Part shown: positions 1-64,000 of the stretch, piece after piece
Position numbering within the stretch: position 1 is the stretch's first letter
Layout of the letters: every line of letters begins with the position of its first letter
Source of the DNA: a bacterium
GTDB taxonomy: Bacteria; Zixibacteria; MSB-5A5; GN15; FEB-12
Direction of reading: 5' to 3'
Length of the DNA stretch: 64,000 bases
Assembly (NCBI GenBank): GCA_043811375.1
Contig: JBDRNJ010000064.1
Coordinates: 64,001-128,000 of the forward strand
Translations under genes and position numbers: made by a program
The notes under the pieces: generated by a model
What the model was told of the DNA's origin: nothing
Database searches by the model: none
Seen by the model: only the letters and a program-made list of their open reading frames with translations

Positions 1-375
1 TATGTAGTGTCGGACGATTACACCGAAGATATACCCGCCTTCAGCACCACCCTGCCTTCGGTGATGAACGTGGGGTTAGCCAATACTTCCGGCTCGCTGT
101 TGTGGGCGATTAACTGGGAGCAGGGTTTCAGACGAGCAGCCGGTGCCTCAGCCAAACCACGCCTGTCGCTGGGCCTGGAGTGGACAAAACTTGGTATCCT
201 GCCGTTGCGGACCGGTTTTGCCACCGGTGGTGACAAGAACACGGCCTGGTCTTTTGGTTCCGGTTTGGACCTGTCGCCATTCCACCTCGATCTGGCCGTT
301 GTGACCGGATCTTCGCTGACACCCGCCTCCTCCAAGGGGCTGAATTTCGCCTTTTCAACCGGACTCCACTTCTAA
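1..375 (+). CDS. C-terminal part of a probable outer-membrane beta-barrel protein (partial at window edge)
   Basis: Open frame from the window start; alternating beta-strand pattern (LSLGLEW, LPLRTGF, WSFGSGL) and a terminal Phe. Confidence 0.55.
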   Translation, partial: YVVSDDYTEDIPAFSTTLPSVMNVGLANTSGSLLWAINWEQGFRRAAGASAKPRLSLGLEWTKLGILPLRTGFATGGDKNTAWSFGSGLDLSPFHLDLAVVTGSSLTPASSKGLNFAFSTGLHF

Positions 376-392
376 GGCGGAATGGTGTCGGC

Positions 393-2132
393 ATGTGCCA
401 TAAACTTATTCCAAGCCGGGTTACCGGCCGGTTGACCGCAATCGCGGCCATGATCATTATCATGGCCGCAACAGCCGTGGAATCAATGCCGCCCCACTCT
501 GATCTGGTCGAAAAGGTGGCAGCCGGGAGCATCTCCCAACCCTATTTCCTGCGTAATCTGGATCAATTGCGGGCGCGCGGAGTCGGCTCCGGCGACCACG
601 TCTATGAAGGCAAGTCGGGTGTCGTCCGGACCGCCGCCGGCCGGGTTACCACGACGAGCGGACCATTTCGCATACTGGCCATCGCTGTCGAGTTCAGCGA
701 CCATCCGGCCGTCGTGTCGGCCTCGTTCTTTGACTCGCTCGTTTTCGGAACGGTCGGTAACACGGTCGCTGACTACTACCGCGAGATTTCCTATGGTCAA
801 CTGGACATGGTTACCGTCAACCTCCCGTCTGCCCTTGACTGGCAAACTGCCCCACAGACTTATGAATGGTACGTCAATAACCAGAATGGTACCGGTAACT
901 ACCCCCGCAACAGCCAGAAGCTGGTAGAGGACCTGGTTGATTTGATTGATCCTCAGGTCGACTTCTCATTATACGATAACGATGGTGACGGCTACGTAGA
1001 TATCCTGCTGATCATACACAGCGGCACCGGCGCCGAACTGTCCGGCCGCAGCTCAGATATCTGGTCCCACAAATGGGGCATCGCGCCGCGCAACCGGGAC
1101 GGAGTCAATATTTCCGGCTATACGATTCAACCGGAGTTCTGGGCTATCGCGGGCGACATGACCATCGGTGTCGTCGCCCATGAACTGGGACATGCATTCG
1201 GATTACCCGATCTTTATGATCTTGATTATTCATCGCACGGCATTGGTCGCTGGGGGATAATGAGCTACGGAAGCTGGCTGGGTCCCCGTGGATTGGGTGG
1301 ATCGCCGGCTCATCCCTGTGCCTGGAGTCGGATTGAAATGGGTTTTGCCGTTGCCGAAAACGTTGTTGCCAACAGCTATTCACAGGCGATTGGTGCCGTG
1401 AAGGACGGCGGCTCAATCTTCCGTCTCTGGAACTCAGGCAGTGCGTCGGATGAATATTTCCTGGTTGAAAATCGACAACGAACCGGCTACGATCGCTACC
1501 TTTCCGGCTCCGGGTTGCTGGTCTGGCACATTGACGACAGCAAGTCCGGCAACAGTCAGGAATGGTGGCCGGGCCGTGAAGAAAACGGCCACTACCTGGT
1601 GGCTCTGGAACAAGCCGATGGCCTCTATGAACTGGAGCACGGCGTTGACTACAGCGATGCCGGTGATCCCTATCCCGGAGCGGTCAACGCTTCCGTTTTC
1701 AGTGCCATGTCCACTCCGGCATCAGATACCTATGTCGGCGAACAGACGCTGGTAGAGGTTGAAAATATCTCTGCTTCCGCCGCGGTTATGTATGCTGATC
1801 TCATCGTCGGGCTGTCGGCCGGCTCCCCCGGGGACGACGGTCCGCTCTTGCCGGTAAACGTCGAACTGGCGCAAAACTATCCCAATCCGTTCAATCCGGT
1901 CACAACGATCTCTTTCAGCACGACAGAAACGACGCGAGCCACCCTGGAAATCTTCAACCTCCTGGGACAGAAAGTAAAGCTGCTCCTTGATGGCAAAGTT
2001 GATGCCGGCACTATCAGTGTATCCTGGGATGGATGTAACCACAACGGTCACGAGGCAGCCTCCGGGATCTACTTCTATCGCCTGATCACAGGTAACACCC
2101 GGCAGGTCAGGAAAATGATTCTACTTCGCTGA
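393..2132 (+). CDS. Secreted M6-family (immune inhibitor A-like) metalloprotease with C-terminal FlgD/secretion-type Ig domain
   Basis: Signal peptide; HELGH..GLPDLY zinc motif; IMSYGSW Met-turn; EYFLVENRQ; C-terminal QNYPNPFNP...SGIYFYRL...KMILLR. Confidence 0.88.
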   Translation: MCHKLIPSRVTGRLTAIAAMIIIMAATAVESMPPHSDLVEKVAAGSISQPYFLRNLDQLRARGVGSGDHVYEGKSGVVRTAAGRVTTTSGPFRILAIAVEFSDHPAVVSASFFDSLVFGTVGNTVADYYREISYGQLDMVTVNLPSALDWQTAPQTYEWYVNNQNGTGNYPRNSQKLVEDLVDLIDPQVDFSLYDNDGDGYVDILLIIHSGTGAELSGRSSDIWSHKWGIAPRNRDGVNISGYTIQPEFWAIAGDMTIGVVAHELGHAFGLPDLYDLDYSSHGIGRWGIMSYGSWLGPRGLGGSPAHPCAWSRIEMGFAVAENVVANSYSQAIGAVKDGGSIFRLWNSGSASDEYFLVENRQRTGYDRYLSGSGLLVWHIDDSKSGNSQEWWPGREENGHYLVALEQADGLYELEHGVDYSDAGDPYPGAVNASVFSAMSTPASDTYVGEQTLVEVENISASAAVMYADLIVGLSAGSPGDDGPLLPVNVELAQNYPNPFNPVTTISFSTTETTRATLEIFNLLGQKVKLLLDGKVDAGTISVSWDGCNHNGHEAASGIYFYRLITGNTRQVRKMILLR

Positions 2133-2200
2133 GCAAACCACACCACATCGGCCTATTGGGCTGACTCTCCCTGGTGGTTCCACACATGCCGTCGGAACGA

Positions 2201-2416
2201 CTATTTCGATGTCTGTGGCTGCGAAGGTGCCGTCTCAGTCTGATGACGGTTGTTATCGCGCTGTAGTTTCTTGTACTTGGTGTGACAACTCTTGCAGCGT
2301 CGGGGATCTTCCGTGTATCCCCGTTCGGCAAAATAAGCCTGTGCAGCACCGGTGAACACAAACTCCTGGTCACATTCGACACAAACCAGAATCTTCGGCT
2401 CGAAACCGCTTTCCAT
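2201..2416 (-). CDS. Small zinc-ribbon protein (zf-trcl-like)
   Basis: CVEC...FVFT...YFAERGY...PRRCKSC; purine-rich RBS upstream. Confidence 0.85.
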   Translation of the reverse strand: MESGFEPKILVCVECDQEFVFTGAAQAYFAERGYTEDPRRCKSCHTKYKKLQRDNNRHQTETAPSQPQTSK

Positions 2417-2548
2417 CTTTCCCCCTCTCCTTCACCTCAGACGTCGTCCGTGATGTCTGAGACCTCCAGAGATAAATTAATATCAATCACTTAATATAAG
2501 AAACAGTTCCCGGCGTCAATATAAAAAAACAAACGATGCCGGCAGTTT

Positions 2549-4576
2549 TTAGTAGGGGTTGCAGGGTGGTGGTGAACCGCCCATAAACAGGTAAGAGACC
2601 AGGGAAGTAATATCGCCTACGTCGATCTGTACGTCACAGTTGAAATCGCCGGCTCCCGGTTCCGGAACCGGAGGAGAGCCACTGGTGAAGAGGTAAGCCA
2701 CCAGATAAGTAATATCGCCAACTTCGATAGAGCCCGTAAAGTCGCAATCGCCGTGCTGCAGACGAGTCTCAGCTATGGCATCTTGCCAGTGCAGTTTGGA
2801 CGTGTCACCACGCGAACGAATCTCAAAGTGCAAGTTGGATAGCGTCCCCAGCGGTGTTCCCGGTGGTGGATTCACGGCTATGGATATTACAGTGTCTCCC
2901 TGGGGAGGTATGGCCATGTCGATAGTATCCCGTGTAACCCAACCCCGATCATCCCAGAATGCGATATCGAAAACGTCATTAAGTGAAGAGGTGTTGAACA
3001 CCTGGTACTCAAATCCCCTGGTACCTCCGGAGTAAACGGCGGAATCGGTGGTCAGAACCAGTGAGGAGCAGGCGTATGGCTGCAGAATCTTTGCCGAATA
3101 GCCGAAATAATCGCCGCCGTCGAACTCGGCTATGTTGGTCGCCACCAGTGTCACCCGATAATACGATTCGAATTCAAAGATGTCCACTTCGGCGAAGTAC
3201 GTCACTGGGTCCAGGTTGATCTTCTCGAACTGGTGCACGTCGTTGGCGGTGGACTTTATCAGATAGGCTGACCACTCGCGCGAATCATCACCGTTGAACA
3301 TTATCCTCAGGATGCCGGTGTAGCTTTGTGGATAAAACTGTATATAGCAGGAACCGTAGCCGACCGGACTGGTCGGTGACGACGAATGATTAACCGGGTA
3401 AGCCGTGTGAGTCATTCCAACGGACACTAACGGGTAATCAAAGGCTTCCTCATGATGCCAGCCGTCATCTCGAGAGGAGGTGACATAATTCCAGGTGGTG
3501 AATTCGGCGAATGCCGAATCCTGGGTCCATCCGTAGCGTCCCCACAGTGTGTCCGAAAGAGTACTGAATATATTGTCATAACGGGCACCTTCCCACCCCG
3601 CCACCAGCAGTGACGTGTCGAACCTCTGGGCCAGGTAGAGTCCCCAGATGAAACAGGAGTAGGCATGGGATGAGTTTTCCATCAGGGATTTCTCAGGGTA
3701 GTTAAAGAAAGAGCCCAGGTAATTGTAGTTGTCATTGGAAAAATCAAAGATGATGTCTTCCCAGCAGATAGCGTCAAGTTCCATGAACCACATGCCTTCG
3801 CCCAGATCGTAGGCATACTGTACGCAGTGATGAAACTCGTGGGCGCACGTCACCTTGGCAGCCCCATACTGGTCGCCTTCAGGATCATCGTTGGGGGGGA
3901 AGCCGAGAAAATCGTTATTGAGCACCAGGTAGCTGTAGTAGTCGTTCCACGGCTGTGGGCCCGGACCTTCCGGTTGTGCATAGCCGTAGTACCCCATCTC
4001 CTGGAAATAGACGTCAAAAGAGCTGTCGCCTCCCAGGCTGCCATCGGAAGGTGGCGGCAGGAAACCATGACTGATGTGGACGTTATATGTTGTGTCGCAG
4101 TAGGCGGCACATTTCTCAACAAAGTCAGGTATACCGTTGGAATCATCGTCTGCCGCGGGAACCTGATAACTCCCCGAGGTATCATAATGCAGCTTGAAAA
4201 AACCACCCGGAGAATCGTAAGTGAATTCAGTCGGATGCCGTGTGAGCGCCTGGCTGAACTCCACCTGAGTCTCTTTCGATAGTTCGTCCCAGCGCCATCG
4301 GATATCACTCAGCACGTTACTCGGACAGACGGGGGGGAGGTCGCTCAGCGCCAGGTTCGGCCGGCGATATTCCCGGGGAAGCTCATGGGGATTTTTGATC
4401 GCTTTTATTACCAACCGTGTTCTTTGATCGAGGGTTAGCCTGCCGTCGCGAAAATCCTTCTCAATCGCCCACAAGGGGTCACTGCCGGTGATAGTAGTCC
4501 TGCCCGGGCTGATTGCAGGAATCAGCAGGCACAGAGTAAAACTCAGAATACCGACCAGTGATATTTGTTTCAGCAT
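2549..4576 (-). CDS. Secreted putative zinc metalloprotease with C-terminal dockerin-like domain
   Basis: Signal peptide from MLKQISL after a GAGG RBS; AHEFHH motif followed by WFME; duplicated GDxD/NxxxxIxVGDITxLVxYLF repeats at the C-terminus. Confidence 0.8.
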   Translation of the reverse strand: MLKQISLVGILSFTLCLLIPAISPGRTTITGSDPLWAIEKDFRDGRLTLDQRTRLVIKAIKNPHELPREYRRPNLALSDLPPVCPSNVLSDIRWRWDELSKETQVEFSQALTRHPTEFTYDSPGGFFKLHYDTSGSYQVPAADDDSNGIPDFVEKCAAYCDTTYNVHISHGFLPPPSDGSLGGDSSFDVYFQEMGYYGYAQPEGPGPQPWNDYYSYLVLNNDFLGFPPNDDPEGDQYGAAKVTCAHEFHHCVQYAYDLGEGMWFMELDAICWEDIIFDFSNDNYNYLGSFFNYPEKSLMENSSHAYSCFIWGLYLAQRFDTSLLVAGWEGARYDNIFSTLSDTLWGRYGWTQDSAFAEFTTWNYVTSSRDDGWHHEEAFDYPLVSVGMTHTAYPVNHSSSPTSPVGYGSCYIQFYPQSYTGILRIMFNGDDSREWSAYLIKSTANDVHQFEKINLDPVTYFAEVDIFEFESYYRVTLVATNIAEFDGGDYFGYSAKILQPYACSSLVLTTDSAVYSGGTRGFEYQVFNTSSLNDVFDIAFWDDRGWVTRDTIDMAIPPQGDTVISIAVNPPPGTPLGTLSNLHFEIRSRGDTSKLHWQDAIAETRLQHGDCDFTGSIEVGDITYLVAYLFTSGSPPVPEPGAGDFNCDVQIDVGDITSLVSYLFMGGSPPPCNPY

Positions 4577-4863
4577 TCGCTTTCCTCGCGGCGGTGTGTT
4601 TATGACACTTATCGGCGCTCTGGCTGAACTCTCCATTTTGTCAGCGGCGCGGGTTTTCTTATTGGCAACGGTGCATACCTAGCTGCCATGAGAAAAAGAC
4701 CTTCTAACATATTCAACTGCGGCAACCGGATTGATAGTTCCCCGGAAAAAGCAGAGATTCTCCGGCAGGCAAACCCCAAGGTTCCCCGCCTCCGTTACGA
4801 ATTGAGCAGGTCGTTGCGAGTACTCCGGCAAATCACGGATACCTACTTACAATTTATTGAATT

Positions 4864-6537
4864 TCAACGTGTTGTCAAGAGGAAACTCGACGGCTGTGCA
4901 TCAAAGTACTGATTTGTGCCCACCGAAACCTGCCAGCCATTAAATTTAGAATAGGCAACGTCTATACGCAGGAGTTTTCTTTTTGACGATCGCTCCAGAG
5001 CTAAACGAAGGCCTGCCCCGACACTGGTATATACCTGACCCGATTGAGCCGAAGCTCGTTTACTCCATATTGTCGCCATATCCACAAACGCGACGCCGCC
5101 GAACCGGACTGACAGTATCTCCCATCCGGGGTAAAATCTGCCCTCGAGGTTGACTACTCCTTTGCGGTTACCGGTCCGGAAATATTCATTGTAACCCCTC
5201 AATTCTCCATCGCCACCGAGGGTCAGGGCGTCGATTTGCGCCGGCCTTGATTCCGACACGAATAAGCCACGAGCGGCAATCGTGGCCAGTTGAGATACAC
5301 TGTGATAGTAGGTGGCGGTAAGTCTGGATATCCGTCTGATATCTCTGCGGTAATGAAACCACAGTACGCCGTGATAATCGATAAAGGCCAGATTGGGACC
5401 ACGCTTAAAACCCTCTGATATGCCAACATTAAGTACGTCAAAGACATAATGCTGAAAATCGGCCGAGGCTGCTCGTGCCCAACCTATCTGAAACGCCTGC
5501 CCCAGGGTAAAATCTTCGGTGTAGCCGAAACCGTCAATCTGTGTTAAGGTTACAAAGTTCATGTTAGCTACGAGGATAGAGGCACCCACCTGATGATACA
5601 GGGAGTCGACCGGGAAGGCGGCAGAGGCGGTCAGACTGTCTTCGTGAGTTTCACAGAGAATCTTCCGGTCAAATGATCGCTCAAAACGATAGACATACAA
5701 AGGCTTTATCTGCAGTTTGCGACGATAGGAACCTGTTCGCCAGGATACTGCCGCCAACAGGCGGTCGCCCTCATACAGCGATTCACCGATCAACCAGCCG
5801 TCGGAATGGATATCCCGGCGACCGCTGGTGCCGGCCACGGAGAAACTGAAAGCGAGTGTCTGCGAAAGATTATAGTAGGGATGACCCAGGCCAAAATAGC
5901 GGGAAGAGTTCAGGGGGTCATTGCTGAATCCCAGAACAACGGCATACGGCCGGTTCCGAAGACGCTCGTCGATAAAACTTCCGGTGAAATAATCCCTGTC
6001 CCCCGATTGCAGGACATACTTCGCCGATAAAAGCTGATTGTTACCCAGCAGATTCCTTTCCGTCATGGTGAGGTCATAACGAGTCCGGTTGCCGTCGCGG
6101 TTGAAATTCATGCCGCTGGAAAGGCTCCATTGATCGATAGTAACCACCCGTACCAACAGCCGGCCATCCGGCAATAAGACCGGCTCGACCCAGGCGTCAT
6201 AGACCAGCAAACGGCGTCGCAGATTGCGAGCTGTCTCTTCGGCCAGGTCCACCGAAAACGGTTTCCCTGTCTGCAACAGGATTTCAGGCCTGATGACTCT
6301 GGCGCGGGTTTTGTAATGCAGTTTGTTGGCTAACTTGAAGATGAAGTGGCGGTAGCGGTTGTCATCGGTGTCAAAGATATTGCGATTATCGATGGCAATA
6401 CTGTCAACCGTCACTCCCGCAAAGTCAGACATCTGTCGAGGGATCTCGTCGGACCGGTCGTCGCCGGCACTGCTTTGTGCTCGGCCGAGGCAGGCAAGGA
6501 TCAACAGTAGCAGTGAAAATCTCAAACCAGGTTGCAA
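4864..6537 (-). CDS. Omp85/BamA-TamA-like outer membrane protein
   Basis: Signal peptide; POTRA-like N-terminus (ETARNLR); LGGDGELRGY motif; VGAGLR and RIDVAY near the C-terminus. Confidence 0.7.
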   Translation of the reverse strand: MQPGLRFSLLLLILACLGRAQSSAGDDRSDEIPRQMSDFAGVTVDSIAIDNRNIFDTDDNRYRHFIFKLANKLHYKTRARVIRPEILLQTGKPFSVDLAEETARNLRRRLLVYDAWVEPVLLPDGRLLVRVVTIDQWSLSSGMNFNRDGNRTRYDLTMTERNLLGNNQLLSAKYVLQSGDRDYFTGSFIDERLRNRPYAVVLGFSNDPLNSSRYFGLGHPYYNLSQTLAFSFSVAGTSGRRDIHSDGWLIGESLYEGDRLLAAVSWRTGSYRRKLQIKPLYVYRFERSFDRKILCETHEDSLTASAAFPVDSLYHQVGASILVANMNFVTLTQIDGFGYTEDFTLGQAFQIGWARAASADFQHYVFDVLNVGISEGFKRGPNLAFIDYHGVLWFHYRRDIRRISRLTATYYHSVSQLATIAARGLFVSESRPAQIDALTLGGDGELRGYNEYFRTGNRKGVVNLEGRFYPGWEILSVRFGGVAFVDMATIWSKRASAQSGQVYTSVGAGLRLALERSSKRKLLRIDVAYSKFNGWQVSVGTNQYFDAQPSSFLLTTR

Positions 6538-6738
6538 AAATCTCTCCAGTAGTTTTCATGCAATAAATGCCAAACCTGCGGCCAGTCAACATAATACGGT
6601 GGGGAAACAGGTTTACGGCCAACAGCCTGACAGCTGTAGTTGTCGCTGTTGAGAGCCACCGGGTTGGGGCTTTACCCAGAGTAGAATTAACCGATAATAG
6701 CACGTAATAGAATAATCCTGATTGGAATAGGTGGCACC

Positions 6739-7416
6739 ATGAGACAACATACGATTTTCTTCAGCCTTTTCGTTGCAATGCTCGTCGCTTGCTCGGCTAC
6801 GGTCCGTCAGCGAGCTCAGTACTATCCGGATCGACAGCTAAAGGAGCGGTGGAGCGAAGTCAAAGATTCAACCGGGACCTACATACGTCAAGGCACATAC
6901 TCTTCCTGGTATGAAAACGGCCGGGTGCAGATCGAAGGGGAGTATAGCGGTGGCGTTATGACCGGCATCTGGGTGACGCGTACCGCAAACGGTCAGGTAC
7001 AGGAATGGCACGAATATGTCGACGGTCAGCAGCACGGTCTGTATGTCTACTATCATCCCAACGGCAACAAAAAACAGCAAGGCAAGTATGTCCGCGGGCA
7101 ACGGGAAGGTGCCTGGGTGTCATGGTCTGAAAACGGCATCGTCAGTGAAGAAAGCGCCTATCGAGAGGGCAGGAAATATGGCCTCTGGATAGAATGGTAC
7201 GCGGCCGGGAAGAAGAAACGGGAAGCCAACTATGTCGATGGCCAACTGAACGGTCCCTTCACGACCTGGCACGAGAATGGATTAAGGTGGGTTGAAGGTA
7301 AGTATACCGATGGCGAGAAAGACGGCCTCTGGACAACGTGGGATGAGATCGGTCTCGTTACTGCCCGGCAACGATACCAGGCCGGTGAACTGGTGGCTAC
7401 GGAGGAGGAGTCGTAA
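6739..7416 (+). CDS. MORN-variant repeat (YwqK-like) lipoprotein
   Basis: Lipobox LVAC; repeated G.(W/Y)..(W/Y).ENG....EG.Y..G units. Confidence 0.8.
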   Translation: MRQHTIFFSLFVAMLVACSATVRQRAQYYPDRQLKERWSEVKDSTGTYIRQGTYSSWYENGRVQIEGEYSGGVMTGIWVTRTANGQVQEWHEYVDGQQHGLYVYYHPNGNKKQQGKYVRGQREGAWVSWSENGIVSEESAYREGRKYGLWIEWYAAGKKKREANYVDGQLNGPFTTWHENGLRWVEGKYTDGEKDGLWTTWDEIGLVTARQRYQAGELVATEEES

Positions 7417-7417
7417 C

Positions 7418-10042
7418 TTAATCGGAATCTTCAGAATTCTCGTATTTCTCCAGCAGCGCCTGAAAACGCGGGTGGTCGCGGAGGGGGTCATACTCAGGGT
7501 GATGACGCAGATCATAGATGGCGATGCCTGACGGGATACTCATCAACACTTCGAGCTGGTCGATAGCCAAATCATGTTCACCCGCCAATACGTAGATAGA
7601 CGCGAGCTCTTCTATCAATCCGGGCCCATATAGTGCGTCCTGGGATACTGGAAGAAGATCGACTGCCTTCCTGCCTTCCCGTATAGCATCGGAAACGCGA
7701 CCTAATCCTGCATAGGCGCTTCCCAAGGTCATGGTATTAAAGGCTGAATGCGGTTGAACTTTGCTTCTTTGCTCAGCGACTACTCGCGCGGAATCATAAT
7801 ACACTTGACTCAAAGAGTCACGTGCCCAGAAACGATAGGCCTCGGCTTTGATAAGATAAAAATCCCCGCTATCAGCCAGAATAAAACTGCCCGGGACCTC
7901 GCGCCGATTGATAGCGGATTCATAGTCTCGGAACAGAACATCAAAACCTTCCATCCAGAATCCGACCATCTCCGGCTCCCCATACTGGGTAGCCAAGTCA
8001 AGTATCTCCCGTGCTCTCGTTGTGTCACCACTTAGTTGCAGCACAGCGGCTGCCTTAAAGAACAGGAGAGATGCCGCGTCGGGCCGTAGTGAAAGACTTT
8101 TGTCGAGAGCACGGATGAGTTCCTTGGATTCACCCATGGCACTAAGCGTCGTTGCTAGTCCCATCGCCAGCCCCTGCGAATGGGGATCAATCTCCACTGC
8201 TTTCTTGAGATTGTCTGCAGCCTCCTGCCACTTGCCCTGGCGCCTCTGAACATAGCCGATCGCAGCCAGCACTTCGCTGTTGTTAGGCTGCTGCTCCAAA
8301 ACCTGGTTAAACTCATCCAGAGCACGGTCATAGTCTTCCTGACAGTAGTAGGAGAAATATCCCAGACCAATGTGGCCTTCAACTCCTTCGCGGGATGTGC
8401 GCGCGGCATTGTTTGCAGCCTGCTCGCATAGATTCAGGCGCTGCTCACTTCTGTCTATCCAGTTGAAGTAAAGGAACCCGTGGATTCGAGCCAGGCGACT
8501 GTGAGCCTTGGCAAAATCAGGGTCGGCTTCAACGGCCTTTTCAAGCAGTGCTATCGCCAGTTCGTGCTCGTTCGAATCATCGTACTCCTTTGCTTGCAGG
8601 TAGAGATCATAGGCGTCAATATCGTCCGTCGGCTTGTATCCCATAGACTGACGTTCAGAGGCTAGCAGTGTTACTCCAAGCGTATCGACGATCCGTGTGG
8701 CAATATGGATTTGGACATCGAAGATTTCGGTCATAGCTATTTGGAAATTCCCGGCCCACAGGTGAATATCATCGGCAACCTGAATCAACTGCGGTGTGAT
8801 GCGCACCCGGTCAGTATCTCCGGACTTGTCCCAGCGAATAGTGCCTTCAAGGACGTAATCTACCCCCAACTCTTTGGCTATTACAGGTAGTGTCTTATCT
8901 GAGCTTTTGTAGGCGTAGGCGCTGGTGCGGGAGATTACACCCAGATTGTGAACCATGGCCAGACGGGAAGTGATTTCGTCGGTCATTCCATCGGCGAAAT
9001 ACTCATCCTTCGGATCACCCAGATTCTCAAACGGCAGTATCGCCAGCATGATTTTCTCTGGTTTGTCGGAGGCGGTGTCAGATATCCACGGTTGCCATAC
9101 AATCAACACCAGCACCAGAGTGGCCAATACGATCCATACCACCCATAGGTTTAACCACCCTTTTTTGACTGGTGTGGATATGAGGGTTAGCCGTTTCAGA
9201 TCAGCCAGCATCCCATCGGCATGCTGGTAGCGCAGCGATGAGTCTTTGGAAAGTGCTTTGTTGAGTATCTGCTGAAGTTCACCAGTTTCGCCTGATTTAT
9301 AACGAGCAACCGGTTCCGGAGTTGCGTCCGTGATTGAGCGAGCAACCGCCGTTTCGGTGTCCCCCTCGAACGGACGGCGTCCAGTCAGCATCTCATAGAG
9401 AATTACTCCTACTGAAAAGATATCCGAGCGAAGATCGACCTGTTTCCCTTCCACCTGTTCCGGAGACATATATCCGATGGTTCCGAGTGTCGAACCGGTT
9501 TTGGTCAGCTTCTCTTCACCGGAAACCGTCGCGAGGCCGAAGTCAAGAATGCGGGCGCGGCCCTCACTGTCGATAACAATGTTACTTGGCTTGATGTCAC
9601 GATGGACTACGCCGGAGTCATGCGCTTTGTGCAACCCTTCGCAGATCTGCATGGTCAGGCCAATAGCTTCTGAGACCGTGAGCTTGCCCTGTTTGATGGT
9701 ATCTCGAAGGGAATGCCCCTCTATATGCGCCATTGCAAAGAACGGCCGTCCCTTGAAATCTCCTACTTCGTAGACGGGAGCGATATTGGGATGATCCAGT
9801 TTTGCCGCCGCTTGCGCCTCTCGCTTGAAACGCCTGCGACAGTCTTCATCTTGACACAAATGCGGAGGCAGGAACTTCAGGGCGACATTACGATTGAGTT
9901 TGGTATCCTCAGCCAGATACACCTCACCCATGCCACCGGCGCCAATCTTGGAGATGATGCGATAGTGGCCGACCTTGGTGCCCTCGGTGAGAGTGACAAA
10001 TGATCTGGTCTGATCTTCTCCGCTGGAATCCTGAGTCGTCAA
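7418..10042 (-). CDS. Hanks-type Ser/Thr protein kinase with TM segment, TolB-N-like domain and TPR repeats
   Basis: GAGGMGEVY, VALK, HRDIKPSN, DFGLA, GTIGYMSPEQ; TM helix; LAILPFENL...YFADGMTDEI; TPRs. Confidence 0.93.
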   Translation of the reverse strand: MTTQDSSGEDQTRSFVTLTEGTKVGHYRIISKIGAGGMGEVYLAEDTKLNRNVALKFLPPHLCQDEDCRRRFKREAQAAAKLDHPNIAPVYEVGDFKGRPFFAMAHIEGHSLRDTIKQGKLTVSEAIGLTMQICEGLHKAHDSGVVHRDIKPSNIVIDSEGRARILDFGLATVSGEEKLTKTGSTLGTIGYMSPEQVEGKQVDLRSDIFSVGVILYEMLTGRRPFEGDTETAVARSITDATPEPVARYKSGETGELQQILNKALSKDSSLRYQHADGMLADLKRLTLISTPVKKGWLNLWVVWIVLATLVLVLIVWQPWISDTASDKPEKIMLAILPFENLGDPKDEYFADGMTDEITSRLAMVHNLGVISRTSAYAYKSSDKTLPVIAKELGVDYVLEGTIRWDKSGDTDRVRITPQLIQVADDIHLWAGNFQIAMTEIFDVQIHIATRIVDTLGVTLLASERQSMGYKPTDDIDAYDLYLQAKEYDDSNEHELAIALLEKAVEADPDFAKAHSRLARIHGFLYFNWIDRSEQRLNLCEQAANNAARTSREGVEGHIGLGYFSYYCQEDYDRALDEFNQVLEQQPNNSEVLAAIGYVQRRQGKWQEAADNLKKAVEIDPHSQGLAMGLATTLSAMGESKELIRALDKSLSLRPDAASLLFFKAAAVLQLSGDTTRAREILDLATQYGEPEMVGFWMEGFDVLFRDYESAINRREVPGSFILADSGDFYLIKAEAYRFWARDSLSQVYYDSARVVAEQRSKVQPHSAFNTMTLGSAYAGLGRVSDAIREGRKAVDLLPVSQDALYGPGLIEELASIYVLAGEHDLAIDQLEVLMSIPSGIAIYDLRHHPEYDPLRDHPRFQALLEKYENSEDSD

Positions 10043-10087
10043 GAGCTATCTACCCGGTTATCCACTGGTAATGCGTCTGCTTACCAG

Positions 10088-10116
10088 CAATATAGGGAAG
10101 ATTCAATCTTGCGACA
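10088..10116 (-). promoter_or_regulatory. Putative sigma70 promoter for the kinase gene
   Basis: Minus strand TTGTCG-N17-TATATT. Confidence 0.45.
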
Positions 10117-10185
10117 AACTTAAAAAAGCGCGGCTGCTTTCATTTGGTGAAAGCAACCACGTATTATCAGAATCAATGTTTTGAA

Positions 10186-11082
10186 TCAAGCCAGCGGCGG
10201 AGCTGTCTCGGTTGCTGCGGCCGGCTGTTGGCCGGAGTAGCCGGTTATCTGCATGAATCCGAGTGTCCACATGGAACTGGCGAACGTTCCGGTAAACGCC
10301 GATGCCAGGATAATTACAATAATTGCCACGATAAGGCCCGGTATCAACCCCAGCCACAGATCGGTGTAGCCGATAATGACGAATGGTATGGCTAGCACCA
10401 GGCAGCAGATTATCAGAATGCACCAGAGCACGAGTTGGGCCAGAAACGAGGAAATTGCCACCCCGATAGATTTACCGACATTGTTTTTCAGCATGTTCCA
10501 GCCCTTGCCCAGGGCGTCCAGCCATTTCTCGTCATAGAGTACGGCGTACCGGATAGCCCAGCCTTCCACTGCCGTTGCGATAAATATGATTGCCACTAAG
10601 AACGGAATGGCCAGAACTGTCAGGACAATTCCCAGACCGACGGCGGCAATATAAGCCGGGACAATCACCATCGCCATACAGAGGATTGCGAATATGGCTG
10701 CTAGAGTAGCCAGTAATATGATGCCGAAGAGCCGAAAGAACTTGTTCAGGCCGACCGACCAGCAGAGACCAAAATTGGTCGGTTGGTTCAGTTCCTTACC
10801 GACGATACCACGGATAAGAGCACTCTCCGAGAGAATACTCATTACCCAGAAGACGATCCAGAGCGCAAAAGCCGCCATCACAGCCATGATAATAAACGCC
10901 GGTTCAAAATCAATGGGGCAGAGGCCAAAGCGATCCCCCCAGTCACTGTCCTTGATAGCGTCGTCCCAGATGTGAGCACCGCCGTTGCCACCGCCGGCGG
11001 CTACGAAAAAGCCAAACAGCCAGAGAAACTTGTGCTTCCAGGCGTTACTGAATGATCGATTCACCAGTGCCATGTAGTCCAT
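10186..11082 (-). CDS. Multi-pass membrane protein of unknown function
   Basis: Several hydrophobic helices; AWKHKFLWLFGFF N-terminal motif; GGAGG RBS before ATG 11082. Confidence 0.75.
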   Translation of the reverse strand: MDYMALVNRSFSNAWKHKFLWLFGFFVAAGGGNGGAHIWDDAIKDSDWGDRFGLCPIDFEPAFIIMAVMAAFALWIVFWVMSILSESALIRGIVGKELNQPTNFGLCWSVGLNKFFRLFGIILLATLAAIFAILCMAMVIVPAYIAAVGLGIVLTVLAIPFLVAIIFIATAVEGWAIRYAVLYDEKWLDALGKGWNMLKNNVGKSIGVAISSFLAQLVLWCILIICCLVLAIPFVIIGYTDLWLGLIPGLIVAIIVIILASAFTGTFASSMWTLGFMQITGYSGQQPAAATETAPPLA

Positions 11083-11384
11083 ATTTCCTCCACTCCGATT
11101 CAAGAAACCGTTATGGCTCGCTCGGTCATGCTTTCCCTGTCAGGAACGAACCGACCTGCTCCTCACTTACTTAATATACCATCACCATCGAACATAATTC
11201 AACAAAACATATTAGCCGGGGTTGGGGTTCGGTAATCTGCCCGGAAAGGCCGTTCTTAGCACGCCGGCATTGACAGCAATCGACCCTGGCGTAGTCACCA
11301 GTGTCCAAAGAAGGTCTTGTCAAAGGACATTCAGAAAAGTACATTTATTGCAGTCAAAGGGACAGTCCAACAGTAAGGTAGAAT

Positions 11385-11876
11385 ATGTCTGAGAAGAAAC
11401 TATCAGCATCGGAAATCGAGGTAGTGAAATTCCGTTCGAGTTACGCTCACAAGTTTCGAGACATCAACTACGAATGGCTAGAAGAGTATTTCGAGATCGA
11501 ACCCTATGACAGGATAGTGCTCAACGACCCGCAGAAGCAGATCATCGGGTTGGGAGGAGTGGTGTTTCTGGCTCAGGTGGCGGGGGAGATAGTGGGGACC
11601 GGGGCGCTGTTGAAACACACTCCCGTCAAGTATGAATTGGCCAAGATGGGTGTCGTTAAGAGTTTTCGTGGTCGTGGTGTCGGTCGCCGTCTGACAAACG
11701 AGGCTATTGTTCGAGCCCGTCGGTTGGGGGCGGAAACCCTGGTGTTAGCCACCAGCAAGCAACTTGAGGCCGCCAATCATCTTTACCAGTCGCTCGGTTT
11801 TGAATACGTTGATCTGTCGGTGATCGGCCCCTTACCGTACAAGCGCGAAACCATTGTCATGGCCCTGAAGCTCTAA
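11385..11876 (+). CDS. GNAT family N-acetyltransferase
   Basis: ELAKMGV..SFRGRGVGRRL acetyl-CoA motif; ANHLYQSLGF. Confidence 0.9.
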   Translation: MSEKKLSASEIEVVKFRSSYAHKFRDINYEWLEEYFEIEPYDRIVLNDPQKQIIGLGGVVFLAQVAGEIVGTGALLKHTPVKYELAKMGVVKSFRGRGVGRRLTNEAIVRARRLGAETLVLATSKQLEAANHLYQSLGFEYVDLSVIGPLPYKRETIVMALKL

Positions 11877-11940
11877 CGGACAGTATTCGCGCGTGCTCTT
11901 GGGAGTCAACCCCGCCGGGTTCGAGTATGCAAGAAGGCTG

Positions 11941-12261
11941 TTACTCGGCGTTGAGCAGATCGAAGGGATTAAAAATGCTCTTCATGACCGGATCAATCTC
12001 TTCCTTTCGATAGGCCCGGTAAGTTTGGGTCTTAACATTACCCAGGGTGCTCAGACTGTATGAGTGGGCCATGGCATCCTCTTCCTTGTTGACTTCGAAG
12101 ATGTGGATCACGTCGTACGGTCCATTAGTCCAGAAAGTGTCAATTATCTTGATGCCCTGCTTCTCCGCCACTTTGGCGAATGCTTCCGCCCTGGCGGTGC
12201 TTTTACCCAGTGACCGGGCTCCTTCTTCGGTAAATGTCATCAGGGGAATATACGTTGCCAT
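11941..12261 (-). CDS. GYD domain protein
   Basis: MATYI.LM.FT.EG...FWT.GPYDVI...GNVKTQT pattern; GGAGG RBS. Confidence 0.85.
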   Translation of the reverse strand: MATYIPLMTFTEEGARSLGKSTARAEAFAKVAEKQGIKIIDTFWTNGPYDVIHIFEVNKEEDAMAHSYSLSTLGNVKTQTYRAYRKEEIDPVMKSIFNPFDLLNAE

Positions 12262-12654
12262 GTTTCCTCCAGTGCCAAGATTAGATATTCCGGTTTTTTC
12301 CCGTGTCTTGGCTGCAGCCACGACAGAGAGAACTTATCCTGCAACTGAAATTAGGCGGTCAGGGCAGGTATGGCAAGAAAAACTATCGGTCCCGATTTCC
12401 GTTATCCGGCTGCCGGTGTTAGTAAATCACCCCGGGTTGCTGCTCGACTGATTCGCTCCGAGTTTGGATTTCAGGAACGCCGGTACGCCCCATTGCAATG
12501 TAATACATAGTGGGACAACCACTTATATCTGTTGACGTGTGGCTGGTCGGTTCGGCGGGTCCGGCTGAAGGTGATTGACCTGAGAGTGAAGAAATAACCG
12601 GCAGCCATTGTACATTATCTAACCGATAGCCGCGAAACATTTTGTAATTAACTC

Positions 12655-12683
12655 TGGACTTTGTTATTTAGAACCGATATATT
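12655..12683 (+). promoter_or_regulatory. Putative sigma70 promoter of RRM gene 1
   Basis: TGGACT-N17-TATATT, at the same relative position as the promoter of the paralog. Confidence 0.55.
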
Positions 12684-12864
12684 TAGTGACCAAAACTGGT
12701 TTCTATCACTGCTTTTGCTGAGGCTTTGTTCTTTCAACTTAATCTCTGAAAAGGCTGAGTTTGGGAACCGACGCGCAATGGTGCGCTTAAACGGGTTTAT
12801 CTCGACGAAAGCAGTCCCTGCGGGATGAGGTTTCGGGTGGGGATAAGCAAGACCGGAGTGTAGA

Positions 12865-13200
12865 ATGAACATCTACGTAGGTAACCTGTCGTTTGATACG
12901 ACAGAAGAGCAATTACGTCAGGCGTTTGAGGGCTTTGGAGAAGTCTCGAGCATCAACATCATCAAGGACAAGTACACCGGCGAACCAAGAGGATTTGGTT
13001 TCGTGGAGATGCCCGACGGAGAACAGTCCCAAGCCGCTATCGCCGGCTTGAACGGTCAGGACTTGAACGGGCGTACGTTGAATGTTAACGAGGCACGCCC
13101 GCGCGCCGATAGAGGCGGCGGCGGCGGTGGTCGTGGTGGCGGTGGTGGCCGCGGCGGCGGCGGCGGTCGTGGCGGCAACCAGCGTCGTCGGACCTGGTAA
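12865..13200 (+). CDS. RRM (RNP-1) RNA-binding protein with Gly/Arg-rich tail
   Basis: RNP2 IYVGNL, RNP1 RGFGFVEM, GGRGG tail. Confidence 0.95.
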   Translation: MNIYVGNLSFDTTEEQLRQAFEGFGEVSSINIIKDKYTGEPRGFGFVEMPDGEQSQAAIAGLNGQDLNGRTLNVNEARPRADRGGGGGGRGGGGGRGGGGGRGGNQRRRTW

Positions 13201-13247
13201 TGGATTTCGAGTTTACCGCTCGTAATTACGAAAACTTCATTTGTTAG

Positions 13248-13278
13248 AAGGAGACCGGCTTGAGCCGGTCTCCTTTGT
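13248..13278 (+). terminator. Intrinsic terminator
   Basis: AAGGAGACCGGCT-TG-AGCCGGTCTCCTT inverted repeat followed by T-rich sequence. Confidence 0.8.
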
Positions 13279-13506
13279 ATTTCTTGATTGTCGGTTTGGT
13301 AACCCGGATAATGCCAATTGTAGTCACCGTACTAAATGTATTCGGGCAACAATCGGGACAGCTTTACTCGTCAACGTAATCAATTGTAATCCATGGACAT
13401 ACAGCTCTACAAGGGTAAATGGTGTGGTCGGAATGGATGCCGGGAAGTCTGCCCGGGGAAACCGGCAGGGAAAAATAGTTTATTGAAACTATGTTTATTG
13501 AAACTA

Positions 13507-13535
13507 TTGACTTTATTACCATTAACCGATATAAA
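13507..13535 (+). promoter_or_regulatory. Putative sigma70 promoter of RRM gene 2
   Basis: TTGACT-N17-TATAAA. Confidence 0.65.
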
Positions 13536-13718
13536 CAACAGTTACATTTGGTTTCCGTCAATGCTTTTGTCGAGGCTTTGTTAAATTTCCTGTCAAATAA
13601 TCGGTAAAGCTGAATCTGGGGACCGCCGCGCAATAGTGCGCATTAATACGTTTGGCTTTACAGGCTTATCCTGCATGGCATAGAGTCTGTATCGGAACAA
13701 ACAAGACCGGAGTGTAGA

Positions 13719-14027
13719 ATGAATATCTACATTGGCAACCTGTCGTACGACACGACGGAAGAACAGTTACGTCAGGCGTTTGAAGACTTCGGAGAAGTCT
13801 CAAGCGTCAATATCATCAAGGACAAATACACCGGCGAATCAAGAGGATTTGCATTCGTGGAAATGCCTGACGAAGATAAGGCTCAGTCGGCAATCACCGG
13901 TGTGAACACCCAGGAATTGAACGGGCGCACGTTGAATGTCAACGAAGCGCGTCCGCGCAATGACGACCGCGGCGACCGTGGTGGTCGTGGTGGTGGTGGC
14001 GGTGGTTATCGCCAACACAACTGGTAG
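13719..14027 (+). CDS. RRM (RNP-1) RNA-binding protein, tandem paralog
   Basis: IYIGNL, RGFAFVEM; very similar to 12865..13200. Confidence 0.95.
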   Translation: MNIYIGNLSYDTTEEQLRQAFEDFGEVSSVNIIKDKYTGESRGFAFVEMPDEDKAQSAITGVNTQELNGRTLNVNEARPRNDDRGDRGGRGGGGGGYRQHNW

Positions 14028-14075
14028 AAATGCCAACTGGTGTACCGGCAGGTACATCAGTGCTTGATACGATGT

Positions 14076-14110
14076 AAACGAGGTCGACTCCATGCCGACC
14101 TCGTTTTTTT
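14076..14110 (+). terminator. Intrinsic terminator
   Basis: AAACGAGGTCG-N9-CGACCTCGTTT followed by a T run. Confidence 0.8.
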
Positions 14111-14811
14111 GTTTCCTAACCTGGATGAATCTCCGCCCGGTGGCAGGTGACCGTGCCTGATGGTGGATACGACAATGGTAGTTCTATCCGGTGTCAGCCA
14201 GAGTCGGCTGACACCACAGAATGAACAAAGCCGTCTCCTATTATGTATATAAGTGCCGTCAGGTGACTCGAGGTTGTACCACAAGTCAGCTTTGAGTGCA
14301 TTTAACGTTGCATCTAATAAATCGTCACTCGGTAAACCCGCGTAGCGGCGGGCTTTATGTCCGCCGGTGGCATCGCCACTTCTATTAGCGGGAGACAACC
14401 CCCCGCTCTACGCGCGTTAGAATAATTACCTTTTGGGACAGCCTCACTCTACCTGACGGCACCCGGTCAACCGCAACCGCCAGGAAAGGATTCCTGGCGG
14501 CGCTTTGTATCAACGTCATACTGAGCGGAGTCGAAATCGGGGGCAGGTCAAGGTCGTCAAGTTCAATTGTGGAGCAGGTCTCGGCTCCGATCAGATCGGC
14601 TACGACCTTGGCACCTTCTTCGATACAGCCGACATAGAACAGCATTTTCGCCAGGTGGAGTGCGACTGTTCGGTATTGCACCGGGCTGAGTCACATTATA
14701 TTGACATGGTTTCCGTATCTGCCTAACTTGCGGGCCGGAGCCGATGGACACCGTGGCGACCGGACCGGGTGGCGGTGTCAGATTGGTGAGTCGAGGCTCT
14801 GGGAGGAGGTC

Positions 14812-16026
14812 TTGCTGCACTATAGTCGACGACAGTTCCTGCGTGCGTCGCTGGGGGCTTCAGCCGGGTTGGTTGGGATCGGTCCGCTCCTGTCCGGGCT
14901 AGGGTGTACTTACCGCAGCAGACTGCCGGTCAGTCGCCCCGATCGGCGAGTACTGGCCGATCTTCATGTTCATGCTATGACCAACGCCTGGAATCGTACT
15001 ACCCCTTTGGCGGTCAAGTATCCGGCCCTGGTGAGACTGGTGGAGAGATTCGCCAACAAAACCGGCATGGACTGGGAGGATTGTCACGCTGCGGGTATCG
15101 ATCTGATTTGTGTTGCTCATTTCAATGTTTTTGACGAATGGCTGTCGATGCCAACCGACCCTAATCCGGAGGCACCGGTGAACACGTTGCGTATGATGGA
15201 TCAGTTGGAGGAGGAGCTGAACGGCCCGACTCGGCCATACGCCCGGTTAGCGGTGAATCGCAGCGAACTGGGTGAATTGCTGAAGATTCCCAAGTCCAGC
15301 CCGGAGTATCGCATTGCAGTGATACATACTCTGGAGGGTGGTCATGCGCTGGGGGGTGATATAGCCTCTCTGGAGCAGTTCGCTCGGCGCGGTGTGGCGA
15401 TGATCTGCCTGACGCACTTTTTCAACAAAGGAATTGCCTCGGCGGCCAACGCCTATCCGTATTTCCCCGATGACAACAGCCGCCGAACGCACCAGGGGCT
15501 CAGCGGATTGGGTCGGGAAGTTGTGACTGAAATGGAGAGACTGGGAATCATTGTTGACGTTACCCATGCCACGGCTACCGCGGTGGAGGATATTCTCAAG
15601 GCGGCCAAGCGACCACTGGTGGCCAGCCATTGCACCGCGCAGACTCTGAGTGATCATCCCTACTCGCTACTGGATGAACATATACAGCAGATCGCACACG
15701 ACGGGGGTGTCGTTGGAGTCATTGTCGACCCGTATCTGCTTTCCAATTACGCCACCGTTCATGACTCCGAACGGGGGGGTGGTCTCCGTGACGTTGTGCG
15801 AATGGTGCGCTACATTGTAAAATTGTGCGGCAACCACCGGCAGGTGGCTATCGGCAGCGATTTCGCCGGTTATATTGTAGCTCCCTCGGACATGGATCGG
15901 TTGAGCCAGATTGACCGCCTGAGTAGCATGCTGATGGATGAGTTCGGCAGCCGAAGTGTGGTCGAGGACATCATGGCCAACAACGTCATTGATTTCATCC
16001 AGACGAACTGGCGGGCAGGGGGCTGA
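14812..16026 (+). CDS. Tat-exported membrane dipeptidase (peptidase M19, amidohydrolase fold)
   Basis: GGAGGAGG RBS before TTG 14812; SRRQFL twin-arginine signal; DLHVH, LEGGH, DVTH, ASH and IGSDFAG motifs. Confidence 0.85.
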   Translation: MLHYSRRQFLRASLGASAGLVGIGPLLSGLGCTYRSRLPVSRPDRRVLADLHVHAMTNAWNRTTPLAVKYPALVRLVERFANKTGMDWEDCHAAGIDLICVAHFNVFDEWLSMPTDPNPEAPVNTLRMMDQLEEELNGPTRPYARLAVNRSELGELLKIPKSSPEYRIAVIHTLEGGHALGGDIASLEQFARRGVAMICLTHFFNKGIASAANAYPYFPDDNSRRTHQGLSGLGREVVTEMERLGIIVDVTHATATAVEDILKAAKRPLVASHCTAQTLSDHPYSLLDEHIQQIAHDGGVVGVIVDPYLLSNYATVHDSERGGGLRDVVRMVRYIVKLCGNHRQVAIGSDFAGYIVAPSDMDRLSQIDRLSSMLMDEFGSRSVVEDIMANNVIDFIQTNWRAGG

Positions 16027-16027
16027 G

Positions 16028-17686
16028 ATGGTCAAGCGCCTGGCGGTCTTATGTCTGATTTCGGCTCTGCTCTGTGGCATTATGGTTAATGCCGTTGAGA
16101 CCGGGGAGGGAGAGGAACATCGTCTGCTGGGCGATTCGGTCTACCACCCGATTATGCGTCTGTGTGCCACGCCGCTGGCTGATGCGGCTTATCGAATTGG
16201 GAACGGACCGGGCAGCTTGATAGTGCCCGACACGCTGCATAACGGGCTTAGCTTCGGACAGTTGTGTTCCTTGAGTGCGGCGGATGATCTGGCCCGGGAC
16301 CGGTTCCATGAAAGAGGCCGAACAGTGCTGCACCAACTGAGCCGGCTCACCGCCGAGCGGATAGCTGCGGTCTGGCAGATCGTGTCGGTTGATGCGACCG
16401 ACACGATCTGCTACCGGATTGCAAGTGGACGGAATTCGAGTCAGAATGTGCTGAGTTCGTATCTCCTGCACCATCTGATGGCGTTACGTTTGGCCGGAAG
16501 GACTGCCGACGGAGTTCTCTCGGAGCAACAAGGTCTGCTTCGCGCCCTGAGCTGGGAGGCTGCCGCTCAGGGTTTTCTGGTCGACGCCTTCTCGTCCGGA
16601 CACCTGCTGGTCGATCAGCAGGACCCCTGGTGGCGGTGGCAGCGACGTAACCGGATCGAGGCGCACCACTACCATCGTGACCAGGGTGTGTACGTGATCA
16701 ACTCCCGCGGCGATGTCTGGCGAACCTATGGTGACCGGCTGATGCACTGGCATGCTCCTGCCTACCGCGCGGTTGTTCAAGCCGGCCGGTCTTCGCTGCA
16801 GGAGGTCCTGGCAGTATTCTTTCTAATGTCAGGATTTGGTCTGCCAGAGCAGTTGAGTTCCTGGCTTGATTCCATGGCGCTCGAGATCTTACCGCAGCAG
16901 TGGGTGTCGTCGTGGCTGTTCCAACGGGCCGGGGCCGACTACTACGCCACACTCCGTTTGCCGACGCTGTTGCTCTTGCCGATGCCGGTATCAGCCACCT
17001 GGAGTGTGCGCACTCAAGAGCGGGACGAGTACGGCGTCAGACGGCATCATCACTTCCCGCAGTTGAGCGATCCGGGTCTGCATGATCCGGATCTGAGCGG
17101 TATCGACACCGAGTTTCTGTATCCACGCTCGGCTGTGCCGGAGTGGATGATTCCGGTGCCGTTGCGGGGTGATCTGCCGCGCCCGGTGGACTCACTCATA
17201 AAGAACGATCCCGACTGGGCCTCAGTACGCTGGGTGCAGAATCGGTATGCTCTTCCCAGCTACAAGGGGGCGCTGGTGCATCTCGGCGGACAGGTAACCA
17301 GCGTTAATGGTGCTTGGCGGTCGGGTGCATTGCTGGGTCTTGGTTACGGGTTCTGGGACGATCTGATTGTCGTGAAAAACGTTTCAGTCAGCGCTGTCCT
17401 TCAGAACTCTGCGATCGAATGGGGTAAGTTGCTGCTGGTGCCATCGGTGGGCGGTGGTCTGGCCACAGGTTCCGGACGGATAAAGGCTCTGCGGTTTGAA
17501 ACCGGGCTGGCAATAGACTTAAGCTCAGACGGTCACGGTATCGGCAGTATGGCAGCGATTGGTATTGACAGCCGCGTCTACGCGCTTCGATTCACCAACG
17601 CCGGTATATCATGGCGACTGAAATACCAGTGGTTTAATCTGAAAGGACTGCGGCACGGTCCCTGCCTGGAACTGCTGCTGCATTGA
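16028..17686 (+). CDS. Secreted protein with zinc phospholipase C-like motifs and a probable C-terminal beta-strand domain
   Basis: Signal peptide; EEH after the signal; FLVDAFSSGH; H..DQGVYVINSRGDVWRTYGD. Confidence 0.5.
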   Translation: MVKRLAVLCLISALLCGIMVNAVETGEGEEHRLLGDSVYHPIMRLCATPLADAAYRIGNGPGSLIVPDTLHNGLSFGQLCSLSAADDLARDRFHERGRTVLHQLSRLTAERIAAVWQIVSVDATDTICYRIASGRNSSQNVLSSYLLHHLMALRLAGRTADGVLSEQQGLLRALSWEAAAQGFLVDAFSSGHLLVDQQDPWWRWQRRNRIEAHHYHRDQGVYVINSRGDVWRTYGDRLMHWHAPAYRAVVQAGRSSLQEVLAVFFLMSGFGLPEQLSSWLDSMALEILPQQWVSSWLFQRAGADYYATLRLPTLLLLPMPVSATWSVRTQERDEYGVRRHHHFPQLSDPGLHDPDLSGIDTEFLYPRSAVPEWMIPVPLRGDLPRPVDSLIKNDPDWASVRWVQNRYALPSYKGALVHLGGQVTSVNGAWRSGALLGLGYGFWDDLIVVKNVSVSAVLQNSAIEWGKLLLVPSVGGGLATGSGRIKALRFETGLAIDLSSDGHGIGSMAAIGIDSRVYALRFTNAGISWRLKYQWFNLKGLRHGPCLELLLH

Positions 17687-17709
17687 TCAGTGGTAGGGTA
17701 TCGGCCGGG

Positions 17710-19149
17710 TCACTCAATAGGCATCCGCAAGGTGACCGCCGTACCTGTTTGCGGTGTGCTGGATAAGTCGATCTTTCCGCTGTGGTTTTCCATGATCCGG
17801 TAACAGATCGAAAGCCCCAGCCCGGTACCCACTCCGACACCTTTGGTGGTGTAGCCGGGATCAAAAGCCTGCTGCAGTTCTTCGGGCCGCATCCCTTGGC
17901 CGGTGTCGGCAATTCGAATGACTGCCCAGTTTTCCTCCTGCCGCGTGCTGACGGTTATGGTTCCTTCGCGCTCGATTGCCTCGACCGAGTTTAGCAGCAC
18001 ATTCATGAGAATCTGGTTAAATTGACCCGGATAACAGTTCACCGAAGGCAGCTCTTGGAAGTCCCTGACGACGTGGATGTTCTTCTCGGTCGGCATAGGC
18101 AGAATCGTCAGTGAGCTCTCAATACCTTCATGCAGGTCGACCGGTTTGCGCTCAGCCTCGTCCAGACGGGCGAAATTGCGCAAAGCCCGGATGACGGAAT
18201 CAATGCGATGGGTGGCCTCAAGCGTGACAGTGTTCATGTTCGACAGCAATTGTATCGAACGCTGAAGGTCGCCGGTAGCAACTTCCTCGTCCGGGACAAA
18301 TCCGCTCTCGAGAGCCCGGCAGGCGTTTTCCAGAGAGCGCGAGGCCAGGTGGGCGTTGGAATGAATGGCGCCCAGCGGTGTGTTGATCTCATGGGCGATG
18401 CCGGCTACCAGGCTGCCTATTGAGGCCATCTTGGCTGATTGTACCAGTTGAGCCTGAGTGTCGCGCAGTTTGCGATTGGTGACTGCTAACTGGCGACGAG
18501 CCAGATGCTGGTGGAAACGACTGCCATACAGAAGACAGCCAATACCACAGGTGGCGAGCGCAAACAGCACCAAAAAGACGAGAGTTTCCAATGAGCTGGA
18601 AACCGATTGCCAGCCGGTCAGGGCGGGTAAGTACTCTACCGACAAAATATAGAGACCGAGAATGGTGGTGCTGATGGCCAGTGTCTGCCAGGCGCGGAAA
18701 GGGATCATCGCAGAAACAAACATCATCAGCGCCAGCCAACCGACGGTCAGAGAGATGTCAGCCCCGGCGATGTCATCGACGATAATGGCCTGACTGGATA
18801 CAATGAGCATCACTGCGATAGTCAGGCGACCCCATCTGGCGCCCCAACTGATTCTGGCCAACAACAGTGACACAACACCGAGGGTCACTATCAGCAACTT
18901 ATCCCAGATCACTATAACGGTCTGGGGGGCGATCTGATCATAACGCAGGGAAAGCCGATTGTCGGCCAGCAGCAGATGCATCAGGGTGTATATGATGGGG
19001 ATTGTAATGCCCAATATGCCGGCAGCGTGCATGCTGGTGGTCAGTGACCGTAGAATGGTGGTGCGAAAAGTGAGGTCCTTTTCCGCGTCGTGCGGAGCCA
19101 GGAAGGGACGGCGAGTTTTTCTGCTGTCAGCGGATCGACTCATAATCAA
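17710..19149 (-). CDS. Membrane-bound sensor histidine kinase
   Basis: Multiple TM helices; AGIAHEINTP H-box; NVLLNS, DTGQG and GTGLGL boxes. Confidence 0.92.
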   Translation of the reverse strand: MIMSRSADSRKTRRPFLAPHDAEKDLTFRTTILRSLTTSMHAAGILGITIPIIYTLMHLLLADNRLSLRYDQIAPQTVIVIWDKLLIVTLGVVSLLLARISWGARWGRLTIAVMLIVSSQAIIVDDIAGADISLTVGWLALMMFVSAMIPFRAWQTLAISTTILGLYILSVEYLPALTGWQSVSSSLETLVFLVLFALATCGIGCLLYGSRFHQHLARRQLAVTNRKLRDTQAQLVQSAKMASIGSLVAGIAHEINTPLGAIHSNAHLASRSLENACRALESGFVPDEEVATGDLQRSIQLLSNMNTVTLEATHRIDSVIRALRNFARLDEAERKPVDLHEGIESSLTILPMPTEKNIHVVRDFQELPSVNCYPGQFNQILMNVLLNSVEAIEREGTITVSTRQEENWAVIRIADTGQGMRPEELQQAFDPGYTTKGVGVGTGLGLSICYRIMENHSGKIDLSSTPQTGTAVTLRMPIE

Positions 19150-19484
19150 TATCTCCGGCCGGTCTGCGTTGCCGGCGTTCGGACCGAGCTAGATAACCTT
19201 GGGGTTAATATAGGGTCCAGCGCGCTTGAGGCAAGTTCGGATGTGCTTTGGGAAATCGCCGGGCGGCACCCGGTACGGGTGCCGCTGTACTGATCGAGCG
19301 GAAGTTGAACCCCTTTTGATTTCAGGAATCGCAAATACCCAATAGAGTGGGAGTAAACCATTCTAAAGAATGAGTGAAAGACGGTTCTACTCAGTGGGTT
19401 GGCAAGGAATGCCCCAATGGTGGCGCTACGCAAGTCGCATGTTGTGGGCGCCGCATGTGGTTTCAGGTGATCCGTCAAATTCAT
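19146..19484 (-). CDS. Hypothetical protein, possibly truncated
   Basis: GAGGAAG RBS and upstream TTGACA-N17-TATCCT (19502-19530); overlaps the kinase start by 4 nt. Confidence 0.45.
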   Translation of the reverse strand: MNLTDHLKPHAAPTTCDLRSATIGAFLANPLSRTVFHSFFRMVYSHSIGYLRFLKSKGVQLPLDQYSGTRTGCRPAISQSTSELASSALDPILTPRLSSSVRTPATQTGRRY

Positions 19485-19809
19485 CTTCCTCGCGCTACCA
19501 CAGGATAGGACGGCATGGTGCTTCTGTCAAGCCGGTTAAGAGGTTACGCTATGCGGGAGATCGATAATACGGCTCCGCGTGTAACTCTATGTCCACAAGT
19601 GATCCCACTGAAACAGGAAGAGGGTATTTCCGGCAGATTGCTATACTGCTTGTTGAGCAGAACGCGTTTCCTCATTCGCGAGTGCAGCAACAGAAAAGAC
19701 TTGCATGGAAGGGTTATTAGGTCGATAGTTACAGCAGTCTGAATCGATAGACTGACGAACTTCGTGGAAGCTCAATTACGAGAAAGACAATAGGACCTGG
19801 TCTTTGACT

Positions 19810-20754
19810 ATGACGGACACAATGTCGTACCTGCGAGTGTCGTTGCTGCGCGGCTGCAACATGCGCTGTTTTTACTGTCGTCCTGCTGGTGCGGATGCCG
19901 ATATGGTTGATGCCCCGGTTGAGCGGAGACGGTTCGAAGCCGCTATCAAAGTGCTCCACCTGACCGGTGTACGAAAGGTGCGTTTCACCGGTGGCGAGCC
20001 GACCCTGTATAAAGATATGATCCGGCTGGCTTCTTTCACGAGGAACCTTGATGAGGGCATCCACGTGGCTATGACTACCAACGGGGTCCGGTTGTCGAAG
20101 CTGGCCGAACAGCTCGGCTCCGCCGGAGTCAACAGCATTAATATCAGTCTCGATTCTCTGCGGCGCGACAGATTTCATCGTATCACTGCCAGGGACTGGC
20201 TGAACAATGTGTTGGGCGGCATCGAGGCAGCCATCAAGCACATCCCGGTGGTAAAATTGAATTGTGTAATGATGCGCGGCATTAACGACGATGAAGCGGG
20301 CAGCATGATTGCGTTCGCCAACGATCTCGGGGTAACTATCAGGTTCATCGAGTTCATGCCCTCCCGAACGACCGGCGCCATCAAACGCTGGTATGTTTCC
20401 GGTGATGAGATCAGGGAGCGGGTCGGGTATTCGTTCCTGCCGGTCGGGGTCGATCCGACATCGGCGGCACGGTACTACCGTTCCGGGGATCTGGATATTT
20501 TAGTCGGCTTCATCAATCCGGTAAGCCATCCTTTTTGCGCCAATTGCAACCGTCTCCGTCTGGCCTCCGACGGCAAGCTGTATGGTTGTCTGTTCTCCGA
20601 CCGGGCCATAGATTTATTCGAGGCTCTTGACGCAGGACGTGAGCAGGCGTTGAGGAAAATCGCCGACCTGGTGGAGTCAAAGCGTTTTCAGGGTTGCTCC
20701 GGCGCTATCCGTGCCGGCGAAGCATTGCCGTCTTTTGTCGGAATCGGGGGTTGA
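19810..20754 (+). CDS. moaA: GTP 3',8-cyclase (radical SAM)
   Basis: YLRVS...CNMRCFYC; FTGGEP; FCANCNRLRL...C; C-terminal IGG. Confidence 0.95.
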   Translation: MTDTMSYLRVSLLRGCNMRCFYCRPAGADADMVDAPVERRRFEAAIKVLHLTGVRKVRFTGGEPTLYKDMIRLASFTRNLDEGIHVAMTTNGVRLSKLAEQLGSAGVNSINISLDSLRRDRFHRITARDWLNNVLGGIEAAIKHIPVVKLNCVMMRGINDDEAGSMIAFANDLGVTIRFIEFMPSRTTGAIKRWYVSGDEIRERVGYSFLPVGVDPTSAARYYRSGDLDILVGFINPVSHPFCANCNRLRLASDGKLYGCLFSDRAIDLFEALDAGREQALRKIADLVESKRFQGCSGAIRAGEALPSFVGIGG

Positions 20755-20755
20755 C

Positions 20756-21238
20756 ATGGGGCGACTCAGTCACAGCGACAATAGTGGTCGGGCTCGGATG
20801 GTGGATGTCGGCGGCAAGGAGATCACCCGTCGCAGCGCCACCGCCCGAGTATCTGTGCATCTCAACGACGAGGCATTCGCGGCGCTCACGGAAAACCGTT
20901 CCACCAAGGGTGATGTCATGGCTGTGGCTAAGATCGCCGGAATCCAGGCCGCCAAAAAAACTTCGGAGTTGATACCGCTGTGCCATCCCGTGGCGCTAGA
21001 CCAGATCGATCTGGAATTCGTCCTCGACCGGGAACAGAGCACGGTCACGATCAAATCAACCGCGAGGTGTTCCTCGCGAACGGGTGTGGAGATGGAGGTA
21101 CTGACAGCCTGCAGTGTGGCCGCACTCACGGTATATGACATGCTGAAAGCGATTCAGAGGGATATAACCATTACCGACCTGGTACTGCTTGAGAAGAAGG
21201 GTGGGAAATCCGGTGACTTCCTCAAGTCTGATCCATAG
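20756..21238 (+). CDS. moaC: Cyclic pyranopterin monophosphate synthase
   Basis: LSH...ARMVDVGGK; AAKKTSELIPLCH; TGVEME; YDMLKA; KKGGKSG. Confidence 0.95.
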   Translation: MGRLSHSDNSGRARMVDVGGKEITRRSATARVSVHLNDEAFAALTENRSTKGDVMAVAKIAGIQAAKKTSELIPLCHPVALDQIDLEFVLDREQSTVTIKSTARCSSRTGVEMEVLTACSVAALTVYDMLKAIQRDITITDLVLLEKKGGKSGDFLKSDP

Positions 21239-21650
21239 AATATCGGTTTCGAAAGTCAGGGGTGACAAGAAGAACAATGTGGACGAAGCCTTGCTGGCGG
21301 ATGATTGGGGTATCGTGGGCGATGTCCACGCCGGCTCGGAACGCCAGGTATCGCTGCTGCCCTTGGAGTCGTTCGCCAAACTCGACAGCGATCTGATCGA
21401 TATCAATCCCGGTGACTTCGCGGAGAATCTGACAACGACCGGTCTGGATTTCATCGGCGTCACCGTCGGTAATCGGTTGACTGTCGGCGAGGAGATAACT
21501 CTCGAGATTACGCAGATCGGTAAAGAGTGCCATCGCGGGTGCCGCATTCTTGAGATTGTCGGTGATTGTATAATGCCACGCGAAGGCTTGTTCGCAAAGG
21601 TGATCAGGGGAGGAATCATTAAGACTGGTGACTCCATCCGCTGGGACTGA
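21213..21650 (+). CDS. MOSC domain sulfur-carrier protein
   Basis: GDVHAG..RQVSLL; PGDFAENL; QIGKECH..C......C.MPREG. Confidence 0.88.
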   Translation: MTSSSLIHRISVSKVRGDKKNNVDEALLADDWGIVGDVHAGSERQVSLLPLESFAKLDSDLIDINPGDFAENLTTTGLDFIGVTVGNRLTVGEEITLEITQIGKECHRGCRILEIVGDCIMPREGLFAKVIRGGIIKTGDSIRWD

Positions 21651-21651
21651 A

Positions 21652-22164
21652 ATGAAGAATCAAGTCGCGGTCATTGTCGTTTCGGATCGGTGTGCCGCCG
21701 GGGTGCGGGAAGATCGCTGTCTGCCGGTGTTCCGGGACGCTTTTCAGGGGACGAATTTCCGGATGGTTGCCGATACCATCGTGCCCGATGATCCGGCCAG
21801 GATCGAAAAGGCTCTGAGAGAATATATCGGCGCCGGGCACCAGTTGATTTTCACCACCGGCGGCACCGGCTGCGCTCCTCGCGACGTCACTCCGGAAGTC
21901 ACCAGTTCACTACTGGACCGACCCACTCCCGGGCTGGACGAGGCGATTCGTCGTTTCAGCTTCGGGAAATCTCCCCATGCGGTTTTCTCACGAGCCGTCT
22001 CCGGCATTGCCGGTTCATCGTTGGTTGTCAACCTGCCGGGGTCACCCCGGGCAGTGCGAGAGATTCTGGAGTTCATTCTTCCGTTGATCGAGCACCCCTT
22101 GAATCTGATAGCCGGTCGAATCACCGACTGCGCGGAAGAGACACCTTCACATGATCAGTCTTGA
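21652..22164 (+). CDS. mog: Molybdopterin adenylyltransferase (MogA/MoaB family)
   Basis: VIVVSDR; IVPDD; TTGGTG..PRDVTPE; NLPGSP. Confidence 0.9.
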   Translation: MKNQVAVIVVSDRCAAGVREDRCLPVFRDAFQGTNFRMVADTIVPDDPARIEKALREYIGAGHQLIFTTGGTGCAPRDVTPEVTSSLLDRPTPGLDEAIRRFSFGKSPHAVFSRAVSGIAGSSLVVNLPGSPRAVREILEFILPLIEHPLNLIAGRITDCAEETPSHDQS

Positions 22165-23362
22165 AGACGCCCTGAGACTCATAGAAGACAACCTGCCCGA
22201 ATCCGGCCGAACCAGGGTTGCCGTTGAAGACTCCATCGGCTATACGCTCTGCGAAGATATCGTTTCAGATATTGACGTGGTGTCTTTCCGCAACTCAGCC
22301 ATGGACGGATACGCGGTGTGTTCGGGGTGGCTCGCCCGGTGCTCGCGATCCGATCCGGTTACACTGCCTTGTCATGACACCGTGTTTGCCGGTGAATCGG
22401 ATATAGCCGCTTTTCGCGAGGGAATGGTTGTGAAGATTATGACCGGCGCTCCAATTCCGGAAGGATATGACGCGGTGGTGAAGATCGAGGATACCAACGG
22501 CGACAACGGTAACGTCAATTTCCGGGAGCCGATTGAACCCGGCGCCAATGTCCGTCATCCCGGAGCGGACATACAGCGCGGGCAGATGCTGTTTACCGAA
22601 GGACACGTCGTGCGGGTTCTCGACGTCGGAGTCCTGGCCGGCATCGGCCTGACCCGCGTGCCCGTGTATGCCAGACCCTCGGTGTTGGTCGCCACCACCG
22701 GTAACGAACATGTCCTTCCGGGATCACCGCTGGCACGGGGGGAAATCTACAACTCCAATCTGTACACCGTTTCGTCCCTGGTGCGACCGTTTTCTGACGG
22801 CCTGGAAACCATCTCGACCGTCACCGATGACCCGCAGTTACTTCGGGGAGTGCTGCAAAGAAAACACGACGTGATTGTCACCACCGGCGGAGTGTCGGCT
22901 GGCGAACGGGATATGGTGGTTTCCACAGCCGTCGGCGAGGGCTGGTTGTCGGTGTTTCACAAGGTCAGGATCAAGCCGGGTAAACCGGTCTACTTTGCCC
23001 GTAAAGGAAAGCAACTGCTCTTTGGCCTCCCCGGTAACCCCCTGTCGGCTGCCGTTACCTGCGCCATGCTGGTGATTCCGGCTCTCAAGAGGATATGTGG
23101 CCGCACAGATTTGTTCCCCGTTCCCTCGCCGGCCCGACTGGGCAAAACACCGATTCGACAGTGCCGCCGAACCCTGGTCTGGCCGGGCAGACTGCGACGC
23201 GAAACCGACGGGGTGGTGGCTGATTTTTCACCTAAGGAGTTATCACAGTCATTGTCCGCCTTGTTGGGGTCGGACGGTCTGATTATCCAGGGTGCAACGA
23301 CGGATACCGGCAGTTCCCGGCCGGCGATCGGAGTCCTCTGGTGGGATGATCTGCTGCGGTAG
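22151..23362 (+). CDS. moeA: Molybdopterin molybdenumtransferase
   Basis: SAMDGYAV; IMTGAP; TGNE; TTGGVS; KPGKP; LPGNP. Confidence 0.93.
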   Translation: MISLEDALRLIEDNLPESGRTRVAVEDSIGYTLCEDIVSDIDVVSFRNSAMDGYAVCSGWLARCSRSDPVTLPCHDTVFAGESDIAAFREGMVVKIMTGAPIPEGYDAVVKIEDTNGDNGNVNFREPIEPGANVRHPGADIQRGQMLFTEGHVVRVLDVGVLAGIGLTRVPVYARPSVLVATTGNEHVLPGSPLARGEIYNSNLYTVSSLVRPFSDGLETISTVTDDPQLLRGVLQRKHDVIVTTGGVSAGERDMVVSTAVGEGWLSVFHKVRIKPGKPVYFARKGKQLLFGLPGNPLSAAVTCAMLVIPALKRICGRTDLFPVPSPARLGKTPIRQCRRTLVWPGRLRRETDGVVADFSPKELSQSLSALLGSDGLIIQGATTDTGSSRPAIGVLWWDDLLR

Positions 23363-23549
23363 TACGATTGGCTACGGTGCCTTGTGCCGGAGGGCGAAAA
23401 ACAATGGCAACCCCGACCTCACTCTCCCCAAACTCACGTGGAATTCTATCCCAAAACTAATACGGGGTTTTCAATACTTAACGGATGTCGATGAAAGACA
23501 ATCAACTATCGTCAGATTGTATCAGGGAATCAAGGATGCGAATGAGCCG

Positions 23550-24308
23550 CTAAATCAGCGATTTCAGTTTGAGCCATTCTAACGTCTTTCTCAGAAACCG
23601 CAGATCAACCTCAAGCGCCCATACTGCTCCAGGAGCAGACTCTTCAAGTGCGTGACAGACATCAATCATCGGAATGGAGCCTACATCCAGACCCAAGTGC
23701 TCATCATGTTCACCGTAGTTATTGTGCAAGTGGACATATCCGATCTGACCGCCTAGTCGATCTATCCATTTCAGGGGTTTGAGCCTCGAGAAACAGTGGG
23801 CGTGACCGAAGTCCAGACAGATATCAAACCGTGGTTCGCCAATCGCTGCAACAAGATCAGACAGCAGTTCCGGATCTCTGTCCAGATGATTCTCTATATG
23901 AATCTGTATTTTCTCCGGGCTGTTTGACAAGAACGCACTCCAGAAGGCGACAGATCGTTTCAACCAGTTCTTCGGAGAGCTCGTTCCGGGGACGTAGCCG
24001 TGATGAAAAATCATGTGTGAGGTCTCCAAAGTGCTGCCGACTGCCAGGGCCTGGTAAAATCGCTTTAGAGCAAGTTTCCGAACCAGCGGATCAAAGCTGC
24101 CTGGTACCAAATCACTCAAAGGACCATGCATTGACCTTAGCGGAATATTCCTGATTGCGTCGAGGTGAAGTTCTTGACAGCCATCCGGATTCGCCAGGTT
24201 CTTTGGGTCGTGGAATGACTGCATTTCAATGCCATATCCCTCAGTACTGCAAATCGGTGCAACCTTCTCTAAGTCGCAGCCATCACAGATCAACAGAGCT
24301 TTCATCAT
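23550..24308 (-). CDS. Sugar-phosphate isomerase/AP endonuclease 2 family TIM-barrel protein
   Basis: SMHGP; IENH; CLDFGHA; VHLHNN.G..DEH. Confidence 0.85.
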   Translation of the reverse strand: MMKALLICDGCDLEKVAPICSTEGYGIEMQSFHDPKNLANPDGCQELHLDAIRNIPLRSMHGPLSDLVPGSFDPLVRKLALKRFYQALAVGSTLETSHMIFHHGYVPGTSSPKNWLKRSVAFWSAFLSNSPEKIQIHIENHLDRDPELLSDLVAAIGEPRFDICLDFGHAHCFSRLKPLKWIDRLGGQIGYVHLHNNYGEHDEHLGLDVGSIPMIDVCHALEESAPGAVWALEVDLRFLRKTLEWLKLKSLI

Positions 24309-24453
24309 TATCCTCCTGTAAATCCCAACTTGCCGTGGCGTTGAGGCAAAAGACTGACAACATCTCTCACGATATTCGCGACAAAACAGCCCTGATGGTA
24401 CATAAAAGATAACTTCGATTCACGCTGGGGTTTCTTTACATCAATGCTGCGTC

Positions 24454-24478
24454 TATGAGACGAGTTCCGCAACTGGGT
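24454..24478 (+). repeat. att-like direct repeat, copy A
   Basis: GAGACGAGTTCCGCAACTGGGT (24457-24478) is identical to 63528-63549. Confidence 0.8.
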
Positions 24479-24700
24479 GATGGAGAACGCAGCGTGAAAA
24501 TACGGCCCCGGCCTTACTCTCAGAATACTGTTGTGAGCTTTGAATTATCAATGCGTATGCACTACGGGATAATAGGTGGATGTCGTTGTAAAGAAATCAA
24601 GTGCAAGCAGACAAGCAACCAGAACCAGAATACAGTACGGAAACCAAAAGACAGGTTGAGCTTAAGCTTCTCCCTGGATATCGATCGAGAGTAATAAATA

Positions 24701-24961
24701 TTACGTTACATTCACAATCACAGCAATTATCGTGAATATGATTATTATTAAACTCCAGAGTTTCCAGCCGCCGGATTTTTCAGGTTTTTTTATCGATCTG
24801 CTGATTAAATAAAGGATAACAAAATAGCTTGGACTGTTTGATATTAATGAATCAACTTCAATATGCAGTATCTTCTTAAATAATACCGCCATTCCAACTA
24901 TACAAAAACCAGCTACTAAGGCAACTTTGATTTCATTAGACTTAAAGAAGCTTTTAAGCAT
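24701..24961 (-). CDS. Small membrane protein in an AT-rich patch
   Basis: Three hydrophobic stretches; AAGGA upstream. Confidence 0.55.
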   Translation of the reverse strand: MLKSFFKSNEIKVALVAGFCIVGMAVLFKKILHIEVDSLISNSPSYFVILYLISRSIKKPEKSGGWKLWSLIIIIFTIIAVIVNVT

Positions 24962-25134
24962 ATTCAGTTATCCTTATTACATGAAGCCCAATTCAGGCTG
25001 TGAAATTCAGTGTAAACTCTATAATTTCTCATTTTACAAATATAGCAAGATACAATGTTATAACAAGCCAAGATCTCTACTTATGAATTGTCTACTTGAC
25101 AAGGAAGTTCACCCTACTTAGTGGCGTTGCCACG

Positions 25135-28100
25135 TTACAGCTTTCTGGCCTTCACCAGATAGAACAGCACCGGAACAATGATGAGAGTCAGGACGGTTGA
25201 CGACACTAACCCACCAACCATCGGGGCCGCGATACGTTGCATCACTTCCGATCCGGTACCGTGACCGAGCATGATCGGCAGCAACGCCAGTATGGTGGTG
25301 GCTACTGTCATCAGCTTGGGACGGACTCGTTCGACGGCGCCCTCCATGACGGCCTCTTGCAGATCGGTCAGCGAATTCAGACGCCTCTGCTCCCGGTACC
25401 TTCTGACTGCTTCCTCCAGGTAGACCAGCATGACTACTCCGGTTTCTGCCGCCAAGCCGGCCAGAGCGATGAAACCGACATACACCGCCACGGAAGTGTT
25501 GAACCCGTACAGATAGAAGAACCATATACCTCCGACCAGTGCGAACGGCAGCGACAGGATCACGATCAGGCAGTCGGTCAGATTCTTGAAGTGCAGGTAC
25601 AACAGCAGGAATATGACAAACAATGTCAGCGGCACAATGACCCTCAGCTTCTCGGCTACCGCTTGCATGTTTTCATACTGTCCCGACCACAGGATACTGT
25701 AACCGACCGGAAGCGTTACTGACGCCTCGACTTCCCGGCGTGCGGTCGCGACATAGGTGCCGACATCGATGTCCTTCAGATCAACAAACACCCATGCGGT
25801 TGGTCGGGCGTTCTCGGACTTGATCATAGCAGCACCCTTGCTGAATCCGAGTGTCGCAATCTGGCCCAGCGGAACGTTGCCGCCGCCCGGCGTCGGAATC
25901 AGAACTCGGCGCATGGCTTCGGGGTTGTCCCGAAGCTCGCGGGGGTAGCGGACGTTGATCGGGTATCGTTCGCGACCTTCGACTGTCGAGGTGAAACTCA
26001 TGCCGCCGATTGCAGTTTTGATAACATCCTGGACATCAGCTACAGTGAGGCCAAGAGCCGCCGCCTTGAAGCGGTCGATATCCACGTCCAGGTAGTTACC
26101 TCCGGTGACACGTTCAGCATAGGCTGACCTGGTTCCGGGCAGTGGTTTCACTGCCGTTTCGATGCGCTGCGCAATCGCGGTCAGGCTGTCCAGGTCAGGC
26201 CCCATTACCTTGATGCCGATCGGTGTTTTGATACCCGTCGCAAGCATGTCAATTCTGGTTTTGATGGGCATTGTCCAGGCGTTGGTGAGTCCTGGGAACT
26301 GGATGGCCATGTCCAGCGAATCGACCAGCATTTCCGGTGTCAGTCCGAGACGCCATTGATCTATCGGCTTGAGCATGATGGTTGTCTCCAGCATCGTAAG
26401 GGGCGCCGGATCAGTAGCAGTCTGGGCGCGACCTGCCTTACCGAACACCCGTTCGACTTCCGGAAACGACTTAATGATGCGATCGGTCTGTTGAAGCAGT
26501 TCCCTGGCCTTGCCTACCGAGATGCCGGGCAGGGTGGTTGGCATGTAAAGCAAATCACCTTCATACAACGGCGGCATAAATTCGGACCCGATGCGGCTTA
26601 GCGGTATGAACGTGACAGCCATGATTACAATGGTTGCAAGAATGACAATAAGTTTATGTCTCAGGGCAAAGCTGATGATCGGTCGATATAACGCGATGCT
26701 TACGCGGGAGATGGGATTACGGCTCTCCGGCCGTATCTTCCCTCTCATAAACAGTGCGATGAGAGCTGGTATCAACGTGATTGAGAGAAGGGCCGAGGCG
26801 GCCATCGCAAAAGTCTTTGTGTAGGCCAGGGGCTTAAACAGGCGGCCGGACTGACCCTCCAGCGCCAGCACCGGCAGGAAAGAGACCGTGATGATCAGTA
26901 GCGAGAAGAATAGCGCCGGGCCGACTTCCCGGGCGGAATCAAGCACAATCTGAAGGCGTGGTTTCTTGTCGCGATCGCGCTCCAGATGTTTGTGGGCATT
27001 CTCCACCATCACCAGTGAAGCATCGACCATGACTCCAATGGCAATGGCGATTCCTCCCAGCGACATGATGTTGGCGTTGATACCCATTAGATGCATGACC
27101 AGCAGGGACAACAGTACACCGGTGGGAAGGGTTACCATGGCGATGAGTGTCGAACGGACATGCAACAGGAAAAGAAGCGTGATCAGCATGACCACAATCA
27201 TTTCTTTGACGAGCGTGTTGCGCAGGTTGCCGACAGCAGCGTCAATCAGTTGGGAGCGATCATAGACAGGGACAATCGTCACCCCGTCTGGGAGTCCGGC
27301 TGAAAGTTCCGATAGTTTCTGCTTCACGCGTCCGATCACCTCGCGGGCGTTGTCTCCCCAGCGTATGACAACGATTCCACCAACGGTCTCGCCCTCACCA
27401 TCAAGTTCCGCAACCCCGCGACGAATCTCTGGACCGAACTGAATGTTGGCTACTGACGACAACAAAACGGGTGGGCCGTCTTTGGGCGAGTGTATGGGAA
27501 CGTTCCGCAGGTCTTCGAGATCACCGACATACGCCTGGCTGCGCACCATGAACTCTGTCTCGGCCAATTCCAGCAGCCGTCCTCCGACTGCGCCGGTGGA
27601 CCGCTTGACAGCCATGATGATATGCTTGAGAGGGATACCATAGAACTCCAGTTTGCGAGGATCGACCTCAATCTGGTACTGGCGTACGAAACCGCCCACC
27701 GATGCGACTTCCGACACACCGGGTACGGAAGACAGTTCGTATTTCAGAAACCAGTCCTGTATCGAACGAAGTTCGGCAAGGTCATGTTGATTGGTAGTAT
27801 CAACCAGTGCATACTGGTAGACCCAGCCTACCCCGGTCGCATCGGGGCCGAGTTGGGGAGATGCGTCCCCGGGAAGTCGCCCGGATACCTGCGAGAGGTA
27901 TTCAAGAACGCGGCTTCGTGCCCAGTAAATGTCGGTACCGTCTTCAAAGATGACATAGACAAACGACAGCCCGAAGTATGAGAATCCTCGCACGTTCTTT
28001 GCCTTGGGTACGGCCAGAAGCGCGGTGGACAAGGGATAGGTCACCTGGTCCTCGACAACCTGCGGTGGTTGCCCCGGGTACTCGGTCTGGACAATGATCT

Positions 28101-28236
28101 GGACATCCGATAGATCGGGGATGGCATCGACCGCAATTTCACCCGCGGCATATATCCCGGCCAACAGCAAAACCGTCGTGATCGCCAGAACCATCCAGCG
28201 GTTATTGATCGAGTACTCGATAATCTTACTGGTCAT
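25135..28236 (-). CDS. cusA: CusA-type heavy-metal (Cu/Ag) RND efflux permease
   Basis: DAIPDLSDVQ; NIMSLGGIAIAIGVMVD; Met-containing EFMPPL, PLTMLET and RIDMLATG segments typical of CusA. Confidence 0.93.
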   Translation of the reverse strand: MTSKIIEYSINNRWMVLAITTVLLLAGIYAAGEIAVDAIPDLSDVQIIVQTEYPGQPPQVVEDQVTYPLSTALLAVPKAKNVRGFSYFGLSFVYVIFEDGTDIYWARSRVLEYLSQVSGRLPGDASPQLGPDATGVGWVYQYALVDTTNQHDLAELRSIQDWFLKYELSSVPGVSEVASVGGFVRQYQIEVDPRKLEFYGIPLKHIIMAVKRSTGAVGGRLLELAETEFMVRSQAYVGDLEDLRNVPIHSPKDGPPVLLSSVANIQFGPEIRRGVAELDGEGETVGGIVVIRWGDNAREVIGRVKQKLSELSAGLPDGVTIVPVYDRSQLIDAAVGNLRNTLVKEMIVVMLITLLFLLHVRSTLIAMVTLPTGVLLSLLVMHLMGINANIMSLGGIAIAIGVMVDASLVMVENAHKHLERDRDKKPRLQIVLDSAREVGPALFFSLLIITVSFLPVLALEGQSGRLFKPLAYTKTFAMAASALLSITLIPALIALFMRGKIRPESRNPISRVSIALYRPIISFALRHKLIVILATIVIMAVTFIPLSRIGSEFMPPLYEGDLLYMPTTLPGISVGKARELLQQTDRIIKSFPEVERVFGKAGRAQTATDPAPLTMLETTIMLKPIDQWRLGLTPEMLVDSLDMAIQFPGLTNAWTMPIKTRIDMLATGIKTPIGIKVMGPDLDSLTAIAQRIETAVKPLPGTRSAYAERVTGGNYLDVDIDRFKAAALGLTVADVQDVIKTAIGGMSFTSTVEGRERYPINVRYPRELRDNPEAMRRVLIPTPGGGNVPLGQIATLGFSKGAAMIKSENARPTAWVFVDLKDIDVGTYVATARREVEASVTLPVGYSILWSGQYENMQAVAEKLRVIVPLTLFVIFLLLYLHFKNLTDCLIVILSLPFALVGGIWFFYLYGFNTSVAVYVGFIALAGLAAETGVVMLVYLEEAVRRYREQRRLNSLTDLQEAVMEGAVERVRPKLMTVATTILALLPIMLGHGTGSEVMQRIAAPMVGGLVSSTVLTLIIVPVLFYLVKARKL

Positions 28237-29749
28237 GGTTTTCCTCCGGCTGGTACCTGACCAGGTTCATACCACACACTGGACATTCACCCTTGTGATC
28301 CTGGGTTACCCCACATTCGGTCATAGGGCAGACATAGACCTGATGATTGTCGGTTTCGGACAGGGGTACCAGCTTCATCCCGCACTCAGAGCAGTTACCT
28401 TCTCCGTATTGAAAAACGTTGTAATGTTCGGGCATCGGACAGGTGTAGATGTCGTGGCCGCCGGTGGCGACAAACTCGTCAGAGTCAGGTTCGGGTGAGG
28501 CGCTGACCTGTTTGTGATCGGTATCGTGTTCTTCATGAGTGTTTCCGTGATCGTGTCCGGCCTGGTATCCTTCGGTGAGGGCTTCGCCCAGGCGTGATTC
28601 ACTGTCCAGCAGGAACTGTCCTGATGTCACCACCAGTTCGTTTTCAGAGAGCCCGGAGAGGACGGCGATGTTATCATCATCTCCCACTGCTCCCGTCACG
28701 ATAACTCTCGGCTCGTAGACATCATCACCCGATGCGACATACACCAACTGTCGGACCCCGGAATTGATGACGGCAGATCTGGGGATTACCAGTCGGTTGC
28801 CCTCAAGATGGGACGCAATCGAGACCTCGGCATACATCTCAGGCATAAGTCGATAGTCGCTGTTGTCGATATCGAGGCGTATTTCCACTTGGCCGTGAGT
28901 ATCGAGAAAGGGAGATATGTACGAAATCGTCGAAGTGATCTCTCTGGCTCCTGTGTTCGGCAGTACAATACTCGTCCGTTGGTCAACATGAACGAACGGG
29001 ACGTCCTGCTCATAGATGTGAGCCACCACCCATACGGTCGAAAGATCAGTGATTTCATACAGTTCGGCTCCCGGCTTGAGATGGTCACCTTCGGAGACAT
29101 TCTTGGAGATCACTACGCCGTTGGCGGGGGCGTGGATTGTCATAGTGCGGGTAATCTCGCCGGAAGATTTAAGACGCTCGATCTGGTCTTCGGAGATGTC
29201 CCAGTTGGACAATCGGCGGCGAGCCGCTCTTATCAGGTCGGATGCAGACTCTCCTGATTTGACTGCTATCAGATATTCTCTCTGGGCGGCCACAAGAGCT
29301 GGAGAGTACAGTTCCAGAAGTGGTTGTCCCTGATAGACTTTCTGGCCTTCGTGATCGACAAAGAGCCGTTCCACCCAACCGTCGATCTTGAGATTGACGG
29401 TGTGCCTGTTTGGCTCGGCAATGACAACCTCGCCGAACGCATGCACCATCCTGCTGAGCGTGCCATATTCAGCCGGTGCCGTTACAAGTCCCATGTTCTG
29501 CCTGGTGACCGGATCAATCGTGACTGATCCTGCCGCACCGGCGCCCGTTTTCTTGGGCGTCAGTTTCATCCCGCAGATCGGGCAGTATCCCGGTTCATCG
29601 GAGATAATCTCCGGGTGCATACCGCATGTGTACTGTTGGACTTCGGCACTCTCACCAGACGACAGTTGATCCTCGCCGTGCGGCATGATGAGATATGCGA
29701 GGCCGAATCCTGCGGCCAAAGCTGCTATTATGATTATTGCTGTTTTCAT
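28226..29749 (-). CDS. cusB: CusB-like periplasmic adaptor with three heavy-metal-binding domains
   Basis: YTCGMHP..CPICGM; SGQFLLDSES; His-rich linker; YTCPMPEH..CSECGM; YVCPM..CPVCGM. Confidence 0.9.
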   Translation of the reverse strand: MKTAIIIIAALAAGFGLAYLIMPHGEDQLSSGESAEVQQYTCGMHPEIISDEPGYCPICGMKLTPKKTGAGAAGSVTIDPVTRQNMGLVTAPAEYGTLSRMVHAFGEVVIAEPNRHTVNLKIDGWVERLFVDHEGQKVYQGQPLLELYSPALVAAQREYLIAVKSGESASDLIRAARRRLSNWDISEDQIERLKSSGEITRTMTIHAPANGVVISKNVSEGDHLKPGAELYEITDLSTVWVVAHIYEQDVPFVHVDQRTSIVLPNTGAREITSTISYISPFLDTHGQVEIRLDIDNSDYRLMPEMYAEVSIASHLEGNRLVIPRSAVINSGVRQLVYVASGDDVYEPRVIVTGAVGDDDNIAVLSGLSENELVVTSGQFLLDSESRLGEALTEGYQAGHDHGNTHEEHDTDHKQVSASPEPDSDEFVATGGHDIYTCPMPEHYNVFQYGEGNCSECGMKLVPLSETDNHQVYVCPMTECGVTQDHKGECPVCGMNLVRYQPEENHDQ

Positions 29750-31017
29750 CTTGACGCCTCCTGGGCATCGGACGCCAGTTCACGAAGTGCTGCCGTCTGC
29801 TGATGGTACTGTTTGAGAAGTTCAAGTCTTTCCAACTCGACATTCATTACGTCCAGTTGAGCTGAGAGGAAGCCGTTGAAATCAACCTGACCGACTTCGT
29901 AAGCGACCTGCGCAGCTTCGCCGGCTGCTTGTGCCTGAGGAAGGATTGTCAGTTCGTATTGCTCAACGCGTTCTCGCAAGGACTGTAAAACCAGCACGAT
30001 ATCTGCAACCTTTCGCTCGACACTGTTGATAATCGCGTGTTCGTCGGCCTGTGCCGCCAGATACGATTGCCTTGCGGCTGCCGTCTGATTTCTCTGACGT
30101 GTGAAAAACCAGACCGGCAGGTTCATGCCAATCTTGAATGACAGGAAATCCTCACCGGAAACGGCGTCCATGGGGATATCCTTCCGAATACGATAATCGA
30201 CTCCAACTGTCAGGTTGGGCCAGTATTCGGATTTTGCCAGGTCCACCTTCCGTTTCGCCACCGCGGAACCTATTGACGCCCTCGCGAAGATAGGGTTAGA
30301 CAATTCAGCGGGTATTTCAACATATTCCTGCGGAATCGGCGGGAGTACATGTGTTAATGAAGCGTCGATTGTCCCGGGATTGTCGGTAAGCCGGGCGAGC
30401 TGAACCAGTGCTGAGGAAGCTTTTTGCCGGGCCATTAGTATGCGGTTTTCGATTCTCGCTTTGGATGTTTCTGAACGAAGGACATCCTGCAATGAGCCGT
30501 CACCATTGGAATATCTGGTCTGAGCGACCTGGATGATATTCTCGACAAGCTGCATACTCTCGGTAAGAACAGTTTCGACCAAAGTCTGGTGAGAGTAGTC
30601 GTAATAGTAATGCACCACCTGTCGGATGATGTTGTTCCTTCGAGCGGCCAGGTCCGTAGCCTTGATATCAGAATCCAGCCGGGCGATATCGGCCTTGGCA
30701 GACAATTTCCCGGGCCATGGAACACTCTGAGACAAACCGAGCGACACACCGCTCATGGGGGTTTCGTCGAAACTCATCGATGTTCGCGGTAGATTGAGAA
30801 TTGCCGCCGAAAGTTTTGGGTCCGGCAGCCAACCGGCGAAATTGGCCCCGTATTCGGCCGCGCTGTGTCTGTATTCAGCAGCATGAATCGCCGGATGGCG
30901 CTCCAGCGCAACCATGATCAGAGAGTCAAGTGTATGATTATCGCTGATATCATCCGCCCAGCCTGTCGGCGCCAGTGCCAGGCAGACCACAAAACAGACT
31001 ATTGTATTCTTATCCAC
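29746..31017 (-). CDS. TolC-family outer membrane efflux protein
   Basis: Signal peptide; LPDPKL..SQSVPWPGK; duplicated OEP pattern; precedes cusBA. Confidence 0.9.
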   Translation of the reverse strand: MDKNTIVCFVVCLALAPTGWADDISDNHTLDSLIMVALERHPAIHAAEYRHSAAEYGANFAGWLPDPKLSAAILNLPRTSMSFDETPMSGVSLGLSQSVPWPGKLSAKADIARLDSDIKATDLAARRNNIIRQVVHYYYDYSHQTLVETVLTESMQLVENIIQVAQTRYSNGDGSLQDVLRSETSKARIENRILMARQKASSALVQLARLTDNPGTIDASLTHVLPPIPQEYVEIPAELSNPIFARASIGSAVAKRKVDLAKSEYWPNLTVGVDYRIRKDIPMDAVSGEDFLSFKIGMNLPVWFFTRQRNQTAAARQSYLAAQADEHAIINSVERKVADIVLVLQSLRERVEQYELTILPQAQAAGEAAQVAYEVGQVDFNGFLSAQLDVMNVELERLELLKQYHQQTAALRELASDAQEASR

Positions 31018-31053
31018 TATACAGACTCCATCATTGGTTGGAGGTTACAAAAG

Positions 31054-31072
31054 TGGGGTATAATATACCCCA
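31054..31072. promoter_or_regulatory. Perfect palindrome between the leader ORF and tolC (attenuator hairpin or operator)
   Basis: TGGGGTATA-A-TATACCCCA, followed on the coding (-) strand by CTTTT. Confidence 0.5.
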
Positions 31073-31096
31073 GGGAACGATCTAAGAAAAGGATTA

Positions 31097-31504
31097 TCAG
31101 ATAAGATAAGATGCGTTCAGAACGTAGAGAGGCGGCCCATGAGCCGATTGCCGGCTGGTTCGGGCGGTTTGAGAGGACCCTGTCTCAATCACCGTGACAT
31201 TCGAAACAGCCAACATCACGGCAGCAGATGTTTCCGGATTGGTAGTTGGACGCAGTTGAGCCTCGAGCGGGACTTCCGTTTTTGTCGCTGGAGCAGAGAC
31301 ACTACAGCAACAGGAACTCTCCAGCGAGAGCGCTTCACCGATCGGAGCCTCGCCTTGCCCATAGCTACAACCACAGCAACAGGACTTGGAACAATCGTCA
31401 CTCACGTAGTTCGACTGGTACGCCTGCAAGCAGGACGCTGCCGCAACAATCAGGACAGTTGCCAGTACCGAAATGAGTCTGAGTCTGTTGCTTATTCTAT
31501 ACAT
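31097..31504 (-). CDS. Cys-rich exported small protein upstream of the cus operon (DUF2946/CutF-like leader candidate)
   Basis: N-terminal hydrophobic helix; CSKSCCCGC and SCCCS clusters; HGPP near the C-terminus. Confidence 0.65.
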   Translation of the reverse strand: MYRISNRLRLISVLATVLIVAAASCLQAYQSNYVSDDCSKSCCCGCSYGQGEAPIGEALSLESSCCCSVSAPATKTEVPLEAQLRPTTNPETSAAVMLAVSNVTVIETGSSQTARTSRQSAHGPPLYVLNASYLI

Positions 31505-31792
31505 ATGCGTAATATCGACAAATATGGTCCAGCTTTATAACACATACCGACAGCAGGAGTTCCATTAAGACACTCCCGCAAGATAACATAATGCAAACAA
31601 ATGAGTTACGGCTCCTGCGAAGTCTCCGGTTGGCGATGGAGCTGCTCGTTGTCAGGCAGTTCTGCATAGACAGTAGTTAATGCCAATATAACCGCAAAGT
31701 TAAATGATTTAGTGACTTCACCACTGCCAGGTATTCGTGACCTCCCCTTTAGATACTTGCCAACAACGCCATCACTTCGGTACCATGACTCA

Positions 31793-32470
31793 ATGAAAAC
31801 GTCCGACCTTCTCCGTGGTTGCTACCTCTGCCGGGACCTTGACCAGAGGGAACTGGAAGCACTTGAGGAAATCGTCTCAGTTCGGAGAGTGAACAGGGGA
31901 GAGGTACTCTTTCTTCAGGGCGACCACGCAACGGGCTTCTATGTTCTCCTGGACGGCTCGATCCGGATTTACAAAGCCTCACCGGACGGCAAAGAGTACA
32001 CCCTGCATCATATCCGAGCGGGGCAGATGTTCGCCGAGGCGGCCGTTTTTGGTGACTCAACCTTCCCGGCCAATGCCGTCGCCAGCGAGGTCTCCACAGT
32101 GGCCTTTTTCCCAAAAGACCGGTTCATTCGCCTGATACAAGATTCACCGCAAATCTCGTTGAAGATGATCGCTGGTCTGGCCGGCTTTGTACGCGAATTC
32201 AATCAGCAGATCGAAGACCTCTCGCTTAAGGAAGTCCCGGCTCGGTTGGCCGGTTACCTGCTCAGGTCGCTGAAAGAAACCGGCGATATGATAATTACTC
32301 TCAGCATCAGTAAGGCTGAATTGGCCCGTTCACTCGGCACGACAAGCGAGACCCTCTCTCGTAACCTTACGAAATTCAGAGACTCAGGCGTCATTTCCGG
32401 CGACGGCCGGGAGATCACCGTGGTCGACCAAGCCCAATTGGAAAAAATCGCCGACGGCCAAAAAATCTGA
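31793..32470 (+). CDS. Crp/Fnr-family transcriptional regulator (HcpR/Dnr-like)
   Basis: cNMP-binding fold (LFLQGD..GFY.LL.G...FAEAA); HTH ELARSLGTTSETLSR with FNR-type ExxSR. Confidence 0.92.
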   Translation: MKTSDLLRGCYLCRDLDQRELEALEEIVSVRRVNRGEVLFLQGDHATGFYVLLDGSIRIYKASPDGKEYTLHHIRAGQMFAEAAVFGDSTFPANAVASEVSTVAFFPKDRFIRLIQDSPQISLKMIAGLAGFVREFNQQIEDLSLKEVPARLAGYLLRSLKETGDMIITLSISKAELARSLGTTSETLSRNLTKFRDSGVISGDGREITVVDQAQLEKIADGQKI

Positions 32471-32476
32471 TATCTC

Positions 32477-32490
32477 TTGATCTGAATCAA
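32477..32490 (+). promoter_or_regulatory. FNR-type box
   Basis: TTGAT-CTGA-ATCAA matches the consensus TTGAT-N4-ATCAA exactly. Confidence 0.8.
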
Positions 32491-32570
32491 AGCCTTATTC
32501 CATCCACTTTCCGATCTTCTTCTCAGAAAGTAGATAGAAAATGACCTCGATACCCCAGGAGGTAAGAAAA

Positions 32571-33368
32571 ATGGCCATTCGGAATATTGTCAAAATCGAT
32601 GAAGAACTTTGTGACGGCTGCGGCGATTGCGTAACCGCTTGTGCCGAAGGCGCCATCCAGATTATTGATGGTAAAGCTAAACTTGTAAGTGACACCTACT
32701 GTGACGGCTTGGGCGCCTGTCTGGGCGACTGCCCGCAAAGCGCGATCACAGTCGAAGAGCGGGAAGCATCGGATTTCGACGAAGCAGCGGTTGCCCAACA
32801 TTTGGCCAAACTAAAGCAAGACACTCAGCCCGGTCAGGTATTGTCGGAATCACACCATGCAAAAGGATCAGACACGCTTCCGTGTGGATGTCCGGGATCG
32901 GCAATGCAACAATTGAATCCCACAGCCCAGACTGCACCGGCGTCCCCAACCGACCTCTCCCAGCCGGTCATGCCCTCTCAGTTGGGCCACTGGCCGATAC
33001 AACTGATGCTGGTGCCACCGCATGCGCCGTTTCTGAAAAACGCCGATCTGCTGATCTGCGCCGACTGCGTACCGTTTACCGTGCCAGACTTTCATTTCCG
33101 GTATCTGACCGGCCGCTCCCTGGTCGTTGGCTGTCCCAAGTTGGACGACCTCCAGCATTACCACGACAAACTCAAGGCTATATACCAGGAAGCGGCGCCG
33201 CGTTCTATCACCGTGCTCAAGATGGAAGTCCCTTGCTGCAACGGCATCGCTCAGGCAGCCGTCCAGGCGCGTAACGAGGTAGCTCCGCATATCCCGGTGG
33301 AAGTCCATACAATTGGTGTGCGTGGCAACATTGTCGATCGCAAAACGCCGTGTGAGTCGGCAGTCTGA
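32571..33368 (+). CDS. 2x[4Fe-4S] ferredoxin-domain protein with Cys-rich C-terminal domain
   Basis: CDGCGDCVTAC, CDGLGACLGDCP; CGCPGS; WPIQL, ADC, GCPKLD, MEVPCC; GGAGG RBS. Confidence 0.88.
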   Translation: MAIRNIVKIDEELCDGCGDCVTACAEGAIQIIDGKAKLVSDTYCDGLGACLGDCPQSAITVEEREASDFDEAAVAQHLAKLKQDTQPGQVLSESHHAKGSDTLPCGCPGSAMQQLNPTAQTAPASPTDLSQPVMPSQLGHWPIQLMLVPPHAPFLKNADLLICADCVPFTVPDFHFRYLTGRSLVVGCPKLDDLQHYHDKLKAIYQEAAPRSITVLKMEVPCCNGIAQAAVQARNEVAPHIPVEVHTIGVRGNIVDRKTPCESAV

Positions 33369-33660
33369 AATCCAAGCGATGCTTCGCCAACAGGTACAAG
33401 AGAAACCGACCGCCGAACAACAACCATGGTTGAAATCGACCCGCCCGAAACCTGTTGTATGGCTGGCGGAGAATGTTCGGTCGGTAGTGCAGATCAGTTT
33501 TGCGCTTCTCTGTATCTGGAAAAGTATAGAGGGATACATTCAATACTACACCAACTATGAAAGCTATAGTCACCCGACCAGCACATCGGAGATTCGTGGT
33601 CTCGACAGGGACACGTCTCAAGCGAGCGAGTAGGGTCGGCGTCAGTTCACGCATTTAATC

Positions 33661-33701
33661 TTGACACCAATCGATAACCGGACTAAATGTAGCGTTATAA
33701 T
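33661..33701 (+). promoter_or_regulatory. Class II FNR-type promoter of the porin-cytochrome operon
   Basis: TTGAC-ACCA-ATCGA (33661-33674) with TATAAT at 33696-33701, placing the box at about -41. Confidence 0.6.
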
Positions 33702-33723
33702 CAAATCTTAGAAAGGAGCAGGA

Positions 33724-35025
33724 ATGATAAAGGTAGCTATGCAGACGATCATTTTGGTGGTCGCAGTACTTATCACGGGCCAGGCGATGGCGGAAACAGA
33801 CGTCAACATCACCGGGCAGGTGAGAGTGCGCTCTGAACTTTCCGATCGGAGCTTCGACTCAACCGCCAAAGCACAGCAGTACACGTATCTGCGCACGCGT
33901 GTCATGGCCGATGCCGCAATAGATGACAACACTCATGCGGTCGTCCAGTTCCAGGACAGCCGTACTCTTGGTGCCGGTGGCTTCTCTGGTGACCACACGA
34001 CTGGTGATGCGAAGAACGTCGATCTGCATCAGGCCTACTTGCAGGTTGATCATCTCTGGGAGAACGGGCCTGGTCTGAAAGCCGGGCGCTTTGAAGTCAA
34101 CCTTGGCAACCAGCGTGTGTTCGGTAGTGTGGGTTGGCATAACGTGGGCCGCTCATGGGAAGGGTTTCAGGCGTGGCTGGACAGGGAGAACGTCAGGTTC
34201 GACGCGTTCTGGCTCAAGAAGATGGAGCTTGATGACGTTACCGGGAACACCGATTACGATATCTTTGGAGCTTATGCCACTATCAAGCCCGCCAATCTGG
34301 ACCTGTTTGCTTTCTTTGAGCATGATGCCTACCAGGACGATTCGACGCCTGTTACCAACGCCCCCACCGGTACCTTCTACTCCCACCACAAGAGGTTAAA
34401 GCGACTCAACCTCGGTCTTCACTATAAACGGACATACCAGCAGTTCGACTTCGATGTCAATGCCGTCTATCAGACCGGCAAAATGCAGCAATGGGATGAG
34501 CCCGTTCCCGATTCGCTGGCATCGGTAGAACATGACATAGCAGCCCTCATGTTCACATTTGAGGGTGGTTACACGTTTGACCGGTCATGCAAGCCGCGGC
34601 TGGGTTTGGGAATCGACTACGCTTCCGGTGACGACAACTTGATCGACACGGACCACAAGGCGTACAACAACCTGTATTACACCGGACATAAATTCCGTGG
34701 TTACATGGACTACTTCCTTGGTTCCGGATCTGAAGGCCTTATGGATGTAATGCTGCGTCTGAAGGTCAACCCGACAGAGGGCTGGACCGTCAAAGGCGAT
34801 TTGCATCTTTTCCGGACGGCCACGGAGTACGCTGATTTCTCCGACACCACCGCGACTACCAGGGATGTTGGCATGGAGTTTGACCTCGGCGTGTCCACAG
34901 TGCGCGTGGCGGGAGTCAATCTGGCAGCTGGTACCAGTGTATTCCTGCCTTCGGAATCATACGTAGGCATGGCCGACCCGGATCCAACATTCTGGAGTTA
35001 CTTCCAGGCGACGGCCAACTTTTGA
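33724..35025 (+). CDS. Alginate-export-family outer membrane porin
   Basis: Signal peptide; GQVRVRSE, QFQDSR, DLHQAY, KAGRF...QRVFG...W.NVGRS; C-terminal Phe. Confidence 0.8.
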   Translation: MIKVAMQTIILVVAVLITGQAMAETDVNITGQVRVRSELSDRSFDSTAKAQQYTYLRTRVMADAAIDDNTHAVVQFQDSRTLGAGGFSGDHTTGDAKNVDLHQAYLQVDHLWENGPGLKAGRFEVNLGNQRVFGSVGWHNVGRSWEGFQAWLDRENVRFDAFWLKKMELDDVTGNTDYDIFGAYATIKPANLDLFAFFEHDAYQDDSTPVTNAPTGTFYSHHKRLKRLNLGLHYKRTYQQFDFDVNAVYQTGKMQQWDEPVPDSLASVEHDIAALMFTFEGGYTFDRSCKPRLGLGIDYASGDDNLIDTDHKAYNNLYYTGHKFRGYMDYFLGSGSEGLMDVMLRLKVNPTEGWTVKGDLHLFRTATEYADFSDTTATTRDVGMEFDLGVSTVRVAGVNLAAGTSVFLPSESYVGMADPDPTFWSYFQATANF

Positions 35026-35093
35026 GGCTGGACCGGGTCGCTGGAGTTGTGTATATTTGATCGAGTTTCGAAGACCATAACAGGAGTTGTGTG

Positions 35094-36428
35094 ATGAAAC
35101 GAATTGCTGGTATTTTGCTGTTGATGCTGTCATTTGCGTCGCTTGCATACGCTGACACTGCACCAACGGTCGCCCAGGTTGCCGGAAAGTGCATGACCTG
35201 CCACAAGGAGAAATCCCCAGGCCTTTATCAGCAGTGGTTTATGTCTCAGCACGCCATGCATAAGGTGACATGTATTGATTGTCATGGTGCTCAGCAGGGC
35301 GACAAGGACGGTTACATGCACGAGGGTGCCCTTATCGCCACCCTGGTGACGCCCAAGGACTGCGGCGCCTGCCATGAGAAAGAGCGCATGGAGGTTGAGA
35401 ATTCCTACCATGCTCATGCCGGCGAGATTCTCGAGTCCGCAGATGCTTATCTGGCTCATGTGGCCGGCGGCGAACCGGTGGCCATCACCGGATGCGAAAG
35501 CTGCCACGGGGGGAAAGTGCAAATCGACCCAGGTTCACCCAACATGCTGTCGAGAAAGAGTTGGCCCAACTCCGGCATCGGGCGACTCAACCCTGATGGC
35601 TCCAAGGGATCATGCAACGCCTGCCACACGCGGCATTCGTTCTCAATCGCCCAGGCTCGCAAGCCGGAAGCGTGTTCCAAGTGTCACCTGGGACCCGACC
35701 ACCCACAGAAGGAAGTGTACGAGGAATCCAAGCATGGTAATGCCTACTACTCGCACATAGATAAAATGAATATCGACTCCGATCGTTGGGTTGTCGGCAT
35801 AGATTACTTTGAGGCTCCGACTTGCGCCACCTGTCATTTATCTGCGACTACATCCACAGCAGTAACACATGACGTTGGCGATAGAATAAGCTGGACACTG
35901 CGACCGCCCGTTTCGAAGCACAAAGACAACTGGCAGGTTAAACGCGCTAACATGAAGACCGTATGCAATACCTGCCACAGCAGCAGTTTCCCGGATGGCC
36001 ACTATTACCAATTCGATGCTCTCGTGAAGCTCTACAACGAAAAATTCGCCAAACCGGCCGGGGAGATCATGAAAATCGTCAAAGAGCGCAAGCTTATGAA
36101 AAGCCCGGCTGCGTTTGGAAACAAGATCGAATGGGTCTACTGGGAGCTATGGCATCATGAAGGTAGACGGGCTCGGCACGGAGCGGCCATGATGGGACCG
36201 GATTACACATGGTGGCACGGCATTTATGACGTCGCCCAGCATTTCTATTTCAAATTGCTTCCTGAGGCTCACAAGTTCAACGATCCCGAGTTGAATGCGT
36301 ATCTTGACAAATTGATCCATGACGATCCCATGCACGCCTGGATAACTACTCCGACTGAAGAACTGAAGGAGAAAATCCGTTCCGGCGAAATGCAAAAGAT
36401 CTATGAAGGTCTTTTCGAACAGAATTAG
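35094..36428 (+). CDS. Octaheme HAO-family cytochrome c
   Basis: Signal peptide; 8 CxxCH motifs; CHLGPDHPQ.E.YEESKHG; HHEGRRARHG; GPDYTWWHG. Confidence 0.88.
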   Translation: MKRIAGILLLMLSFASLAYADTAPTVAQVAGKCMTCHKEKSPGLYQQWFMSQHAMHKVTCIDCHGAQQGDKDGYMHEGALIATLVTPKDCGACHEKERMEVENSYHAHAGEILESADAYLAHVAGGEPVAITGCESCHGGKVQIDPGSPNMLSRKSWPNSGIGRLNPDGSKGSCNACHTRHSFSIAQARKPEACSKCHLGPDHPQKEVYEESKHGNAYYSHIDKMNIDSDRWVVGIDYFEAPTCATCHLSATTSTAVTHDVGDRISWTLRPPVSKHKDNWQVKRANMKTVCNTCHSSSFPDGHYYQFDALVKLYNEKFAKPAGEIMKIVKERKLMKSPAAFGNKIEWVYWELWHHEGRRARHGAAMMGPDYTWWHGIYDVAQHFYFKLLPEAHKFNDPELNAYLDKLIHDDPMHAWITTPTEELKEKIRSGEMQKIYEGLFEQN

Positions 36429-36437
36429 GAGGTCGTC

Positions 36438-37934
36438 TTGTTTGCAAGATACCTCAATTTTGTGCGGGGTGTAGCAACTAATTGGTGGGGACGTCTCGGT
36501 GTAATTATCACCACCTCCTCATTCGTGTGCATGGTGGTGATTGAACTGGCCCGCCTGATTGGCCTGGTCACCAGTTCTTATGCCGGTCTGGTTAGCTATA
36601 TGCTGTTCCCGGCCCTGTTTGTTGTCGGACTGCTGCTGATTCCGATCGGTTGGAGAAAACTCAAGAAACAAACGGGCAAATCGAGCAGGGAGTTGATGGA
36701 GACCGAATTCGGGAAGGAATACGCTGCCGCTTCTTTCGGGGGGGCGCGGCTTTTCCGCACGGTCGGAATCCTGTCGATAGTCAACGTGCTTTTTCTCCTG
36801 GTGATCGGCGCCCGTATGCTGACGTTTATGGACAGCGCCGAGTTCTGCGGTACAGCCTGCCACAGCGTAATGAATCCGGAGTGGGTAACCTACCAGCAAT
36901 CTCCCCACGCCAGAGTGGCCTGTATCGAGTGCCATGTAGGAGAAGGTGCCGAAGCGCTGATTGACAGCAAATTAAACGGTCTCTGGCAGGTGATTTCGGT
37001 GACTTTTGACTTTCTGGAGCGCCCAATTCCGACTCCGGTACATCAGTTACGGCCGGCCCGGGAAACCTGCGAGAAGTGCCACTGGCCTGACAAGTTCTAC
37101 GGCCGGCGGCTTAAGACGATCGCACACTACAGCCACGACTCGGTTTCGACGCCGCTCTACACCACTTTGAGCCTTAAGGTCGATGCCGGCACGTCCCGGG
37201 AACGGGGCGGAATACACTGGCACATAGCTCAGAAGAACGAGGTGCGATACGCCTCGGTAGACGACCAACGAGAGAAGATCGTCTGGGCGGAGGTGAAACG
37301 CGGCGACGGCAACTTCCACCGATACAGTTCGACCGATCCGGCAGTAAGCGGCCAGAACACCGCCTCTGTCAGGACCATGGATTGCGTTGATTGCCACAAC
37401 CGCGCGACCCATATCTATGAGTTACCGGACAGGGCAGTCGACGAACGGATCCAGAATCGTGTTCTGGATCGATCGATGCCGTTCTTAAAACGTGAAGCGC
37501 TGCATGCTGTTTCCGCCGGCTATGCCTCGAGAGAGGCCGCCATGGAGGGTATCGCGAACCATATGAACGGCTTTTACCAGCGCCATTACCCTGACCTGGC
37601 ACGATCACAGGCGACGATACTTGATTCTGTGGTTACGGTCTTGCAGAACATTTACAACCGCAATATCCACCCGGGCATGAATATAGAGTGGGGGTCGTAT
37701 GCCAGTCACATCGGCCACAAGGGAGACAGGGGCTGTTTTCGCTGTCACAATTCTCGTATGGTTGACGATGCAGGCAACAGCATTTCAGATGACTGTGCTC
37801 TATGTCATTCCCTTCTCTCTAACGATCATAAAAACCCGTTCAAGTATCTTCAGCCGGTGGACACTTCCGATGTTGACTATCAGATGCATCAGTATCTTCA
37901 GGATGAGTTCCTGCGATCATTCGGGGATAACTAA
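36438..37934 (+). CDS. NapC/NirT-family membrane-anchored multiheme cytochrome c
   Basis: Three N-terminal TM helices; FCGTACH (CX3CH) plus CIECH, CEKCH, CVDCH, CFRCH, CALCH; GGAGG RBS. Confidence 0.88.
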   Translation: MFARYLNFVRGVATNWWGRLGVIITTSSFVCMVVIELARLIGLVTSSYAGLVSYMLFPALFVVGLLLIPIGWRKLKKQTGKSSRELMETEFGKEYAAASFGGARLFRTVGILSIVNVLFLLVIGARMLTFMDSAEFCGTACHSVMNPEWVTYQQSPHARVACIECHVGEGAEALIDSKLNGLWQVISVTFDFLERPIPTPVHQLRPARETCEKCHWPDKFYGRRLKTIAHYSHDSVSTPLYTTLSLKVDAGTSRERGGIHWHIAQKNEVRYASVDDQREKIVWAEVKRGDGNFHRYSSTDPAVSGQNTASVRTMDCVDCHNRATHIYELPDRAVDERIQNRVLDRSMPFLKREALHAVSAGYASREAAMEGIANHMNGFYQRHYPDLARSQATILDSVVTVLQNIYNRNIHPGMNIEWGSYASHIGHKGDRGCFRCHNSRMVDDAGNSISDDCALCHSLLSNDHKNPFKYLQPVDTSDVDYQMHQYLQDEFLRSFGDN

Positions 37935-38044
37935 CGATCGGTCGATGTTAGTAAAAAACAGGCAGCAACCTGTCATCTTAAGAAAACAGGTTCCTTATTA
38001 GTGCTGAGTCGGACTATCACAACGGATCAACGGATTACTTTATA

Positions 38045-40180
38045 TTACAACTGCTTCTTCAGATCTTCTACAGTCTCGGCCGGTATGCTGCACACCGAGT
38101 TTCGGCAGACATAGGCAATCGCAACACTTTCATCTGGTTGCCGTCCCTCGAAGAGAGGCAGTGTCGAGTTTCCATTCTTGCTGACGGCTACGATGCTGTT
38201 GGGAAGAAAACGACCATATAGCTCCTGTAACATTGTATCTCGTTCGGCACCATCTCCAACCAGAACGATCTCAAGCTTGTCGGATAAGCGGTAGTCCAGC
38301 GCTAACACCCCCGAAGTCATGGCGGAGGGATTCCCGGCGATTTGACCGGACAAAGCCGCCAGCGCCTTTTCAGCCGAGTGCAGGTATATATTCCGGTCAG
38401 TGAGGCGGTGGAGCTTAAGCAGATTGTCGATCATGACTGAACCGGGAGCCGGTGTAGCTCCGTCGTGTTCGTCCTTCGGTCTCAGTATCAGATCATCCTG
38501 ACCGGCGGGTCTCAAGTAGAACGTGCCGTCTTCGTCGAGAAACAGAACGATAGCAGTGTCGGCCAGGTTTGAGGCGAGCATCAGCCATTTTTCGCCTTGA
38601 GTTGACAGGTCTGACTGGTACAAGTCAATAAGTCCCCTTGCATAATAAGCGTAATCTTCCAGGAACTGACCATTTGCGTGTTTTTCCTGCCGGTATGAGT
38701 GCGTTAGTTTGCCATCCCGCCAGAGTTTTTCGGAAACGAAGGTGGCGTTGCGGATAGCCGCGTCAAGGTATCGTTTTTCGCCTGTTACCTGATAACCACG
38801 ACACAGCGCTGTCAGCGCCAGCCCGTTCCAGGATGTTAGTATCTTATCGTCCGTCAGGGGCCGGATTCGTTTTGCGCGGTGTTCGAAGAGTTTCTCACGC
38901 GACCGCTTGACGTACTTCCTGAACTCATCGGGATTACCTTGTTTCTCTATCCCTTTCGGAACGTCGGTGATGTGAAGGATATTGTGTCCTTCGAAGTTCC
39001 CGGCAGCAGTCACATTATAGTAACCAAGAAATGGTTCAGCGTGATTCGGTCCGAGGATGGACTCAATCTCTGCTTTGGACCAGACATAGAATTTGCCTTC
39101 CTCACCTTCGCTATCGGCATCGAGGGCGGAGTAAAAGCCGCCGTTCGGATTGGACATCTCGCGGAGCATCCAGTCAAGTGTCTCACGAACGACTCTGAAG
39201 TATTCCTCGTTGTGTGTTATCTGCCAGGCCTCAACGTATACCGGCACCAGCAGGCTGTTGTCGTACAACATTTTCTCGAAGTGAGGAACCAGCCACTGGC
39301 GGTCGGTGCTGTATCTTGAGAAACCACCACCCAGATGATCGTAGATTCCGCCTCGGGCCATCGCCGTTAGAGCCTTCTCAGTGGCGGTGAGATAGCTGCT
39401 GTCTCCGGTAGATTTGAAGTGCCGTAGAAACAGTGACAATTCCAGGGCATGAGGAAACTTCGGTTGACTGCCGAATCCGCCGTTGACGTGATCGAAGTTT
39501 CGCATCAACTCTGAGGCAGCTAGATCCACGTGGTCCCGAGACAGCTCAGAATTGGCATTGTTCATACTAAGACGCTGAACTATCTTGTCGTAGAGATCCT
39601 CAGACGATTGGAAAATCGCCTGCTTGTCTCGCCGATAGCTGCCGGTGATCTCCTTGATCACCTTCATGAACGAAGGGCGGCCGTATCCCTCGACTGGTGG
39701 GAAGTATGTTCCTGCAAAGAACGGCTTGAGATAAGGGGTGAGAAAGACCGACATAGGCCAGCCACCCGAACCGGTCATGGCCGTGGTGAACGTCATGTAT
39801 ATGTGATCCAGATCCGGTCGTTGTTCGCGATCGACCTTAATGCTGACAAAGTGTTCGTTGAGTATTGCAGCCACTTCTTCATTCTCAAAGGACTTTCGCT
39901 CCATGACGTGGCACCAGTGGCAGGCGGAATAGCCAATAGAGAGGAAGATCGGTTTGTCCTCCGCTTTGGCTTTATTCAGTGCTTCATCACCCCATGGATA
40001 CCAGTCAACCGGGTTGTGGGCGTGGGACAGCAGATAGGGGGAACTCTCGTTCACAAGATGGTTAGTGTAGTCATGTTCGACGGGTTGCCCTGCCATGCCG
40101 TCCTCTCCGGCGAATGCCACGCTTGTGATCTTGCTTACCATAACCACCACCAGAATCGCATTAATTGATTTTATGATCAT
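38045..40180 (-). CDS. Thioredoxin-domain YyaL/DUF255 family protein
   Basis: [47 protein letters not shown]. Confidence 0.92.
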
Positions 40181-40318
40181 TGTGTGTCTGCCGACTCGAT
40201 ACTACGGCCATCGTCTTCCCCAAACTCATCGTGAGACGGATGCGTGCTGTGCGGAGAACCACACATTACGCATCTCTCACTTCGAAGAGTAGAAGCAAAT
40301 GCCGAAGTCCGTCGGTAG

Positions 40319-40735
40319 CTACATCTTGCCCTTGAATGGGCAACCATCCATGGCTTTGCAGTGACCGCACCAGCCCTTCTTCTGGTCGTCGACCGTGAAG
40401 GTTTCAACATCCAGCAGATTGGCGTTAGCATAGTAGATGCCGGAGACACTGATATCCTTGTTGTGATACTTCTCGCCGGCTATCAGGTCCTTAGAGTAGT
40501 CGTTCTCCAGGAAGCTGATATACGTGCCGTCCGCCTTCTTCAGCACATGATGGTGTCCGTAAACGGAGCAAGCGGCACGAGCCCCCTCAGCCTCCTTGAG
40601 ATCGCAACCGGCACAAACCAGTTTGCCTTCAAACGATGCCTTTATGAGCTTCTGCTTGCCGGTGACTTCACCGGCAGTGCCGGTCAGGGCCACTGCCAGA
40701 AGTGTCATCATCGATAATAGGAGCGTTACTTTCAT
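40319..40735 (-). CDS. Small exported Cys/His-motif protein
   Basis: Signal peptide; CAGC, CSVYGHHH, WCGHC...C; GAGGA RBS. Confidence 0.75.
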   Translation of the reverse strand: MKVTLLLSMMTLLAVALTGTAGEVTGKQKLIKASFEGKLVCAGCDLKEAEGARAACSVYGHHHVLKKADGTYISFLENDYSKDLIAGEKYHNKDISVSGIYYANANLLDVETFTVDDQKKGWCGHCKAMDGCPFKGKM

Positions 40736-41104
40736 GACTCGATCCTCTTTTAAGAGCGTTGTTCAAACTACACTATCTACAACTCTGTAAACACGCATCA
40801 AGCGCATCAGTTCCGGATAATATGGATTATAATACTCCACCAACCCTCATTATATTGTGCCCGCAATCAACGGTGACAAACTGCCCGCAAATCATAGCGG
40901 CTTCACTGGAACAGAGATAGGCTGCCACGGCTTAGCGTTAGGTAATTCGCGGAGTACTTAGGCTACAAAACAGAAAAGGTCGATGATCCAGACTCGCTGA
41001 TCACCGACCAATTGACTTGGTTTAGATTCTTTGTTGCCGGGACATCGACAAGTTAGGGATATGGATCGCGCATTTGCGGGACGAAGAATTTCCGAATGTG
41101 AGTT

Positions 41105-41485
41105 TTATCCGATCAGTTCCTTGACCTTACTCAGGAGCACATCGCGATCGATTGGTTTCTCCAGGAATGCAGCGGGCGTATTGAGTTGTTTGGTGCGATC
41201 GATAAACCGTTTCAGGTCGGGCGATACGCCGGTACAGATGATGATCGGAATATCCCTGGTTTCTTCGGTATTCTGAAGATTCTTCAGTGCCCGCATGCCT
41301 GATTCCTGGTCCATTGAGATATCGAGTGTCACCAGGTTCGGTTTTTCGCTTTTGGCCAGGGCGAAGGCTTCAGCGCCGTTGACGGCCGATATTGTGGCGT
41401 AGCCGTTATCTTCAAAAAACACCGTCATCCACTCGATTACATCCGACTCATCGTCGACAATGAGTATCTTCTTCGGTTCGGTCAT
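41105..41485 (-). CDS. Single-domain response regulator
   Basis: ILIVDDE; LVTLDISM; IIICTG; LEKP. Confidence 0.92.
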   Translation of the reverse strand: MTEPKKILIVDDESDVIEWMTVFFEDNGYATISAVNGAEAFALAKSEKPNLVTLDISMDQESGMRALKNLQNTEETRDIPIIICTGVSPDLKRFIDRTKQLNTPAAFLEKPIDRDVLLSKVKELIG

Positions 41486-41489
41486 CGTG

Positions 41490-42950
41490 TCATATCTCCT
41501 CGGTTTCGGTGGACTCACTATCAGTTTCAGTGGAAGGTTCGGGTCTCTTGCGCGGCAATTCAACAAAAAACCGGCTGCCTTCCCCAGGTTCGGATTCGAT
41601 CCGGATATTCCCCCCGTGCGACATCACGATTTTGTGGGCGATGAACAGTCCCAGCCCGGTACCGCCGGCGCCTTTCGACGAGAAAAACAGGCTGAACGCT
41701 TTCTCGCGGGTCTCACGGTCCATCCCGATCCCGTTGTCGCTGATAATAAACTGGATACCGTCGTCAAGATCATGTAGTTCGAGCTTAACCAGGTGGTGCG
41801 GTTTGCTTTTGTCGATCCGGCAGGCATCGATGGCGTTCTCAATGAAGTTCACCAGCATGGAGCGGATCATCTGTCGGTCGCCCTCGTATTCGCCGGTGCC
41901 GGTTACCGTGCACTCGACTTCGACTTCTACTTTCCTGGCTCGGTCGGTCATCGTCTTACAGACGTCTTCCAAAATCTCCCCGGCCGAAATCTGCTCCCAG
42001 TTCGGGTCGCGATCCTTGGCGTAATAGAGAATATCCATGACCATCGAACGGATGCGACGGATATTCCTCAAGGCCATATCCCAGCCCTTGTCGACCCGGG
42101 CGGTGTCGTTCTTCTTAATGCCGGAGTTGATCAGATAGATACCGCCGTCGAGACTGTTTAGCAACCCCTTGATACCATGTGACACGGTGCCGATAAGCAT
42201 CCCCACCGACGCCAGTTTATCCTGGAGTTGGCGGATCATCGTGATATTGGTGCTCATCTCGATGACACCTTCGATAACACCCTCGCCGTTGTGTAGGGGA
42301 GCCGTATGCACCAGCACGTTCATTAGCTCTCCCGACTGCGACGAAACAACCTCCTCGTGGTTGCGGGGTTTACCGTCGGTGAAGGTTTGACGCACGGTGC
42401 AGGGCAGACACTCTTTATCCCGATGCTTGTAGATTTCGAAGCACTTTCTGCCATAGCCGGTACCGAAGGTTTCACGATGCAAGCGGTTGGCATCGGTTAT
42501 GTTAAGATCCTGATCCTGAATCGAGATGAAACAGGGAACTTCCTCAAACAGTTGCCGATACTTCCGGCGACTGGTGCGGATATCCATTTGAAGGTCTTTA
42601 AGCAGGGTTATGTCGGTTGACATCTCAATGACTTCCGACACCTCACCGTTGTCGTCGAGAATCGGCGTCGTGTATACCAACACCGAAACCTGCTTGCCAC
42701 CCAGAGTGGTGACCAGCTCTTCGCTGCGGTGCTTCTGGCCATCGGAGAAAGTCCGGGCGACGGGACAATCTTCACATCGCTCGGGCCTTTGTTTGTAGAC
42801 CTGGTAGCAATACCTGTCATTATAGTCGCCGAAATTCCTCCGAAACGAATCATTGGCCTCGATAATCCGGAAGTCACGATCCTGAACGGTCAGATATCCT
42901 GGTATAGCATTGAATATCTTATCCGAAAATCTGCGGCGCTGACGATCCAT
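41490..42950 (-). CDS. Cytoplasmic double-PAS histidine kinase
   Basis: Two PAS repeats, each with a C(Y/F)..YK.R...C..C motif; VSHGIKG H-box; DNGIG and GTGLGL. Confidence 0.9.
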   Translation of the reverse strand: MDRQRRRFSDKIFNAIPGYLTVQDRDFRIIEANDSFRRNFGDYNDRYCYQVYKQRPERCEDCPVARTFSDGQKHRSEELVTTLGGKQVSVLVYTTPILDDNGEVSEVIEMSTDITLLKDLQMDIRTSRRKYRQLFEEVPCFISIQDQDLNITDANRLHRETFGTGYGRKCFEIYKHRDKECLPCTVRQTFTDGKPRNHEEVVSSQSGELMNVLVHTAPLHNGEGVIEGVIEMSTNITMIRQLQDKLASVGMLIGTVSHGIKGLLNSLDGGIYLINSGIKKNDTARVDKGWDMALRNIRRIRSMVMDILYYAKDRDPNWEQISAGEILEDVCKTMTDRARKVEVEVECTVTGTGEYEGDRQMIRSMLVNFIENAIDACRIDKSKPHHLVKLELHDLDDGIQFIISDNGIGMDRETREKAFSLFFSSKGAGGTGLGLFIAHKIVMSHGGNIRIESEPGEGSRFFVELPRKRPEPSTETDSESTETEEI

Positions 42951-42984
42951 CGCTTACCTCTCTGCAACCTGGTGTAAGTTGACC

Positions 42985-44742
42985 TTACTCGGTAGCAATC
43001 AGTTTAAAGATCTTCCTCACATTCAAGAGGATACTCTCTTCATCAACCGGTTTGTTAAGGTAACCTTCCGGCGGAGGTCCCGGTCGATCATATATTAACT
43101 GTCTCATCTCCGGTTTGCCGGTGATAATGCAGACCGGAATCTGTGAGGTCTCGTCGGTTTTCCGCAACAGCTCAAACACTTCGATTCCCGACTTGCCCGG
43201 CATCGAAATGTCCAGTGTAATGAGATCGGGCTTTTCGGTCTTTGCCATATCGAAGGCTTCATTGCCATCGGTCGCTCTGAGCACGGTTGCGCCGTTGTCC
43301 TCCAGCACGGTGGAAACGAAGGTAACAAAATCCGGCTCGTCGTCGGCTACCAGAATCCGGTAACCGGCCAGCGCGGTCGCTTCGGCCACCACCGGCGCTA
43401 CTTCAGCAGGTGCTTCTTCAACCTTGGGTTCAGTGACCAGAGCATTGGCGACCAGGTTTACAAGTTGGGCAATCCCTAAGTCGAGTTTGTAATGCTTGAT
43501 CAGGTCGGCCAATCCGTCGACACAATTATGGCACGAAGTCACGACAATCTTGGCCCCAGTGGCTGTGAGCTGGTCAGCCTTGATCTTGGCCGACTTCAAC
43601 CTCCGGGGCGTATATTCGGACATCGACATAGCCCCGCCACCCCCGGTACAACAATAGTTTTCGGCCCGGTTGGGATACATCTCACGGAAATCCGCACAGA
43701 CCAGATTCAGTAGTTCGCGGGGTTCTTCATACAGCCCGCAACTCCTGGCATTATTGCACGAATCGTGAAAGGTTACTGGAATTGAATTCTTGGACTTGTC
43801 AACTTTGATCCGCCCCTCCTTGATATAGCGAATCATCGTGATGACCGAACTCTCCATCACGAAATCATTGACATCCATGCCCGCCCAGTTGGGACCCTCA
43901 CATCGGGTGGAGCGGTAACCATGCCCGCACTCCGAGATCACCAGGGTTTTTCCTCGGAGTTCGGAGGTTTTTTCATAGAGTCGACGCGCTACTGCGCCCC
44001 CCAGGTCATCATCACCTGAGAATAAACCGAAATTGGTCATATCCCAGTGCTCGCTTGGCATGGTCCAATTCTCACCGGCGGCATAGAATATCTTGGCGGC
44101 GTCGGAAATAGTGCGCGGGTCATACTTCACTTCCCTGGGATTGATCGAGTAGACCACCTCGCAGTCCGGCTTATCGATAGGGATGGTGGCTCGGGGGTCC
44201 CCCATTTCCATCTCAAGTTCTTCACCCAGCCACTCGAGCGTTTCCACATAGTCCTCTTTGAGTACGCCCATCTGGTTGCCCAACTCCCATTGATCCTTGG
44301 AGACCACCGCCACGCCCTCGGGCATCACCCCGACCGAAACCAGCAGGCCTCGTGCCATCCGGTTGAAAGTCGCATAATCCACGCCCATGGGACAGTTGAT
44401 AGAACACCGCCGACAATTGGTACACTTGCCGAAGACGATGTCTTTCAGATCCTCCAGGTCCTGGTCCGTATATATGCTCTTGGCATGAACCCACCAGGGG
44501 AATACCCGGCCGGTCCAATCGAAGTGACGCTTGAATATCCTGCGGATGCGATCGGCCTTGTAAGCCGGAGCGTAGGAGGGATCATCAGGATTGGCTAACA
44601 CATAGTGACACATATTGGTGCAGTTGCCACAATGGACACAGGCCACCATGGAACCCACTATCTGACGGTTGAGTTTCTTTTCAAAACGCTCAAGTACCTT
44701 CTGGGCTTTGTAGGATCGCTTGGTATTACCATTACTCATCAT
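42985..44742 (-). CDS. HmcF/TmcB/DsrK-like Fe-S (CCG-domain) oxidoreductase fused to a C-terminal receiver domain
   Basis: CVHCGNCTNMC, CTNCRRCSINCP; SECGHG; FHDSC..CCTGGGG..SCHNC; then ILVADDE..LITLDISMP..ITG..NKP. Confidence 0.85.
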   Translation of the reverse strand: MMSNGNTKRSYKAQKVLERFEKKLNRQIVGSMVACVHCGNCTNMCHYVLANPDDPSYAPAYKADRIRRIFKRHFDWTGRVFPWWVHAKSIYTDQDLEDLKDIVFGKCTNCRRCSINCPMGVDYATFNRMARGLLVSVGVMPEGVAVVSKDQWELGNQMGVLKEDYVETLEWLGEELEMEMGDPRATIPIDKPDCEVVYSINPREVKYDPRTISDAAKIFYAAGENWTMPSEHWDMTNFGLFSGDDDLGGAVARRLYEKTSELRGKTLVISECGHGYRSTRCEGPNWAGMDVNDFVMESSVITMIRYIKEGRIKVDKSKNSIPVTFHDSCNNARSCGLYEEPRELLNLVCADFREMYPNRAENYCCTGGGGAMSMSEYTPRRLKSAKIKADQLTATGAKIVVTSCHNCVDGLADLIKHYKLDLGIAQLVNLVANALVTEPKVEEAPAEVAPVVAEATALAGYRILVADDEPDFVTFVSTVLEDNGATVLRATDGNEAFDMAKTEKPDLITLDISMPGKSGIEVFELLRKTDETSQIPVCIITGKPEMRQLIYDRPGPPPEGYLNKPVDEESILLNVRKIFKLIATE

Positions 44743-44769
44743 GTTCTCCATTCGTTTTCTGCCCAAAGG

Positions 44770-45453
44770 CTACTTGCGCGGTTCTGGGGCATGGGTAACA
44801 GGGTAAACTCCGCGGTACCCCATAGTCTTGCCAAAATAGTAACGTGTTATCGGGTAGTACAGGTAGTGTGATATTTTGCTGAAGGGTACATAGATCAGGA
44901 AAAAGGCGGTCAGGATGAAATAGGTCAGCAAGACGCCCTCGCCATCTTGGTAGTTATTCGGAACTGCCAGAGCAGCAAAGAAGAACCAGATGGTAAGCAA
45001 TATCAGCGAGAAATAGTCATCCGGGCTACTGATCGCACGCATGTGCTTGTCACTTGCTCTTCTAATTATGCGAAGAATACCGACCAGGCAGGAGGCACCA
45101 ATGATAACCTGAAGAATTGGAACAACCAAAGGTACTTCCAGCAGTCGCGGCAGGTAAGGAATAACAAATGAAAGGGCGATGGCGACCGCAACTCCCAGAT
45201 GGAACACAACGAACTGCAGGTATATAAGAAACCTCGTGCGCGAGCTTTCCATCGACCAGGGCATGGCAATGTTAGCCCAGGAATACAGGATACCTCTTTT
45301 CATAGTTGTTCCGGGCATTCCTGTTTCCGGTTGACGATCGCGACCGGCTTTGAATCTGAACAACCAAACGAGACGCAGGATATAGACGATGGCCATGATA
45401 GCCAAAGCCACTTCCTGGAGAGTATGTTCTGAAAAGTGAAGAAAATCGCTCAT
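44770..45453 (-). CDS. NarI/HmcE/TmcC-like membrane anchor subunit
   Basis: About five TM helices; FHLG; R.IS.PDDY; PFSKISH. Confidence 0.75.
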   Translation of the reverse strand: MSDFLHFSEHTLQEVALAIMAIVYILRLVWLFRFKAGRDRQPETGMPGTTMKRGILYSWANIAMPWSMESSRTRFLIYLQFVVFHLGVAVAIALSFVIPYLPRLLEVPLVVPILQVIIGASCLVGILRIIRRASDKHMRAISSPDDYFSLILLTIWFFFAALAVPNNYQDGEGVLLTYFILTAFFLIYVPFSKISHYLYYPITRYYFGKTMGYRGVYPVTHAPEPRK

Positions 45454-45469
45454 TATCTGCTCTCCTTAG

Positions 45470-46000
45470 TTACTTCAGACTCTCTAGCTTATTCTGAAAC
45501 GGTTTGTACTCATGATGATCCCAGAGACAAACGAGCACTTCTTCCAGGCAGGTCTGATTCTCAAGGAAGGAGACAATCGTTTCCAGGGTGAGTTCGGCGC
45601 TCTGGTTCAAGGGCACGCCATAGAATCCGTAGCCCATTGGGGGAAAGGCTATCCTTTTGATACCTTTCTCCTCGGCCAGTTTGAGAGCATTGACAATCGT
45701 CGCTCTGAGCTTGTCAGGTGTGCCCTCTTCCTGGAACTTGGGACCGTTGGCATGAATTATATACTTGGCCTTCATTTCGCCGGCTTCGGTGATAACGCAT
45801 TCATTGGGTGCCAGGGGACCCATTTTATCAAGTATCTTTTGTATCGAAGGACCGCCCCGCACGGCAATCGCACCCCCGTAACCGGAACCGAGTTTCAAAT
45901 CGGATTGGGCGTAGTAAACGAAGCATTCCGCATCGGTGTCGGTTACGTCGCACCGTTCCAGTCGTATGACACTCCGGTTGACCTGTTTCTCATCTGCCAT
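45470..46000 (-). CDS. Macrodomain protein (divergent)
   Basis: GAIAVRGG..IQ; VITEAG.M.AKYIIHANGP; IAFPPMG.GFYG.P. Confidence 0.85.
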   Translation of the reverse strand: MADEKQVNRSVIRLERCDVTDTDAECFVYYAQSDLKLGSGYGGAIAVRGGPSIQKILDKMGPLAPNECVITEAGEMKAKYIIHANGPKFQEEGTPDKLRATIVNALKLAEEKGIKRIAFPPMGYGFYGVPLNQSAELTLETIVSFLENQTCLEEVLVCLWDHHEYKPFQNKLESLK

Positions 46001-46020
46001 ACTGCTACCTTTCGTTGTAT

Positions 46021-46821
46021 CTACACATTCTGTTGTTCTGCAAGTTTGGGGACTCCCCGGATACAATTCTTCAGTTGTTCAATCGTAAATGGTTTCTTTA
46101 TCCACCCAAAGATTTCTTGATCGCAATAGTCCTTAATCTTCATGACCCGTGATGACAGTATGAGCCGCGGAACCGGGATACGAATATCAGAAAACAGATT
46201 GCTGCAGATCTCGGCCGTCCGGCGTTTTCCGAAGGCGCAGTCGACAATGATATAGTCGGGTCGAAAACTCTGGATCAGGGTCGCTGTCTCGTATTCACCG
46301 GTTGCGAACCGGACTTCAATACCCTCACTTACCCCGGAGCCCTGCAGGTCAGATATCAGTTTACCGCTACGAACCAGGGCGATCACATTTATGCCCTGAC
46401 CCTGAACCGTTTGGTAGTAGTTACACTCGGGGCACTCGGTGTCGCACATGAGGTTGAGACAGCCCAATCCGCCGGGCAGGTCCTTCAACTCGTAGCAACG
46501 CCGCGCTCGCGAACGAAACGTTATGCAGTCGCGACACTCTTCCTTGATCTCACCGCCGGCTGCCAGAAACTCCCAGCAGTATTGATGTGCCGCCGGCCGC
46601 GATGACAACTGTTCCCAGTCAACGGTGATCGGAGTTTCGGATGCGAACGAGCTCAACTCAGACACAGGGATCCGGAAATGACCTCCCAGGGTCCGGCGTG
46701 ACTTCACTTTACCGGCCTTGACCCATTTGAGGACGGTGTCCGGCGATACACACAGAAGTTTGGCCGCTTCGGTAGTCGTCAGGTAATCTCTGCTTCTGAA
46801 TTCGTCAGGCATTTCTGTCAT
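46021..46821 (-). CDS. Excisionase/BldC-type HTH regulator with Cys-rich central domain and atypical receiver domain
   Basis: LTTTEAAKLLCVSPDTVLKW...TLGGHFRI; CWEF..CRDC..C..C..CDTECPEC; RPDYIIVD...KKPF. Confidence 0.82.
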   Translation of the reverse strand: MTEMPDEFRSRDYLTTTEAAKLLCVSPDTVLKWVKAGKVKSRRTLGGHFRIPVSELSSFASETPITVDWEQLSSRPAAHQYCWEFLAAGGEIKEECRDCITFRSRARRCYELKDLPGGLGCLNLMCDTECPECNYYQTVQGQGINVIALVRSGKLISDLQGSGVSEGIEVRFATGEYETATLIQSFRPDYIIVDCAFGKRRTAEICSNLFSDIRIPVPRLILSSRVMKIKDYCDQEIFGWIKKPFTIEQLKNCIRGVPKLAEQQNV

Positions 46822-46847
46822 TTCTGAGTTTTCTGAGTTTCTATTAA

Positions 46848-46876
46848 TTTATAAGAACAAGTGTGGTTTCTGTCAA
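46848..46876 (-). promoter_or_regulatory. sigma70 promoter of the 46821-41105 operon
   Basis: TTGACA-N17-TATAAA on the minus strand. Confidence 0.7.
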
Positions 46877-47094
46877 GTGGTTTTGGACATACTTTATGTA
46901 ATTATTAACAGTATAGTATTATCTATATGATTGACAAGAGTTTATCCATTGGCACCGGCAGTCAACAACGAAACTGTCAGCCCAGTTCAGGCTGGACTGA
47001 GCCATCTGCGTCAGCGAATCCAAGCCTGTCTACTTCTCCGAGCGGGGGAGAACTCAGACCGAGAAGTTCTGCCTATTGAATAGTCAACCCGAAA

Positions 47095-47730
47095 TTAACT
47101 CTTGAAAACGATAGAAAGCGCCGGGAATTCCGTCTCAACCATCAGGAATGACAGCGCCAGCCAATCCAATGGGATCCAGGATATTCCCTCATGGAATGAT
47201 CTACCATCATAATTGGCAAAAACAGAGTATCGCTCATAGAAACTCGTGGTGATACCGGCTTGCCCGTAAATTTCGTCAAAATCCGGTACGAGTGTAGCCG
47301 CTCCGGTCGATAGTCGTACGCCAAAGATTTCGCTGATTTCCCATGACTTGATGAATTGCGCATATATTGATTGGTCACTTCCACCAGTCTGAACACTACC
47401 GGTTCCCAATATGATGCCGGGTTTCCAGCCATCCTCCTGTTCCAATACCGGTTGAGTTCTTACGTTCCAAAGAACTTTTTCGGTTCGAACGGCGTATCCA
47501 ATACCGGCATCAAGCCAGCTCAATATTCCATATCTGGCGTTCAATACTGTTCTCTCCTCGTCCGCTGTTGGAATACTCAATCCAGAAATCATCACCATTC
47601 TTTGTGAGAGCAAGGCACCATCATTGTTGCCTGCCCCGGAACATACGGGGCAGGAAGGTCCGCATTCCTGGGCAAAGGTTATTCCTGCAAATAGTAATAT
47701 TAATAATAAGCTCAAGTGAATCTTATTCAT
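47095..47730 (-). CDS. Exported protein with N-terminal CGPSCPVC motif, probable small beta-barrel
   Basis: Signal peptide; Cys motif; amphipathic beta-strands; 24 nt downstream of czcA; AAGGA RBS. Confidence 0.65.
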   Translation of the reverse strand: MNKIHLSLLLILLFAGITFAQECGPSCPVCSGAGNNDGALLSQRMVMISGLSIPTADEERTVLNARYGILSWLDAGIGYAVRTEKVLWNVRTQPVLEQEDGWKPGIILGTGSVQTGGSDQSIYAQFIKSWEISEIFGVRLSTGAATLVPDFDEIYGQAGITTSFYERYSVFANYDGRSFHEGISWIPLDWLALSFLMVETEFPALSIVFKS

Positions 47731-47754
47731 GTCTTTTCCTTTCAGGTAATCTGC

Positions 47755-50700
47755 CTATTTGGTTTGCGCCGGTCTTGGTGCAAACCATTCATAGAGCGCC
47801 GGAATCAAAACCAGAGTGAGAAATGTAGATGACAACAGTCCAAACACAACTACCACCGCTAACGGTCTTTGAACTTCTGAACCCATACCATGTGAAAGAA
47901 GCAAGGGTACCAGTCCGAGAATTGTTGTCAGAGCGGTCATCAACACCGGCCGTAACCGTAACATGCATGCCTGCACGATCGCATCAACTGTCGACATTCC
48001 TTCATCACGTAACAGGTTTACATAGGACACCAGTACCAGACCGTTCTGCACCGCTATTCCGAAAAGGGCAATGAATCCAACCGAGGCCGGTACGGACAAA
48101 TATTCTCCTGTAAGATACAGACCAAGTACACCACCTATCAGTGCCAGTGGTACGTTTATGAATATCAAAGTGGCGCTTCGTACGGTACCGAAGGACATGT
48201 ACAAAAGAAGAAATATCATAAAAAGGGTTGCTGGAACGATAATGCTCAACCTTTTCATGGCTCGTTCCTGGTTTTCGAATTGACCTCCGTACTCCAGATA
48301 ATAACCTGCGGGCAGTTCGATGTTTTCCCGGACCAATTTTTTAATGTCACTAACAACACTACCCATATCGCGACCACGTACATTTCCGGAGATTATCCAG
48401 CGTCTTTGATTCTTCTCACGGTTAATCTGAATTGGTCCAATCAGGGTCTTGACTTTTGCCACCTGAGACATAGGGATAAGAACGCCCTCTGATGTGTGGA
48501 CAAGCATGTTCCTGATTGATTCCGGATCGTCACGATAGCGCTCATCGTAGCGAACATGAATCCCAAATCTCCTGGTATTCAAGAATATCTGCGATATGAC
48601 TTCGCCACCGATGGCAAGTTCAACCACTTCGAGAATATCGGTCACATCGACTCCATATCGCGAGCAAGCTTCACGATCAGCAATAATCTGTACCTGTGGT
48701 TGTCCGAAACTCTGTTCGGTGGAGAGATCAACCAGTCCTTCAACCGGTTGAATGACCTCTTTGACTTCTTCCGCTTTAGTTCGAAGGGTAGTAAGATCTT
48801 CGCCATAAAGCTTTATTGCCAACTGTGTCTTAACGCCGGAGAGAAGTTCGTCAAACATATTTTGAATCGGCTGAGAAAACACAAGTTGCACACCGGGATA
48901 GTCCGACAGTTTTTTGTTCAGAGCCTCAATAAGTTCTTCTTTGGAATTATATTCCTGCCATTCCTCCTGAGGTTTTAACATAATTTGAATATGTGAGGAA
49001 TTCACCGGGTGCGGATGACTACCGGCTTCGGGTCGACCGATCTTGGCCACGGTCTGTTCAACCGGGCCAAATCCCATTACGATTCTTTCCAGCTTCATGA
49101 TGGTTTCGGTGGCTTTAACAAGGGAAATGGAAGGAGCCATCGTGACGTTAACTTGAATCGCACCTTCTTCCAATGTCGGAATAAACTCAGTACCGAGATG
49201 CGGTACCAGGAAAATCGTAAGGACGAAGGCGGTCAGGCTCAGGACAAGGACAGCTACTTTAAATCGTAGCACCAGTCTCAGAAAAGGCCTGTAGATGTTT
49301 TTGAGCCCTCGAATCAGAAAGAACTCTTTTCTTTGCTTTTGTTTCAAAAACAACGAAGACAGCGCAGGAGAAAAGATCAGGGCTGCTACCAGGGATCCAA
49401 GAAGCGCGAATGTTATGGTAAAGGCCATGGGCGAAAACATTTTGCCTTCGATCCCCTCAAGAGTAAACAGAGGCAGAAAAACAATGATAATAATGGAAAC
49501 AGAAAAGATAACCGGTCGGGCCACCTCTTTGCAGGCGGCGACAATGATCTCACGCTTGTCTCTGTTCTTGTATTTTTCGTCCCCGAGGAGTCGATAGGTA
49601 TTTTCTACTATCACGACAGAAGCGTCGCCAAGCATTCCGATAGCGATCGCAATCCCTCCGAGCGACATAAGGTTGGCCGACATATCGGCAATGCTCATGA
49701 AAATAGCGGCAATCAGTGCGCAGACTGGAAGAGCCAGCGCAACGATGAAAGCGCTTCGCAAATTTCCCAGGAACACAGCGAGGATAAATATCACCAGCAG
49801 TGCGCCCTGCAATAAAGCATCCCTCATGGTATTGACCGCATTATTTACCAGGGCACTCTGGTTGTAGTAAGGCACGAGATGTACGCCTTGCGGCAGTGAT
49901 TCTTGAACCTCCGGAGTCCGTTGATTCAAGCCCGCTATGACTTCAGAAGTGTTGGTCCCGAACAGTTTCATGACGATTCCGGCAACTACTTCTTCTTTAC
50001 CATTGAGGGTTACTACACCACGACGTACTTCTCGACCAAAATCGACCTCCGCCACATCTCCGAGACGAATAGGCGTGCCGTCTACAACCTTGAGCTGGAT
50101 GTTTCTAAGATCGTCTCTTCCTTCTATCAGCCCGATGCCTCTGACAAGGTACTCCTCGGAGCCGAGGACGAGAAATTGTCCTCCGGCATTGCGATTGTTA
50201 TTTGATATGGCTACGACGATATCCTCCAAACCGAGTTTATACTTGTTCAGAGCATACGGATTGATCTTAATCTGATACTGAAGAACATGCCCACCCATCG
50301 ACAGTATCTTGGTCACACCCGGGACAGTCTGCAGCTGATACTTTATGATCCAGTCATTAACCTCTCTCAGGTACGTGTCTAAAGGCTTACCCTCGGTATC
50401 CACGGTGCTGTCGGCCGTGAGGTAGTACATGAACACTTCGCCAAGCCCCGTCGAAATGGGACCCAGGCCCGGCTGTTCATGCAATTCCGGTAATTCTCCG
50501 GATACGCTGGCTAATCGTTCAGCGACAATCTGCCGGGCGAAATAGATGTCAACGTCATCCTCGAAATAGACATAGATAACAGCCATACCAAAGGCGGAGG
50601 TCGATTTGATCAATCTTACACCGGGCAGACCGTTCATCGCCGATTCGATGGGAAACGTTATGAGACGTTCTACTTCTTCCGGTGCCATTCCGTGGGCTTC

Positions 50701-50850
50701 GGCGAATACCGGTACCATCACTGGAGAAATATCGGGAAAAGCATCTGTCGGCAGGTTGCTGTACTTAAACAATCCAAGAGCAATGACACTAATCAGCAGA
50801 ATTACTACAATGAGACGATTTCTTAGTACTAGTTCAAAATGTCGTTTCAT
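47755..50850 (-). CDS. czcA: CzcA-family heavy-metal RND efflux permease
   Basis: DAFPDIS; GPISTGLGE; NLMSLGG; FSPMA; GFIALFGIAVQNG; RLRPVLMTA. Confidence 0.92.
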   Translation of the reverse strand: MKRHFELVLRNRLIVVILLISVIALGLFKYSNLPTDAFPDISPVMVPVFAEAHGMAPEEVERLITFPIESAMNGLPGVRLIKSTSAFGMAVIYVYFEDDVDIYFARQIVAERLASVSGELPELHEQPGLGPISTGLGEVFMYYLTADSTVDTEGKPLDTYLREVNDWIIKYQLQTVPGVTKILSMGGHVLQYQIKINPYALNKYKLGLEDIVVAISNNNRNAGGQFLVLGSEEYLVRGIGLIEGRDDLRNIQLKVVDGTPIRLGDVAEVDFGREVRRGVVTLNGKEEVVAGIVMKLFGTNTSEVIAGLNQRTPEVQESLPQGVHLVPYYNQSALVNNAVNTMRDALLQGALLVIFILAVFLGNLRSAFIVALALPVCALIAAIFMSIADMSANLMSLGGIAIAIGMLGDASVVIVENTYRLLGDEKYKNRDKREIIVAACKEVARPVIFSVSIIIIVFLPLFTLEGIEGKMFSPMAFTITFALLGSLVAALIFSPALSSLFLKQKQRKEFFLIRGLKNIYRPFLRLVLRFKVAVLVLSLTAFVLTIFLVPHLGTEFIPTLEEGAIQVNVTMAPSISLVKATETIMKLERIVMGFGPVEQTVAKIGRPEAGSHPHPVNSSHIQIMLKPQEEWQEYNSKEELIEALNKKLSDYPGVQLVFSQPIQNMFDELLSGVKTQLAIKLYGEDLTTLRTKAEEVKEVIQPVEGLVDLSTEQSFGQPQVQIIADREACSRYGVDVTDILEVVELAIGGEVISQIFLNTRRFGIHVRYDERYRDDPESIRNMLVHTSEGVLIPMSQVAKVKTLIGPIQINREKNQRRWIISGNVRGRDMGSVVSDIKKLVRENIELPAGYYLEYGGQFENQERAMKRLSIIVPATLFMIFLLLYMSFGTVRSATLIFINVPLALIGGVLGLYLTGEYLSVPASVGFIALFGIAVQNGLVLVSYVNLLRDEGMSTVDAIVQACMLRLRPVLMTALTTILGLVPLLLSHGMGSEVQRPLAVVVVFGLLSSTFLTLVLIPALYEWFAPRPAQTK

Positions 50851-50865
50851 TTATACTGCCTCCCC

Positions 50866-51858
50866 TTAATGACCATGCCCGGCGTGGGCGTCCAGATTGC
50901 TCGTTACAATCTTGGCCTTCAGCTCGAAGGCGCCTTTTGGTACGTATTCGATGCCTTCACTCAGACCACTCACAATCTGGGTATACTTCGCATCGCTATC
51001 GCCTGTGACGACCTCGACGGGTCTGAATCTGTTAGGTCCATCTACGACAAATACCACGCTTGTATCGCTGAGATACTGAACAGCATCTTTCTCGACCACA
51101 AGATTCTCGTCTCGCCCTTCGGTCGTAATTGACGCTTGTACAAAGGTGCCGGGTCGCCAGGCGTTATCCGGGTTAGGCAGCGTAATCCTGGCGGTTGCGC
51201 TTCTTGTCCGGAAATCAATTATTGGAGTAATGTAATCTATGGTCCCTGTCGTCGAGTTCATCGAACCAACCGCCTTGATCTGTACCATCTGTCCCTTTTT
51301 AACTCGATCGAAATCCTTCGGATAGACCGCCAGGTTGACCCAAACCGAGGACAGGTCGGCAATTACGTAGATACTGTTTTCTTCAGAGACGAACTCGCCC
51401 GGAGTAATATGCCGCTCAATCACCCAACCAGAGAAGGGAGCCGTAATTGTATATGAATTCATACTTTCATTGCTTTCGACAATTGCCATAACTTTGTCGG
51501 TTTCAACGTAATCACCGACTCTGTATGTGGCTTGCTGTGCAATACCGGCGAACCGAGGCGCAATGTGAGCTACTCTGTCATCGTTAAACCCTACTTCTCC
51601 CGGTAATTCAATAGTCCGGTCGATGCGTCCTTGCTTTACAATCGATATCGTAATGCCGGCAAGTTTCATGGCTTCCGGAGTCAACTCGACTATGAGCTCT
51701 TCATTGTGTCCTTCATGATCGTCGTCATCAGCAAGATCATCATGTGCTTCTCGGGCCTTTTGTTCGTTGACGTGGTCATGGTCATCTTGAGCCGACACAT
51801 CAGAAACGAACCAGGGCAACAGCAAGGCAAAAAGTAATATCACAAATCTATCAGACAT
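50866..51858 (-). CDS. czcB: CzcB-family periplasmic adaptor
   Basis: His/Asp-rich N-terminus; IADLSSVWV; WRPGTFV; C-terminal HAGHGH. Confidence 0.9.
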   Translation of the reverse strand: MSDRFVILLFALLLPWFVSDVSAQDDHDHVNEQKAREAHDDLADDDDHEGHNEELIVELTPEAMKLAGITISIVKQGRIDRTIELPGEVGFNDDRVAHIAPRFAGIAQQATYRVGDYVETDKVMAIVESNESMNSYTITAPFSGWVIERHITPGEFVSEENSIYVIADLSSVWVNLAVYPKDFDRVKKGQMVQIKAVGSMNSTTGTIDYITPIIDFRTRSATARITLPNPDNAWRPGTFVQASITTEGRDENLVVEKDAVQYLSDTSVVFVVDGPNRFRPVEVVTGDSDAKYTQIVSGLSEGIEYVPKGAFELKAKIVTSNLDAHAGHGH

Positions 51859-51861
51859 CTC

Positions 51862-53175
51862 TTAATTCTCCTTATCTACACGCAATGCAACGCCGGTGAG
51901 GTATTCCAGGGCGATAATCTGTTCTTGAATTGCCAGAAACATGTCATTGTGCTCAAAGCTAAGATCATTAAGAGATCGTTCTGCTTCAAACAGTTGTGTA
52001 TATGGTACCCGGCCTGCTTCATATGCACTTTGGAGTGTACGATAAGCATATTCCGCGGTGGGCAGGAGCAAAGAATCCAAAGTAGCGTGTTTATTTATTA
52101 GTTGATTCAAGCGGATAGCTTGAGACTGAATGTTCGCTCTATTTTCGTTTTTTATCTGTTCGATTTTGTACTCAATAGAACGCAGCCTGGCATCTATGGT
52201 TTTTTGTAAACCCTGATTCCGGTTGAATAATGGGATCGGCAATGAAACGCCAAAGAGCAATGACTTAGAGTTATTCACTTCAAATCTCTTGAATCCTCCG
52301 CTAAAAGTAATGGTTGGCTTAGCTTCTGCCGCCACCAGTCTTTTCTCAGCTTGAAGAAGTTCCGATTCACTATGCATTTGCACAATGCCACGAGTGGAAT
52401 CAATTCGACTTGATAACGAAGCTACGTGATCCTGTAATTTGGTGAAGTCAGGTTTAGAGTTGATTGATATTTTCAAGCCCGAAGGTTTACCATTCCACAG
52501 AGAAACCAAAGTAGCTTCGACAGCCAATACATCTTGCTTTGCCTGGTCCAGTGTAAGCTGTGACCGTTGTTTTTCTAGCTGGGCGAGAATAAGTTCCGAC
52601 TGCAGAGCAGCTCCCTTATCAAGTCTGTAAGTTATGTCCTCGACGATTTCTTTAGCCAATACAACTGACGCTTCAGACAGAATTACATTTTGCTGTGCAT
52701 GGGCAAGAGCATAGAATCGCTGCTTTGTTTCAAGATAGAGATCAAATGCCGCCAGCTTTATCTGCAGATTGGTTGCATCGATTTCGGCTTTAGCGACATT
52801 TCTTCTTGCGCCCCGCTGTTTGAAAAACTCAAATTCCTGAGCGAGTGAGACAGAAAATTCAGACTCTTTGAAACCGGGAGCATCCCAGCCGATTTCCCCA
52901 AATTCAGCATCCAATTCCGGATTCGACCAGAGACCAGCCTGTTTAAGGTTGCTGTTTGCGGCCTTTAACAGAAAGCTGAATGACCGAAAAGCCGGGTTTT
53001 CAACTGCCACCAGTTTGAGGACATCGTCAAATGATAATATCGAATCAACAGATACTATTTTTATGTCGGCAGTATCAAATTGGGCTTGCCAGGAGTCCCA
53101 TCCTCGGGCATTGGGCGATAAAATCAAGATAATCACCAGGATAGAAGCTACTGGTAAATAAATGTATCCTTTCAT
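51862..53175 (-). CDS. czcC: CzcC/TolC-family outer membrane protein
   Basis: QAGLWSNPEL; SLPIPLFNRNQG; AYEAG; position in the operon. Confidence 0.88.
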   Translation of the reverse strand: MKGYIYLPVASILVIILILSPNARGWDSWQAQFDTADIKIVSVDSILSFDDVLKLVAVENPAFRSFSFLLKAANSNLKQAGLWSNPELDAEFGEIGWDAPGFKESEFSVSLAQEFEFFKQRGARRNVAKAEIDATNLQIKLAAFDLYLETKQRFYALAHAQQNVILSEASVVLAKEIVEDITYRLDKGAALQSELILAQLEKQRSQLTLDQAKQDVLAVEATLVSLWNGKPSGLKISINSKPDFTKLQDHVASLSSRIDSTRGIVQMHSESELLQAEKRLVAAEAKPTITFSGGFKRFEVNNSKSLLFGVSLPIPLFNRNQGLQKTIDARLRSIEYKIEQIKNENRANIQSQAIRLNQLINKHATLDSLLLPTAEYAYRTLQSAYEAGRVPYTQLFEAERSLNDLSFEHNDMFLAIQEQIIALEYLTGVALRVDKEN

Positions 53176-53270
53176 CTACAATTCTCCGTACAGGTTAATA
53201 CAATTCTCCAAATAGACCAGTAGACAGGCTGAATCGGAGAGCTATTCAGTTGTTATTTGAGATGAAAGAA

Positions 53271-53702
53271 TCAACAGCGAAGAATGATGGTTGCCATAGA
53301 TGCAGATGAGGGGCTCTGGCAAAAAGTCAAAAGAAACTTATCTTCCTGCGAATTACCGTTACCGGTGGATGAAGCAATTATGTCAGTGTAAAAAGCGGGT
53401 GCTGTAAACGGTATGACTGATTGAATAATATTGTTCTTTTGAAGACGTCTTGACCACAGCGGTCCGTCCAGTGCAAAATCTGAACAATTGTTACAATCAC
53501 TATGCTCATCGTGTACATCGTCAGATACATCGACATCACAAACTAATTCGGCATCGCTACAACATGGCAGACAATTAGCCTCAAACTTGATATGTCCGTC
53601 ATCACCGACACATAACTCCTGACTTGTTCCGCTGAAGACGAGTCCGACGAAAAAGATCAAGCACATTTGCCAAATTATTATTTTATGAGTCTGTAATTCC
53701 AT
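53271..53702 (-). CDS. Cys/His/Asp-rich exported protein upstream of czcCBA
   Basis: Hydrophobic N-terminus; LCVGDDGH..E..C.PCC...HDEHSDCNNC; C-terminal TIILRC; TTGACT-N17-TATTTT upstream. Confidence 0.7.
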   Translation of the reverse strand: MELQTHKIIIWQMCLIFFVGLVFSGTSQELCVGDDGHIKFEANCLPCCSDAELVCDVDVSDDVHDEHSDCNNCSDFALDGPLWSRRLQKNNIIQSVIPFTAPAFYTDIIASSTGNGNSQEDKFLLTFCQSPSSASMATIILRC

Positions 53703-53970
53703 AAGTTGTTAAAATAATGCCGATATTTATGATAGTCAATCTAATCATTGTATACAGTCATAAGTCTGATTTGTTCCCAAGACGAAGCGGGCTCGTTCGT
53801 ATCGGAGCATCTCATAGGGTGTCATTAATTTGATGGCAAAACCAATGCCTACATTCGGTATCTTGGTTATTTTTATTGAAGGTGGTGCAATTTAATGGGT
53901 TACGACTGTGTCTTCATGGACCAGGGCGTGGGCTACCAGGTAGTAGCCGGCTGCGCCCGCTCAGTCTCGA

Positions 53971-54342
53971 TTTGCCGACAAGGAGATAGGTACGGTTCAA
54001 AAGCAGCTCAGCATTCGAGAGAGGAAACTCGACTAGCTCTATGATGCCATTGAGGAGGAACATGTTTCTTCCGCCGATTTGACCCCACGGCTAAGGAAGC
54101 TGATGGCCGAGGTTGATCAGCCTCGCCAGCGAGTGCGAGAGCCTGAATTCCAAAGAGACAGATGTCATCCTTCGACGACAGTGAGCCCGTTGAGACTGAG
54201 ATCGTTTATCAATAGAACAGATCCGGATTACCCGCAAGTAACTGTGGAATATGCATTTCCGGTAATTCCCGGGAGGGGAGGGGTAGCTGAGGAAGCTCTT
54301 GCTAATGACAAATTAGGCGAGTTATACGAGACGAGTTTCTAA
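53971..54342 (+). pseudogene. Remnant of a large serine recombinase C-terminal region
   Basis: Frame reads KQLSIRERKLD*LYDAIEE..ADLTPRLRKL..LRSFINR...QVTVEYAFPV with an in-frame TAG at 54034-54036; resembles the coiled-coil and C-terminal strands of these enzymes (recognised by eye). Confidence 0.55.
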
Positions 54343-54487
54343 TAAGTCTTTCCTCGACTGAAGTCATTGCGCAGCATATGATTCACTCCAGTCAGCCAGC
54401 ATCTGTTGTGGGAGTTTGGGTTGCTAAAAACCGGTGTAACGGATTCTGTCTACTCTAATAGAGAATCAGACTGTCGAACCAATGGCA
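54324..54487 (+). repeat. 164-bp direct repeat, copy 1
   Basis: Matches 57077-57240 with 9 mismatches by manual alignment. Confidence 0.95.
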
Positions 54488-54752
54488 TTAGTCAAACTGT
54501 GGCTTAGATTTCAATATTACCTGTTCGGATTGTTTGACGACGTACATTTTTCTTTAAATCGACAAACTGTCTCAGATTAGTAGATCATAAAGGAATCACC
54601 CATTCGCGGCAGTGAAGAGTCTGCGTGAGTTTTGGTTGCAGCGAGCTCCTATCGTCGTAATGAGTTCATCAGAAAAATACCGCCGGTAGGAAAGATTTCG
54701 ATGAACAAAATCAGAATCTGCGGATTGTCTGGTTAAACAAGGAGAACTACCG

Positions 54753-56051
54753 ATGAGCCAAATGAGAATCTTTATCCCGATCACTGCCTTGCTTATGATC
54801 AGTTTCGGCTATTCGATGAATCTGTCGGCCGACGAGGTCGTCCGACCCACAGAAATCAAGAGCAAGCGGCAGGTCATCTATGACCAGCCAACTTACGCGA
54901 AAATGGCCCGGTTGTGGAAAGACTATTATGATGAGTATCCATCCGAAAATGCTTACGCCAACTGGATGTATGCCACCCGGTACGCCGAGCAGGAAGATTA
55001 TGCCCGGTTACTGGATGTGGGCATGGAGAAGTATCCTGCCAACCCCATGTTGCTGTACCTGAAATCCATGCTTCGTCACGGGGGCCAGGACGACGCGCAG
55101 GAGCGGAAGTATCTTGAAGAAGCAGTACGTCTCGATCCGGACTACGCTGACCCGTGGTTCTCCCTTGTGATTGTCTACATGAATGCGCGCGACGAGGAGC
55201 GGCTGAACCTTGCTCTGCGCCATCTGCTCGAGAGCGGGTCCATCACCGATGAGGTGATGGATTACAATTACAATACACTGATCGGTCTTGAAGAGAACGC
55301 CATTCTCATAACCAACGGTGACAATGATACCTACCCGGCGTGGATTCTGACACGAATACTCCGGATCCGTCCCGATGTAGATATCGTTAACCGCAGCCTG
55401 TTGAATTCGGAATGGTACCCGCTGTATGTCATTGAGCAGGGGCTGCCCCGGTTCATCAGTAGGAGCCAACTGGAGAAGCTGCGCGACTCTGCGGCGAAAA
55501 GGCTGAAAAAGGGAGATACGGGTGTGCCTCCGGGAGGGTTGGTTGGCGATACGCTCATTAAGTTGCTTGTGAATTCGGCTGAGCGGGCTCGGCTGCCGGT
55601 TTATTTTGCAACTACACTTTATGTCACCGAAGATCTGAAAGAGCTGGCCGAGAACGGCAGGCAACTCGGCCTGGCGACACTCGTCACACCATCCGATATG
55701 CCATACTACGACCAACTGCGGAACGTTTTCGCTACGTGGACGACCAAATTTCGGACCGGCGGATTGGATAGCTGGAGCCTGCATCATGCACCCAAAGCTG
55801 ATGCAGGCCGATCATTGGTGCGTAATTATGTTTCGGGTATCGCGGTTAACCTGCCGGTGCTGAAGAAAAACGCACCGGAACTTCGCCTTTCGCTGTTTAA
55901 CTGGTATATTGCACATATCGAGAAACACCTCAGTGAGGAAATGAGACACAAGGTCGCTCAGACATGGGCATGTTACGGATCGGACCTAATGCACGTTGAT
56001 GAATGGTGCAAGAAACAGGGATTGAAGTGCCCGGAGCCACAGGAACAGTGA
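54753..56051 (+). CDS. Exported TPR-like protein with a DUF2723/TMEM260-like GDNDTYP segment
   Basis: Signal peptide; helical repeats; NAILITNGDNDTYPAW...RPDV.IVN.SLLN..WY. Confidence 0.7.
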   Translation: MSQMRIFIPITALLMISFGYSMNLSADEVVRPTEIKSKRQVIYDQPTYAKMARLWKDYYDEYPSENAYANWMYATRYAEQEDYARLLDVGMEKYPANPMLLYLKSMLRHGGQDDAQERKYLEEAVRLDPDYADPWFSLVIVYMNARDEERLNLALRHLLESGSITDEVMDYNYNTLIGLEENAILITNGDNDTYPAWILTRILRIRPDVDIVNRSLLNSEWYPLYVIEQGLPRFISRSQLEKLRDSAAKRLKKGDTGVPPGGLVGDTLIKLLVNSAERARLPVYFATTLYVTEDLKELAENGRQLGLATLVTPSDMPYYDQLRNVFATWTTKFRTGGLDSWSLHHAPKADAGRSLVRNYVSGIAVNLPVLKKNAPELRLSLFNWYIAHIEKHLSEEMRHKVAQTWACYGSDLMHVDEWCKKQGLKCPEPQEQ

Positions 56052-56584
56052 ATCCGGAGTGGGACTGTTTTTTTCGCTGCCGACAGGGAGACGAAGAAGC
56101 GTGGCGCGTGTTGACGGAAAAATATCGGTCACGCCTTTTGACACTGGCGCTGCTTATTACCGGATCAGGCGCTGCGGCGGAAGACGTCGTTCAAGAGACA
56201 TTCGTCCGGGCGCTAGGCGGCGCCATTAAGAATACCTCAGGCACGGTACACGGTTTCCTGGGAACTATTGCCTTTCGCCTGGCCGTGAAAGAAACGCAGC
56301 GTATGCGGCGATATGTTCGCCTGGATGCGCTTGAACGATTCGATCACGGTGAGAATCCAATGGAACAACTCTTGAAGGATGAGCGTCAGCGTTTCATCGC
56401 GGGGGCAATTGGCAGCCTTAATGTAGAGCACCGCGACGTTCTCCTGTTGCGTTGCTATGGTGGGCACAGTTATGAGGAGATCGCCAAACTGTTGAAAGTT
56501 CCGATAGGAACAGTTAAGTCACGGATTTTCTATGCCGTCAAGTCCTGTCGCGACATATTACGGCGGAAGGGAATGTTAGAGTAA
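56048..56584 (+). CDS. ECF sigma-70 factor
   Basis: GDEEAW; AEDVVQETF; SYEEIAKLL.VPIGTVKSRI. Confidence 0.92.
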   Translation: MNPEWDCFFRCRQGDEEAWRVLTEKYRSRLLTLALLITGSGAAAEDVVQETFVRALGGAIKNTSGTVHGFLGTIAFRLAVKETQRMRRYVRLDALERFDHGENPMEQLLKDERQRFIAGAIGSLNVEHRDVLLLRCYGGHSYEEIAKLLKVPIGTVKSRIFYAVKSCRDILRRKGMLE

Positions 56585-57006
56585 TGCACATCAGTGAAGA
56601 TAAACTTATCGAGTACGCACTCGAAATCGTCGATGTTGATAACGAACGTGCAGAGATCGAAGAGCACCTTGAGACCTGTCAATTGTGTCGCTCAAGATTG
56701 AGAGAGGTGCGGAGCGATATTGATACCATCAGCAGCATTCGGCTAGACCGACCGGTTGCAGCGACACCGTCGAGCACTACGTGGCACGACGCAGTTTACC
56801 CATTACTTCGGGTGGCTGCTCTCATCGTAATCGGTCTGGTGGCGGGATTCGGTACATCACTATGGTTTGAGGATAAGCCGGCACGCGTGGTTTCGCAATA
56901 TGTGACGCTGTCATCACCGGCAGACTCCGTTAGCCGGTATGCTGCATCAGATGCAACTGATATATCATCGGACTATTACAGGCATATGTTACAGGATATT
57001 AAGTAA
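56584..57006 (+). CDS. Zinc-binding (zf-HC2) membrane anti-sigma factor
   Basis: HLETCQLC (HxxxCxxC); one TM helix; coupled to the sigma gene. Confidence 0.88.
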   Translation: MHISEDKLIEYALEIVDVDNERAEIEEHLETCQLCRSRLREVRSDIDTISSIRLDRPVAATPSSTTWHDAVYPLLRVAALIVIGLVAGFGTSLWFEDKPARVVSQYVTLSSPADSVSRYAASDATDISSDYYRHMLQDIK

Positions 57007-57076
57007 ATCCTTCCATATCAACTGTATGTCGTCAAACAAAGTGAACATGACGGTGTTGCAAGTTATTATGCGGACC

Positions 57077-57240
57077 ATACAAGACGAGTTTCTATAAGGA
57101 CTCGCCTCGACTGAAGTCATTGCGCAGCATATGATTCACTCCAGTCAGCCAGTATCTGTTGTGGGAGTTTGGGCTGCTAAAAACCGGTGTAACGGATTCT
57201 GTCTACTCTAATAGAGAATCAGACTGTCGAACCAATGGCA
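57077..57240 (+). repeat. 164-bp direct repeat, copy 2
   Basis: Near-identical to 54324-54487. Confidence 0.95.
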
Positions 57241-57258
57241 GCTGACAGAAAGGTGACT

Positions 57259-57366
57259 TTATTTATTCTTCTTTTCTTTTTTCGATTGTCGTTTTTCCTT
57301 TGGACTGCGCTGGGCCTTTTTCTGTTGTTCCCTTTTGCCCTTATCTTTCTTTCCTTTATCACCCAT
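57259..57366 (-). CDS. 35-aa Lys-rich peptide
   Basis: GGAG RBS then MGDKGKKDKGKREQQKKAQRSPKEKRQSKKEKKNK. Confidence 0.65.
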   Translation of the reverse strand: MGDKGKKDKGKREQQKKAQRSPKEKRQSKKEKKNK

Positions 57367-57531
57367 ATTTGTTTCTCCGTGTTTGAAATTGACTTGAGCC
57401 GGCCATGGTGGGTTTCTTTTTGTTCTTATATTATGCCAAAGCCGTACTCCAATAACAATATATACAGGTGGTGTTTGCGAATGGCAACAAAAAAAACTGG
57501 CCATCCCCTGGGTCGAAAATCGATGCGGGCC

Positions 57532-57671
57532 TTACGAGACGAGTTTCTAAAAAGCATTACCTCGATTGAAGTCATTGTGCGGCAGACGATATACTCCAGT
57601 CAGCCGGCATCTGTTGTGGGAGTTGGGGTTGCTTAAAATCGGTGTGGCGGATTCTGTCAACTCTAATAGAG
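57532..57671 (+). repeat. Diverged, right-truncated repeat, copy 3
   Basis: TACGAGACGAGTTTCTA...GAAGTCATTG...ACTCCAGTCAGCC..CATCTGTTGTGGGAGTT...CGGATTCTGTC.ACTCTAATAGAG. Confidence 0.9.
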
Positions 57672-57677
57672 CATGGA

Positions 57678-59072
57678 TTACTTGTAATGCTGCCGAATGA
57701 ACTCCTCGGTCTCCGGCAAACCTCCCTGGAGGATGAGGTAACCGTTATGCGGCTCACGCTCCGTGATTTCGTGATTGACGGGGTGTCGCATCATGCGCAT
57801 GACTTCGTCATGGTCATCGGTGTGACCGAGCACCCAGCATAATTTCATTAAAGCCGTCTCCGGGAGCATGTTGTCAAGGGGTATTACGCCGATGTCGAGC
57901 AGGTCACGTCCGGTGTCATAAACATACATCTGAGTAAATCCCCAGAGAGTTTGCACGGTCATAACAACGTGAACTCCATTGTCAATGGCCTTTTTCAGGG
58001 CTGGATAGAGCGGCTTATTGACATGGCCAAGACCGGTGCCCGCGATAACGATTCCCCGGTAGCCTTTCTCCACGTATGCGTCAACCAGGTTCGGGTTCAT
58101 GCCCGGATAGTAATAGAGGATGGAGACGTGATCATCGTATACGGGGTCGATGACAACCTTGCGTTGCCGGTCACGCGACAGGTAGTCGTCCGTGAGATAT
58201 TTGAACTTATCGTTGTGGACAATACAGAGCGGGATATCTCCTAACGTCCGGAACGTGCTGCGATATGAACTGTGCATCTTACGACACCTTGTTCCACGGT
58301 GGAGCAGCCCATATTGATCCGACGTAGGGCCGAACATGCAGATCTGTACTTCCGCAATGTCGCCGTGGGCAGCCGCGTTCACGGCGTGAATCAGGTTGAT
58401 TGCGGCGTCGCTACTCGGTCTATCAGAGCTCCGCTGACTGCCGACTATGACAATCGGGACGGGGCTATTCTGAACCATGAACGTCAGTATGGCGGCGCTA
58501 TGGCCCATTGTATCGGTGCCGTGGCCGATAACGATGCCGTCAGCACCGGCTTCGATTTCCTCGCCGATCGATTTGGCCAGAGTGATATATTGCTGTGCCG
58601 CCATGTTCTCGGAAAATACTCCGAACAGCTTTATTGTTTTCAGGTTGCAGATATTGGCCAGCTCCGGAACCGCGCCGTACAGTTCGCCGGGCGAGAAGGC
58701 CGGGATCACGGCACCAGTCCGGTAATCCAGACGGGATGCGATTGTGCCCCCGGTTCCGAGGAGCGTTACATTTGGAAAATCAGGATTCCGTGGAAATTCC
58801 TTTTCCGGGATTTTATAAATCGCCTCCTTGCGTCCGAGCTCCTCTATCTTACGAATGCGGTTCACGTTTACGCCGACGTTATAACCGTTTTTCATTTTGA
58901 TCACGATGTATTTGTCGTTGTGAGATCCGCTACGCGGCAATATGACTCCATTGAAGATACTACCAGCGTCATTGGTTACGCTCACGTCGCTCCAAACTCT
59001 TACACCCCATTCACTCAATTTTCTTCGGGCGAGGCCGGTGTAACCTTTTAACTCGTCTTTTTCCTGTCCCAT
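57678..59072 (-). CDS. gatD: Glu-tRNA(Gln) amidotransferase subunit D
   Basis: N-terminal GVILPR...KMKNGYNVG domain; TGGTIASRLDYRTGAV; HGTDT; GSQRSSDRPSSD; RKMHSS. Confidence 0.93.
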   Translation of the reverse strand: MGQEKDELKGYTGLARRKLSEWGVRVWSDVSVTNDAGSIFNGVILPRSGSHNDKYIVIKMKNGYNVGVNVNRIRKIEELGRKEAIYKIPEKEFPRNPDFPNVTLLGTGGTIASRLDYRTGAVIPAFSPGELYGAVPELANICNLKTIKLFGVFSENMAAQQYITLAKSIGEEIEAGADGIVIGHGTDTMGHSAAILTFMVQNSPVPIVIVGSQRSSDRPSSDAAINLIHAVNAAAHGDIAEVQICMFGPTSDQYGLLHRGTRCRKMHSSYRSTFRTLGDIPLCIVHNDKFKYLTDDYLSRDRQRKVVIDPVYDDHVSILYYYPGMNPNLVDAYVEKGYRGIVIAGTGLGHVNKPLYPALKKAIDNGVHVVMTVQTLWGFTQMYVYDTGRDLLDIGVIPLDNMLPETALMKLCWVLGHTDDHDEVMRMMRHPVNHEITEREPHNGYLILQGGLPETEEFIRQHYK

Positions 59073-59073
59073 A

Positions 59074-61071
59074 TCATTTACATTCAGTGATTCCCTGCGG
59101 CTTACTTTCAGCATATTGCCGGAGTTTTTGTTCGATAACTTCATTTACTTCCCTGCCCGGTACAATGCCCCTGAGATCAGGCATGACACATCCCATAAGG
59201 AACCTGATACGTCCTTCGCAATGTTCAGAGCGCCAGTGATGTTTTTCATCGGCCAGTATTAAATCGATCTTTCCAGCCCAGTCCGGAACATTCTCTGCCG
59301 GAGTGACTTCATCTATCAACTTGTTAAGCGGTTTCTGTGGATCGTCGGCCATGCGCATTACCAGCCGCTTCCAGGCATCGAGGATTACAGGCCTGATTGC
59401 CACAAGGCGGAATAACTCACAACATCTTTCCTTCGAGATATTGCCCGGAACAGATGATTTGCGATTTAATCCTTTCAGTTTTTCGCCGAAAAAGAAACAT
59501 GCTTGCCTGAGATCAGCCCCGGCTTCCTCGACAACGAGGTCCACCAGTGCGGCCCCGCCTCTCCGGATGAGGTAATGAATAGTGCTGAGGGGAACGCCGA
59601 CAGCACTGTATTCCGCTTCCCTAACCCACGGTGGTGGCGGCAGGTCGGCGTTGAGTCTCTCAACACGGTCACGTGTAACTTCGATTGGCGGGCTGTCCGT
59701 ATCCGGATACATGCGGTCGGGTCCTGGAAGGATACGCTCGAAATCGGTGCTCCCGTCCTCGAAAGGCTGGCGCGTTTCATTTGGCACCCCGTCAATAGCA
59801 TCCTCGTAACGAATGCGGATCTCCTCCACCGCTGTTATTGTGTCCTGCAGAGGTCCCCATACCACCACGAGCGAATCATCGGTGTTAAGGCCAATTTCTT
59901 TTACGAACGATTCCAACTCGGTATCCGAATCCTCGTATTCAGGCCACTGCTCGCAGTGGACCAGTATGGGCGGTTCATCGAGGGCGGCGATTACCCTTAT
60001 CCGTCCCGCAAGCTCATCGGCGAACGTACGGTTCGGCTGGGTCGGCCATGCGAGTGTACCGGCGAGCCCGGTCAGTCTCACTGCTCGAACGCAGAAATTT
60101 CCCTCGCCGCATGCCAGCTCAGGTAGTTCCATCTTTGCGACCCTCTTTTCCCAGTGTTCCTTCCTGAGAAACGGCAGCTTAGATTTGGAACACAAAGAGG
60201 TGACGTCTGCATGAGTGATTTTGATATCTTCAGGCGCCTTGAATCCGCGCCTGTTGAGGTCATCCCTTAACTCGAGGAGGTTCTTCTGGCGCACGGCCTC
60301 GCCGTGGACAAGCTTCTTAGCCCAGCCGGCACGCGGGACACCCTTGATTTCCACCCGCCGACCACCGCGAATCGATACGTTAACGTCCTGCCTGCTCGCA
60401 CCGATGCCTGTCCTGACGTGCCCGGTGCTCCTGCAGACTCGTCCGATAAGAAGGATCGCCTCCACGACTTCTTCGGGTGTCCGCAGGTCCGGACCCGTAA
60501 CCGTCTCGATCAGCGGCATGCCGAGGCGGTCGGTTCGCCAGACGATGAGATGCCCCTGGTCGGAAACCTCACGGCAGCTGTCTTCCTCCATGCTGACCTG
60601 CAGAATCGAAAGTTCCCTGCCACGGAAGGGAAGCCTGCCGTTTACCCCCACGATGGTAGTCCTTTGGAATCCGGTCGGAATCGAGCCGTCAAGATACTGC
60701 TTGCGGGCGATATGGACCTCATCGACTATGTCGCATCCAAGCATGAGGCACTGTTCAATAGCAATATCCAGAGCCTTCTGGTTCACGAGAAACGGCGGCG
60801 TGTCATCCATCTCATAGGTGCAAACGTTGCTCTCATGTAGAAGGTACATAATATTCTTTTTGGTTTTGAACTCCATGAGAGCCGTTCCGTCGTATTCACC
60901 GAACTCCGACAGCGTCGGCCTCATGTGACGTATTAATATGCCGTCATGTTCCCTGGTGTAAACGCCCGCGGGACACCGACAGAACATCTTGTGCACCGTG
61001 TCCAACTGTTGATGGACTTCCAGCCCGGTAATCAGGCCGATTTCAGTATAGTCGAGTTCTTCACTCACCAT
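59074..61071 (-). CDS. gatE: Glu-tRNA(Gln) amidotransferase subunit E
   Basis: LDY.EIGL..GLEVHQQL; MRPTLSE.GE.D; RKQYLDGSIPTGFQRT; EEDSCR; DRLGMPLIE; RQDVNVSI; GVP.ETR; LPGPDRMYPDTD. Confidence 0.93.
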   Translation of the reverse strand: MVSEELDYTEIGLITGLEVHQQLDTVHKMFCRCPAGVYTREHDGILIRHMRPTLSEFGEYDGTALMEFKTKKNIMYLLHESNVCTYEMDDTPPFLVNQKALDIAIEQCLMLGCDIVDEVHIARKQYLDGSIPTGFQRTTIVGVNGRLPFRGRELSILQVSMEEDSCREVSDQGHLIVWRTDRLGMPLIETVTGPDLRTPEEVVEAILLIGRVCRSTGHVRTGIGASRQDVNVSIRGGRRVEIKGVPRAGWAKKLVHGEAVRQKNLLELRDDLNRRGFKAPEDIKITHADVTSLCSKSKLPFLRKEHWEKRVAKMELPELACGEGNFCVRAVRLTGLAGTLAWPTQPNRTFADELAGRIRVIAALDEPPILVHCEQWPEYEDSDTELESFVKEIGLNTDDSLVVVWGPLQDTITAVEEIRIRYEDAIDGVPNETRQPFEDGSTDFERILPGPDRMYPDTDSPPIEVTRDRVERLNADLPPPPWVREAEYSAVGVPLSTIHYLIRRGGAALVDLVVEEAGADLRQACFFFGEKLKGLNRKSSVPGNISKERCCELFRLVAIRPVILDAWKRLVMRMADDPQKPLNKLIDEVTPAENVPDWAGKIDLILADEKHHWRSEHCEGRIRFLMGCVMPDLRGIVPGREVNEVIEQKLRQYAESKPQGITECK

Positions 61072-61157
61072 CTTACCAGCAATACTTTAACCGTCTCGAA
61101 ACCTGCGGCCAGGCCATGCGGTTACGCTCGTGACGTCTTAAGGTAGCACTAAGTTCC

Positions 61158-62672
61158 CTAACCGCAGTGAATACTGTCCGTTATAAGTTTTGAGAGTTGT
61201 TTTCTGTTTTTTCGCAGGGACCGTGCAAGGTTTTTATCATTGTATGAACGGAGCCTGGAAATGAGTATGTCTATCAGCGCAGGGGGGAACACTCCGAGCT
61301 TCTCATACACTTTACGGTTGTCTTCTAGTTTGTCCGCACTCTCGCTGCAGGAGCAGGGCAGAACAGCGGTTTTGCTTGTCGTTTTTCTGTTCTGAAGGTT
61401 CTCGATGCGTTGCATCTGCGCGAGTTCAATTGCCCCTTTGTCTTTAAGACCCGACCTCAATGCAACGAGGATGCCCGCGATAGTTAAGTGCACGTTGGCT
61501 GAGCCGTCCGGCAGGCGGAATTCGATAGTCTTTCGGTCGATATGTGCGTTACGCCGGTGCCCTGCTTTCTGGTTTACCACCTCCGCCATCGGCCGTCTGT
61601 GCCGCCACCCGAGGGGTACGCGGATAAGTGAACTGCGGTTACCCTCTCCCCATGTAGCCGTATCGGGAGCTTCCATTCCGGAGAGCAAACGGAGGTAGCT
61701 CGTTGGCACGGTGTTGCCGAACGCCGCCAGGCTTGGAGTATGCTTTAGAAGCCCTCCGATAGAATGGAGGCCTTTTGCGGAAACCTCTCCCGCCTTTGTG
61801 AACAGGATGTTGTCCTTGTCTTTCAGAAGTTGGAAGTGAAAGTGCAATCCGCTTCCGGCAAGCGTGGTGTCAATTTTCGGGGCAAAGGTGGCGACGAGGT
61901 TATACCTGGCGGCAATGTTGCGAACCACCCATTTTCCAATTACGAGTTGATCGGCCGCTTCAACAGGATCCTTAAGCGTGAATTCGATCTCGTGTTGCTC
62001 GCAGAATTTCCCGCCCTCGGACCCGCCTCCAACTTCGGCATGGGCATATTTTACACCGATACCGAGCGAAGTAAGCTCATCGATTATTTCGTCCCTGACG
62101 TTCTGGAATCGAACGAAGGGCGTGGACTCCTGGTAAAGGGTTTTGCCCGGTTGACCGGTCCCTTCGCCGGGTCCGATAAGGTAAAACTCGAGCTCCCCGA
62201 GGAATCGGGTCGATAAGTTCGTTTCGTGGGCCAGCGCGTTTTTCGCCTCCATGACGAGGCGATACGGGCAAAGTTCGAACTGACGCTCATCCGCGCCGAA
62301 GCATGCGGTCATAAGCACGAGAGTGGGTATACTTGCAAACGGATTTACAAAGGCCGTGGAATATCGGGGCACAATGTAGATATCGCTCCTCGTCGAGTTG
62401 AGTTGTGGAAAGTGGTTCGAGCCATCCACCCGCTCGCCCATGTCGAGTATTTCTTCGAGGCGCGCTTTAGAAGTGATCGGAAAGGTAAGTGTTTTCATCC
62501 GCCCGTCACCGGACAGGGGTGATAATGTCAGGAGCCTTAGATTTTTCGCATAAGCATACCGCACAATGTCCTGTCTCGTAAAATCGCATGGAGGCTTTCC
62601 AAGAAACTCAGCGATTGGGTTTGACAGGTTTTTCTTCTTTTTTTTGCTACTGTTATTTCTTGCTTTTTTCAT
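61158..62672 (-). CDS. glnA: Glutamine synthetase (type I family)
   Basis: GERVDGS; ELEFY; HAEVG; QHEIEF; TFAPK..AGSGLHFH; SYLRL..G.EAP; NRSSLIRVP; IEFRLPD. Confidence 0.9.
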   Translation of the reverse strand: MKKARNNSSKKKKKNLSNPIAEFLGKPPCDFTRQDIVRYAYAKNLRLLTLSPLSGDGRMKTLTFPITSKARLEEILDMGERVDGSNHFPQLNSTRSDIYIVPRYSTAFVNPFASIPTLVLMTACFGADERQFELCPYRLVMEAKNALAHETNLSTRFLGELEFYLIGPGEGTGQPGKTLYQESTPFVRFQNVRDEIIDELTSLGIGVKYAHAEVGGGSEGGKFCEQHEIEFTLKDPVEAADQLVIGKWVVRNIAARYNLVATFAPKIDTTLAGSGLHFHFQLLKDKDNILFTKAGEVSAKGLHSIGGLLKHTPSLAAFGNTVPTSYLRLLSGMEAPDTATWGEGNRSSLIRVPLGWRHRRPMAEVVNQKAGHRRNAHIDRKTIEFRLPDGSANVHLTIAGILVALRSGLKDKGAIELAQMQRIENLQNRKTTSKTAVLPCSCSESADKLEDNRKVYEKLGVFPPALIDILISRLRSYNDKNLARSLRKNRKQLSKLITDSIHCG

Positions 62673-63524
62673 GTTTACCAGTCCAACATCAGACACTAAC
62701 TGCTTCAAGTTTCAGACCTTATTTGGAATATGAAGGATTGTGAAAGTCCTGAATTCTATCCGCAGAGCTCCCCCTGCGGATAATTCCATTTTTTGGAATA
62801 CAAACTACTTAGTAACGAAGCAGGATTTTTCGCCACAAATAGCTTAAAACCCTCAAGGGATGTTCACTGAAATTTACAGGCTGGTTGTGAGGTTTTTGCT
62901 GACGAATATTACGCCTGCATTTTCCAAAATCACGAAAGTCCGTTAGCATCAGGATGCTCTTTTCTTGCCTCTACCCGTGTATCATTGCATAAAATCCATG
63001 CTGCAATATTGATTACTAATATATATCACGCAGTAGGGTTGTCAACAGATTTCGTTTATTTTTGACCTTCTCCCAAAAAACTGGACCAGTCCAGGTTTCA
63101 GAATTCAACTGAATGCGGTTTTGGAGGGAGGACGGCACAATGCAGAAGAAACGGTTAGCAGACCAGCGGATCACACCCACCGTGTCCCATGATTCCGGAT
63201 GACAAGAGCTGCACAACTGCGATAGCCGGCGCTTCAGCCTGGTTCTTACTCAAGGCCACTGCAAGCCAATCCTCGCTATTGAATCACATTCCGACGCCGT
63301 GAGATTGTGGTTATAAGTGAGAAGTGTGGTACAGTTCTGATGTGGGATTGGGCGGTCCTTGTGAGATGTCATTACAGGGTAGAGCGGACTCAGCTCTCGT
63401 CTGACTCTGACAGGATCTGTCAGCCGTAGAATCACGAGAGACTTTTAACTGCAGGATTTCGATATCGAAATTATGGTAAACCTGCAAGTTATTGAATTAT
63501 TGCCGGTTACGGAATGGCGGGGGG

Positions 63525-63549
63525 TACGAGACGAGTTCCGCAACTGGGT
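63525..63549 (+). repeat. att-like direct repeat, copy B
   Basis: TACGAGACGAGTTCCGCAACTGGGT; 24 of 25 nt match 24454-24478; lies in a frame reading EWRGVRDEFRNWVI. Confidence 0.8.
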
Positions 63550-63598
63550 CATTCACAATTCGACTGCATGATTCATTAGCTGATGCCCCGGATCGGTG

Positions 63599-63995
63599 CT
63601 ACGGGCACGGTGGCGGTTCCAGTCCACCTGTGAATAGATATGCCACCCGGTAAGTAATGTCCGCCACGTCTATGGCTCCCGCCGGGCCATCAATACCATC
63701 AACGTTACCTTCCGCACGGTGTACAGCTTTCGCCGAAGCAACACATGCCCGATATTCGATATGGCATGTCTGTCTCGATGATGTACAAATCGAAATACTC
63801 ATCGCCCGAAACATCGAATACTCCAATCGCGATCGTGTTCTCACCCGGTACCAGGTACTGTGTAACATCTATTGGAGCTACACTTTGGTGATTATCACAG
63901 TTACAAGGGACATTGTTTATGCAACCGGTCTTGCCACATCCGCCGTCATACTCACCGATAAAAAGGCCGTTCGCTGTGTTGGATATCTGTTGTCC
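63599..63995 (-). pseudogene. Disrupted secreted-protein gene (jelly-roll-like segment plus half a dockerin)
   Basis: One frame reads NGLFIGEY...IDVTQYLVPGENTIAIGV...CC then stops; a different frame reads EGNVDG..IDVADITYRVAYLFTGGLEPPPCP. Confidence 0.6.
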
Positions 63996-64000
63996 TCAGG

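Follow-up and report, generated by a model that had tools for sequence, protein, structure and literature searches.

The locus is a six-gene operon on the minus strand, at positions 41105..46876 of the window (by which we mean the whole 64,000-nucleotide stretch that was analysed), with intergenic gaps of about 4-34 bases. Its features, in the direction of transcription, are as follows.

46848..46876, minus strand: candidate sigma-70-type promoter, TTGACA-17-TATAAA, recognised by sequence and conservation
46812..46847, minus strand: four 9-bp direct repeats with core CAGAA, spanning the leader and the start codon
46021..46821, minus strand: regulator with a BldC/excisionase-like HTH (HTH_17, E 6.5e-12), a Cys-rich domain without a family name, and a degenerate receiver
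45470..46000, minus strand: macrodomain without the NAAN motif (Pfam Macro, E 3.4e-25)
44770..45453, minus strand: five-helix NarI/HmcE/TmcC-like membrane anchor with the proximal-heme ligands H85 and H196 only
42985..44742, minus strand: HmcF/TmcB-sister Fe-S protein and intact receiver in one open reading frame (alternative start TTG at 44766)
41490..42950, minus strand: soluble histidine kinase (H258) with two PAS domains (PAS_4 twice, HATPase_c)
41105..41485, minus strand: stand-alone receiver, best match the DVU0259 family (NF045717, 101 bits; cut-off 160)

The initial annotation had placed one promoter ahead of six tightly spaced genes, and this layout holds: the reading frames lie where it put them, and TTGAC recurs at the matching upstream place in 16 of the 17 other HTH homologues examined. 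The -35 element TTGACA (46876-46871) and the -10 element TATAAA (46853-46848) are separated by 17 bases. A consensus promoter scan did not list this site among its own because the last base of the -10 element has to be T there; the scan named a different site (46937-46910), and its four sites are no excess over a shuffle mean of 5.9. Nine is the best period in 14 of 18 upstream regions, to which L057 is added by its CAGAA spacing. The strict triple repeat motif occurs once in the genome (0, 1, and 0 times in shuffled controls), and a genome-wide search with this strict pattern found no wider regulon for the HTH protein. The repeats are likely an autoregulatory operator of that protein, which starts at 46821 or at an alternative ATG at 46812. 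It resembles the BldC family in having 9-bp direct repeats, of the kind that BldC is reported to bind (PMC5859096), at its presumed target promoter, but falls below the NCBIfam HTH_BldC cut-off (44.1 bits; cut-off 77). An HTH/Cys-rich/receiver architecture had been proposed for it; the HTH and the Cys-rich part stand, the latter with seven cysteines (C82, C96, C99, C109, C126, C130, and C133) invariant in 19/19 homologues and no family in the Atlas, but the receiver is degenerate, scoring 24.5 bits against a Pfam cut-off of 30.2 and lacking the acidic pair of the first strand. The HTH regulator is immediately upstream in 13 of 65 loci; across loci it alternates in this position with an Rrf2 protein that has three Cys, and Rrf2-like genes are present in 36 of 80 module loci.

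The Fe-S gene carries Fer4_8 (33-121), CCG (323-407), and Response_reg (463-574) domains in a single reading frame, all above their Pfam cut-offs. Its Fe-S part has two ferredoxin motifs, SECGH, and one five-Cys CCG motif, invariant in 65/65, and is joined to the receiver by a variable Ala/Glu/Val/Pro linker of 16-75 residues. The proposal that an intact receiver (DD, D, T, and K) is fused to an HmcF/DsrK-like Fe-S protein is borne out, with the phosphorylation residues kept in all 65 aligned fusions: D467, D468, D511, and K564 are invariant, and residue 541 is a threonine in 61 fusions and a serine in 4, followed by a conserved surface, GxPE..R..IY.R. The fusion is widespread and no assembly artefact, since PF02754 and PF00072 occur together in 120/120 homologues among the matches listed (77-92% identity). 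By model score the Fe-S protein is nearest to HmcF (314 bits; cut-off 750) and TmcB (298; 735), then DsrK (239.7; 400). In the tree, its Fe-S part forms its own clade (support 95.5/98) apart from DsrK and sister to HmcF and TmcB together (99.8/100). The first tree (91 rows, quick search) came with long-branch warnings; a second, on an author-chosen 43-row subset with bootstrap, gave the same grouping, with the unfused L021 and L041 weakly placed. The receiver loss in L046 is nested among fused forms (100/100), and the median identity of the core is 78% over 41 loci.

The anchor matches TmcC (42.9 bits) and HmcE (41.9 bits) best, both far below cut-offs (240 and 275), and the DsrM model gave no match to it at E<=0.01. 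H85 and H196 are invariant in 73/73 anchors. In alignment, H85 corresponds to NarI H56 and NarI H66 to a serine; in the region of H66, histidine occurs in one of the scorable rows and does not rank with the leading residues of these columns (73 rows). The equivalent of the distal His187 is found in 0/72 module anchors, against 32/32 HmcE/TmcC-like proteins and 3/3 DsrM (heme-ligand roles from PMC5338063). The earlier label of NarI/HmcE-like anchor is thus right as to likeness, but this is no normal di-heme HmcE or DsrM, both distal-heme histidines being absent. We infer a one-heme site at the membrane's cytoplasmic face and, since both of those histidines are gone, that a heme wire across the membrane or a redox loop is excluded by sequence. 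A structure model of the anchor (pLDDT 85) has NarI and then EtfD as its best fold matches, the latter weak (E 0.33), and Foldseek returned nothing at E<=0.001. We rejected the idea that the one-heme anchor is unique to the module: the H187 equivalent is found in 0/51 scorable more distant representatives, and it is likewise missing from the genome's DsrM-like protein on C90.

Nor do we accept that a single heme precludes reaction with quinone, given the precedent of M. smegmatis EtfD/EMO (9OJN), a NarI-like domain that has no distal heme and is reported still to feed menaquinone, uncoupled from the proton gradient (bioRxiv 10.64898/2026.08.18.745454). EtfD, which likewise pairs such a domain, with its proximal heme only, with CCG Fe-S domains, is the only non-receiver PDB match of the Fe-S protein among 60 matches listed (E 6e-12). 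It differs in being a single polypeptide fed by ETF with four Fe-S clusters, and the available text on it describes no receiver, kinase, or macrodomain.

Two-component genes beside Hmc-type complexes are already known; the novelty lies in combining the fusion with the macrodomain and the one-heme anchor. In two loci (L099 and L100) hmcE-hmcF are followed downstream by genes for a receiver and an Rrf2 protein, which we take to be those named rrf1 and rrf2 in the Desulfovibrio-type hmc operon, and a paralog of the kinase (35%) is encoded, along with receivers (54% and 42%), in the Hmc-like operon that this genome has on C2. The module shares with HmcE/HmcF an anchor-then-Fe-S gene pair, the motif NxRExK..P..I, adjacent receiver and Rrf2 genes, and its best NCBIfam match, HmcF. 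It differs in scoring under the HmcF and HmcE cut-offs, in its separate clade, in lacking HmcABCD and both distal histidines, in a fused receiver of DVU0259 type, and in the added macrodomain and Cys-PAS kinase. Its likeness to TmcB/TmcC lies in the model scores and in the two module receivers, both of which match NF045717 (DVU0259_DivK) best; DVU0258-0260 are presumably part of the tmc operon, and a literature search found no mention of DVU0259 in the papers it brought up. Against this, the scores are below the TmcB and TmcC cut-offs, the TmcA cytochrome and TmcD are missing, true TmcB proteins (L119 and L122) branch apart, and TmcC-like anchors retain the distal histidine. A derivation of the fusion from hmcF plus rrf1 was rejected, the module receiver being 23-27% identical to the receivers behind hmcF in L099/L100 and 40-54% to those of DVU0259 type.

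These affinities allow another reading: the module would supply the cytoplasmic part of a transmembrane conduit of Hmc/Tmc type, its periplasmic partners being encoded at other loci, and the receiver fusion would be a neutral joining of operon neighbors. The sister position of the Fe-S clade and the receiver genes adjoining hmcF agree with this, as do an HmcC-like gene in the genome and multiheme cytochrome genes (35091-37934, 3-6 kb from the operon, opposite strand). The absence of DsrC noted initially applies to the six-gene operon and not genome-wide, where there are six DsrC-family matches. But an anchor without distal-heme ligands offers no heme wire across the membrane, and no Hmc/Tmc periplasmic cytochrome or extra subunit, multiheme cytochromes included, occurs in the six genes or among the neighbor families common to at least 5 of 80 loci. 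The fused receiver, moreover, is invariant at all phosphorylation residues, is only 23-26% like the one behind hmcF, and is lost jointly with the kinase, and we consider this reading very unlikely.

DsrMKJOP is reported to be a menadiol:DsrC-trisulfide oxidoreductase, and the catalytic motifs of the module equal those assigned in the same source to DsrK, HmcF, and TmcB (PMC10861901). The module resembles DsrMK in its two ferredoxin motifs, one CCG motif, ECGH cysteine, NarI-like partner, and co-occurrence with dsrAB, but it reaches 240 of the 400 bits required for DsrK, is 27% identical to the genome's own DsrK, and lacks JOP, whereas DsrM is di-heme and DsrK has no receiver; annotation of the module as dsrMK should be avoided. 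A further DsrMK-like pair, dsrM2/dsrK2 of peat Acidobacteria, sits upstream of dsrAB and is given as of unknown function, with lengths of 256-330 and 477-537 aa (PMC6018796) versus 227 and 430-585 in the module. By length alone, we do not favor equating the two; the genome's C90 pair (312 aa anchor) fits better.

The macrodomain adjoins the anchor gene in 66 of 69 loci, and in the Atlas it matched only Macro clusters. In 64/64 module macrodomains NAAN is replaced (YYAQ, FYAR, or FDIT) and in 0/64 is it kept, which sets them apart from MacroD-type ADP-ribose hydrolases, where the motif is reported to lie under the distal ribose (PMC7729036). The Asp of GD[IL]T is retained in 63/64, and the genome's other macrodomain retains NAAN. 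The module macrodomain is predicted to be an adenine-nucleotide binder and no hydrolase.

The double-PAS kinase and stand-alone receiver are present as first described, NF045717 again being the best match. The kinase has no hydrophobic segment, and each PAS domain (tandem-PAS model pLDDT 92) bears C-x10-C-x2-C; C48/C59/C62, C140/C170/C181/C184, and H258 are invariant in 64/64. We predict that the PAS cysteines form metal or Fe-S sites. NreB, reported as a kinase that binds Fe-S in its PAS domain and senses sulfide or oxygen, is similar in being soluble with three conserved PAS cysteines, but its motif is CX2CX11C(X2C) (PMC13478379); the PAS domains had no match among PDB sequences (best E 0.012), and NreB serves as an analogy only. 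The fused receiver and the kinase occur together in 68 loci, are both missing in 6, and are never found singly, supporting the view that they behave as a pair. Co-divergence with the kinase gives partial r of 0.76 for the fused and 0.30 for the stand-alone receiver, a difference resting on two loci, without which the values are 0.54 and 0.51.

A pure redox sensor is the main rival to an enzymatic role: the anchor and Fe-S core would read the state of DsrC or quinone and signal to the kinase through the tethered receiver, acting as scaffold or phosphate sink, with output via the stand-alone receiver. Regulatory genes make up four of the six, the distal heme site is lost, and in 39 of 41 loci conservation is higher in the fused receiver, with its conserved surface after T541, than in the stand-alone one. 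However, 6 of 74 loci keep the core although kinase and receiver are gone, and four of these also have the macrodomain (L021, L041, L046, and L049), a persistence that fits an enzyme with an added switch. The stand-alone receiver, behind the kinase in 45 of the 57 loci with kinase and enough flank, is missing there in 12 (some of which have a receiver elsewhere in the locus), no response regulator in the cassette combines DNA binding with an intact receiver, and the kinase has a Cys-PAS input of its own. We hold the sensor reading to be rather unlikely.

The gene set is conserved across phyla, and despite the lack of dsrC in the operon there is a tie to the Dsr pathway: among 251 genomes of the same phylum, whose kin are not independent, dsrA is present in 49 of 51 module carriers, and the module is present in 2 of 159 dsrA-negative genomes. 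In further genomes dsrA was found in 46/50, and dsrAB lies less than 10 kb from the module in 6 of 80 loci. About half of the dsrA genomes of the phylum (49/92) have the module and 43/92 have no match; the host encodes dsrAB, dsrC, and dsrMKJOP on another contig, C39, with one of the DsrC-family matches inside that cluster and a pair that passes the DsrM and DsrK cut-offs. Because so many dsrA genomes go without it and the host has true DsrM and DsrK, the module is accessory. DsrD gave no match in the genome, in a search in which the control also gave none.

The deepest relatives (L089 and L090) come from genomes, of unstated completeness, in which dsrA was not found, and DsrC is thus not necessarily the ancestral substrate. 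This favors a regulated reductase, of thiol/persulfide or oxidative-stress type, with which Dsr-bearing bacteria would act on something other than DsrC itself, such as a small thiol or tandem DsrC-like proteins, two of which are encoded in the genome. The three-Cys Rrf2 protein in the regulator slot and the reported importance of Hmc for survival of D. alaskensis in oxygen (PMC4215793) point the same way. Yet the fused form is near-strictly confined to dsrA genomes and the module lies inside dsr clusters in 6 loci, and we judge such a reductase distinctly unlikely.

We tentatively prefer, at somewhat less than even confidence, an oxidoreductase between quinone and a DsrC-type thiol that is gated by phosphorylation, pumps no protons, and is accessory to the Dsr pathway. 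Quinone would react by the single cytoplasm-side heme, so that protons would remain inside with no redox loop; electrons would pass by way of two [4Fe-4S] clusters to a non-cubane cluster and the ECGH cysteine, as in DsrK, and the substrate would be DsrC, as trisulfide or dithiol, in either direction. The Cys-PAS kinase may sense redox state, sulfide, or oxygen via bound metal or Fe-S and phosphorylate D511, which would switch the enzyme or its contacts with partners; given the variable linker, this does not entail allosteric control of the core. The non-hydrolytic macrodomain could report adenine nucleotide to the complex, and the HTH protein, or the Rrf2 protein in other phyla, would set transcription from the promoter repeats. 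The cell might then use the module as a valve beside the energy-conserving DsrMKJOP upon redox change. This retains the initial annotation's proposal of a phosphorylation-controlled redox enzyme or quinone/thiol sensor, which the gene set and kinase-receiver pairing support, and adds the Dsr tie and the one-heme anchor; its suggestion of a plausibly uncharacterised system also stands, a literature search having found no publication on the module.

If this reading holds, it would place post-translational control on a respiratory redox enzyme and provide a natural uncoupled counterpart to DsrMKJOP, assayable by an existing method, bearing on how DsrC reduction is coupled to energy conservation and on the roles of DsrK-like paralogues as discussed in PMC10861901 and PMC6018796. 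The module further brings to light a Cys-PAS sensor motif that is new, and a subfamily of macrodomains. A bolder version, which we consider unlikely, is that a third DsrC-reactive membrane module serves as a control node of sulfite respiration, one-heme and uncoupled from the proton gradient, switched at the enzyme directly by two-component phosphorylation and by a non-hydrolytic macrodomain reading an adenylate, for example APS, ADP, or AMP. Were that true, uncultured facultative sulfate reducers in seven phyla or more could open or shut a bypass of DsrMKJOP within seconds.

The six genes of the module are all present as closely packed ORFs on the minus strand (46821-41105 of the window), behind a promoter candidate where the initial annotation had placed a single promoter.

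46876 (start), minus: promoter candidate in the sequence, TTGACA-17-TATAAA
47000-46977: terminator-like hairpin in the sequence, between promoter candidate and upstream gene
First gene, minus: HTH regulator (Pfam HTH_17; receiver below threshold)
Second gene, minus: macrodomain protein (Pfam Macro)
Third gene, minus: anchor (no Pfam family)
Fourth gene, minus: Fe-S-receiver fusion, 585 aa, single ORF (Pfam Fer4_8, CCG, Response_reg)
Fifth gene, minus: kinase (Pfam two PAS_4, HATPase_c)
Sixth gene, minus: stand-alone receiver (Pfam Response_reg)

The proposed fusion of an Fe-S protein to an intact receiver is borne out by these domains in one ORF and by the retention of every phosphorylation residue; of the proposed HTH/Cys-rich/receiver regulator, the HTH domain holds, but the receiver appears only below the Pfam threshold. 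In NCBIfam the Fe-S part is nearest to HmcF (314 bits), TmcB (298), and DsrK (240), the anchor to TmcC and HmcE (about 42 bits), and both receivers to the DVU0259 family, all below cut-offs.

A maximum likelihood tree of a chosen subset of 43 sequences (LG+G4, rooted on the DsrK of the source genome G000, GCA_043811375.1) separates the module Fe-S proteins as a clade (SH-aLRT/bootstrap 95.5/98) from their sister group, true HmcF and TmcB as identified by model cut-off (99.8/100); the two groups join at 99.6/100, with DsrK and three further types of G000 paralogue outside, and a quick tree of 91 sequences gives the same grouping. The deepest module relatives (loci L089, L090, and L043, the exact place of L043 having modest support) are unfused and lack the macrodomain, so receiver fusion and macrodomain are likely later additions. 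At L043:5146-9323, universal stress protein-like and HEAT-repeat-like genes (named by eye) stand where others have the macrodomain, and a divergent Rrf2 gene lies beside the unfused relative.

The fusion is neither an artefact nor confined to one assembly: CCG and receiver occur together in 120/120 homologues among the matches listed (77-92% identity). A GTDB genome scan confirmed 116 relatives, and the analysed loci, the best 80 of 116, are labelled Zixibacteria, Ignavibacteria, Planctomycetota, Acidobacteriota, Myxococcota, Thermodesulfobacteriota, Nitrospirota, Aminicenantes, and others, labels that are not fully reliable because L014 and L015 (labelled Ignavibacteria, counted in both sets) share contig coordinates with genomes of our own-phylum sample. 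A Zixibacteria genome is the probable source of the window, judging by its nearest named relatives. Gene order is maintained: of 69 loci whose flank was long enough, 66 have macrodomain and anchor ahead of the Fe-S gene, and 3 have the anchor only. The first slot is variable: an HTH protein fills it in 13/65 loci, and Rrf2-like genes occur in 36/80 loci (best 80 of 116); the majority of these encode three cysteines, and many lie immediately before the macrodomain.

H85 and H196 are the sole invariant histidines of the anchor (73/73). In NarI the proximal heme is bound by H56/H205 and the distal heme by H66/H187 (PMC5338063); in alignment with E. coli NarI, a weak match (E 0.028), H85 corresponds to H56 and H66 to a serine. 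The H187 equivalent, a histidine 18 residues before the last, is found in 0/72 module anchors (five sequences without the anchor motif, one a module anchor, being omitted) and kept in 32/32 HmcE/TmcC-like and 3/3 DsrM sequences. With the distal-heme ligands gone there would be no heme wire across the membrane, which fits the absence of a periplasmic partner; the NarI/HmcE-like anchor of the initial annotation, judged by its residues, has one heme site. That the module forms half of a transmembrane conduit is accordingly the reading we hold least probable. EtfD, which lacks the distal heme, is reported to pass electrons to menaquinone, uncoupled from the proton gradient (bioRxiv 10.64898/2026.08.18.745454), so quinone chemistry would still be open to the module anchor. 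The one-heme trait is older than the module, since the H187 equivalent is found in 0/51 scorable distant full-length representatives (19/70 unscorable) and is likewise missing from a DsrM-like protein on contig C90 of G000. That protein, a 312-aa anchor lacking the distal histidines, belongs to a DsrM/DsrK-like pair (G000:C90:8446-10990, L127) that resembles published dsrM2/K2 by length alone and whose relatives adjoin the module in 8/80 loci (best 80 of 116). Sequences P0121-P0270 form a broader NarI-like anchor family with the proximal His pair only (often PFGKxRH), reaching beyond the module.

In the Fe-S protein both ferredoxin motifs, SECGH, and C329, C364, C365, C404, and C407 of CCG are invariant (65/65), the cofactor-motif set assigned to DsrK, HmcF, and TmcB in PMC10861901, which also gives DsrMKJOP a menadiol:DsrC-trisulfide activity; by these motifs the catalytic core is intact. 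An Ala/Glu/Val/Pro linker (median 31 residues) leads to the fused receiver. Fused receiver and adjacent kinase occur together in 68 of the 74 loci that combine a complete core with at least 1.2 kb of downstream sequence; 6 have neither, and 0 have just one of the two. One loss, at L046 and its sister L049, lies within fused forms at full support, and two more, at L021 and L041, are weakly placed. This persistence of the core without kinase and receiver argues against the module being a pure redox sensor, which we regard as unlikely. L021:6513-7868 has an early stop, with receiver and kinase absent downstream.

The stand-alone receiver follows the kinase in 45/57 loci, and the fused receiver is the better conserved in 39/41 (median 61% vs 41%); a test of kinase-receiver co-divergence has an outcome that depends on two loci. 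The kinase has no membrane segment and a confident tandem PAS in its structure model, each PAS domain carrying C-x10-C-x2-C (invariant, 64/64), with H74 (61/64) and C140 (64/64) as possible fourth ligands. NreB, a sulfide sensor (PMC13478379), binds Fe-S through three PAS cysteines, but its motif differs, making the likeness an analogy only. Neighbouring two-component genes have precedent in this enzyme family: an Hmc-like operon on contig C2 of G000 has paralogues of the kinase (35%) and receivers (54%, 42%), and hmcE-hmcF loci likewise have receiver and Rrf2 genes. The C2 operon (G000:C2:3373-11512, L124) encodes a CCG Fe-S protein with its first ferredoxin cysteine replaced (ISTKCSRC), a four-His TmcC-like anchor, a 630-aa HmcC-like protein, three receivers, a small Cys-rich protein, and the paralogous kinase with double Cys-PAS; operons of this type abut the module in L032, L079, L080, and L082.

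The macrodomain retains its glycine-rich loops and, in 63/64 sequences, a conserved Asp that we take to be on the adenine side. Bulky residues replace NAAN in 64/64, a motif lining the distal-ribose site of macrodomains (PMC7729036); the protein likely binds an adenine nucleotide that has no distal ribose, for which APS, ADP, or AMP are guesses. Upstream of the regulator, 9-bp direct repeats occur four times across leader and start codon (46847-46812), and period 9 is best in 14/18 HTH upstream regions, with a fifteenth by CAGAA spacing and the remaining three belonging to HTH genes not immediately before the macrodomain. BldC binds head-to-tail on 9-bp direct repeats (PMC5859096), and we infer that the regulator may repress its own promoter candidate. 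A regulator paralogue (35%) with its own 9-bp repeats lies at G000:C7:18837-23340 (L125), with dsrC, a four-His DsrM-like/DsrK-like pair, and a tandem DsrC-DsrC protein downstream; a second tandem DsrC-domain protein (G000:C84:91979-92629) sits within a hydrogenase and hyp gene cluster.

The source genome carries dsrA (over cut-off), dsrB, dsrC, true DsrM, and true DsrK on contig C39 and aprA on C40. In 251 own-phylum genomes (dsrA at E<=1e-50, fusion at E<=1e-150), 92 matched dsrA, 51 the fusion, and 49 both, so that the suggested co-occurrence with dsrAB/dsrC is seen for dsrA in 49/51 carriers; these are plain counts without a statistical test, as they include kin and are not independent. 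Comparing two match lists, 45 of the 47/251 genomes matching the macrodomain profile are fusion carriers. A dsrA match was also found in 46/50 further genomes chosen from the 80 loci, mainly labelled other phyla, and none in those of L052, L089, L090, and L091 (4 of 50; completeness not given); dsrAB falls inside the fetched flank of 6/80 loci (best 80 of 116). Two fusion carriers have no dsrA match, and one of them is genome G173, to which L021 is assigned by coordinates. The fusion has no match in 43/92 own-phylum dsrA genomes, and the module is therefore accessory. Action of the module on another thiol, or a role in oxygen stress, is a less likely reading than the pure sensor, which we consider improbable though above the half-conduit.

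Elsewhere in the window, an alginate-export-type porin gene and two multiheme cytochrome c genes (Multi-haem_cyto; NapC/NirT-like) at 33724-37934 (plus strand), preceded by Crp/Fnr-like and ferredoxin-like genes named by eye, possibly encode a porin-cytochrome or nitrogen/sulfur-oxyanion reductase set.

Among the open-access papers listed in our searches we found no HmcF/TmcB/DsrK combined with a receiver or response regulator, no macrodomain linked to DsrK/DsrC, and no receiver or macro domain linked to Hdr/CCG; the accessible part of the DsrMK phylogeny paper PMC10504309 has no such fusion. The module is a real, conserved system of the DsrMK/HmcEF/TmcBC kind, uncharacterised as far as searched, and our leading, still tentative reading is that it may work alongside DsrMKJOP as a non-electrogenic quinone/DsrC oxidoreductase gated by phosphorylation.

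Follow-up and report, generated by a model that had tools for sequence, protein, structure and literature searches.

Introduction

Integrons are made up of IntI, attI and attC. Islands arranged in tandem at a single RNA gene, with direct repeats as boundaries, are represented by the ssrA islands of Dehalococcoides with the serine recombinase DsiB (McMurdie 2011, PMC3146451). The part of that report on which we draw gives 15 of 31 islands without an integration module, called possible cis-mobilisable elements, and suggests that dsiB may be complete only on the circle or beside an island with the 3' fragment. Tandem accretion in which some members lack a recombinase is on record with this work. 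Tycheposon-built islands, in the portion of the preprint cited here, consist mostly of tyrosine-integrase elements (910 of 937; bioRxiv 10.1101/2020.12.28.424599). Attachment sites inside genes are also on record: in the excerpts used, mycobacteriophage BPs has attP inside its repressor gene, integration swapping the C-terminus and removing a proteolysis tag (PMC3694055), and the integrase genes of Mx8 and SSV span attP (PMC4383910). The latter source, the Islander paper of 2014, states that tRNA genes were not among the known targets of serine integrases.

Here we analyse a window, that is, a stretch of 64,000 nucleotides of a Zixibacteria genome, with three direct repeats, each of which codes for the C-terminal tail of a large serine recombinase (LSR) that most likely targets tRNA-Asp.

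Results

Repeats, cargo and insertion sequence

The repeats start at 54324, 57077 and 57533, all on the + strand. Copies 1 and 2 are 94.5% alike over 164 bp, copies 1 and 3 86.6% over 142 bp, and copies 2 and 3 82.9% over 152 bp (pairwise E range 1e-39 to 1e-68); the three same-orientation repeats described in an earlier note on this DNA are thus real, and (R/Q)DEFL, which it had read in one frame, is encoded by all of them. The sequence GACGAGTTTCTA is found three times in the genome, and a genome-wide search of the 3.56 Mb, which that note had proposed, returned no further long copy. The DEFRNW repeats that it had likened to these copies are indeed their relatives, as sister tails. Since such tails also stand at 24444, 63515 and, as a third one, C64:134848, the array does not start at copy 1, where it had been made to begin.

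Table 1. Features of the repeat region and of the sister tails within the window.
Feature	Position	Strand	Remarks
Sister tail, DDFRNW class	24444..24497	+	internal stop present
3' remnant of C28-clade LSR	53962..54342	+	about residues 374-519 of 531; older island end
Copy 1	54315..54487	+	putative hybrid joint; decayed GCGGG-N4-ACGAGAC core and LSR tail frame RRVIRDEFLISLSSTEVI...
IS right end	54458..54546	+	IS abundant in genome; 1493-bp element on C54
432-aa secreted-type protein	54753..56051	+	weak TPR match PF13431, E 0.006, below cut-off
ECF sigma factor	56048..56584	+	PF04542, PF08281, PF04545 above cut-off; TIGR02937
Probable zinc-finger anti-sigma factor	56584..57006	+	zf-HC2 E 0.0098, below cut-off
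Possible second IS terminus (weak), facing cargo	57023..57047	-	inverted repeat I10
Copy 2	57068..57240	+	decayed core; stop codon of tail frame directly past DEFL
35-aa Lys-rich ORF (copy 2-copy 3 segment)	57259..57366	-	no Pfam match
Copy 3	57523..57674	+	intact core; tail MRALRDEFLKSITSIEVIV...; stop at 57634-57636
gatD, gatE, glnA-like gene (next segment's content)	57678..62708	-	TIGR02153, TIGR00134 above cut-off
Sister tail, DDFRNW class	63515..63571	+	WRGVRDEFRNWVIHNSTA

As regards the cargo, the TPR/ECF sigma/anti-sigma unit reported between copies 1 and 2 stands for the ECF factor, while the TPR and zf-HC2 assignments are weak. Homologs of the 432-aa protein are present in 23 of 285 genomes; in the other genomes fetched, the anti-sigma gene lies downstream of the ECF gene (8/8) and no tail site is near the unit (8/8). 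The tiny peptide gene is flanked by copies 2 and 3 as described, and many contigs in four sediment runs are related to it. Copy 3 does abut the gatD stop, at a distance of 3 nt. The GatD protein is 62-66% identical to 18 relatives, themselves mostly 76-85% alike within the family, and looks horizontally acquired.

From 54479 to 54546, copy 1 passes into sequence that aligns to the right end of an insertion sequence (IS); the identity is 76.8% over 69 nt, with an E value of 5.7e-5 and a local score of 89, the shuffle maximum being 46.5. The 1493-bp element is, we presume, IS3-type. The possible second terminus has exact 17-20-nt matches to the IS ends, with a local alignment not above shuffles. 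Tn7-like ends were also considered for the 54522/57020 inverted repeat and were dropped in favour of IS ends. The IS probably helped to place the TPR/ECF/anti-sigma cargo.

The recombinase that carries the tail

The earlier note had called for a search for an intact cognate recombinase. A natural LSR, P0005 (MBN4056824.1), carries the tail in frame: it ends KPFDILAKGADFES-MRALRDEFLKSMNSTEVIE, compared with MRALRDEFLKSITSIEVIV in copy 3. The match of the repeats to its C-terminus supports their reading as serine-recombinase att arms. In the AlphaFold model of P0005 the tail lengthens the last helix, with a pLDDT of about 50 or lower, too low to be informative. The relatives of P0005 terminate at tRNA-derived sequence, and P0005 is 1 of 120 homologs, of which 94 have a tRNA-type end according to a regular expression. 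The LSR reads into tRNA-Asp at 14 of 30 tail-clade loci, as does the intact 531-aa LSR gene on contig C28, and in both cases the gene overlaps att at the target tRNA gene. Moreover, short LSR stubs joined in frame to a DxFxNW tail were observed at five of eight metagenome loci and in G083, G084 and G113. One LSR body exists both tRNA-joined and tail-joined, which shows that attP lies within the 3'-terminal part of the gene. The core matches tRNA-Asp and not the tmRNA end, and the target of the tail-owning LSR is most likely tRNA-Asp. P0005's own locus is absent among the 80 loci listed; the tail pattern was not found in the viral contigs searched, nor the strict LSR-tail fusion pattern in the metagenomes searched, and ARAGORN gave nothing on the window.

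The decayed recombinase beside copy 1 is not the owner of the tail. This remnant, interrupted by one internal stop and a 23-residue gap, belongs to the C28 clade: it is matched by 95 of 120 C28-clade homologs versus 1 of 120 homologs of the tail's clade, and shows 43% identity to P0129 (E 1.8e-29, tblastn) and 30.7% to the intact LSR on C28. Copy 1 does overlap the last codons of the remnant, as had been noticed, but does not share its frame, since the remnant ends in GELYETSF and a stop, and the RDEFL frame differs. As the remnant comes from a second tRNA-Asp LSR clade, we read copy 1 as a hybrid joint between two islands, at which an older C28-clade island meets a newer tail.

Crossover point and state of the cores

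The sequence left of the core had been said to differ in every copy, and the crossover was put at the start of TAC(G/A)AGAC. We found there a GCGGG-N4 motif, which copy 3 keeps exactly and which has decayed in the other two copies; because of this left flank, the crossover likely falls a few bases further left, within GCGGG. Both GCGGG and ACGAGAC are common to the tail and tRNA-Asp, and the 4 nt between them differ. We discarded the idea that the crossover lies at ACGAGAC and displaces a tRNA fragment, as the 4 nt to its left are unlike tRNA-Asp in most sites and P0005 switches between MR and ALRD. An inverted core copy 50 nt upstream, considered as a general feature, was clear (3 mismatches or fewer) in just 4 of 67 sites. 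To the 30-nt consensus core, copy 3 has 0 mismatches and copies 1 and 2 have 5 each; the last two are probably dead. Since their cores are decayed and the TPR/ECF cargo is not tail-bounded in the eight other genomes, this stretch of the window looks like a decayed, frozen piece of a tail array.

Arrays across the phylum

In the cross-genome search that had been suggested, which covered 285 genomes of the phylum, 73 had related sites, the reversed control giving 2 matches (pattern search; the chance matches L024 and L025 and, in metagenomes, L253, L254 and L257 were dropped). Units are stacked in one orientation, as proposed: all 33 sites in the 12 tRNA-reaching arrays point towards the tRNA, and the anchor is tRNA-Asp in 9 of the 12. 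In these nine arrays an LSR was present in 4 of 9 tRNA-proximal segments versus 0 of 20 inner segments, and a tyrosine recombinase in none of the 18 inner segments checked; the inner units are therefore att-bounded and without recombinase, as cis-mobilisable elements are. Units range from 0.05 to 30 kb and are multi-gene, with genes on either strand. For the array of the window, the anchor is out of sight because contig C64 ends 1.9 kb past its last site, before any tRNA-Asp; the tRNA-Asp genes are on C27 and C28. For four sites (two in G115, one in G166, one in G119), the 14-20 kb of downstream sequence fetched contained no tRNA.

The tails of the DDFRNW class have a distal pN/pS of 0.40; in 47 of 55 the stop falls within a span of three codon positions, and all three stop codons are used. 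An Ala-Ala end is present in 35 of 66, with all four Ala codons used, versus 7 of 1833 genome ORFs. In the tail class of the three repeats the coding signal is slight (0.83-0.87, n = 12), and none of 13 tails ends in Ala-Ala. The Ala-Ala ends of the sister tails suggest a degron switch, for the DDFRNW class only. New here are the tRNA target, the coding constraint on the tails and these Ala-Ala ends; our literature search, with supplements and the TIGER paper (Mageeney 2020) outside its scope and possibly bearing on novelty, retrieved nothing on tRNA-Asp LSR tails and no degron in a self-splitting serine integrase.

Discussion

We consider it probable that the repeats are LSR C-terminal tails, acting as far-end attachment arms of successively inserted islands, most of which later lost their recombinase. 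With attP placed as above, a crossover at the GCGGG shared with the tRNA acceptor stem would restore the tRNA; the LSR would then end at a tRNA-derived stop or after a short read-through, and the tail would be shifted to the far end of the island. Newer islands may enter at the restored tRNA and displace older ones outward, and deletion of the LSR module could leave tail-cargo units, mobile only with, or helped by, an intact neighbour. On the other hand, Asp-type sites also occur in arrays whose anchor is tRNA-Gln, -Asn or -Thr, a tail-clade LSR stub is found at just 2 of 65 left flanks, where simple decay predicts many, and tails are well preserved beside cargo proteins diverged to 41-49%, which is unexpected for passive scars.

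The near-identity of copies 1 and 2 could also reflect a local duplication or gene conversion, via the IS or homologous recombination, in place of two LSR insertions; this explanation, compatible with displacement of the tails, appears to us possible if somewhat doubtful. These copies differ at 7 of 31 core-proximal and 2 of 133 distal bases (Fisher p 1.3e-4), and both extend 20-odd bases past copy 3; in copy 1 the extension aligns to the IS end, and IS-like ends face the cargo on both sides. However, the second IS end is weak, the copy-2 extension alone is not above shuffles, and arrays in relatives are without such long repeats.

A bolder proposal, which we regard as rather unlikely, is that an equivalent of the integron, built on a serine recombinase, is widespread in Zixibacteria. 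In this, recombinase-less multi-gene cassettes, each with the last codons of the recombinase, would be mobile at tRNA-Asp, and formation of the circle would complete the recombinase gene and also, for the main class of tails, add an ssrA-like Ala-Ala degron, the integration state setting lifetime and direction of the enzyme without a separate directionality factor. That such a system is maintained, its recombinase-less units being live cassettes excised, captured and reordered by one LSR at the tRNA, with a cassette tail completing the LSR gene in a composite circle whose form is short-lived through the Ala-Ala end of the common tail class, is in our opinion unlikely. The absence of LSR from the 20 inner segments, the coding constraint and stop positions of the DDFRNW tails and the excess of their Ala-Ala ends all fit live cassettes; so does the recurrence, in different genera, of gene sets that make up the entire tail-bounded content, namely an ECF-led unit in G000, G125, G021 and G047 and an eight-gene unit in G021, G023 and G125. 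By contrast, tails cluster by genome and genus and not by cargo (identity 0.65 / 0.58 / 0.52), with same-cargo pairs across genera at 0.40-0.55 identity, and the coding signal could be a carry-over from islands that were active in the recent past. Further points against live cassettes are the properties of the window's own tail class, the decayed cores of copies 1 and 2, the TPR unit lacking tail boundaries elsewhere, and G053, with five sites and no PF07508 match.

A MITE, REP, ncRNA or assembly artefact is very improbable: the copies are just three, non-identical and all on one strand, not randomly oriented; Rfam gives no match at E<=5, the copies fold no more strongly than shuffled sequence (z -0.66 to 1.43, six strands), and other genomes have the same layout, even though neither long reads nor a same-strain run confirm the assembly. 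In the sequencing-run contigs there were no same-strain reads (best share 0.13, little cover of 54.4-57.2 kb), no excision joint and no joint across the repeats.

If the repeats are displaced LSR tails, a class of small repeats would be explained as split recombinase genes and would offer a precise marker of the boundaries of islands that tRNA-fragment and tyrosine-integrase searches would overlook, together with an LSR/attP/attB set, from an uncultured phylum, that is amenable to testing. Should the Ala-Ala tail prove to be a degron, a serine integrase would carry its own built-in control switch.

Comparison with known systems

The layout is integron-like in its ordered, same-orientation, recombinase-less units beside one recombinase (4 of 9 arrays), and differs from integrons in the size, multi-gene content and either-strand genes of the units. 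The absence of IntI and attC features, noted earlier, was borne out: none of the 10 PF00589 matches in the genome lies on C64, and the folding just mentioned gave no attC-type single-strand hairpin. Like the ssrA islands, as far as the cited part of PMC3146451 describes them, the arrays have an LSR overlapping att at its 3' end and same-orientation boundary repeats downstream of the target; unlike them, the target here would be tRNA-Asp and the repeat a displaced LSR tail, not a fragment of the target; a protein with the tail joined to it exists in nature, and the tails show coding constraint. As in BPs (PMC3694055, same excerpt), attP lies inside a coding sequence whose C-terminus is swapped, here in P0005 and the stub fusions; the difference is that a serine integrase would split itself and not a repressor, with a degron predicted for the DDFRNW class only. 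Finally, newcomers would push older elements off the tRNA, with accumulation of remnants or cassettes and sharing across taxa, as in the parts consulted on tycheposon islands (bioRxiv 10.1101/2020.12.28.424599) and Alteromonas additive flexible islands (PMC4898812), but the marker there is partial tRNA copies, whereas here it would be a coding LSR tail.

The repeats as probable severed recombinase tails

The three plus-strand repeats, copies 1–3, are best read as severed tails (C-terminal coding ends) of large serine recombinases (LSRs) that mark stacked islands, a real and explained feature whose positions, as given in an earlier note, hold. Across 164 bp, copies 1 and 2 are 94.5% identical, with their differences concentrated at the core (7/31 vs 2/133, p 1.3e-4), and copy 3 is 83–87% alike to both across 142–152 bp. 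A genome-wide search returned no further long copy, and Rfam, ARAGORN and folding analysis gave no signal for the repeats. Going by the organisms from which close LSR homologs come, the host genome probably belongs to Zixibacteria.

The repeat core is similar to the 3' end of the host tRNA-Asp read in antisense: each has GCGGG, 4 bases and then ACGAGAC. Among the nine PF07508 matches in the genome, the LSR on contig C28 reads into tRNA-Asp, and that on C32, which lacks its 5' end and adjoins an insertion sequence (IS) end, finishes in MRG and takes its stop from tRNA-Asp-like sequence; each gives its name to a clade. Among 120 homologs of that C32 LSR, 94 have a C-terminal sequence of tRNA type according to a regular expression, and one of the 120, P0005 (MBN4056824.1), ends in KPFDILAKGADFES-MRALRDEFLKSMNSTEVIE. 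By comparison with the reading of copy 3, MRALRDEFLKSITSIEVIV, the repeat is, at the level of sequence, the coding tail of the C32 clade. Since tail-joined and tRNA-joined LSR forms diverge after GCGGG, we infer that the crossover lies there. Throughout the phylum, 14 of 30 C32-clade loci read into tRNA-Asp, 12 into other tRNAs and 4 have no tRNA. The sister DDFRNW tails, which the earlier note called DEFRNW repeats and described as sharing the core, are indeed of the same kind, as short LSR stubs are fused in frame to such tails in 5/8 metagenome matches and in three genomes.

The recombinase-like remnant noted at copy 1 is a decayed LSR 3' end, namely the 3' quarter (43% to P0129, E 1.8e-29), but it belongs to the C28 clade (matched by 95/120 C28-clade vs 1/120 C32-clade homologs) and it ends in a reading frame other than that of the tail. 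At copy 1, therefore, an older island from one LSR clade meets the tail of another clade; P0122 looks like a further hybrid of this sort.

Coordinates of the repeats and associated features
Feature	Contig	Position	Remark
Copy 1	window	54324	+ strand
Copy 2	window	57077	+ strand
Copy 3	window	57533	+ strand
Decayed LSR	window	53962-54342	C28 clade
DDFRNW sites	window	24444, 63515	sister tail class
gatD with gatE	window	57678-61071	right of copy 3
Region of Lys-rich small ORF	window	57258-57402
Two ~300-bp units	window	12650-14005	81% alike, 854 bp apart, Gly/Arg-rich ends
C32-clade LSR fragment	C28	16951-17694	IS-cut, joined to yet another tail
Second att type at tRNA-Asp	C32	1511, 17861	25 nt tRNA-Asp antisense, then common arm
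Asp-type cores, non-Asp array	C31	10953, 22289

The ~300-bp units, labelled by eye, are probably tandem RNA-binding protein genes.

Coding constraint on the tails

In 55 DDFRNW tails pN/pS was 0.54 overall and 0.40 outside the search bases, the five other frames giving 0.68–1.86. The stop falls within three codon positions in 47/55, and across all 55 tails TGA (27), TAA (22) and TAG (6) are used. In a larger set, 35/66 tails, or 35/54 of those with a normal stop, end in Ala-Ala, written with all four Ala codons, against 7/1833 long genome ORFs. The host tmRNA tag likewise ends in Ala-Ala, and ClpXP recognises ends of this type. The window's own (R/Q)DEFL class (12–13 sites) has a pN/pS of 0.83–0.87 and lacks Ala-Ala ends, so a possible degron function cannot be carried over directly to copies 1–3. 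The constraint may be a legacy of the time when the islands were active.

Arrays in other genomes

Of 285 genomes of the phylum, 73 carry the tail pattern; two hits were discarded as chance matches, and a reversed control gave 2 hits. In regions fetched because they contain sites, 12 arrays reach a tRNA (tRNA-Asp nine times, Gln, Asn and Thr once each), and all 33 sites, scanned on two strands, are oriented towards it; one of these (degenerate, G040) and window site 24444 were added by hand. The nine Asp arrays carry an LSR in 4/9 tRNA-proximal vs 0/20 inner segments, and in five genomes examined the 18 inner segments hold no tyrosine recombinase. Some observations run counter to a simple picture: four of the fetched sites lack a nearby tRNA, only 2/65 left flanks retain a stub from the clade of the tail, and the window's contig stops before any tRNA.

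Tails with tRNA-Asp-type cores also occur in arrays ending at tRNA-Gln, -Asn or -Thr (C31, L099, L096), a pattern that hints at composite movement or a less strict choice of target. At a few sites (G047:C30, G040:C13, L014) an inverted core copy lies exactly 50 nt upstream.

Live cassettes or frozen scars

Could the tail-bounded units be live cassettes? In favour, units of different genera are filled by the same gene sets: an ECF-led unit of 7–9 kb is found in the window's genome, G125 and G021, and inverted in G047 (protein identity 41–49%), and an eight-gene unit is common to G021, G023 and G125. Tail similarity, however, follows genome and genus and does not follow cargo (identity 0.65, 0.58, 0.52; 0/1000 permutations, kin not being independent). 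The TPR/ECF/anti-sigma unit between copies 1 and 2, present in 23/285 genomes, has no tail site within the 16–20 kb fetched in 8/8 other genomes, and in the window it has an IS end on either side, one of them clear and the other weak. Moreover, copies 1 and 2 have five mismatches each within the 30-nt core, while copy 3 is free of them. Also in favour of live cassettes, GatD to the right of copy 3 is 62–66% identical to 18 relatives, themselves mostly 76–85% alike within the family, and a sediment contig tracks gatD up to 57669, its final 305 letters departing from the window and so hinting that a related population has a different flank. The stretch with the three copies is probably frozen.

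In 3/8 other genomes (L122, L125, L128) the TPR/ECF/anti-sigma unit lies 3–7 kb from tmRNA. GatD, usually regarded as archaeal, is present in 122/160 genomes of the order, with gatE adjoining wherever examined; being an outlier although the gene is common, the window GatD looks imported, judged by its sequence. A glnS-like motif also occurs in the genome. Many contigs related to the Lys-rich ORF occur in four sediment/marine runs, with common ends near 57258 and 57402 and very high summed depth, and it is possibly a widespread small mobile unit.

Comparison with known systems

Literature coverage was partial, and within it no published description of the exact arrangement was found; passages from PMC12884075 and bioRxiv 10.64898/2026.01.13.699239 contain nothing on split tails, and the term 'tRNA' is absent from the main text of PMC10083194. 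Accretion at tRNAs is described for tycheposons (preprint, 10.1101/2020.12.28.424599) and in PMC4898812. As of 2014, no targeting of tRNA genes by serine integrases was known, and Mx8 and SSV were named as attP-spanning integrases (PMC4383910); in BPs, a degron switch has attP inside the repressor (PMC3694055). The feature in the window is not an integron. Tandem LSR islands occur at ssrA, 15/31 of them lacking an integration module, and it has been proposed that dsiB becomes complete on the circle (PMC3146451). The feature probably operates as these Dehalococcoides ssrA arrays do; its target differs, so it is not a member of that group.

Follow-up and report, generated by a model that had tools for sequence, protein, structure and literature searches.

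Within the 64,000-nucleotide stretch of bacterial DNA analyzed here (the window), three genes lie in a row on the reverse strand: a divergent glnA-like gene of the glutamine synthetase (GS) family (62672–61158, ATG start, 504 aa), gatE (61071–59074, 665 aa), and gatD (59072–57678, ATG start, 464 aa). The glnA-like gene and gatE are spaced by 86 nt, and a single base separates the gatE stop, ending at 59074, from the gatD start at 59072. These are the only three long open reading frames in a 5389-bp block (57669–63057, reverse strand) that also includes a promoter candidate and that recurs with 93.9% nucleotide identity, exactly across this span, on the independent metagenome contig L363. The sigma-70-like promoter candidate (63018–63045, reverse strand; TTGACA, 16 nt, TATATT) lies 12 nt inside the block end in a region retained in L363; a consensus match only, it was the top of 11 sites, with 11/12 matches (shuffle mean 6.1). 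No RNA family scored near the gathering threshold in the repeats or the leader. The glnA-like gene and gatE rank low in codon use, at the 7th and 17th percentile, respectively.

The assignments of GatD and GatE are clear. GatD reached 499.5 bits on the NCBIfam models TIGR02153 (cut-off 324) and NF003217 (cut-off 310) and combines a GatD_N domain with the type I asparaginase fold of a glutaminase, and GatE reached 390.6 bits on TIGR00134 (cut-off 319.55) and 465.1 bits on NF003107 (cut-off 456) while scoring beneath the GatB cut-offs. In alignments, GatE residues H20, E162, and E189, the Mg-binding His/Glu/Glu set, match H15, E157, and E184 of the Methanothermobacter thermautotrophicus enzyme, as numbered in PMC2330236. 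Together with R227, they are conserved in 100–101 of 102 bacterial and 77–78 of 78 archaeal-side sequences. Likewise, T110, T186, D187, and K265 of GatD, numbered from the alignment, correspond to the residues of the M. thermautotrophicus GatD that we take to be the threonine nucleophile and the Thr-Lys-Asp triad. The original prediction of intact gatE and gatD genes, 1 nt apart behind glnA and in a bacterial context, thus agrees with the reading frames, model scores, and catalytic residues, and the genome is 95% complete with 0.6% contamination.

The GatE-specific insertion domain is retained, as seen from an unbroken alignment (3–652) with chain C of 1ZQ1, and Pfam GAD itself had no match in the window GatE. 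The archaeal insertion domain was predicted to exclude the non-discriminating AspRS, and such binding was undetected according to PMC2943598. The helical and tail domains are full length, and the YqeY-like tail aligns with that of archaeal GatE; the strict tail motif GXXAXGX was found in none of 102 bacterial and in just 9 of 78 archaeal-side sequences. Among bacteria, conservation amounts to 62% in the catalytic cradle, which contains many clade-specific invariant residues (archaeal-side 50%), and to 21% in the tRNA-binding tail. M. thermautotrophicus position 240, where 74 of 78 archaeal-side sequences have a Gln that presumably takes part in reading the tRNA's first base pair, is most commonly Pro, Ala, or Ser in bacteria and corresponds to Pro246 in the window. 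Compared with the archaeal GatDE structures 2D6F and 1ZQ1 (M. thermautotrophicus and Pyrococcus abyssi), the window enzyme is therefore alike in both subunits above the cut-offs, in the domain order with insertion and tail, and in the named catalytic residues, but it differs at position 240 and belongs to a separate, fully supported clade. In comparison with bacterial GatCAB, which performs the same chemistry via the GatB/GatE cradle, the asparaginase-fold GatD replaces the amidase GatA, and the insertion domain is specific to GatE.

The GS-like protein is the host's second GS, as a canonical glnA is present elsewhere in the genome. It passes Pfam Gln-synt_C and Gln-synt_N but scored only 195.9 bits on TIGR00653 (cut-off 429.15) and beneath all NCBIfam GlnA cut-offs. 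Motifs were found that we assume to serve metal and substrate binding. Its closest relatives have 54% identity and the next ones 40–45%; the latter level, over about 97% of the length, is also found with proteins of about 500 aa that are annotated as GS family in Bacteroidales, Bathyarchaeota, and Planctomycetes, from which the window protein differs by its score below the TIGR00653 cut-off and its long branch, being also distinct from housekeeping glnA. Comparison gave no support for a conserved module of GS and GatDE: of 80 related loci, two have a GS gene right next to gatE-gatD and one more has it at a distance of about 6 kb, and the GS type seen here was not found in the 107 other family genomes searched. 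The link is local, and the GS gene could be an optional passenger that may top up the amide donor.

Recombination scars and metal-efflux cargo abound around the block. Three copies of repeat D1 (54312–54487, 57065–57240, and 57520–57695, the last abutting the gatD stop codon) share a 13-nt core with a pair of 28-nt att-like copies on the forward strand (63525–63552 and, 39 kb away, 24454–24481). As positions 53740–57669 are missing from L363, and 55604–57004 had zero cover in four runs, repeat copy 3 marks the edge of a later 3.9-kb insertion behind gatD. Cores at 57533 and 63525 flank the block in the window, and the original prediction had placed the genes between repeats. However, the shared block stops at 63057, with another 470 bp to go before the 63525 copy, which is probably a recombinase scar outside the block, and the 14.9-kb L363 locus has no repeat core, so the repeats are not supported as borders of the block. 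Contig pieces end at 57669 in runs X1 and X4 and at 63057 in runs X3 and X4. The upstream flank of L363 differs from that of the window and matches contig C14 of genome G000 just before a gene that we take, from its sequence, to be ffh-like. No recombinase is encoded within the block; a serine recombinase was observed on contig C31.

A chimeric contig was excluded by the presence of the same three genes on L363 and by X1 contigs that bridge gatD-gatE and gatE-glnA, leaving an artificial junction with archaeal DNA unsupported. Synonymous differences from L363 exceeded non-synonymous ones in all three genes. Carriage by a phage or plasmid was also rejected: no relative turned up in the viral contigs searched, and there were just one partial haloarchaeal plasmid match and one weak phage match of 25%.

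PMC2811023, PMC2330236, and PMC9499178 call GatDE archaea-only and link it with the A1-U72 pair that tRNA-Gln has in archaea. Among 285 genomes from the phylum of the host, 182 have GatD and 184 have GatE, so GatDE is not rare there and the picture of an archaeal-type rarity is not supported; 82 of 107 genomes of the host family retain GatDE, and the close relatives G042 and G045 lack it. Phylogenetically, bacterial GatE forms a large, fully supported clade apart from archaeal GatE, with the window sequence deep inside it, which argues against a direct archaeal donor. The window copy is nevertheless discordant with its own order (AU p=0.0008): over its full length, GatE has 41–46% identity to copies of that order and 61–70% to copies from Acidobacteriota, Myxococcota, and Fermentibacteria, and GatD has 72–82% identity to other-phylum versus 62–68% to own-phylum copies. 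Monophyly of the phylum's resident GatE was neither recovered nor rejected (p=0.10).

Because GatE is nearer to other-phylum copies, the tree is discordant, the block ends are sharp, and L363 has a different upstream flank, the window GatDE is, as judged from the sequences, a bacterium-to-bacterium import and not an archaeal one. The donor was another bacterial group, the GS-family gene came along, and the recipient lineage is one in which most members have their own gatE-gatD. Horizontal acquisition, as originally proposed, is therefore supported, and the copy sits in an island-like region; inheritance across the phylum holds for the gene family and fails for this copy. Databases already label such bacterial proteins GatE, and NCBI/JGI entries from Myxococcota, Acidobacteria, Eisenbacteria, and Pseudomonadota share 63–70% identity with the window GatE and the gatE-gatD order; the window differs by its island-like region, the GS gene upstream, and resident copies of its phylum that fall in other sub-clades. 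Our literature search, which covered largely open-access articles, found no paper on bacterial GatDE. What is new is the import of the window copy between bacterial groups as a 5.4-kb block with sharp ends.

The host differs from archaeal GatDE hosts, which have no GlnRS and an A1-U72 tRNA-Gln. It encodes GlnRS (730.6 bits on TIGR00440, cut-off 425.8) and AsnRS, and gatA and gatB, hence GatCAB, were not found in its genome. Both host tRNA-Gln species have the bacterial-type U1-A72 pair, and therefore the archaeal recognition rule cannot hold there. The host tRNA-Asn is also U1-A72, as were 68 of 73 tRNA-Gln calls in relatives; A1-U72 occurred in tRNA-Gln(UUG) of five GatDE carriers of one family only. 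Two thirds of the genomes of this phylum thus carry GatDE, mostly with GlnRS (173 of 192 carriers) and U1-A72 tRNAs, which means that there has been a change either in the recognition rule or in what the enzyme does. According to PMC2811023 and PMC4206432, GatCAB acts on U1-A72 tRNAs, and some bacteria retain it although they have GlnRS and AsnRS.

On balance, and judging from sequence data, we lean towards the window GatDE being a Glu-tRNA(Gln) amidotransferase that would serve as a back-up or repair enzyme beside GlnRS without replacing it, the parallel role being suggested by the presence of GlnRS. GatD would free ammonia from Gln (or Asn), and GatE, with recognition retuned to U1-A72, would phosphorylate and then amidate the glutamate on tRNA-Gln, such that Glu-tRNA(Gln) made by a leaky GluRS could be converted to Gln-tRNA(Gln). 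This reading is supported by the retained insertion domain, by the catalytic residues and model scores, and by the synthetase neighbors of gatE, which are of the Glx type only: gltX or glnS was near gatE in 6 of 94 loci, with glnS following gatD at about 20 nt, on the same strand, in L118 (a member of the clade to which the window copy belongs), glnS next to gatE in both G280 and G284, and gltX followed by tRNA-Gln(CUG) 1.6–3 kb downstream of gatE in G248, G253, and G256. A single gatE-gatD-gltX operon in G248 and G253 was rejected, as gatD is situated elsewhere in both. We also count the five A1-U72 carriers, the synonymous excess, a GluRS segment, and two inventories in its favor: G263 (94% complete) has GatD, GatE, and GluRS, with GlnRS and GatB not found, and in G293, which has the nearest GatE, the single tRNA-synt_1c match is GluRS and GatB was not found, both assemblies being incomplete. 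The segment, in GluRS domain 4 around residues 340–352, was present in all 32 GatDE carriers, whereas 19 of 32 non-carriers have lost it (window difference 0.69, mean 0.04, sd 0.12; 7 of 71 rows excluded, namely five foreign-type GluRS, one duplicate, and one partial). As it changed just 3 times on the tree, with a non-significant sign test, and tracks GlnRS about equally, we rejected it as a GatE partner; it is also missing from the GluRS of inspected donor-side genomes. The equivalent of Thermus thermophilus GluRS R358 was Arg in 71 of 71 sequences, including those of GlnRS-less genomes, and hence carries no information on discrimination. Of 124 genomes that have GlnRS but not GatB, 31 do without GatDE as well and have the same GluRS Arg; GatDE is therefore dispensable, and the leaky GluRS stays an assumption. 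In 80 genomes GlnRS, GatB, and GatDE occur together, a combination for which plain repair gives no need.

In Thermus, Deinococcus, and Bdellovibrio, which have both direct synthetases, GatCAB makes asparagine on tRNA, and GatDE might do the same as an Asp-tRNA(Asn) amidotransferase, which we consider unlikely. With AsnRS and GlnRS both charging routes are redundant, leaving biosynthesis as a natural job; AsnRS occurs in 191 of 198 high-quality genomes, AsnA was not found in the host, its tRNA-Asn has the U1-A72 pair, and a tRNA-Asn lies directly upstream of gatE in L083 of the donor clade, which also speaks against Glu-tRNA(Gln) as the substrate. In addition, within each of the related pairs G163/G164 and G250/G248, the member without GatDE has a truncated AsnRS paralogue that the GatDE-bearing member lacks, a comparison of 10 genomes only in which the paralogue's function is putative. 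However, the host holds this paralogue and an AsnB exceeding the TIGR01536 cut-off together with GatDE, G032 has the paralogue as well, the insertion domain is kept, and neither AspRS, AsnRS, AsnB, nor the AsnRS-like paralogue was near gatE in any of 94 loci. The AspRS His that we take to mark a non-discriminating enzyme was found in 3 of 24 GatDE-positive and 9 of 16 GatDE-negative sequences from genomes without GatB, and the host has Leu; this marker is uninformative or weakly against the asparagine route.

It appears improbable that GatDE was repurposed to amidate a non-translational substrate (a small molecule, a peptide, or diverted glutamyl-tRNA) with GS feeding nitrogen. The clade-specific cradle residues, the contrast between conserved cradle and variable tail, the missing tail motif, and retention beside GlnRS and GatCAB would fit, but the strict motif is rare on the archaeal side too, helical and tail domains are complete, linkage with gltX, glnS, and tRNA-Gln is repeated, and no accessory biosynthetic gene recurs in 80 loci or in 8 family genomes. 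Quite improbable, in our view, is a redundant enzyme carried as neutral island cargo, gained after loss of the resident copy and without a present selective role. G042 and G045 live without GatDE, and the scar-rich region and low-range codon use point in this direction, yet all three frames are intact, with the synonymous excess, in two relatives about 6% apart, and the gene was re-acquired by a lineage whose family mostly retains it.

A wider scenario, which we regard as possible but doubtful, is an old bacterial GatDE lineage retuned to U1-A72 tRNA-Gln that, with a dedicated GluRS surface, would proofread by amidation beside GlnRS, be exchangeable between phyla as a small cassette, and form the sole route to Gln-tRNA(Gln) in some genomes, with G263 and G293 as candidates. 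If true, it would overturn the archaea-only view, bear on whether the last universal ancestor possessed GatDE, and give bacterial translation an additional step of quality control. The window itself represents a natural swap, in which a GatDE about 44% identical to the copies of the family resides in a host whose GluRS and tRNAs are those of the family; this speaks for a generic substrate.

The block lies on the minus strand and comprises a glutamine-synthetase-family gene (62672-61158), gatE (61071-59074) after a spacer of 86 nt, and gatD (59072-57678). The original prediction placed gatE and gatD 1 nt apart, with intact motifs and downstream of glnA, and coordinates, cut-offs, and aligned residues agree with this: both genes score over the curated NCBIfam cut-offs of the archaeal families, GatE H20, E162, and E189 are the aligned counterparts of Mg-binding residues named in PMC2330236, and GatD T110, T186, D187, and K265 are those of the GatD Thr and Thr-Lys-Asp residues. 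The glutamine-synthetase-family gene passed Pfam and missed every GlnA cut-off. It is preceded by a strong candidate promoter-like site (63045-63018), and the long leader between this site and the gene start holds a stable hairpin (62757-62782) without a match in Rfam. The repeats cited in the prediction are also present.

An assembly artefact or chimera was rejected. Host genome completeness is 95% and contamination 0.6%, and both gene junctions are spanned by contigs of public sequencing run X1. An independent metagenome contig (L363) matches 57669-63057, with all three genes, at 93.9% identity, and its remaining genes correspond to host contigs C14 and C64. Contig pieces in the public runs end at 57669 (X1, X4) and at 63057 (X3, X4).

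The GatDE of the window was imported from a bacterial donor, although the recipient phylum itself widely carries GatDE. Within the order, GatE was found in 128 of 160 genomes (a count that includes the genome of the window), with full-length matches 41-46% identical to the window copy, which is 61-70% identical to copies from Acidobacteriota, Myxococcota, Planctomycetota, Gammaproteobacteria, and Fermentibacteria; GatD follows the same pattern, being nearer to other-phylum copies than to those of its own phylum. In GatE trees, the bacterial clade stands apart from a side with four archaeal-named clusters (10 proteins of that side were looked up and 4 had names), the nearest neighbor of the window GatE is a Fermentibacteria sequence, and its placement with the family's resident clade, a group picked after the first tree, was rejected (AU p=0.0008). 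Searches of 107 other family genomes gave no copy of the GS-like gene. Of the predicted mobile import, reality and horizontal acquisition (by tree, identities, and AU test) therefore stand, but the donor is bacterial, GatDE is no rarity in the phylum, and glnA is no fixed part of it.

Among 285 phylum genomes, GatE occurs in 184 (E <= 1e-50; 166 over the cut-off), GatD in 182, and both in 174, which contradicts the view of an archaeal-type oddity in a bacterium; GatB, GlnRS, and AsnRS occur in 142, 226, and 254. GlnRS and GatB were found in 173 and 96 of the 192 genomes with either subunit and in 53 and 46 of the 93 without, counts that include incomplete genomes and non-independent kin. Other-phylum carriers of the window's GatE type (30 genomes, from 30 of 80 related loci) have GlnRS in at least 25 cases and GatB in at least 14. 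What is conserved is the gatE-gatD pair, with glnA as an optional passenger: a GS gene directly adjoins gatD in 2 of the 80 loci (same strand in L119, convergent in L071) and lies about 6 kb away in L049, so a conserved coupling to glutamine synthetase is not supported. No accessory genes recur around the pair, eight family genomes show eight different neighborhoods, and in some families gatE and gatD are unlinked.

The host encodes GlnRS, bacterial GluRS, bacterial AspRS, AsnRS, and a canonical glnA; AsnB scores over its cut-off, a truncated AsnRS paralogue is present, and searches of the genome for gatB, a gatA-type amidase, and AsnA found none. As the host encodes GlnRS, GatDE is not required for Gln-tRNA(Gln) supply. 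The first pair is U1-A72 in both tRNA-Gln genes of the host and in its tRNA-Asn, and the tRNA-Glu genes have G1. Thus, A1-U72, the archaeal GatDE identity element according to PMC2330236 and PMC9499178, is absent from host tRNA-Gln. By sequence, the window proteins are GatD and GatE family members, but two defining features of archaeal GatDE, the A1-U72 substrate and a GlnRS-less host, are both absent here. Such bacterial proteins already carry the name GatE in source records, and this labelling in databases conflicts with reviews; our search, with most subscription journals outside its scope, returned no description of bacterial GatDE (compared: PMC2811023, PMC2330236, PMC9499178, PMC2943598, PMC3927822, PMC12088422, PMC4206432, PMC3439900).

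Judged from sequence, the enzyme is most likely a Glu-tRNA(Gln) amidotransferase working alongside GlnRS, a reading we favor by a modest degree. The insertion domain of archaeal GatE, predicted to exclude ND-AspRS (PMC2943598), is retained in the window copy and counts for Glu-tRNA(Gln). GlnRS or GluRS genes accompany gatE in 6 of 94 loci (L118, G280, G284, G248, G253, G256) and Asp/Asn enzymes in none, in a set with 14 hand-picked loci, four of them chosen for an already visible GlnRS/GluRS link. Immediately 5' of gatE, three related loci have tRNA-Gln(CUG) and one has tRNA-Asn. The alternative, that GatDE makes asparagine on tRNA, we consider unlikely: it has a precedent in GatCAB (PMC4206432), and in two related genome pairs the truncated AsnRS paralogue and GatDE are mutually exclusive, but the host and G032 hold both. 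Moreover, the AspRS His taken as a mark of a non-discriminating enzyme is rarer in GatDE carriers. The host paralogue (L007:1510-2505, contig C6) lacks the anticodon-binding domain, scores under the asparagine synthetase A cut-offs, and is matched by a close orthologue in 3 of the 10 genomes examined.

Among 73 tRNA-Gln calls, a few counted twice via overlapping loci, 68 are U1-A72 and 5 A1-U72, all five in GatDE carriers of one family. The latter are tRNA-Gln(UUG) in L289, L358, L359, L361, and L362 (G010, G011, G014, G020, and G005); in their congener G017 the pair is U1-A72. The GatE residue at M. thermautotrophicus Gln240 presumably reads the first pair, for which we found no published statement; it is Gln in 74 of 78 archaeal-side proteins, with Pro, Ala, and Ser commonest among 102 bacterial ones. 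All 32 GatDE carriers with native GluRS retain a segment of GluRS domain 4 that 19 of 32 non-carriers have lost, a difference that reflects three events, is fitted nearly as well by GlnRS, and is not significant. Conserved in the phylum's GatDE/GlnRS-bearing lineages and degenerate in several without GatDE, the segment looks like a partner-binding surface. In the host GluRS (L003:1486-2940), it is aromatic-rich (residues ~340-352). Against the Glu-tRNA(Gln) reading stand 31 genomes with GlnRS alone, 80 with all three systems (GlnRS, GatB, and GatDE), and the invariance, in the sequences compared, of the GluRS R358 marker (T. thermophilus position), which is phylum-specific according to PMC3927822. 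On the side of that reading, GlnRS and GatB were not found in the unfinished assemblies of GatDE-bearing G263 and G293. Five GlnRS-less genomes of two families (G065, G276, G274, G071, G273; L230-L234) have in common a long-branched GluRS of foreign type that apparently replaced another. A Planctomycetales locus (L118:610-5609) has gatE-gatD-glnS on one strand at ~20 nt spacing. On G253 contig C1 (L154, L197), gltX is present twice in near-identical form, with tRNA-Gln(CUG) behind each copy.

In L363, the block is preceded by DNA found on host contig C14, so either a larger island carries it as cargo or a rearrangement moved it; downstream follow the same metal-efflux genes as in the window. 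No recombinase lies within the block. Repeat D1 is the mark of later insertions, and 3.9 kb with D1 and an ECF sigma pair are missing from L363. The 13-nt core that D1 shares with the att-like pair has 8 occurrences, spread over two contigs. Two of these lie in the upstream region of a large serine recombinase (C31:32554-34104), the C-terminus of which is encoded across tRNA-Gln(CUG) in antisense. This recombinase marks an island integrated at tRNA-Gln(CUG), and the cores may be recombinase scars. Between D1 copies 1 and 2, 54753-57006 (plus strand) encodes a TPR-like protein, an ECF sigma factor, and an anti-sigma factor, absent in L363. Between copies 2 and 3 lies a 35-aa Lys-rich ORF (57259-57366, minus strand); numerous unrelated contigs match this DNA (summed depth hundreds to thousands in four runs), which is therefore a widely shared small element. 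Two heavy-metal RND efflux clusters, at 25135-31017 and 47755-53702 on the minus strand, lie inside the region bounded by the putative scars, and linkage of the second to gatD recurs in L363.
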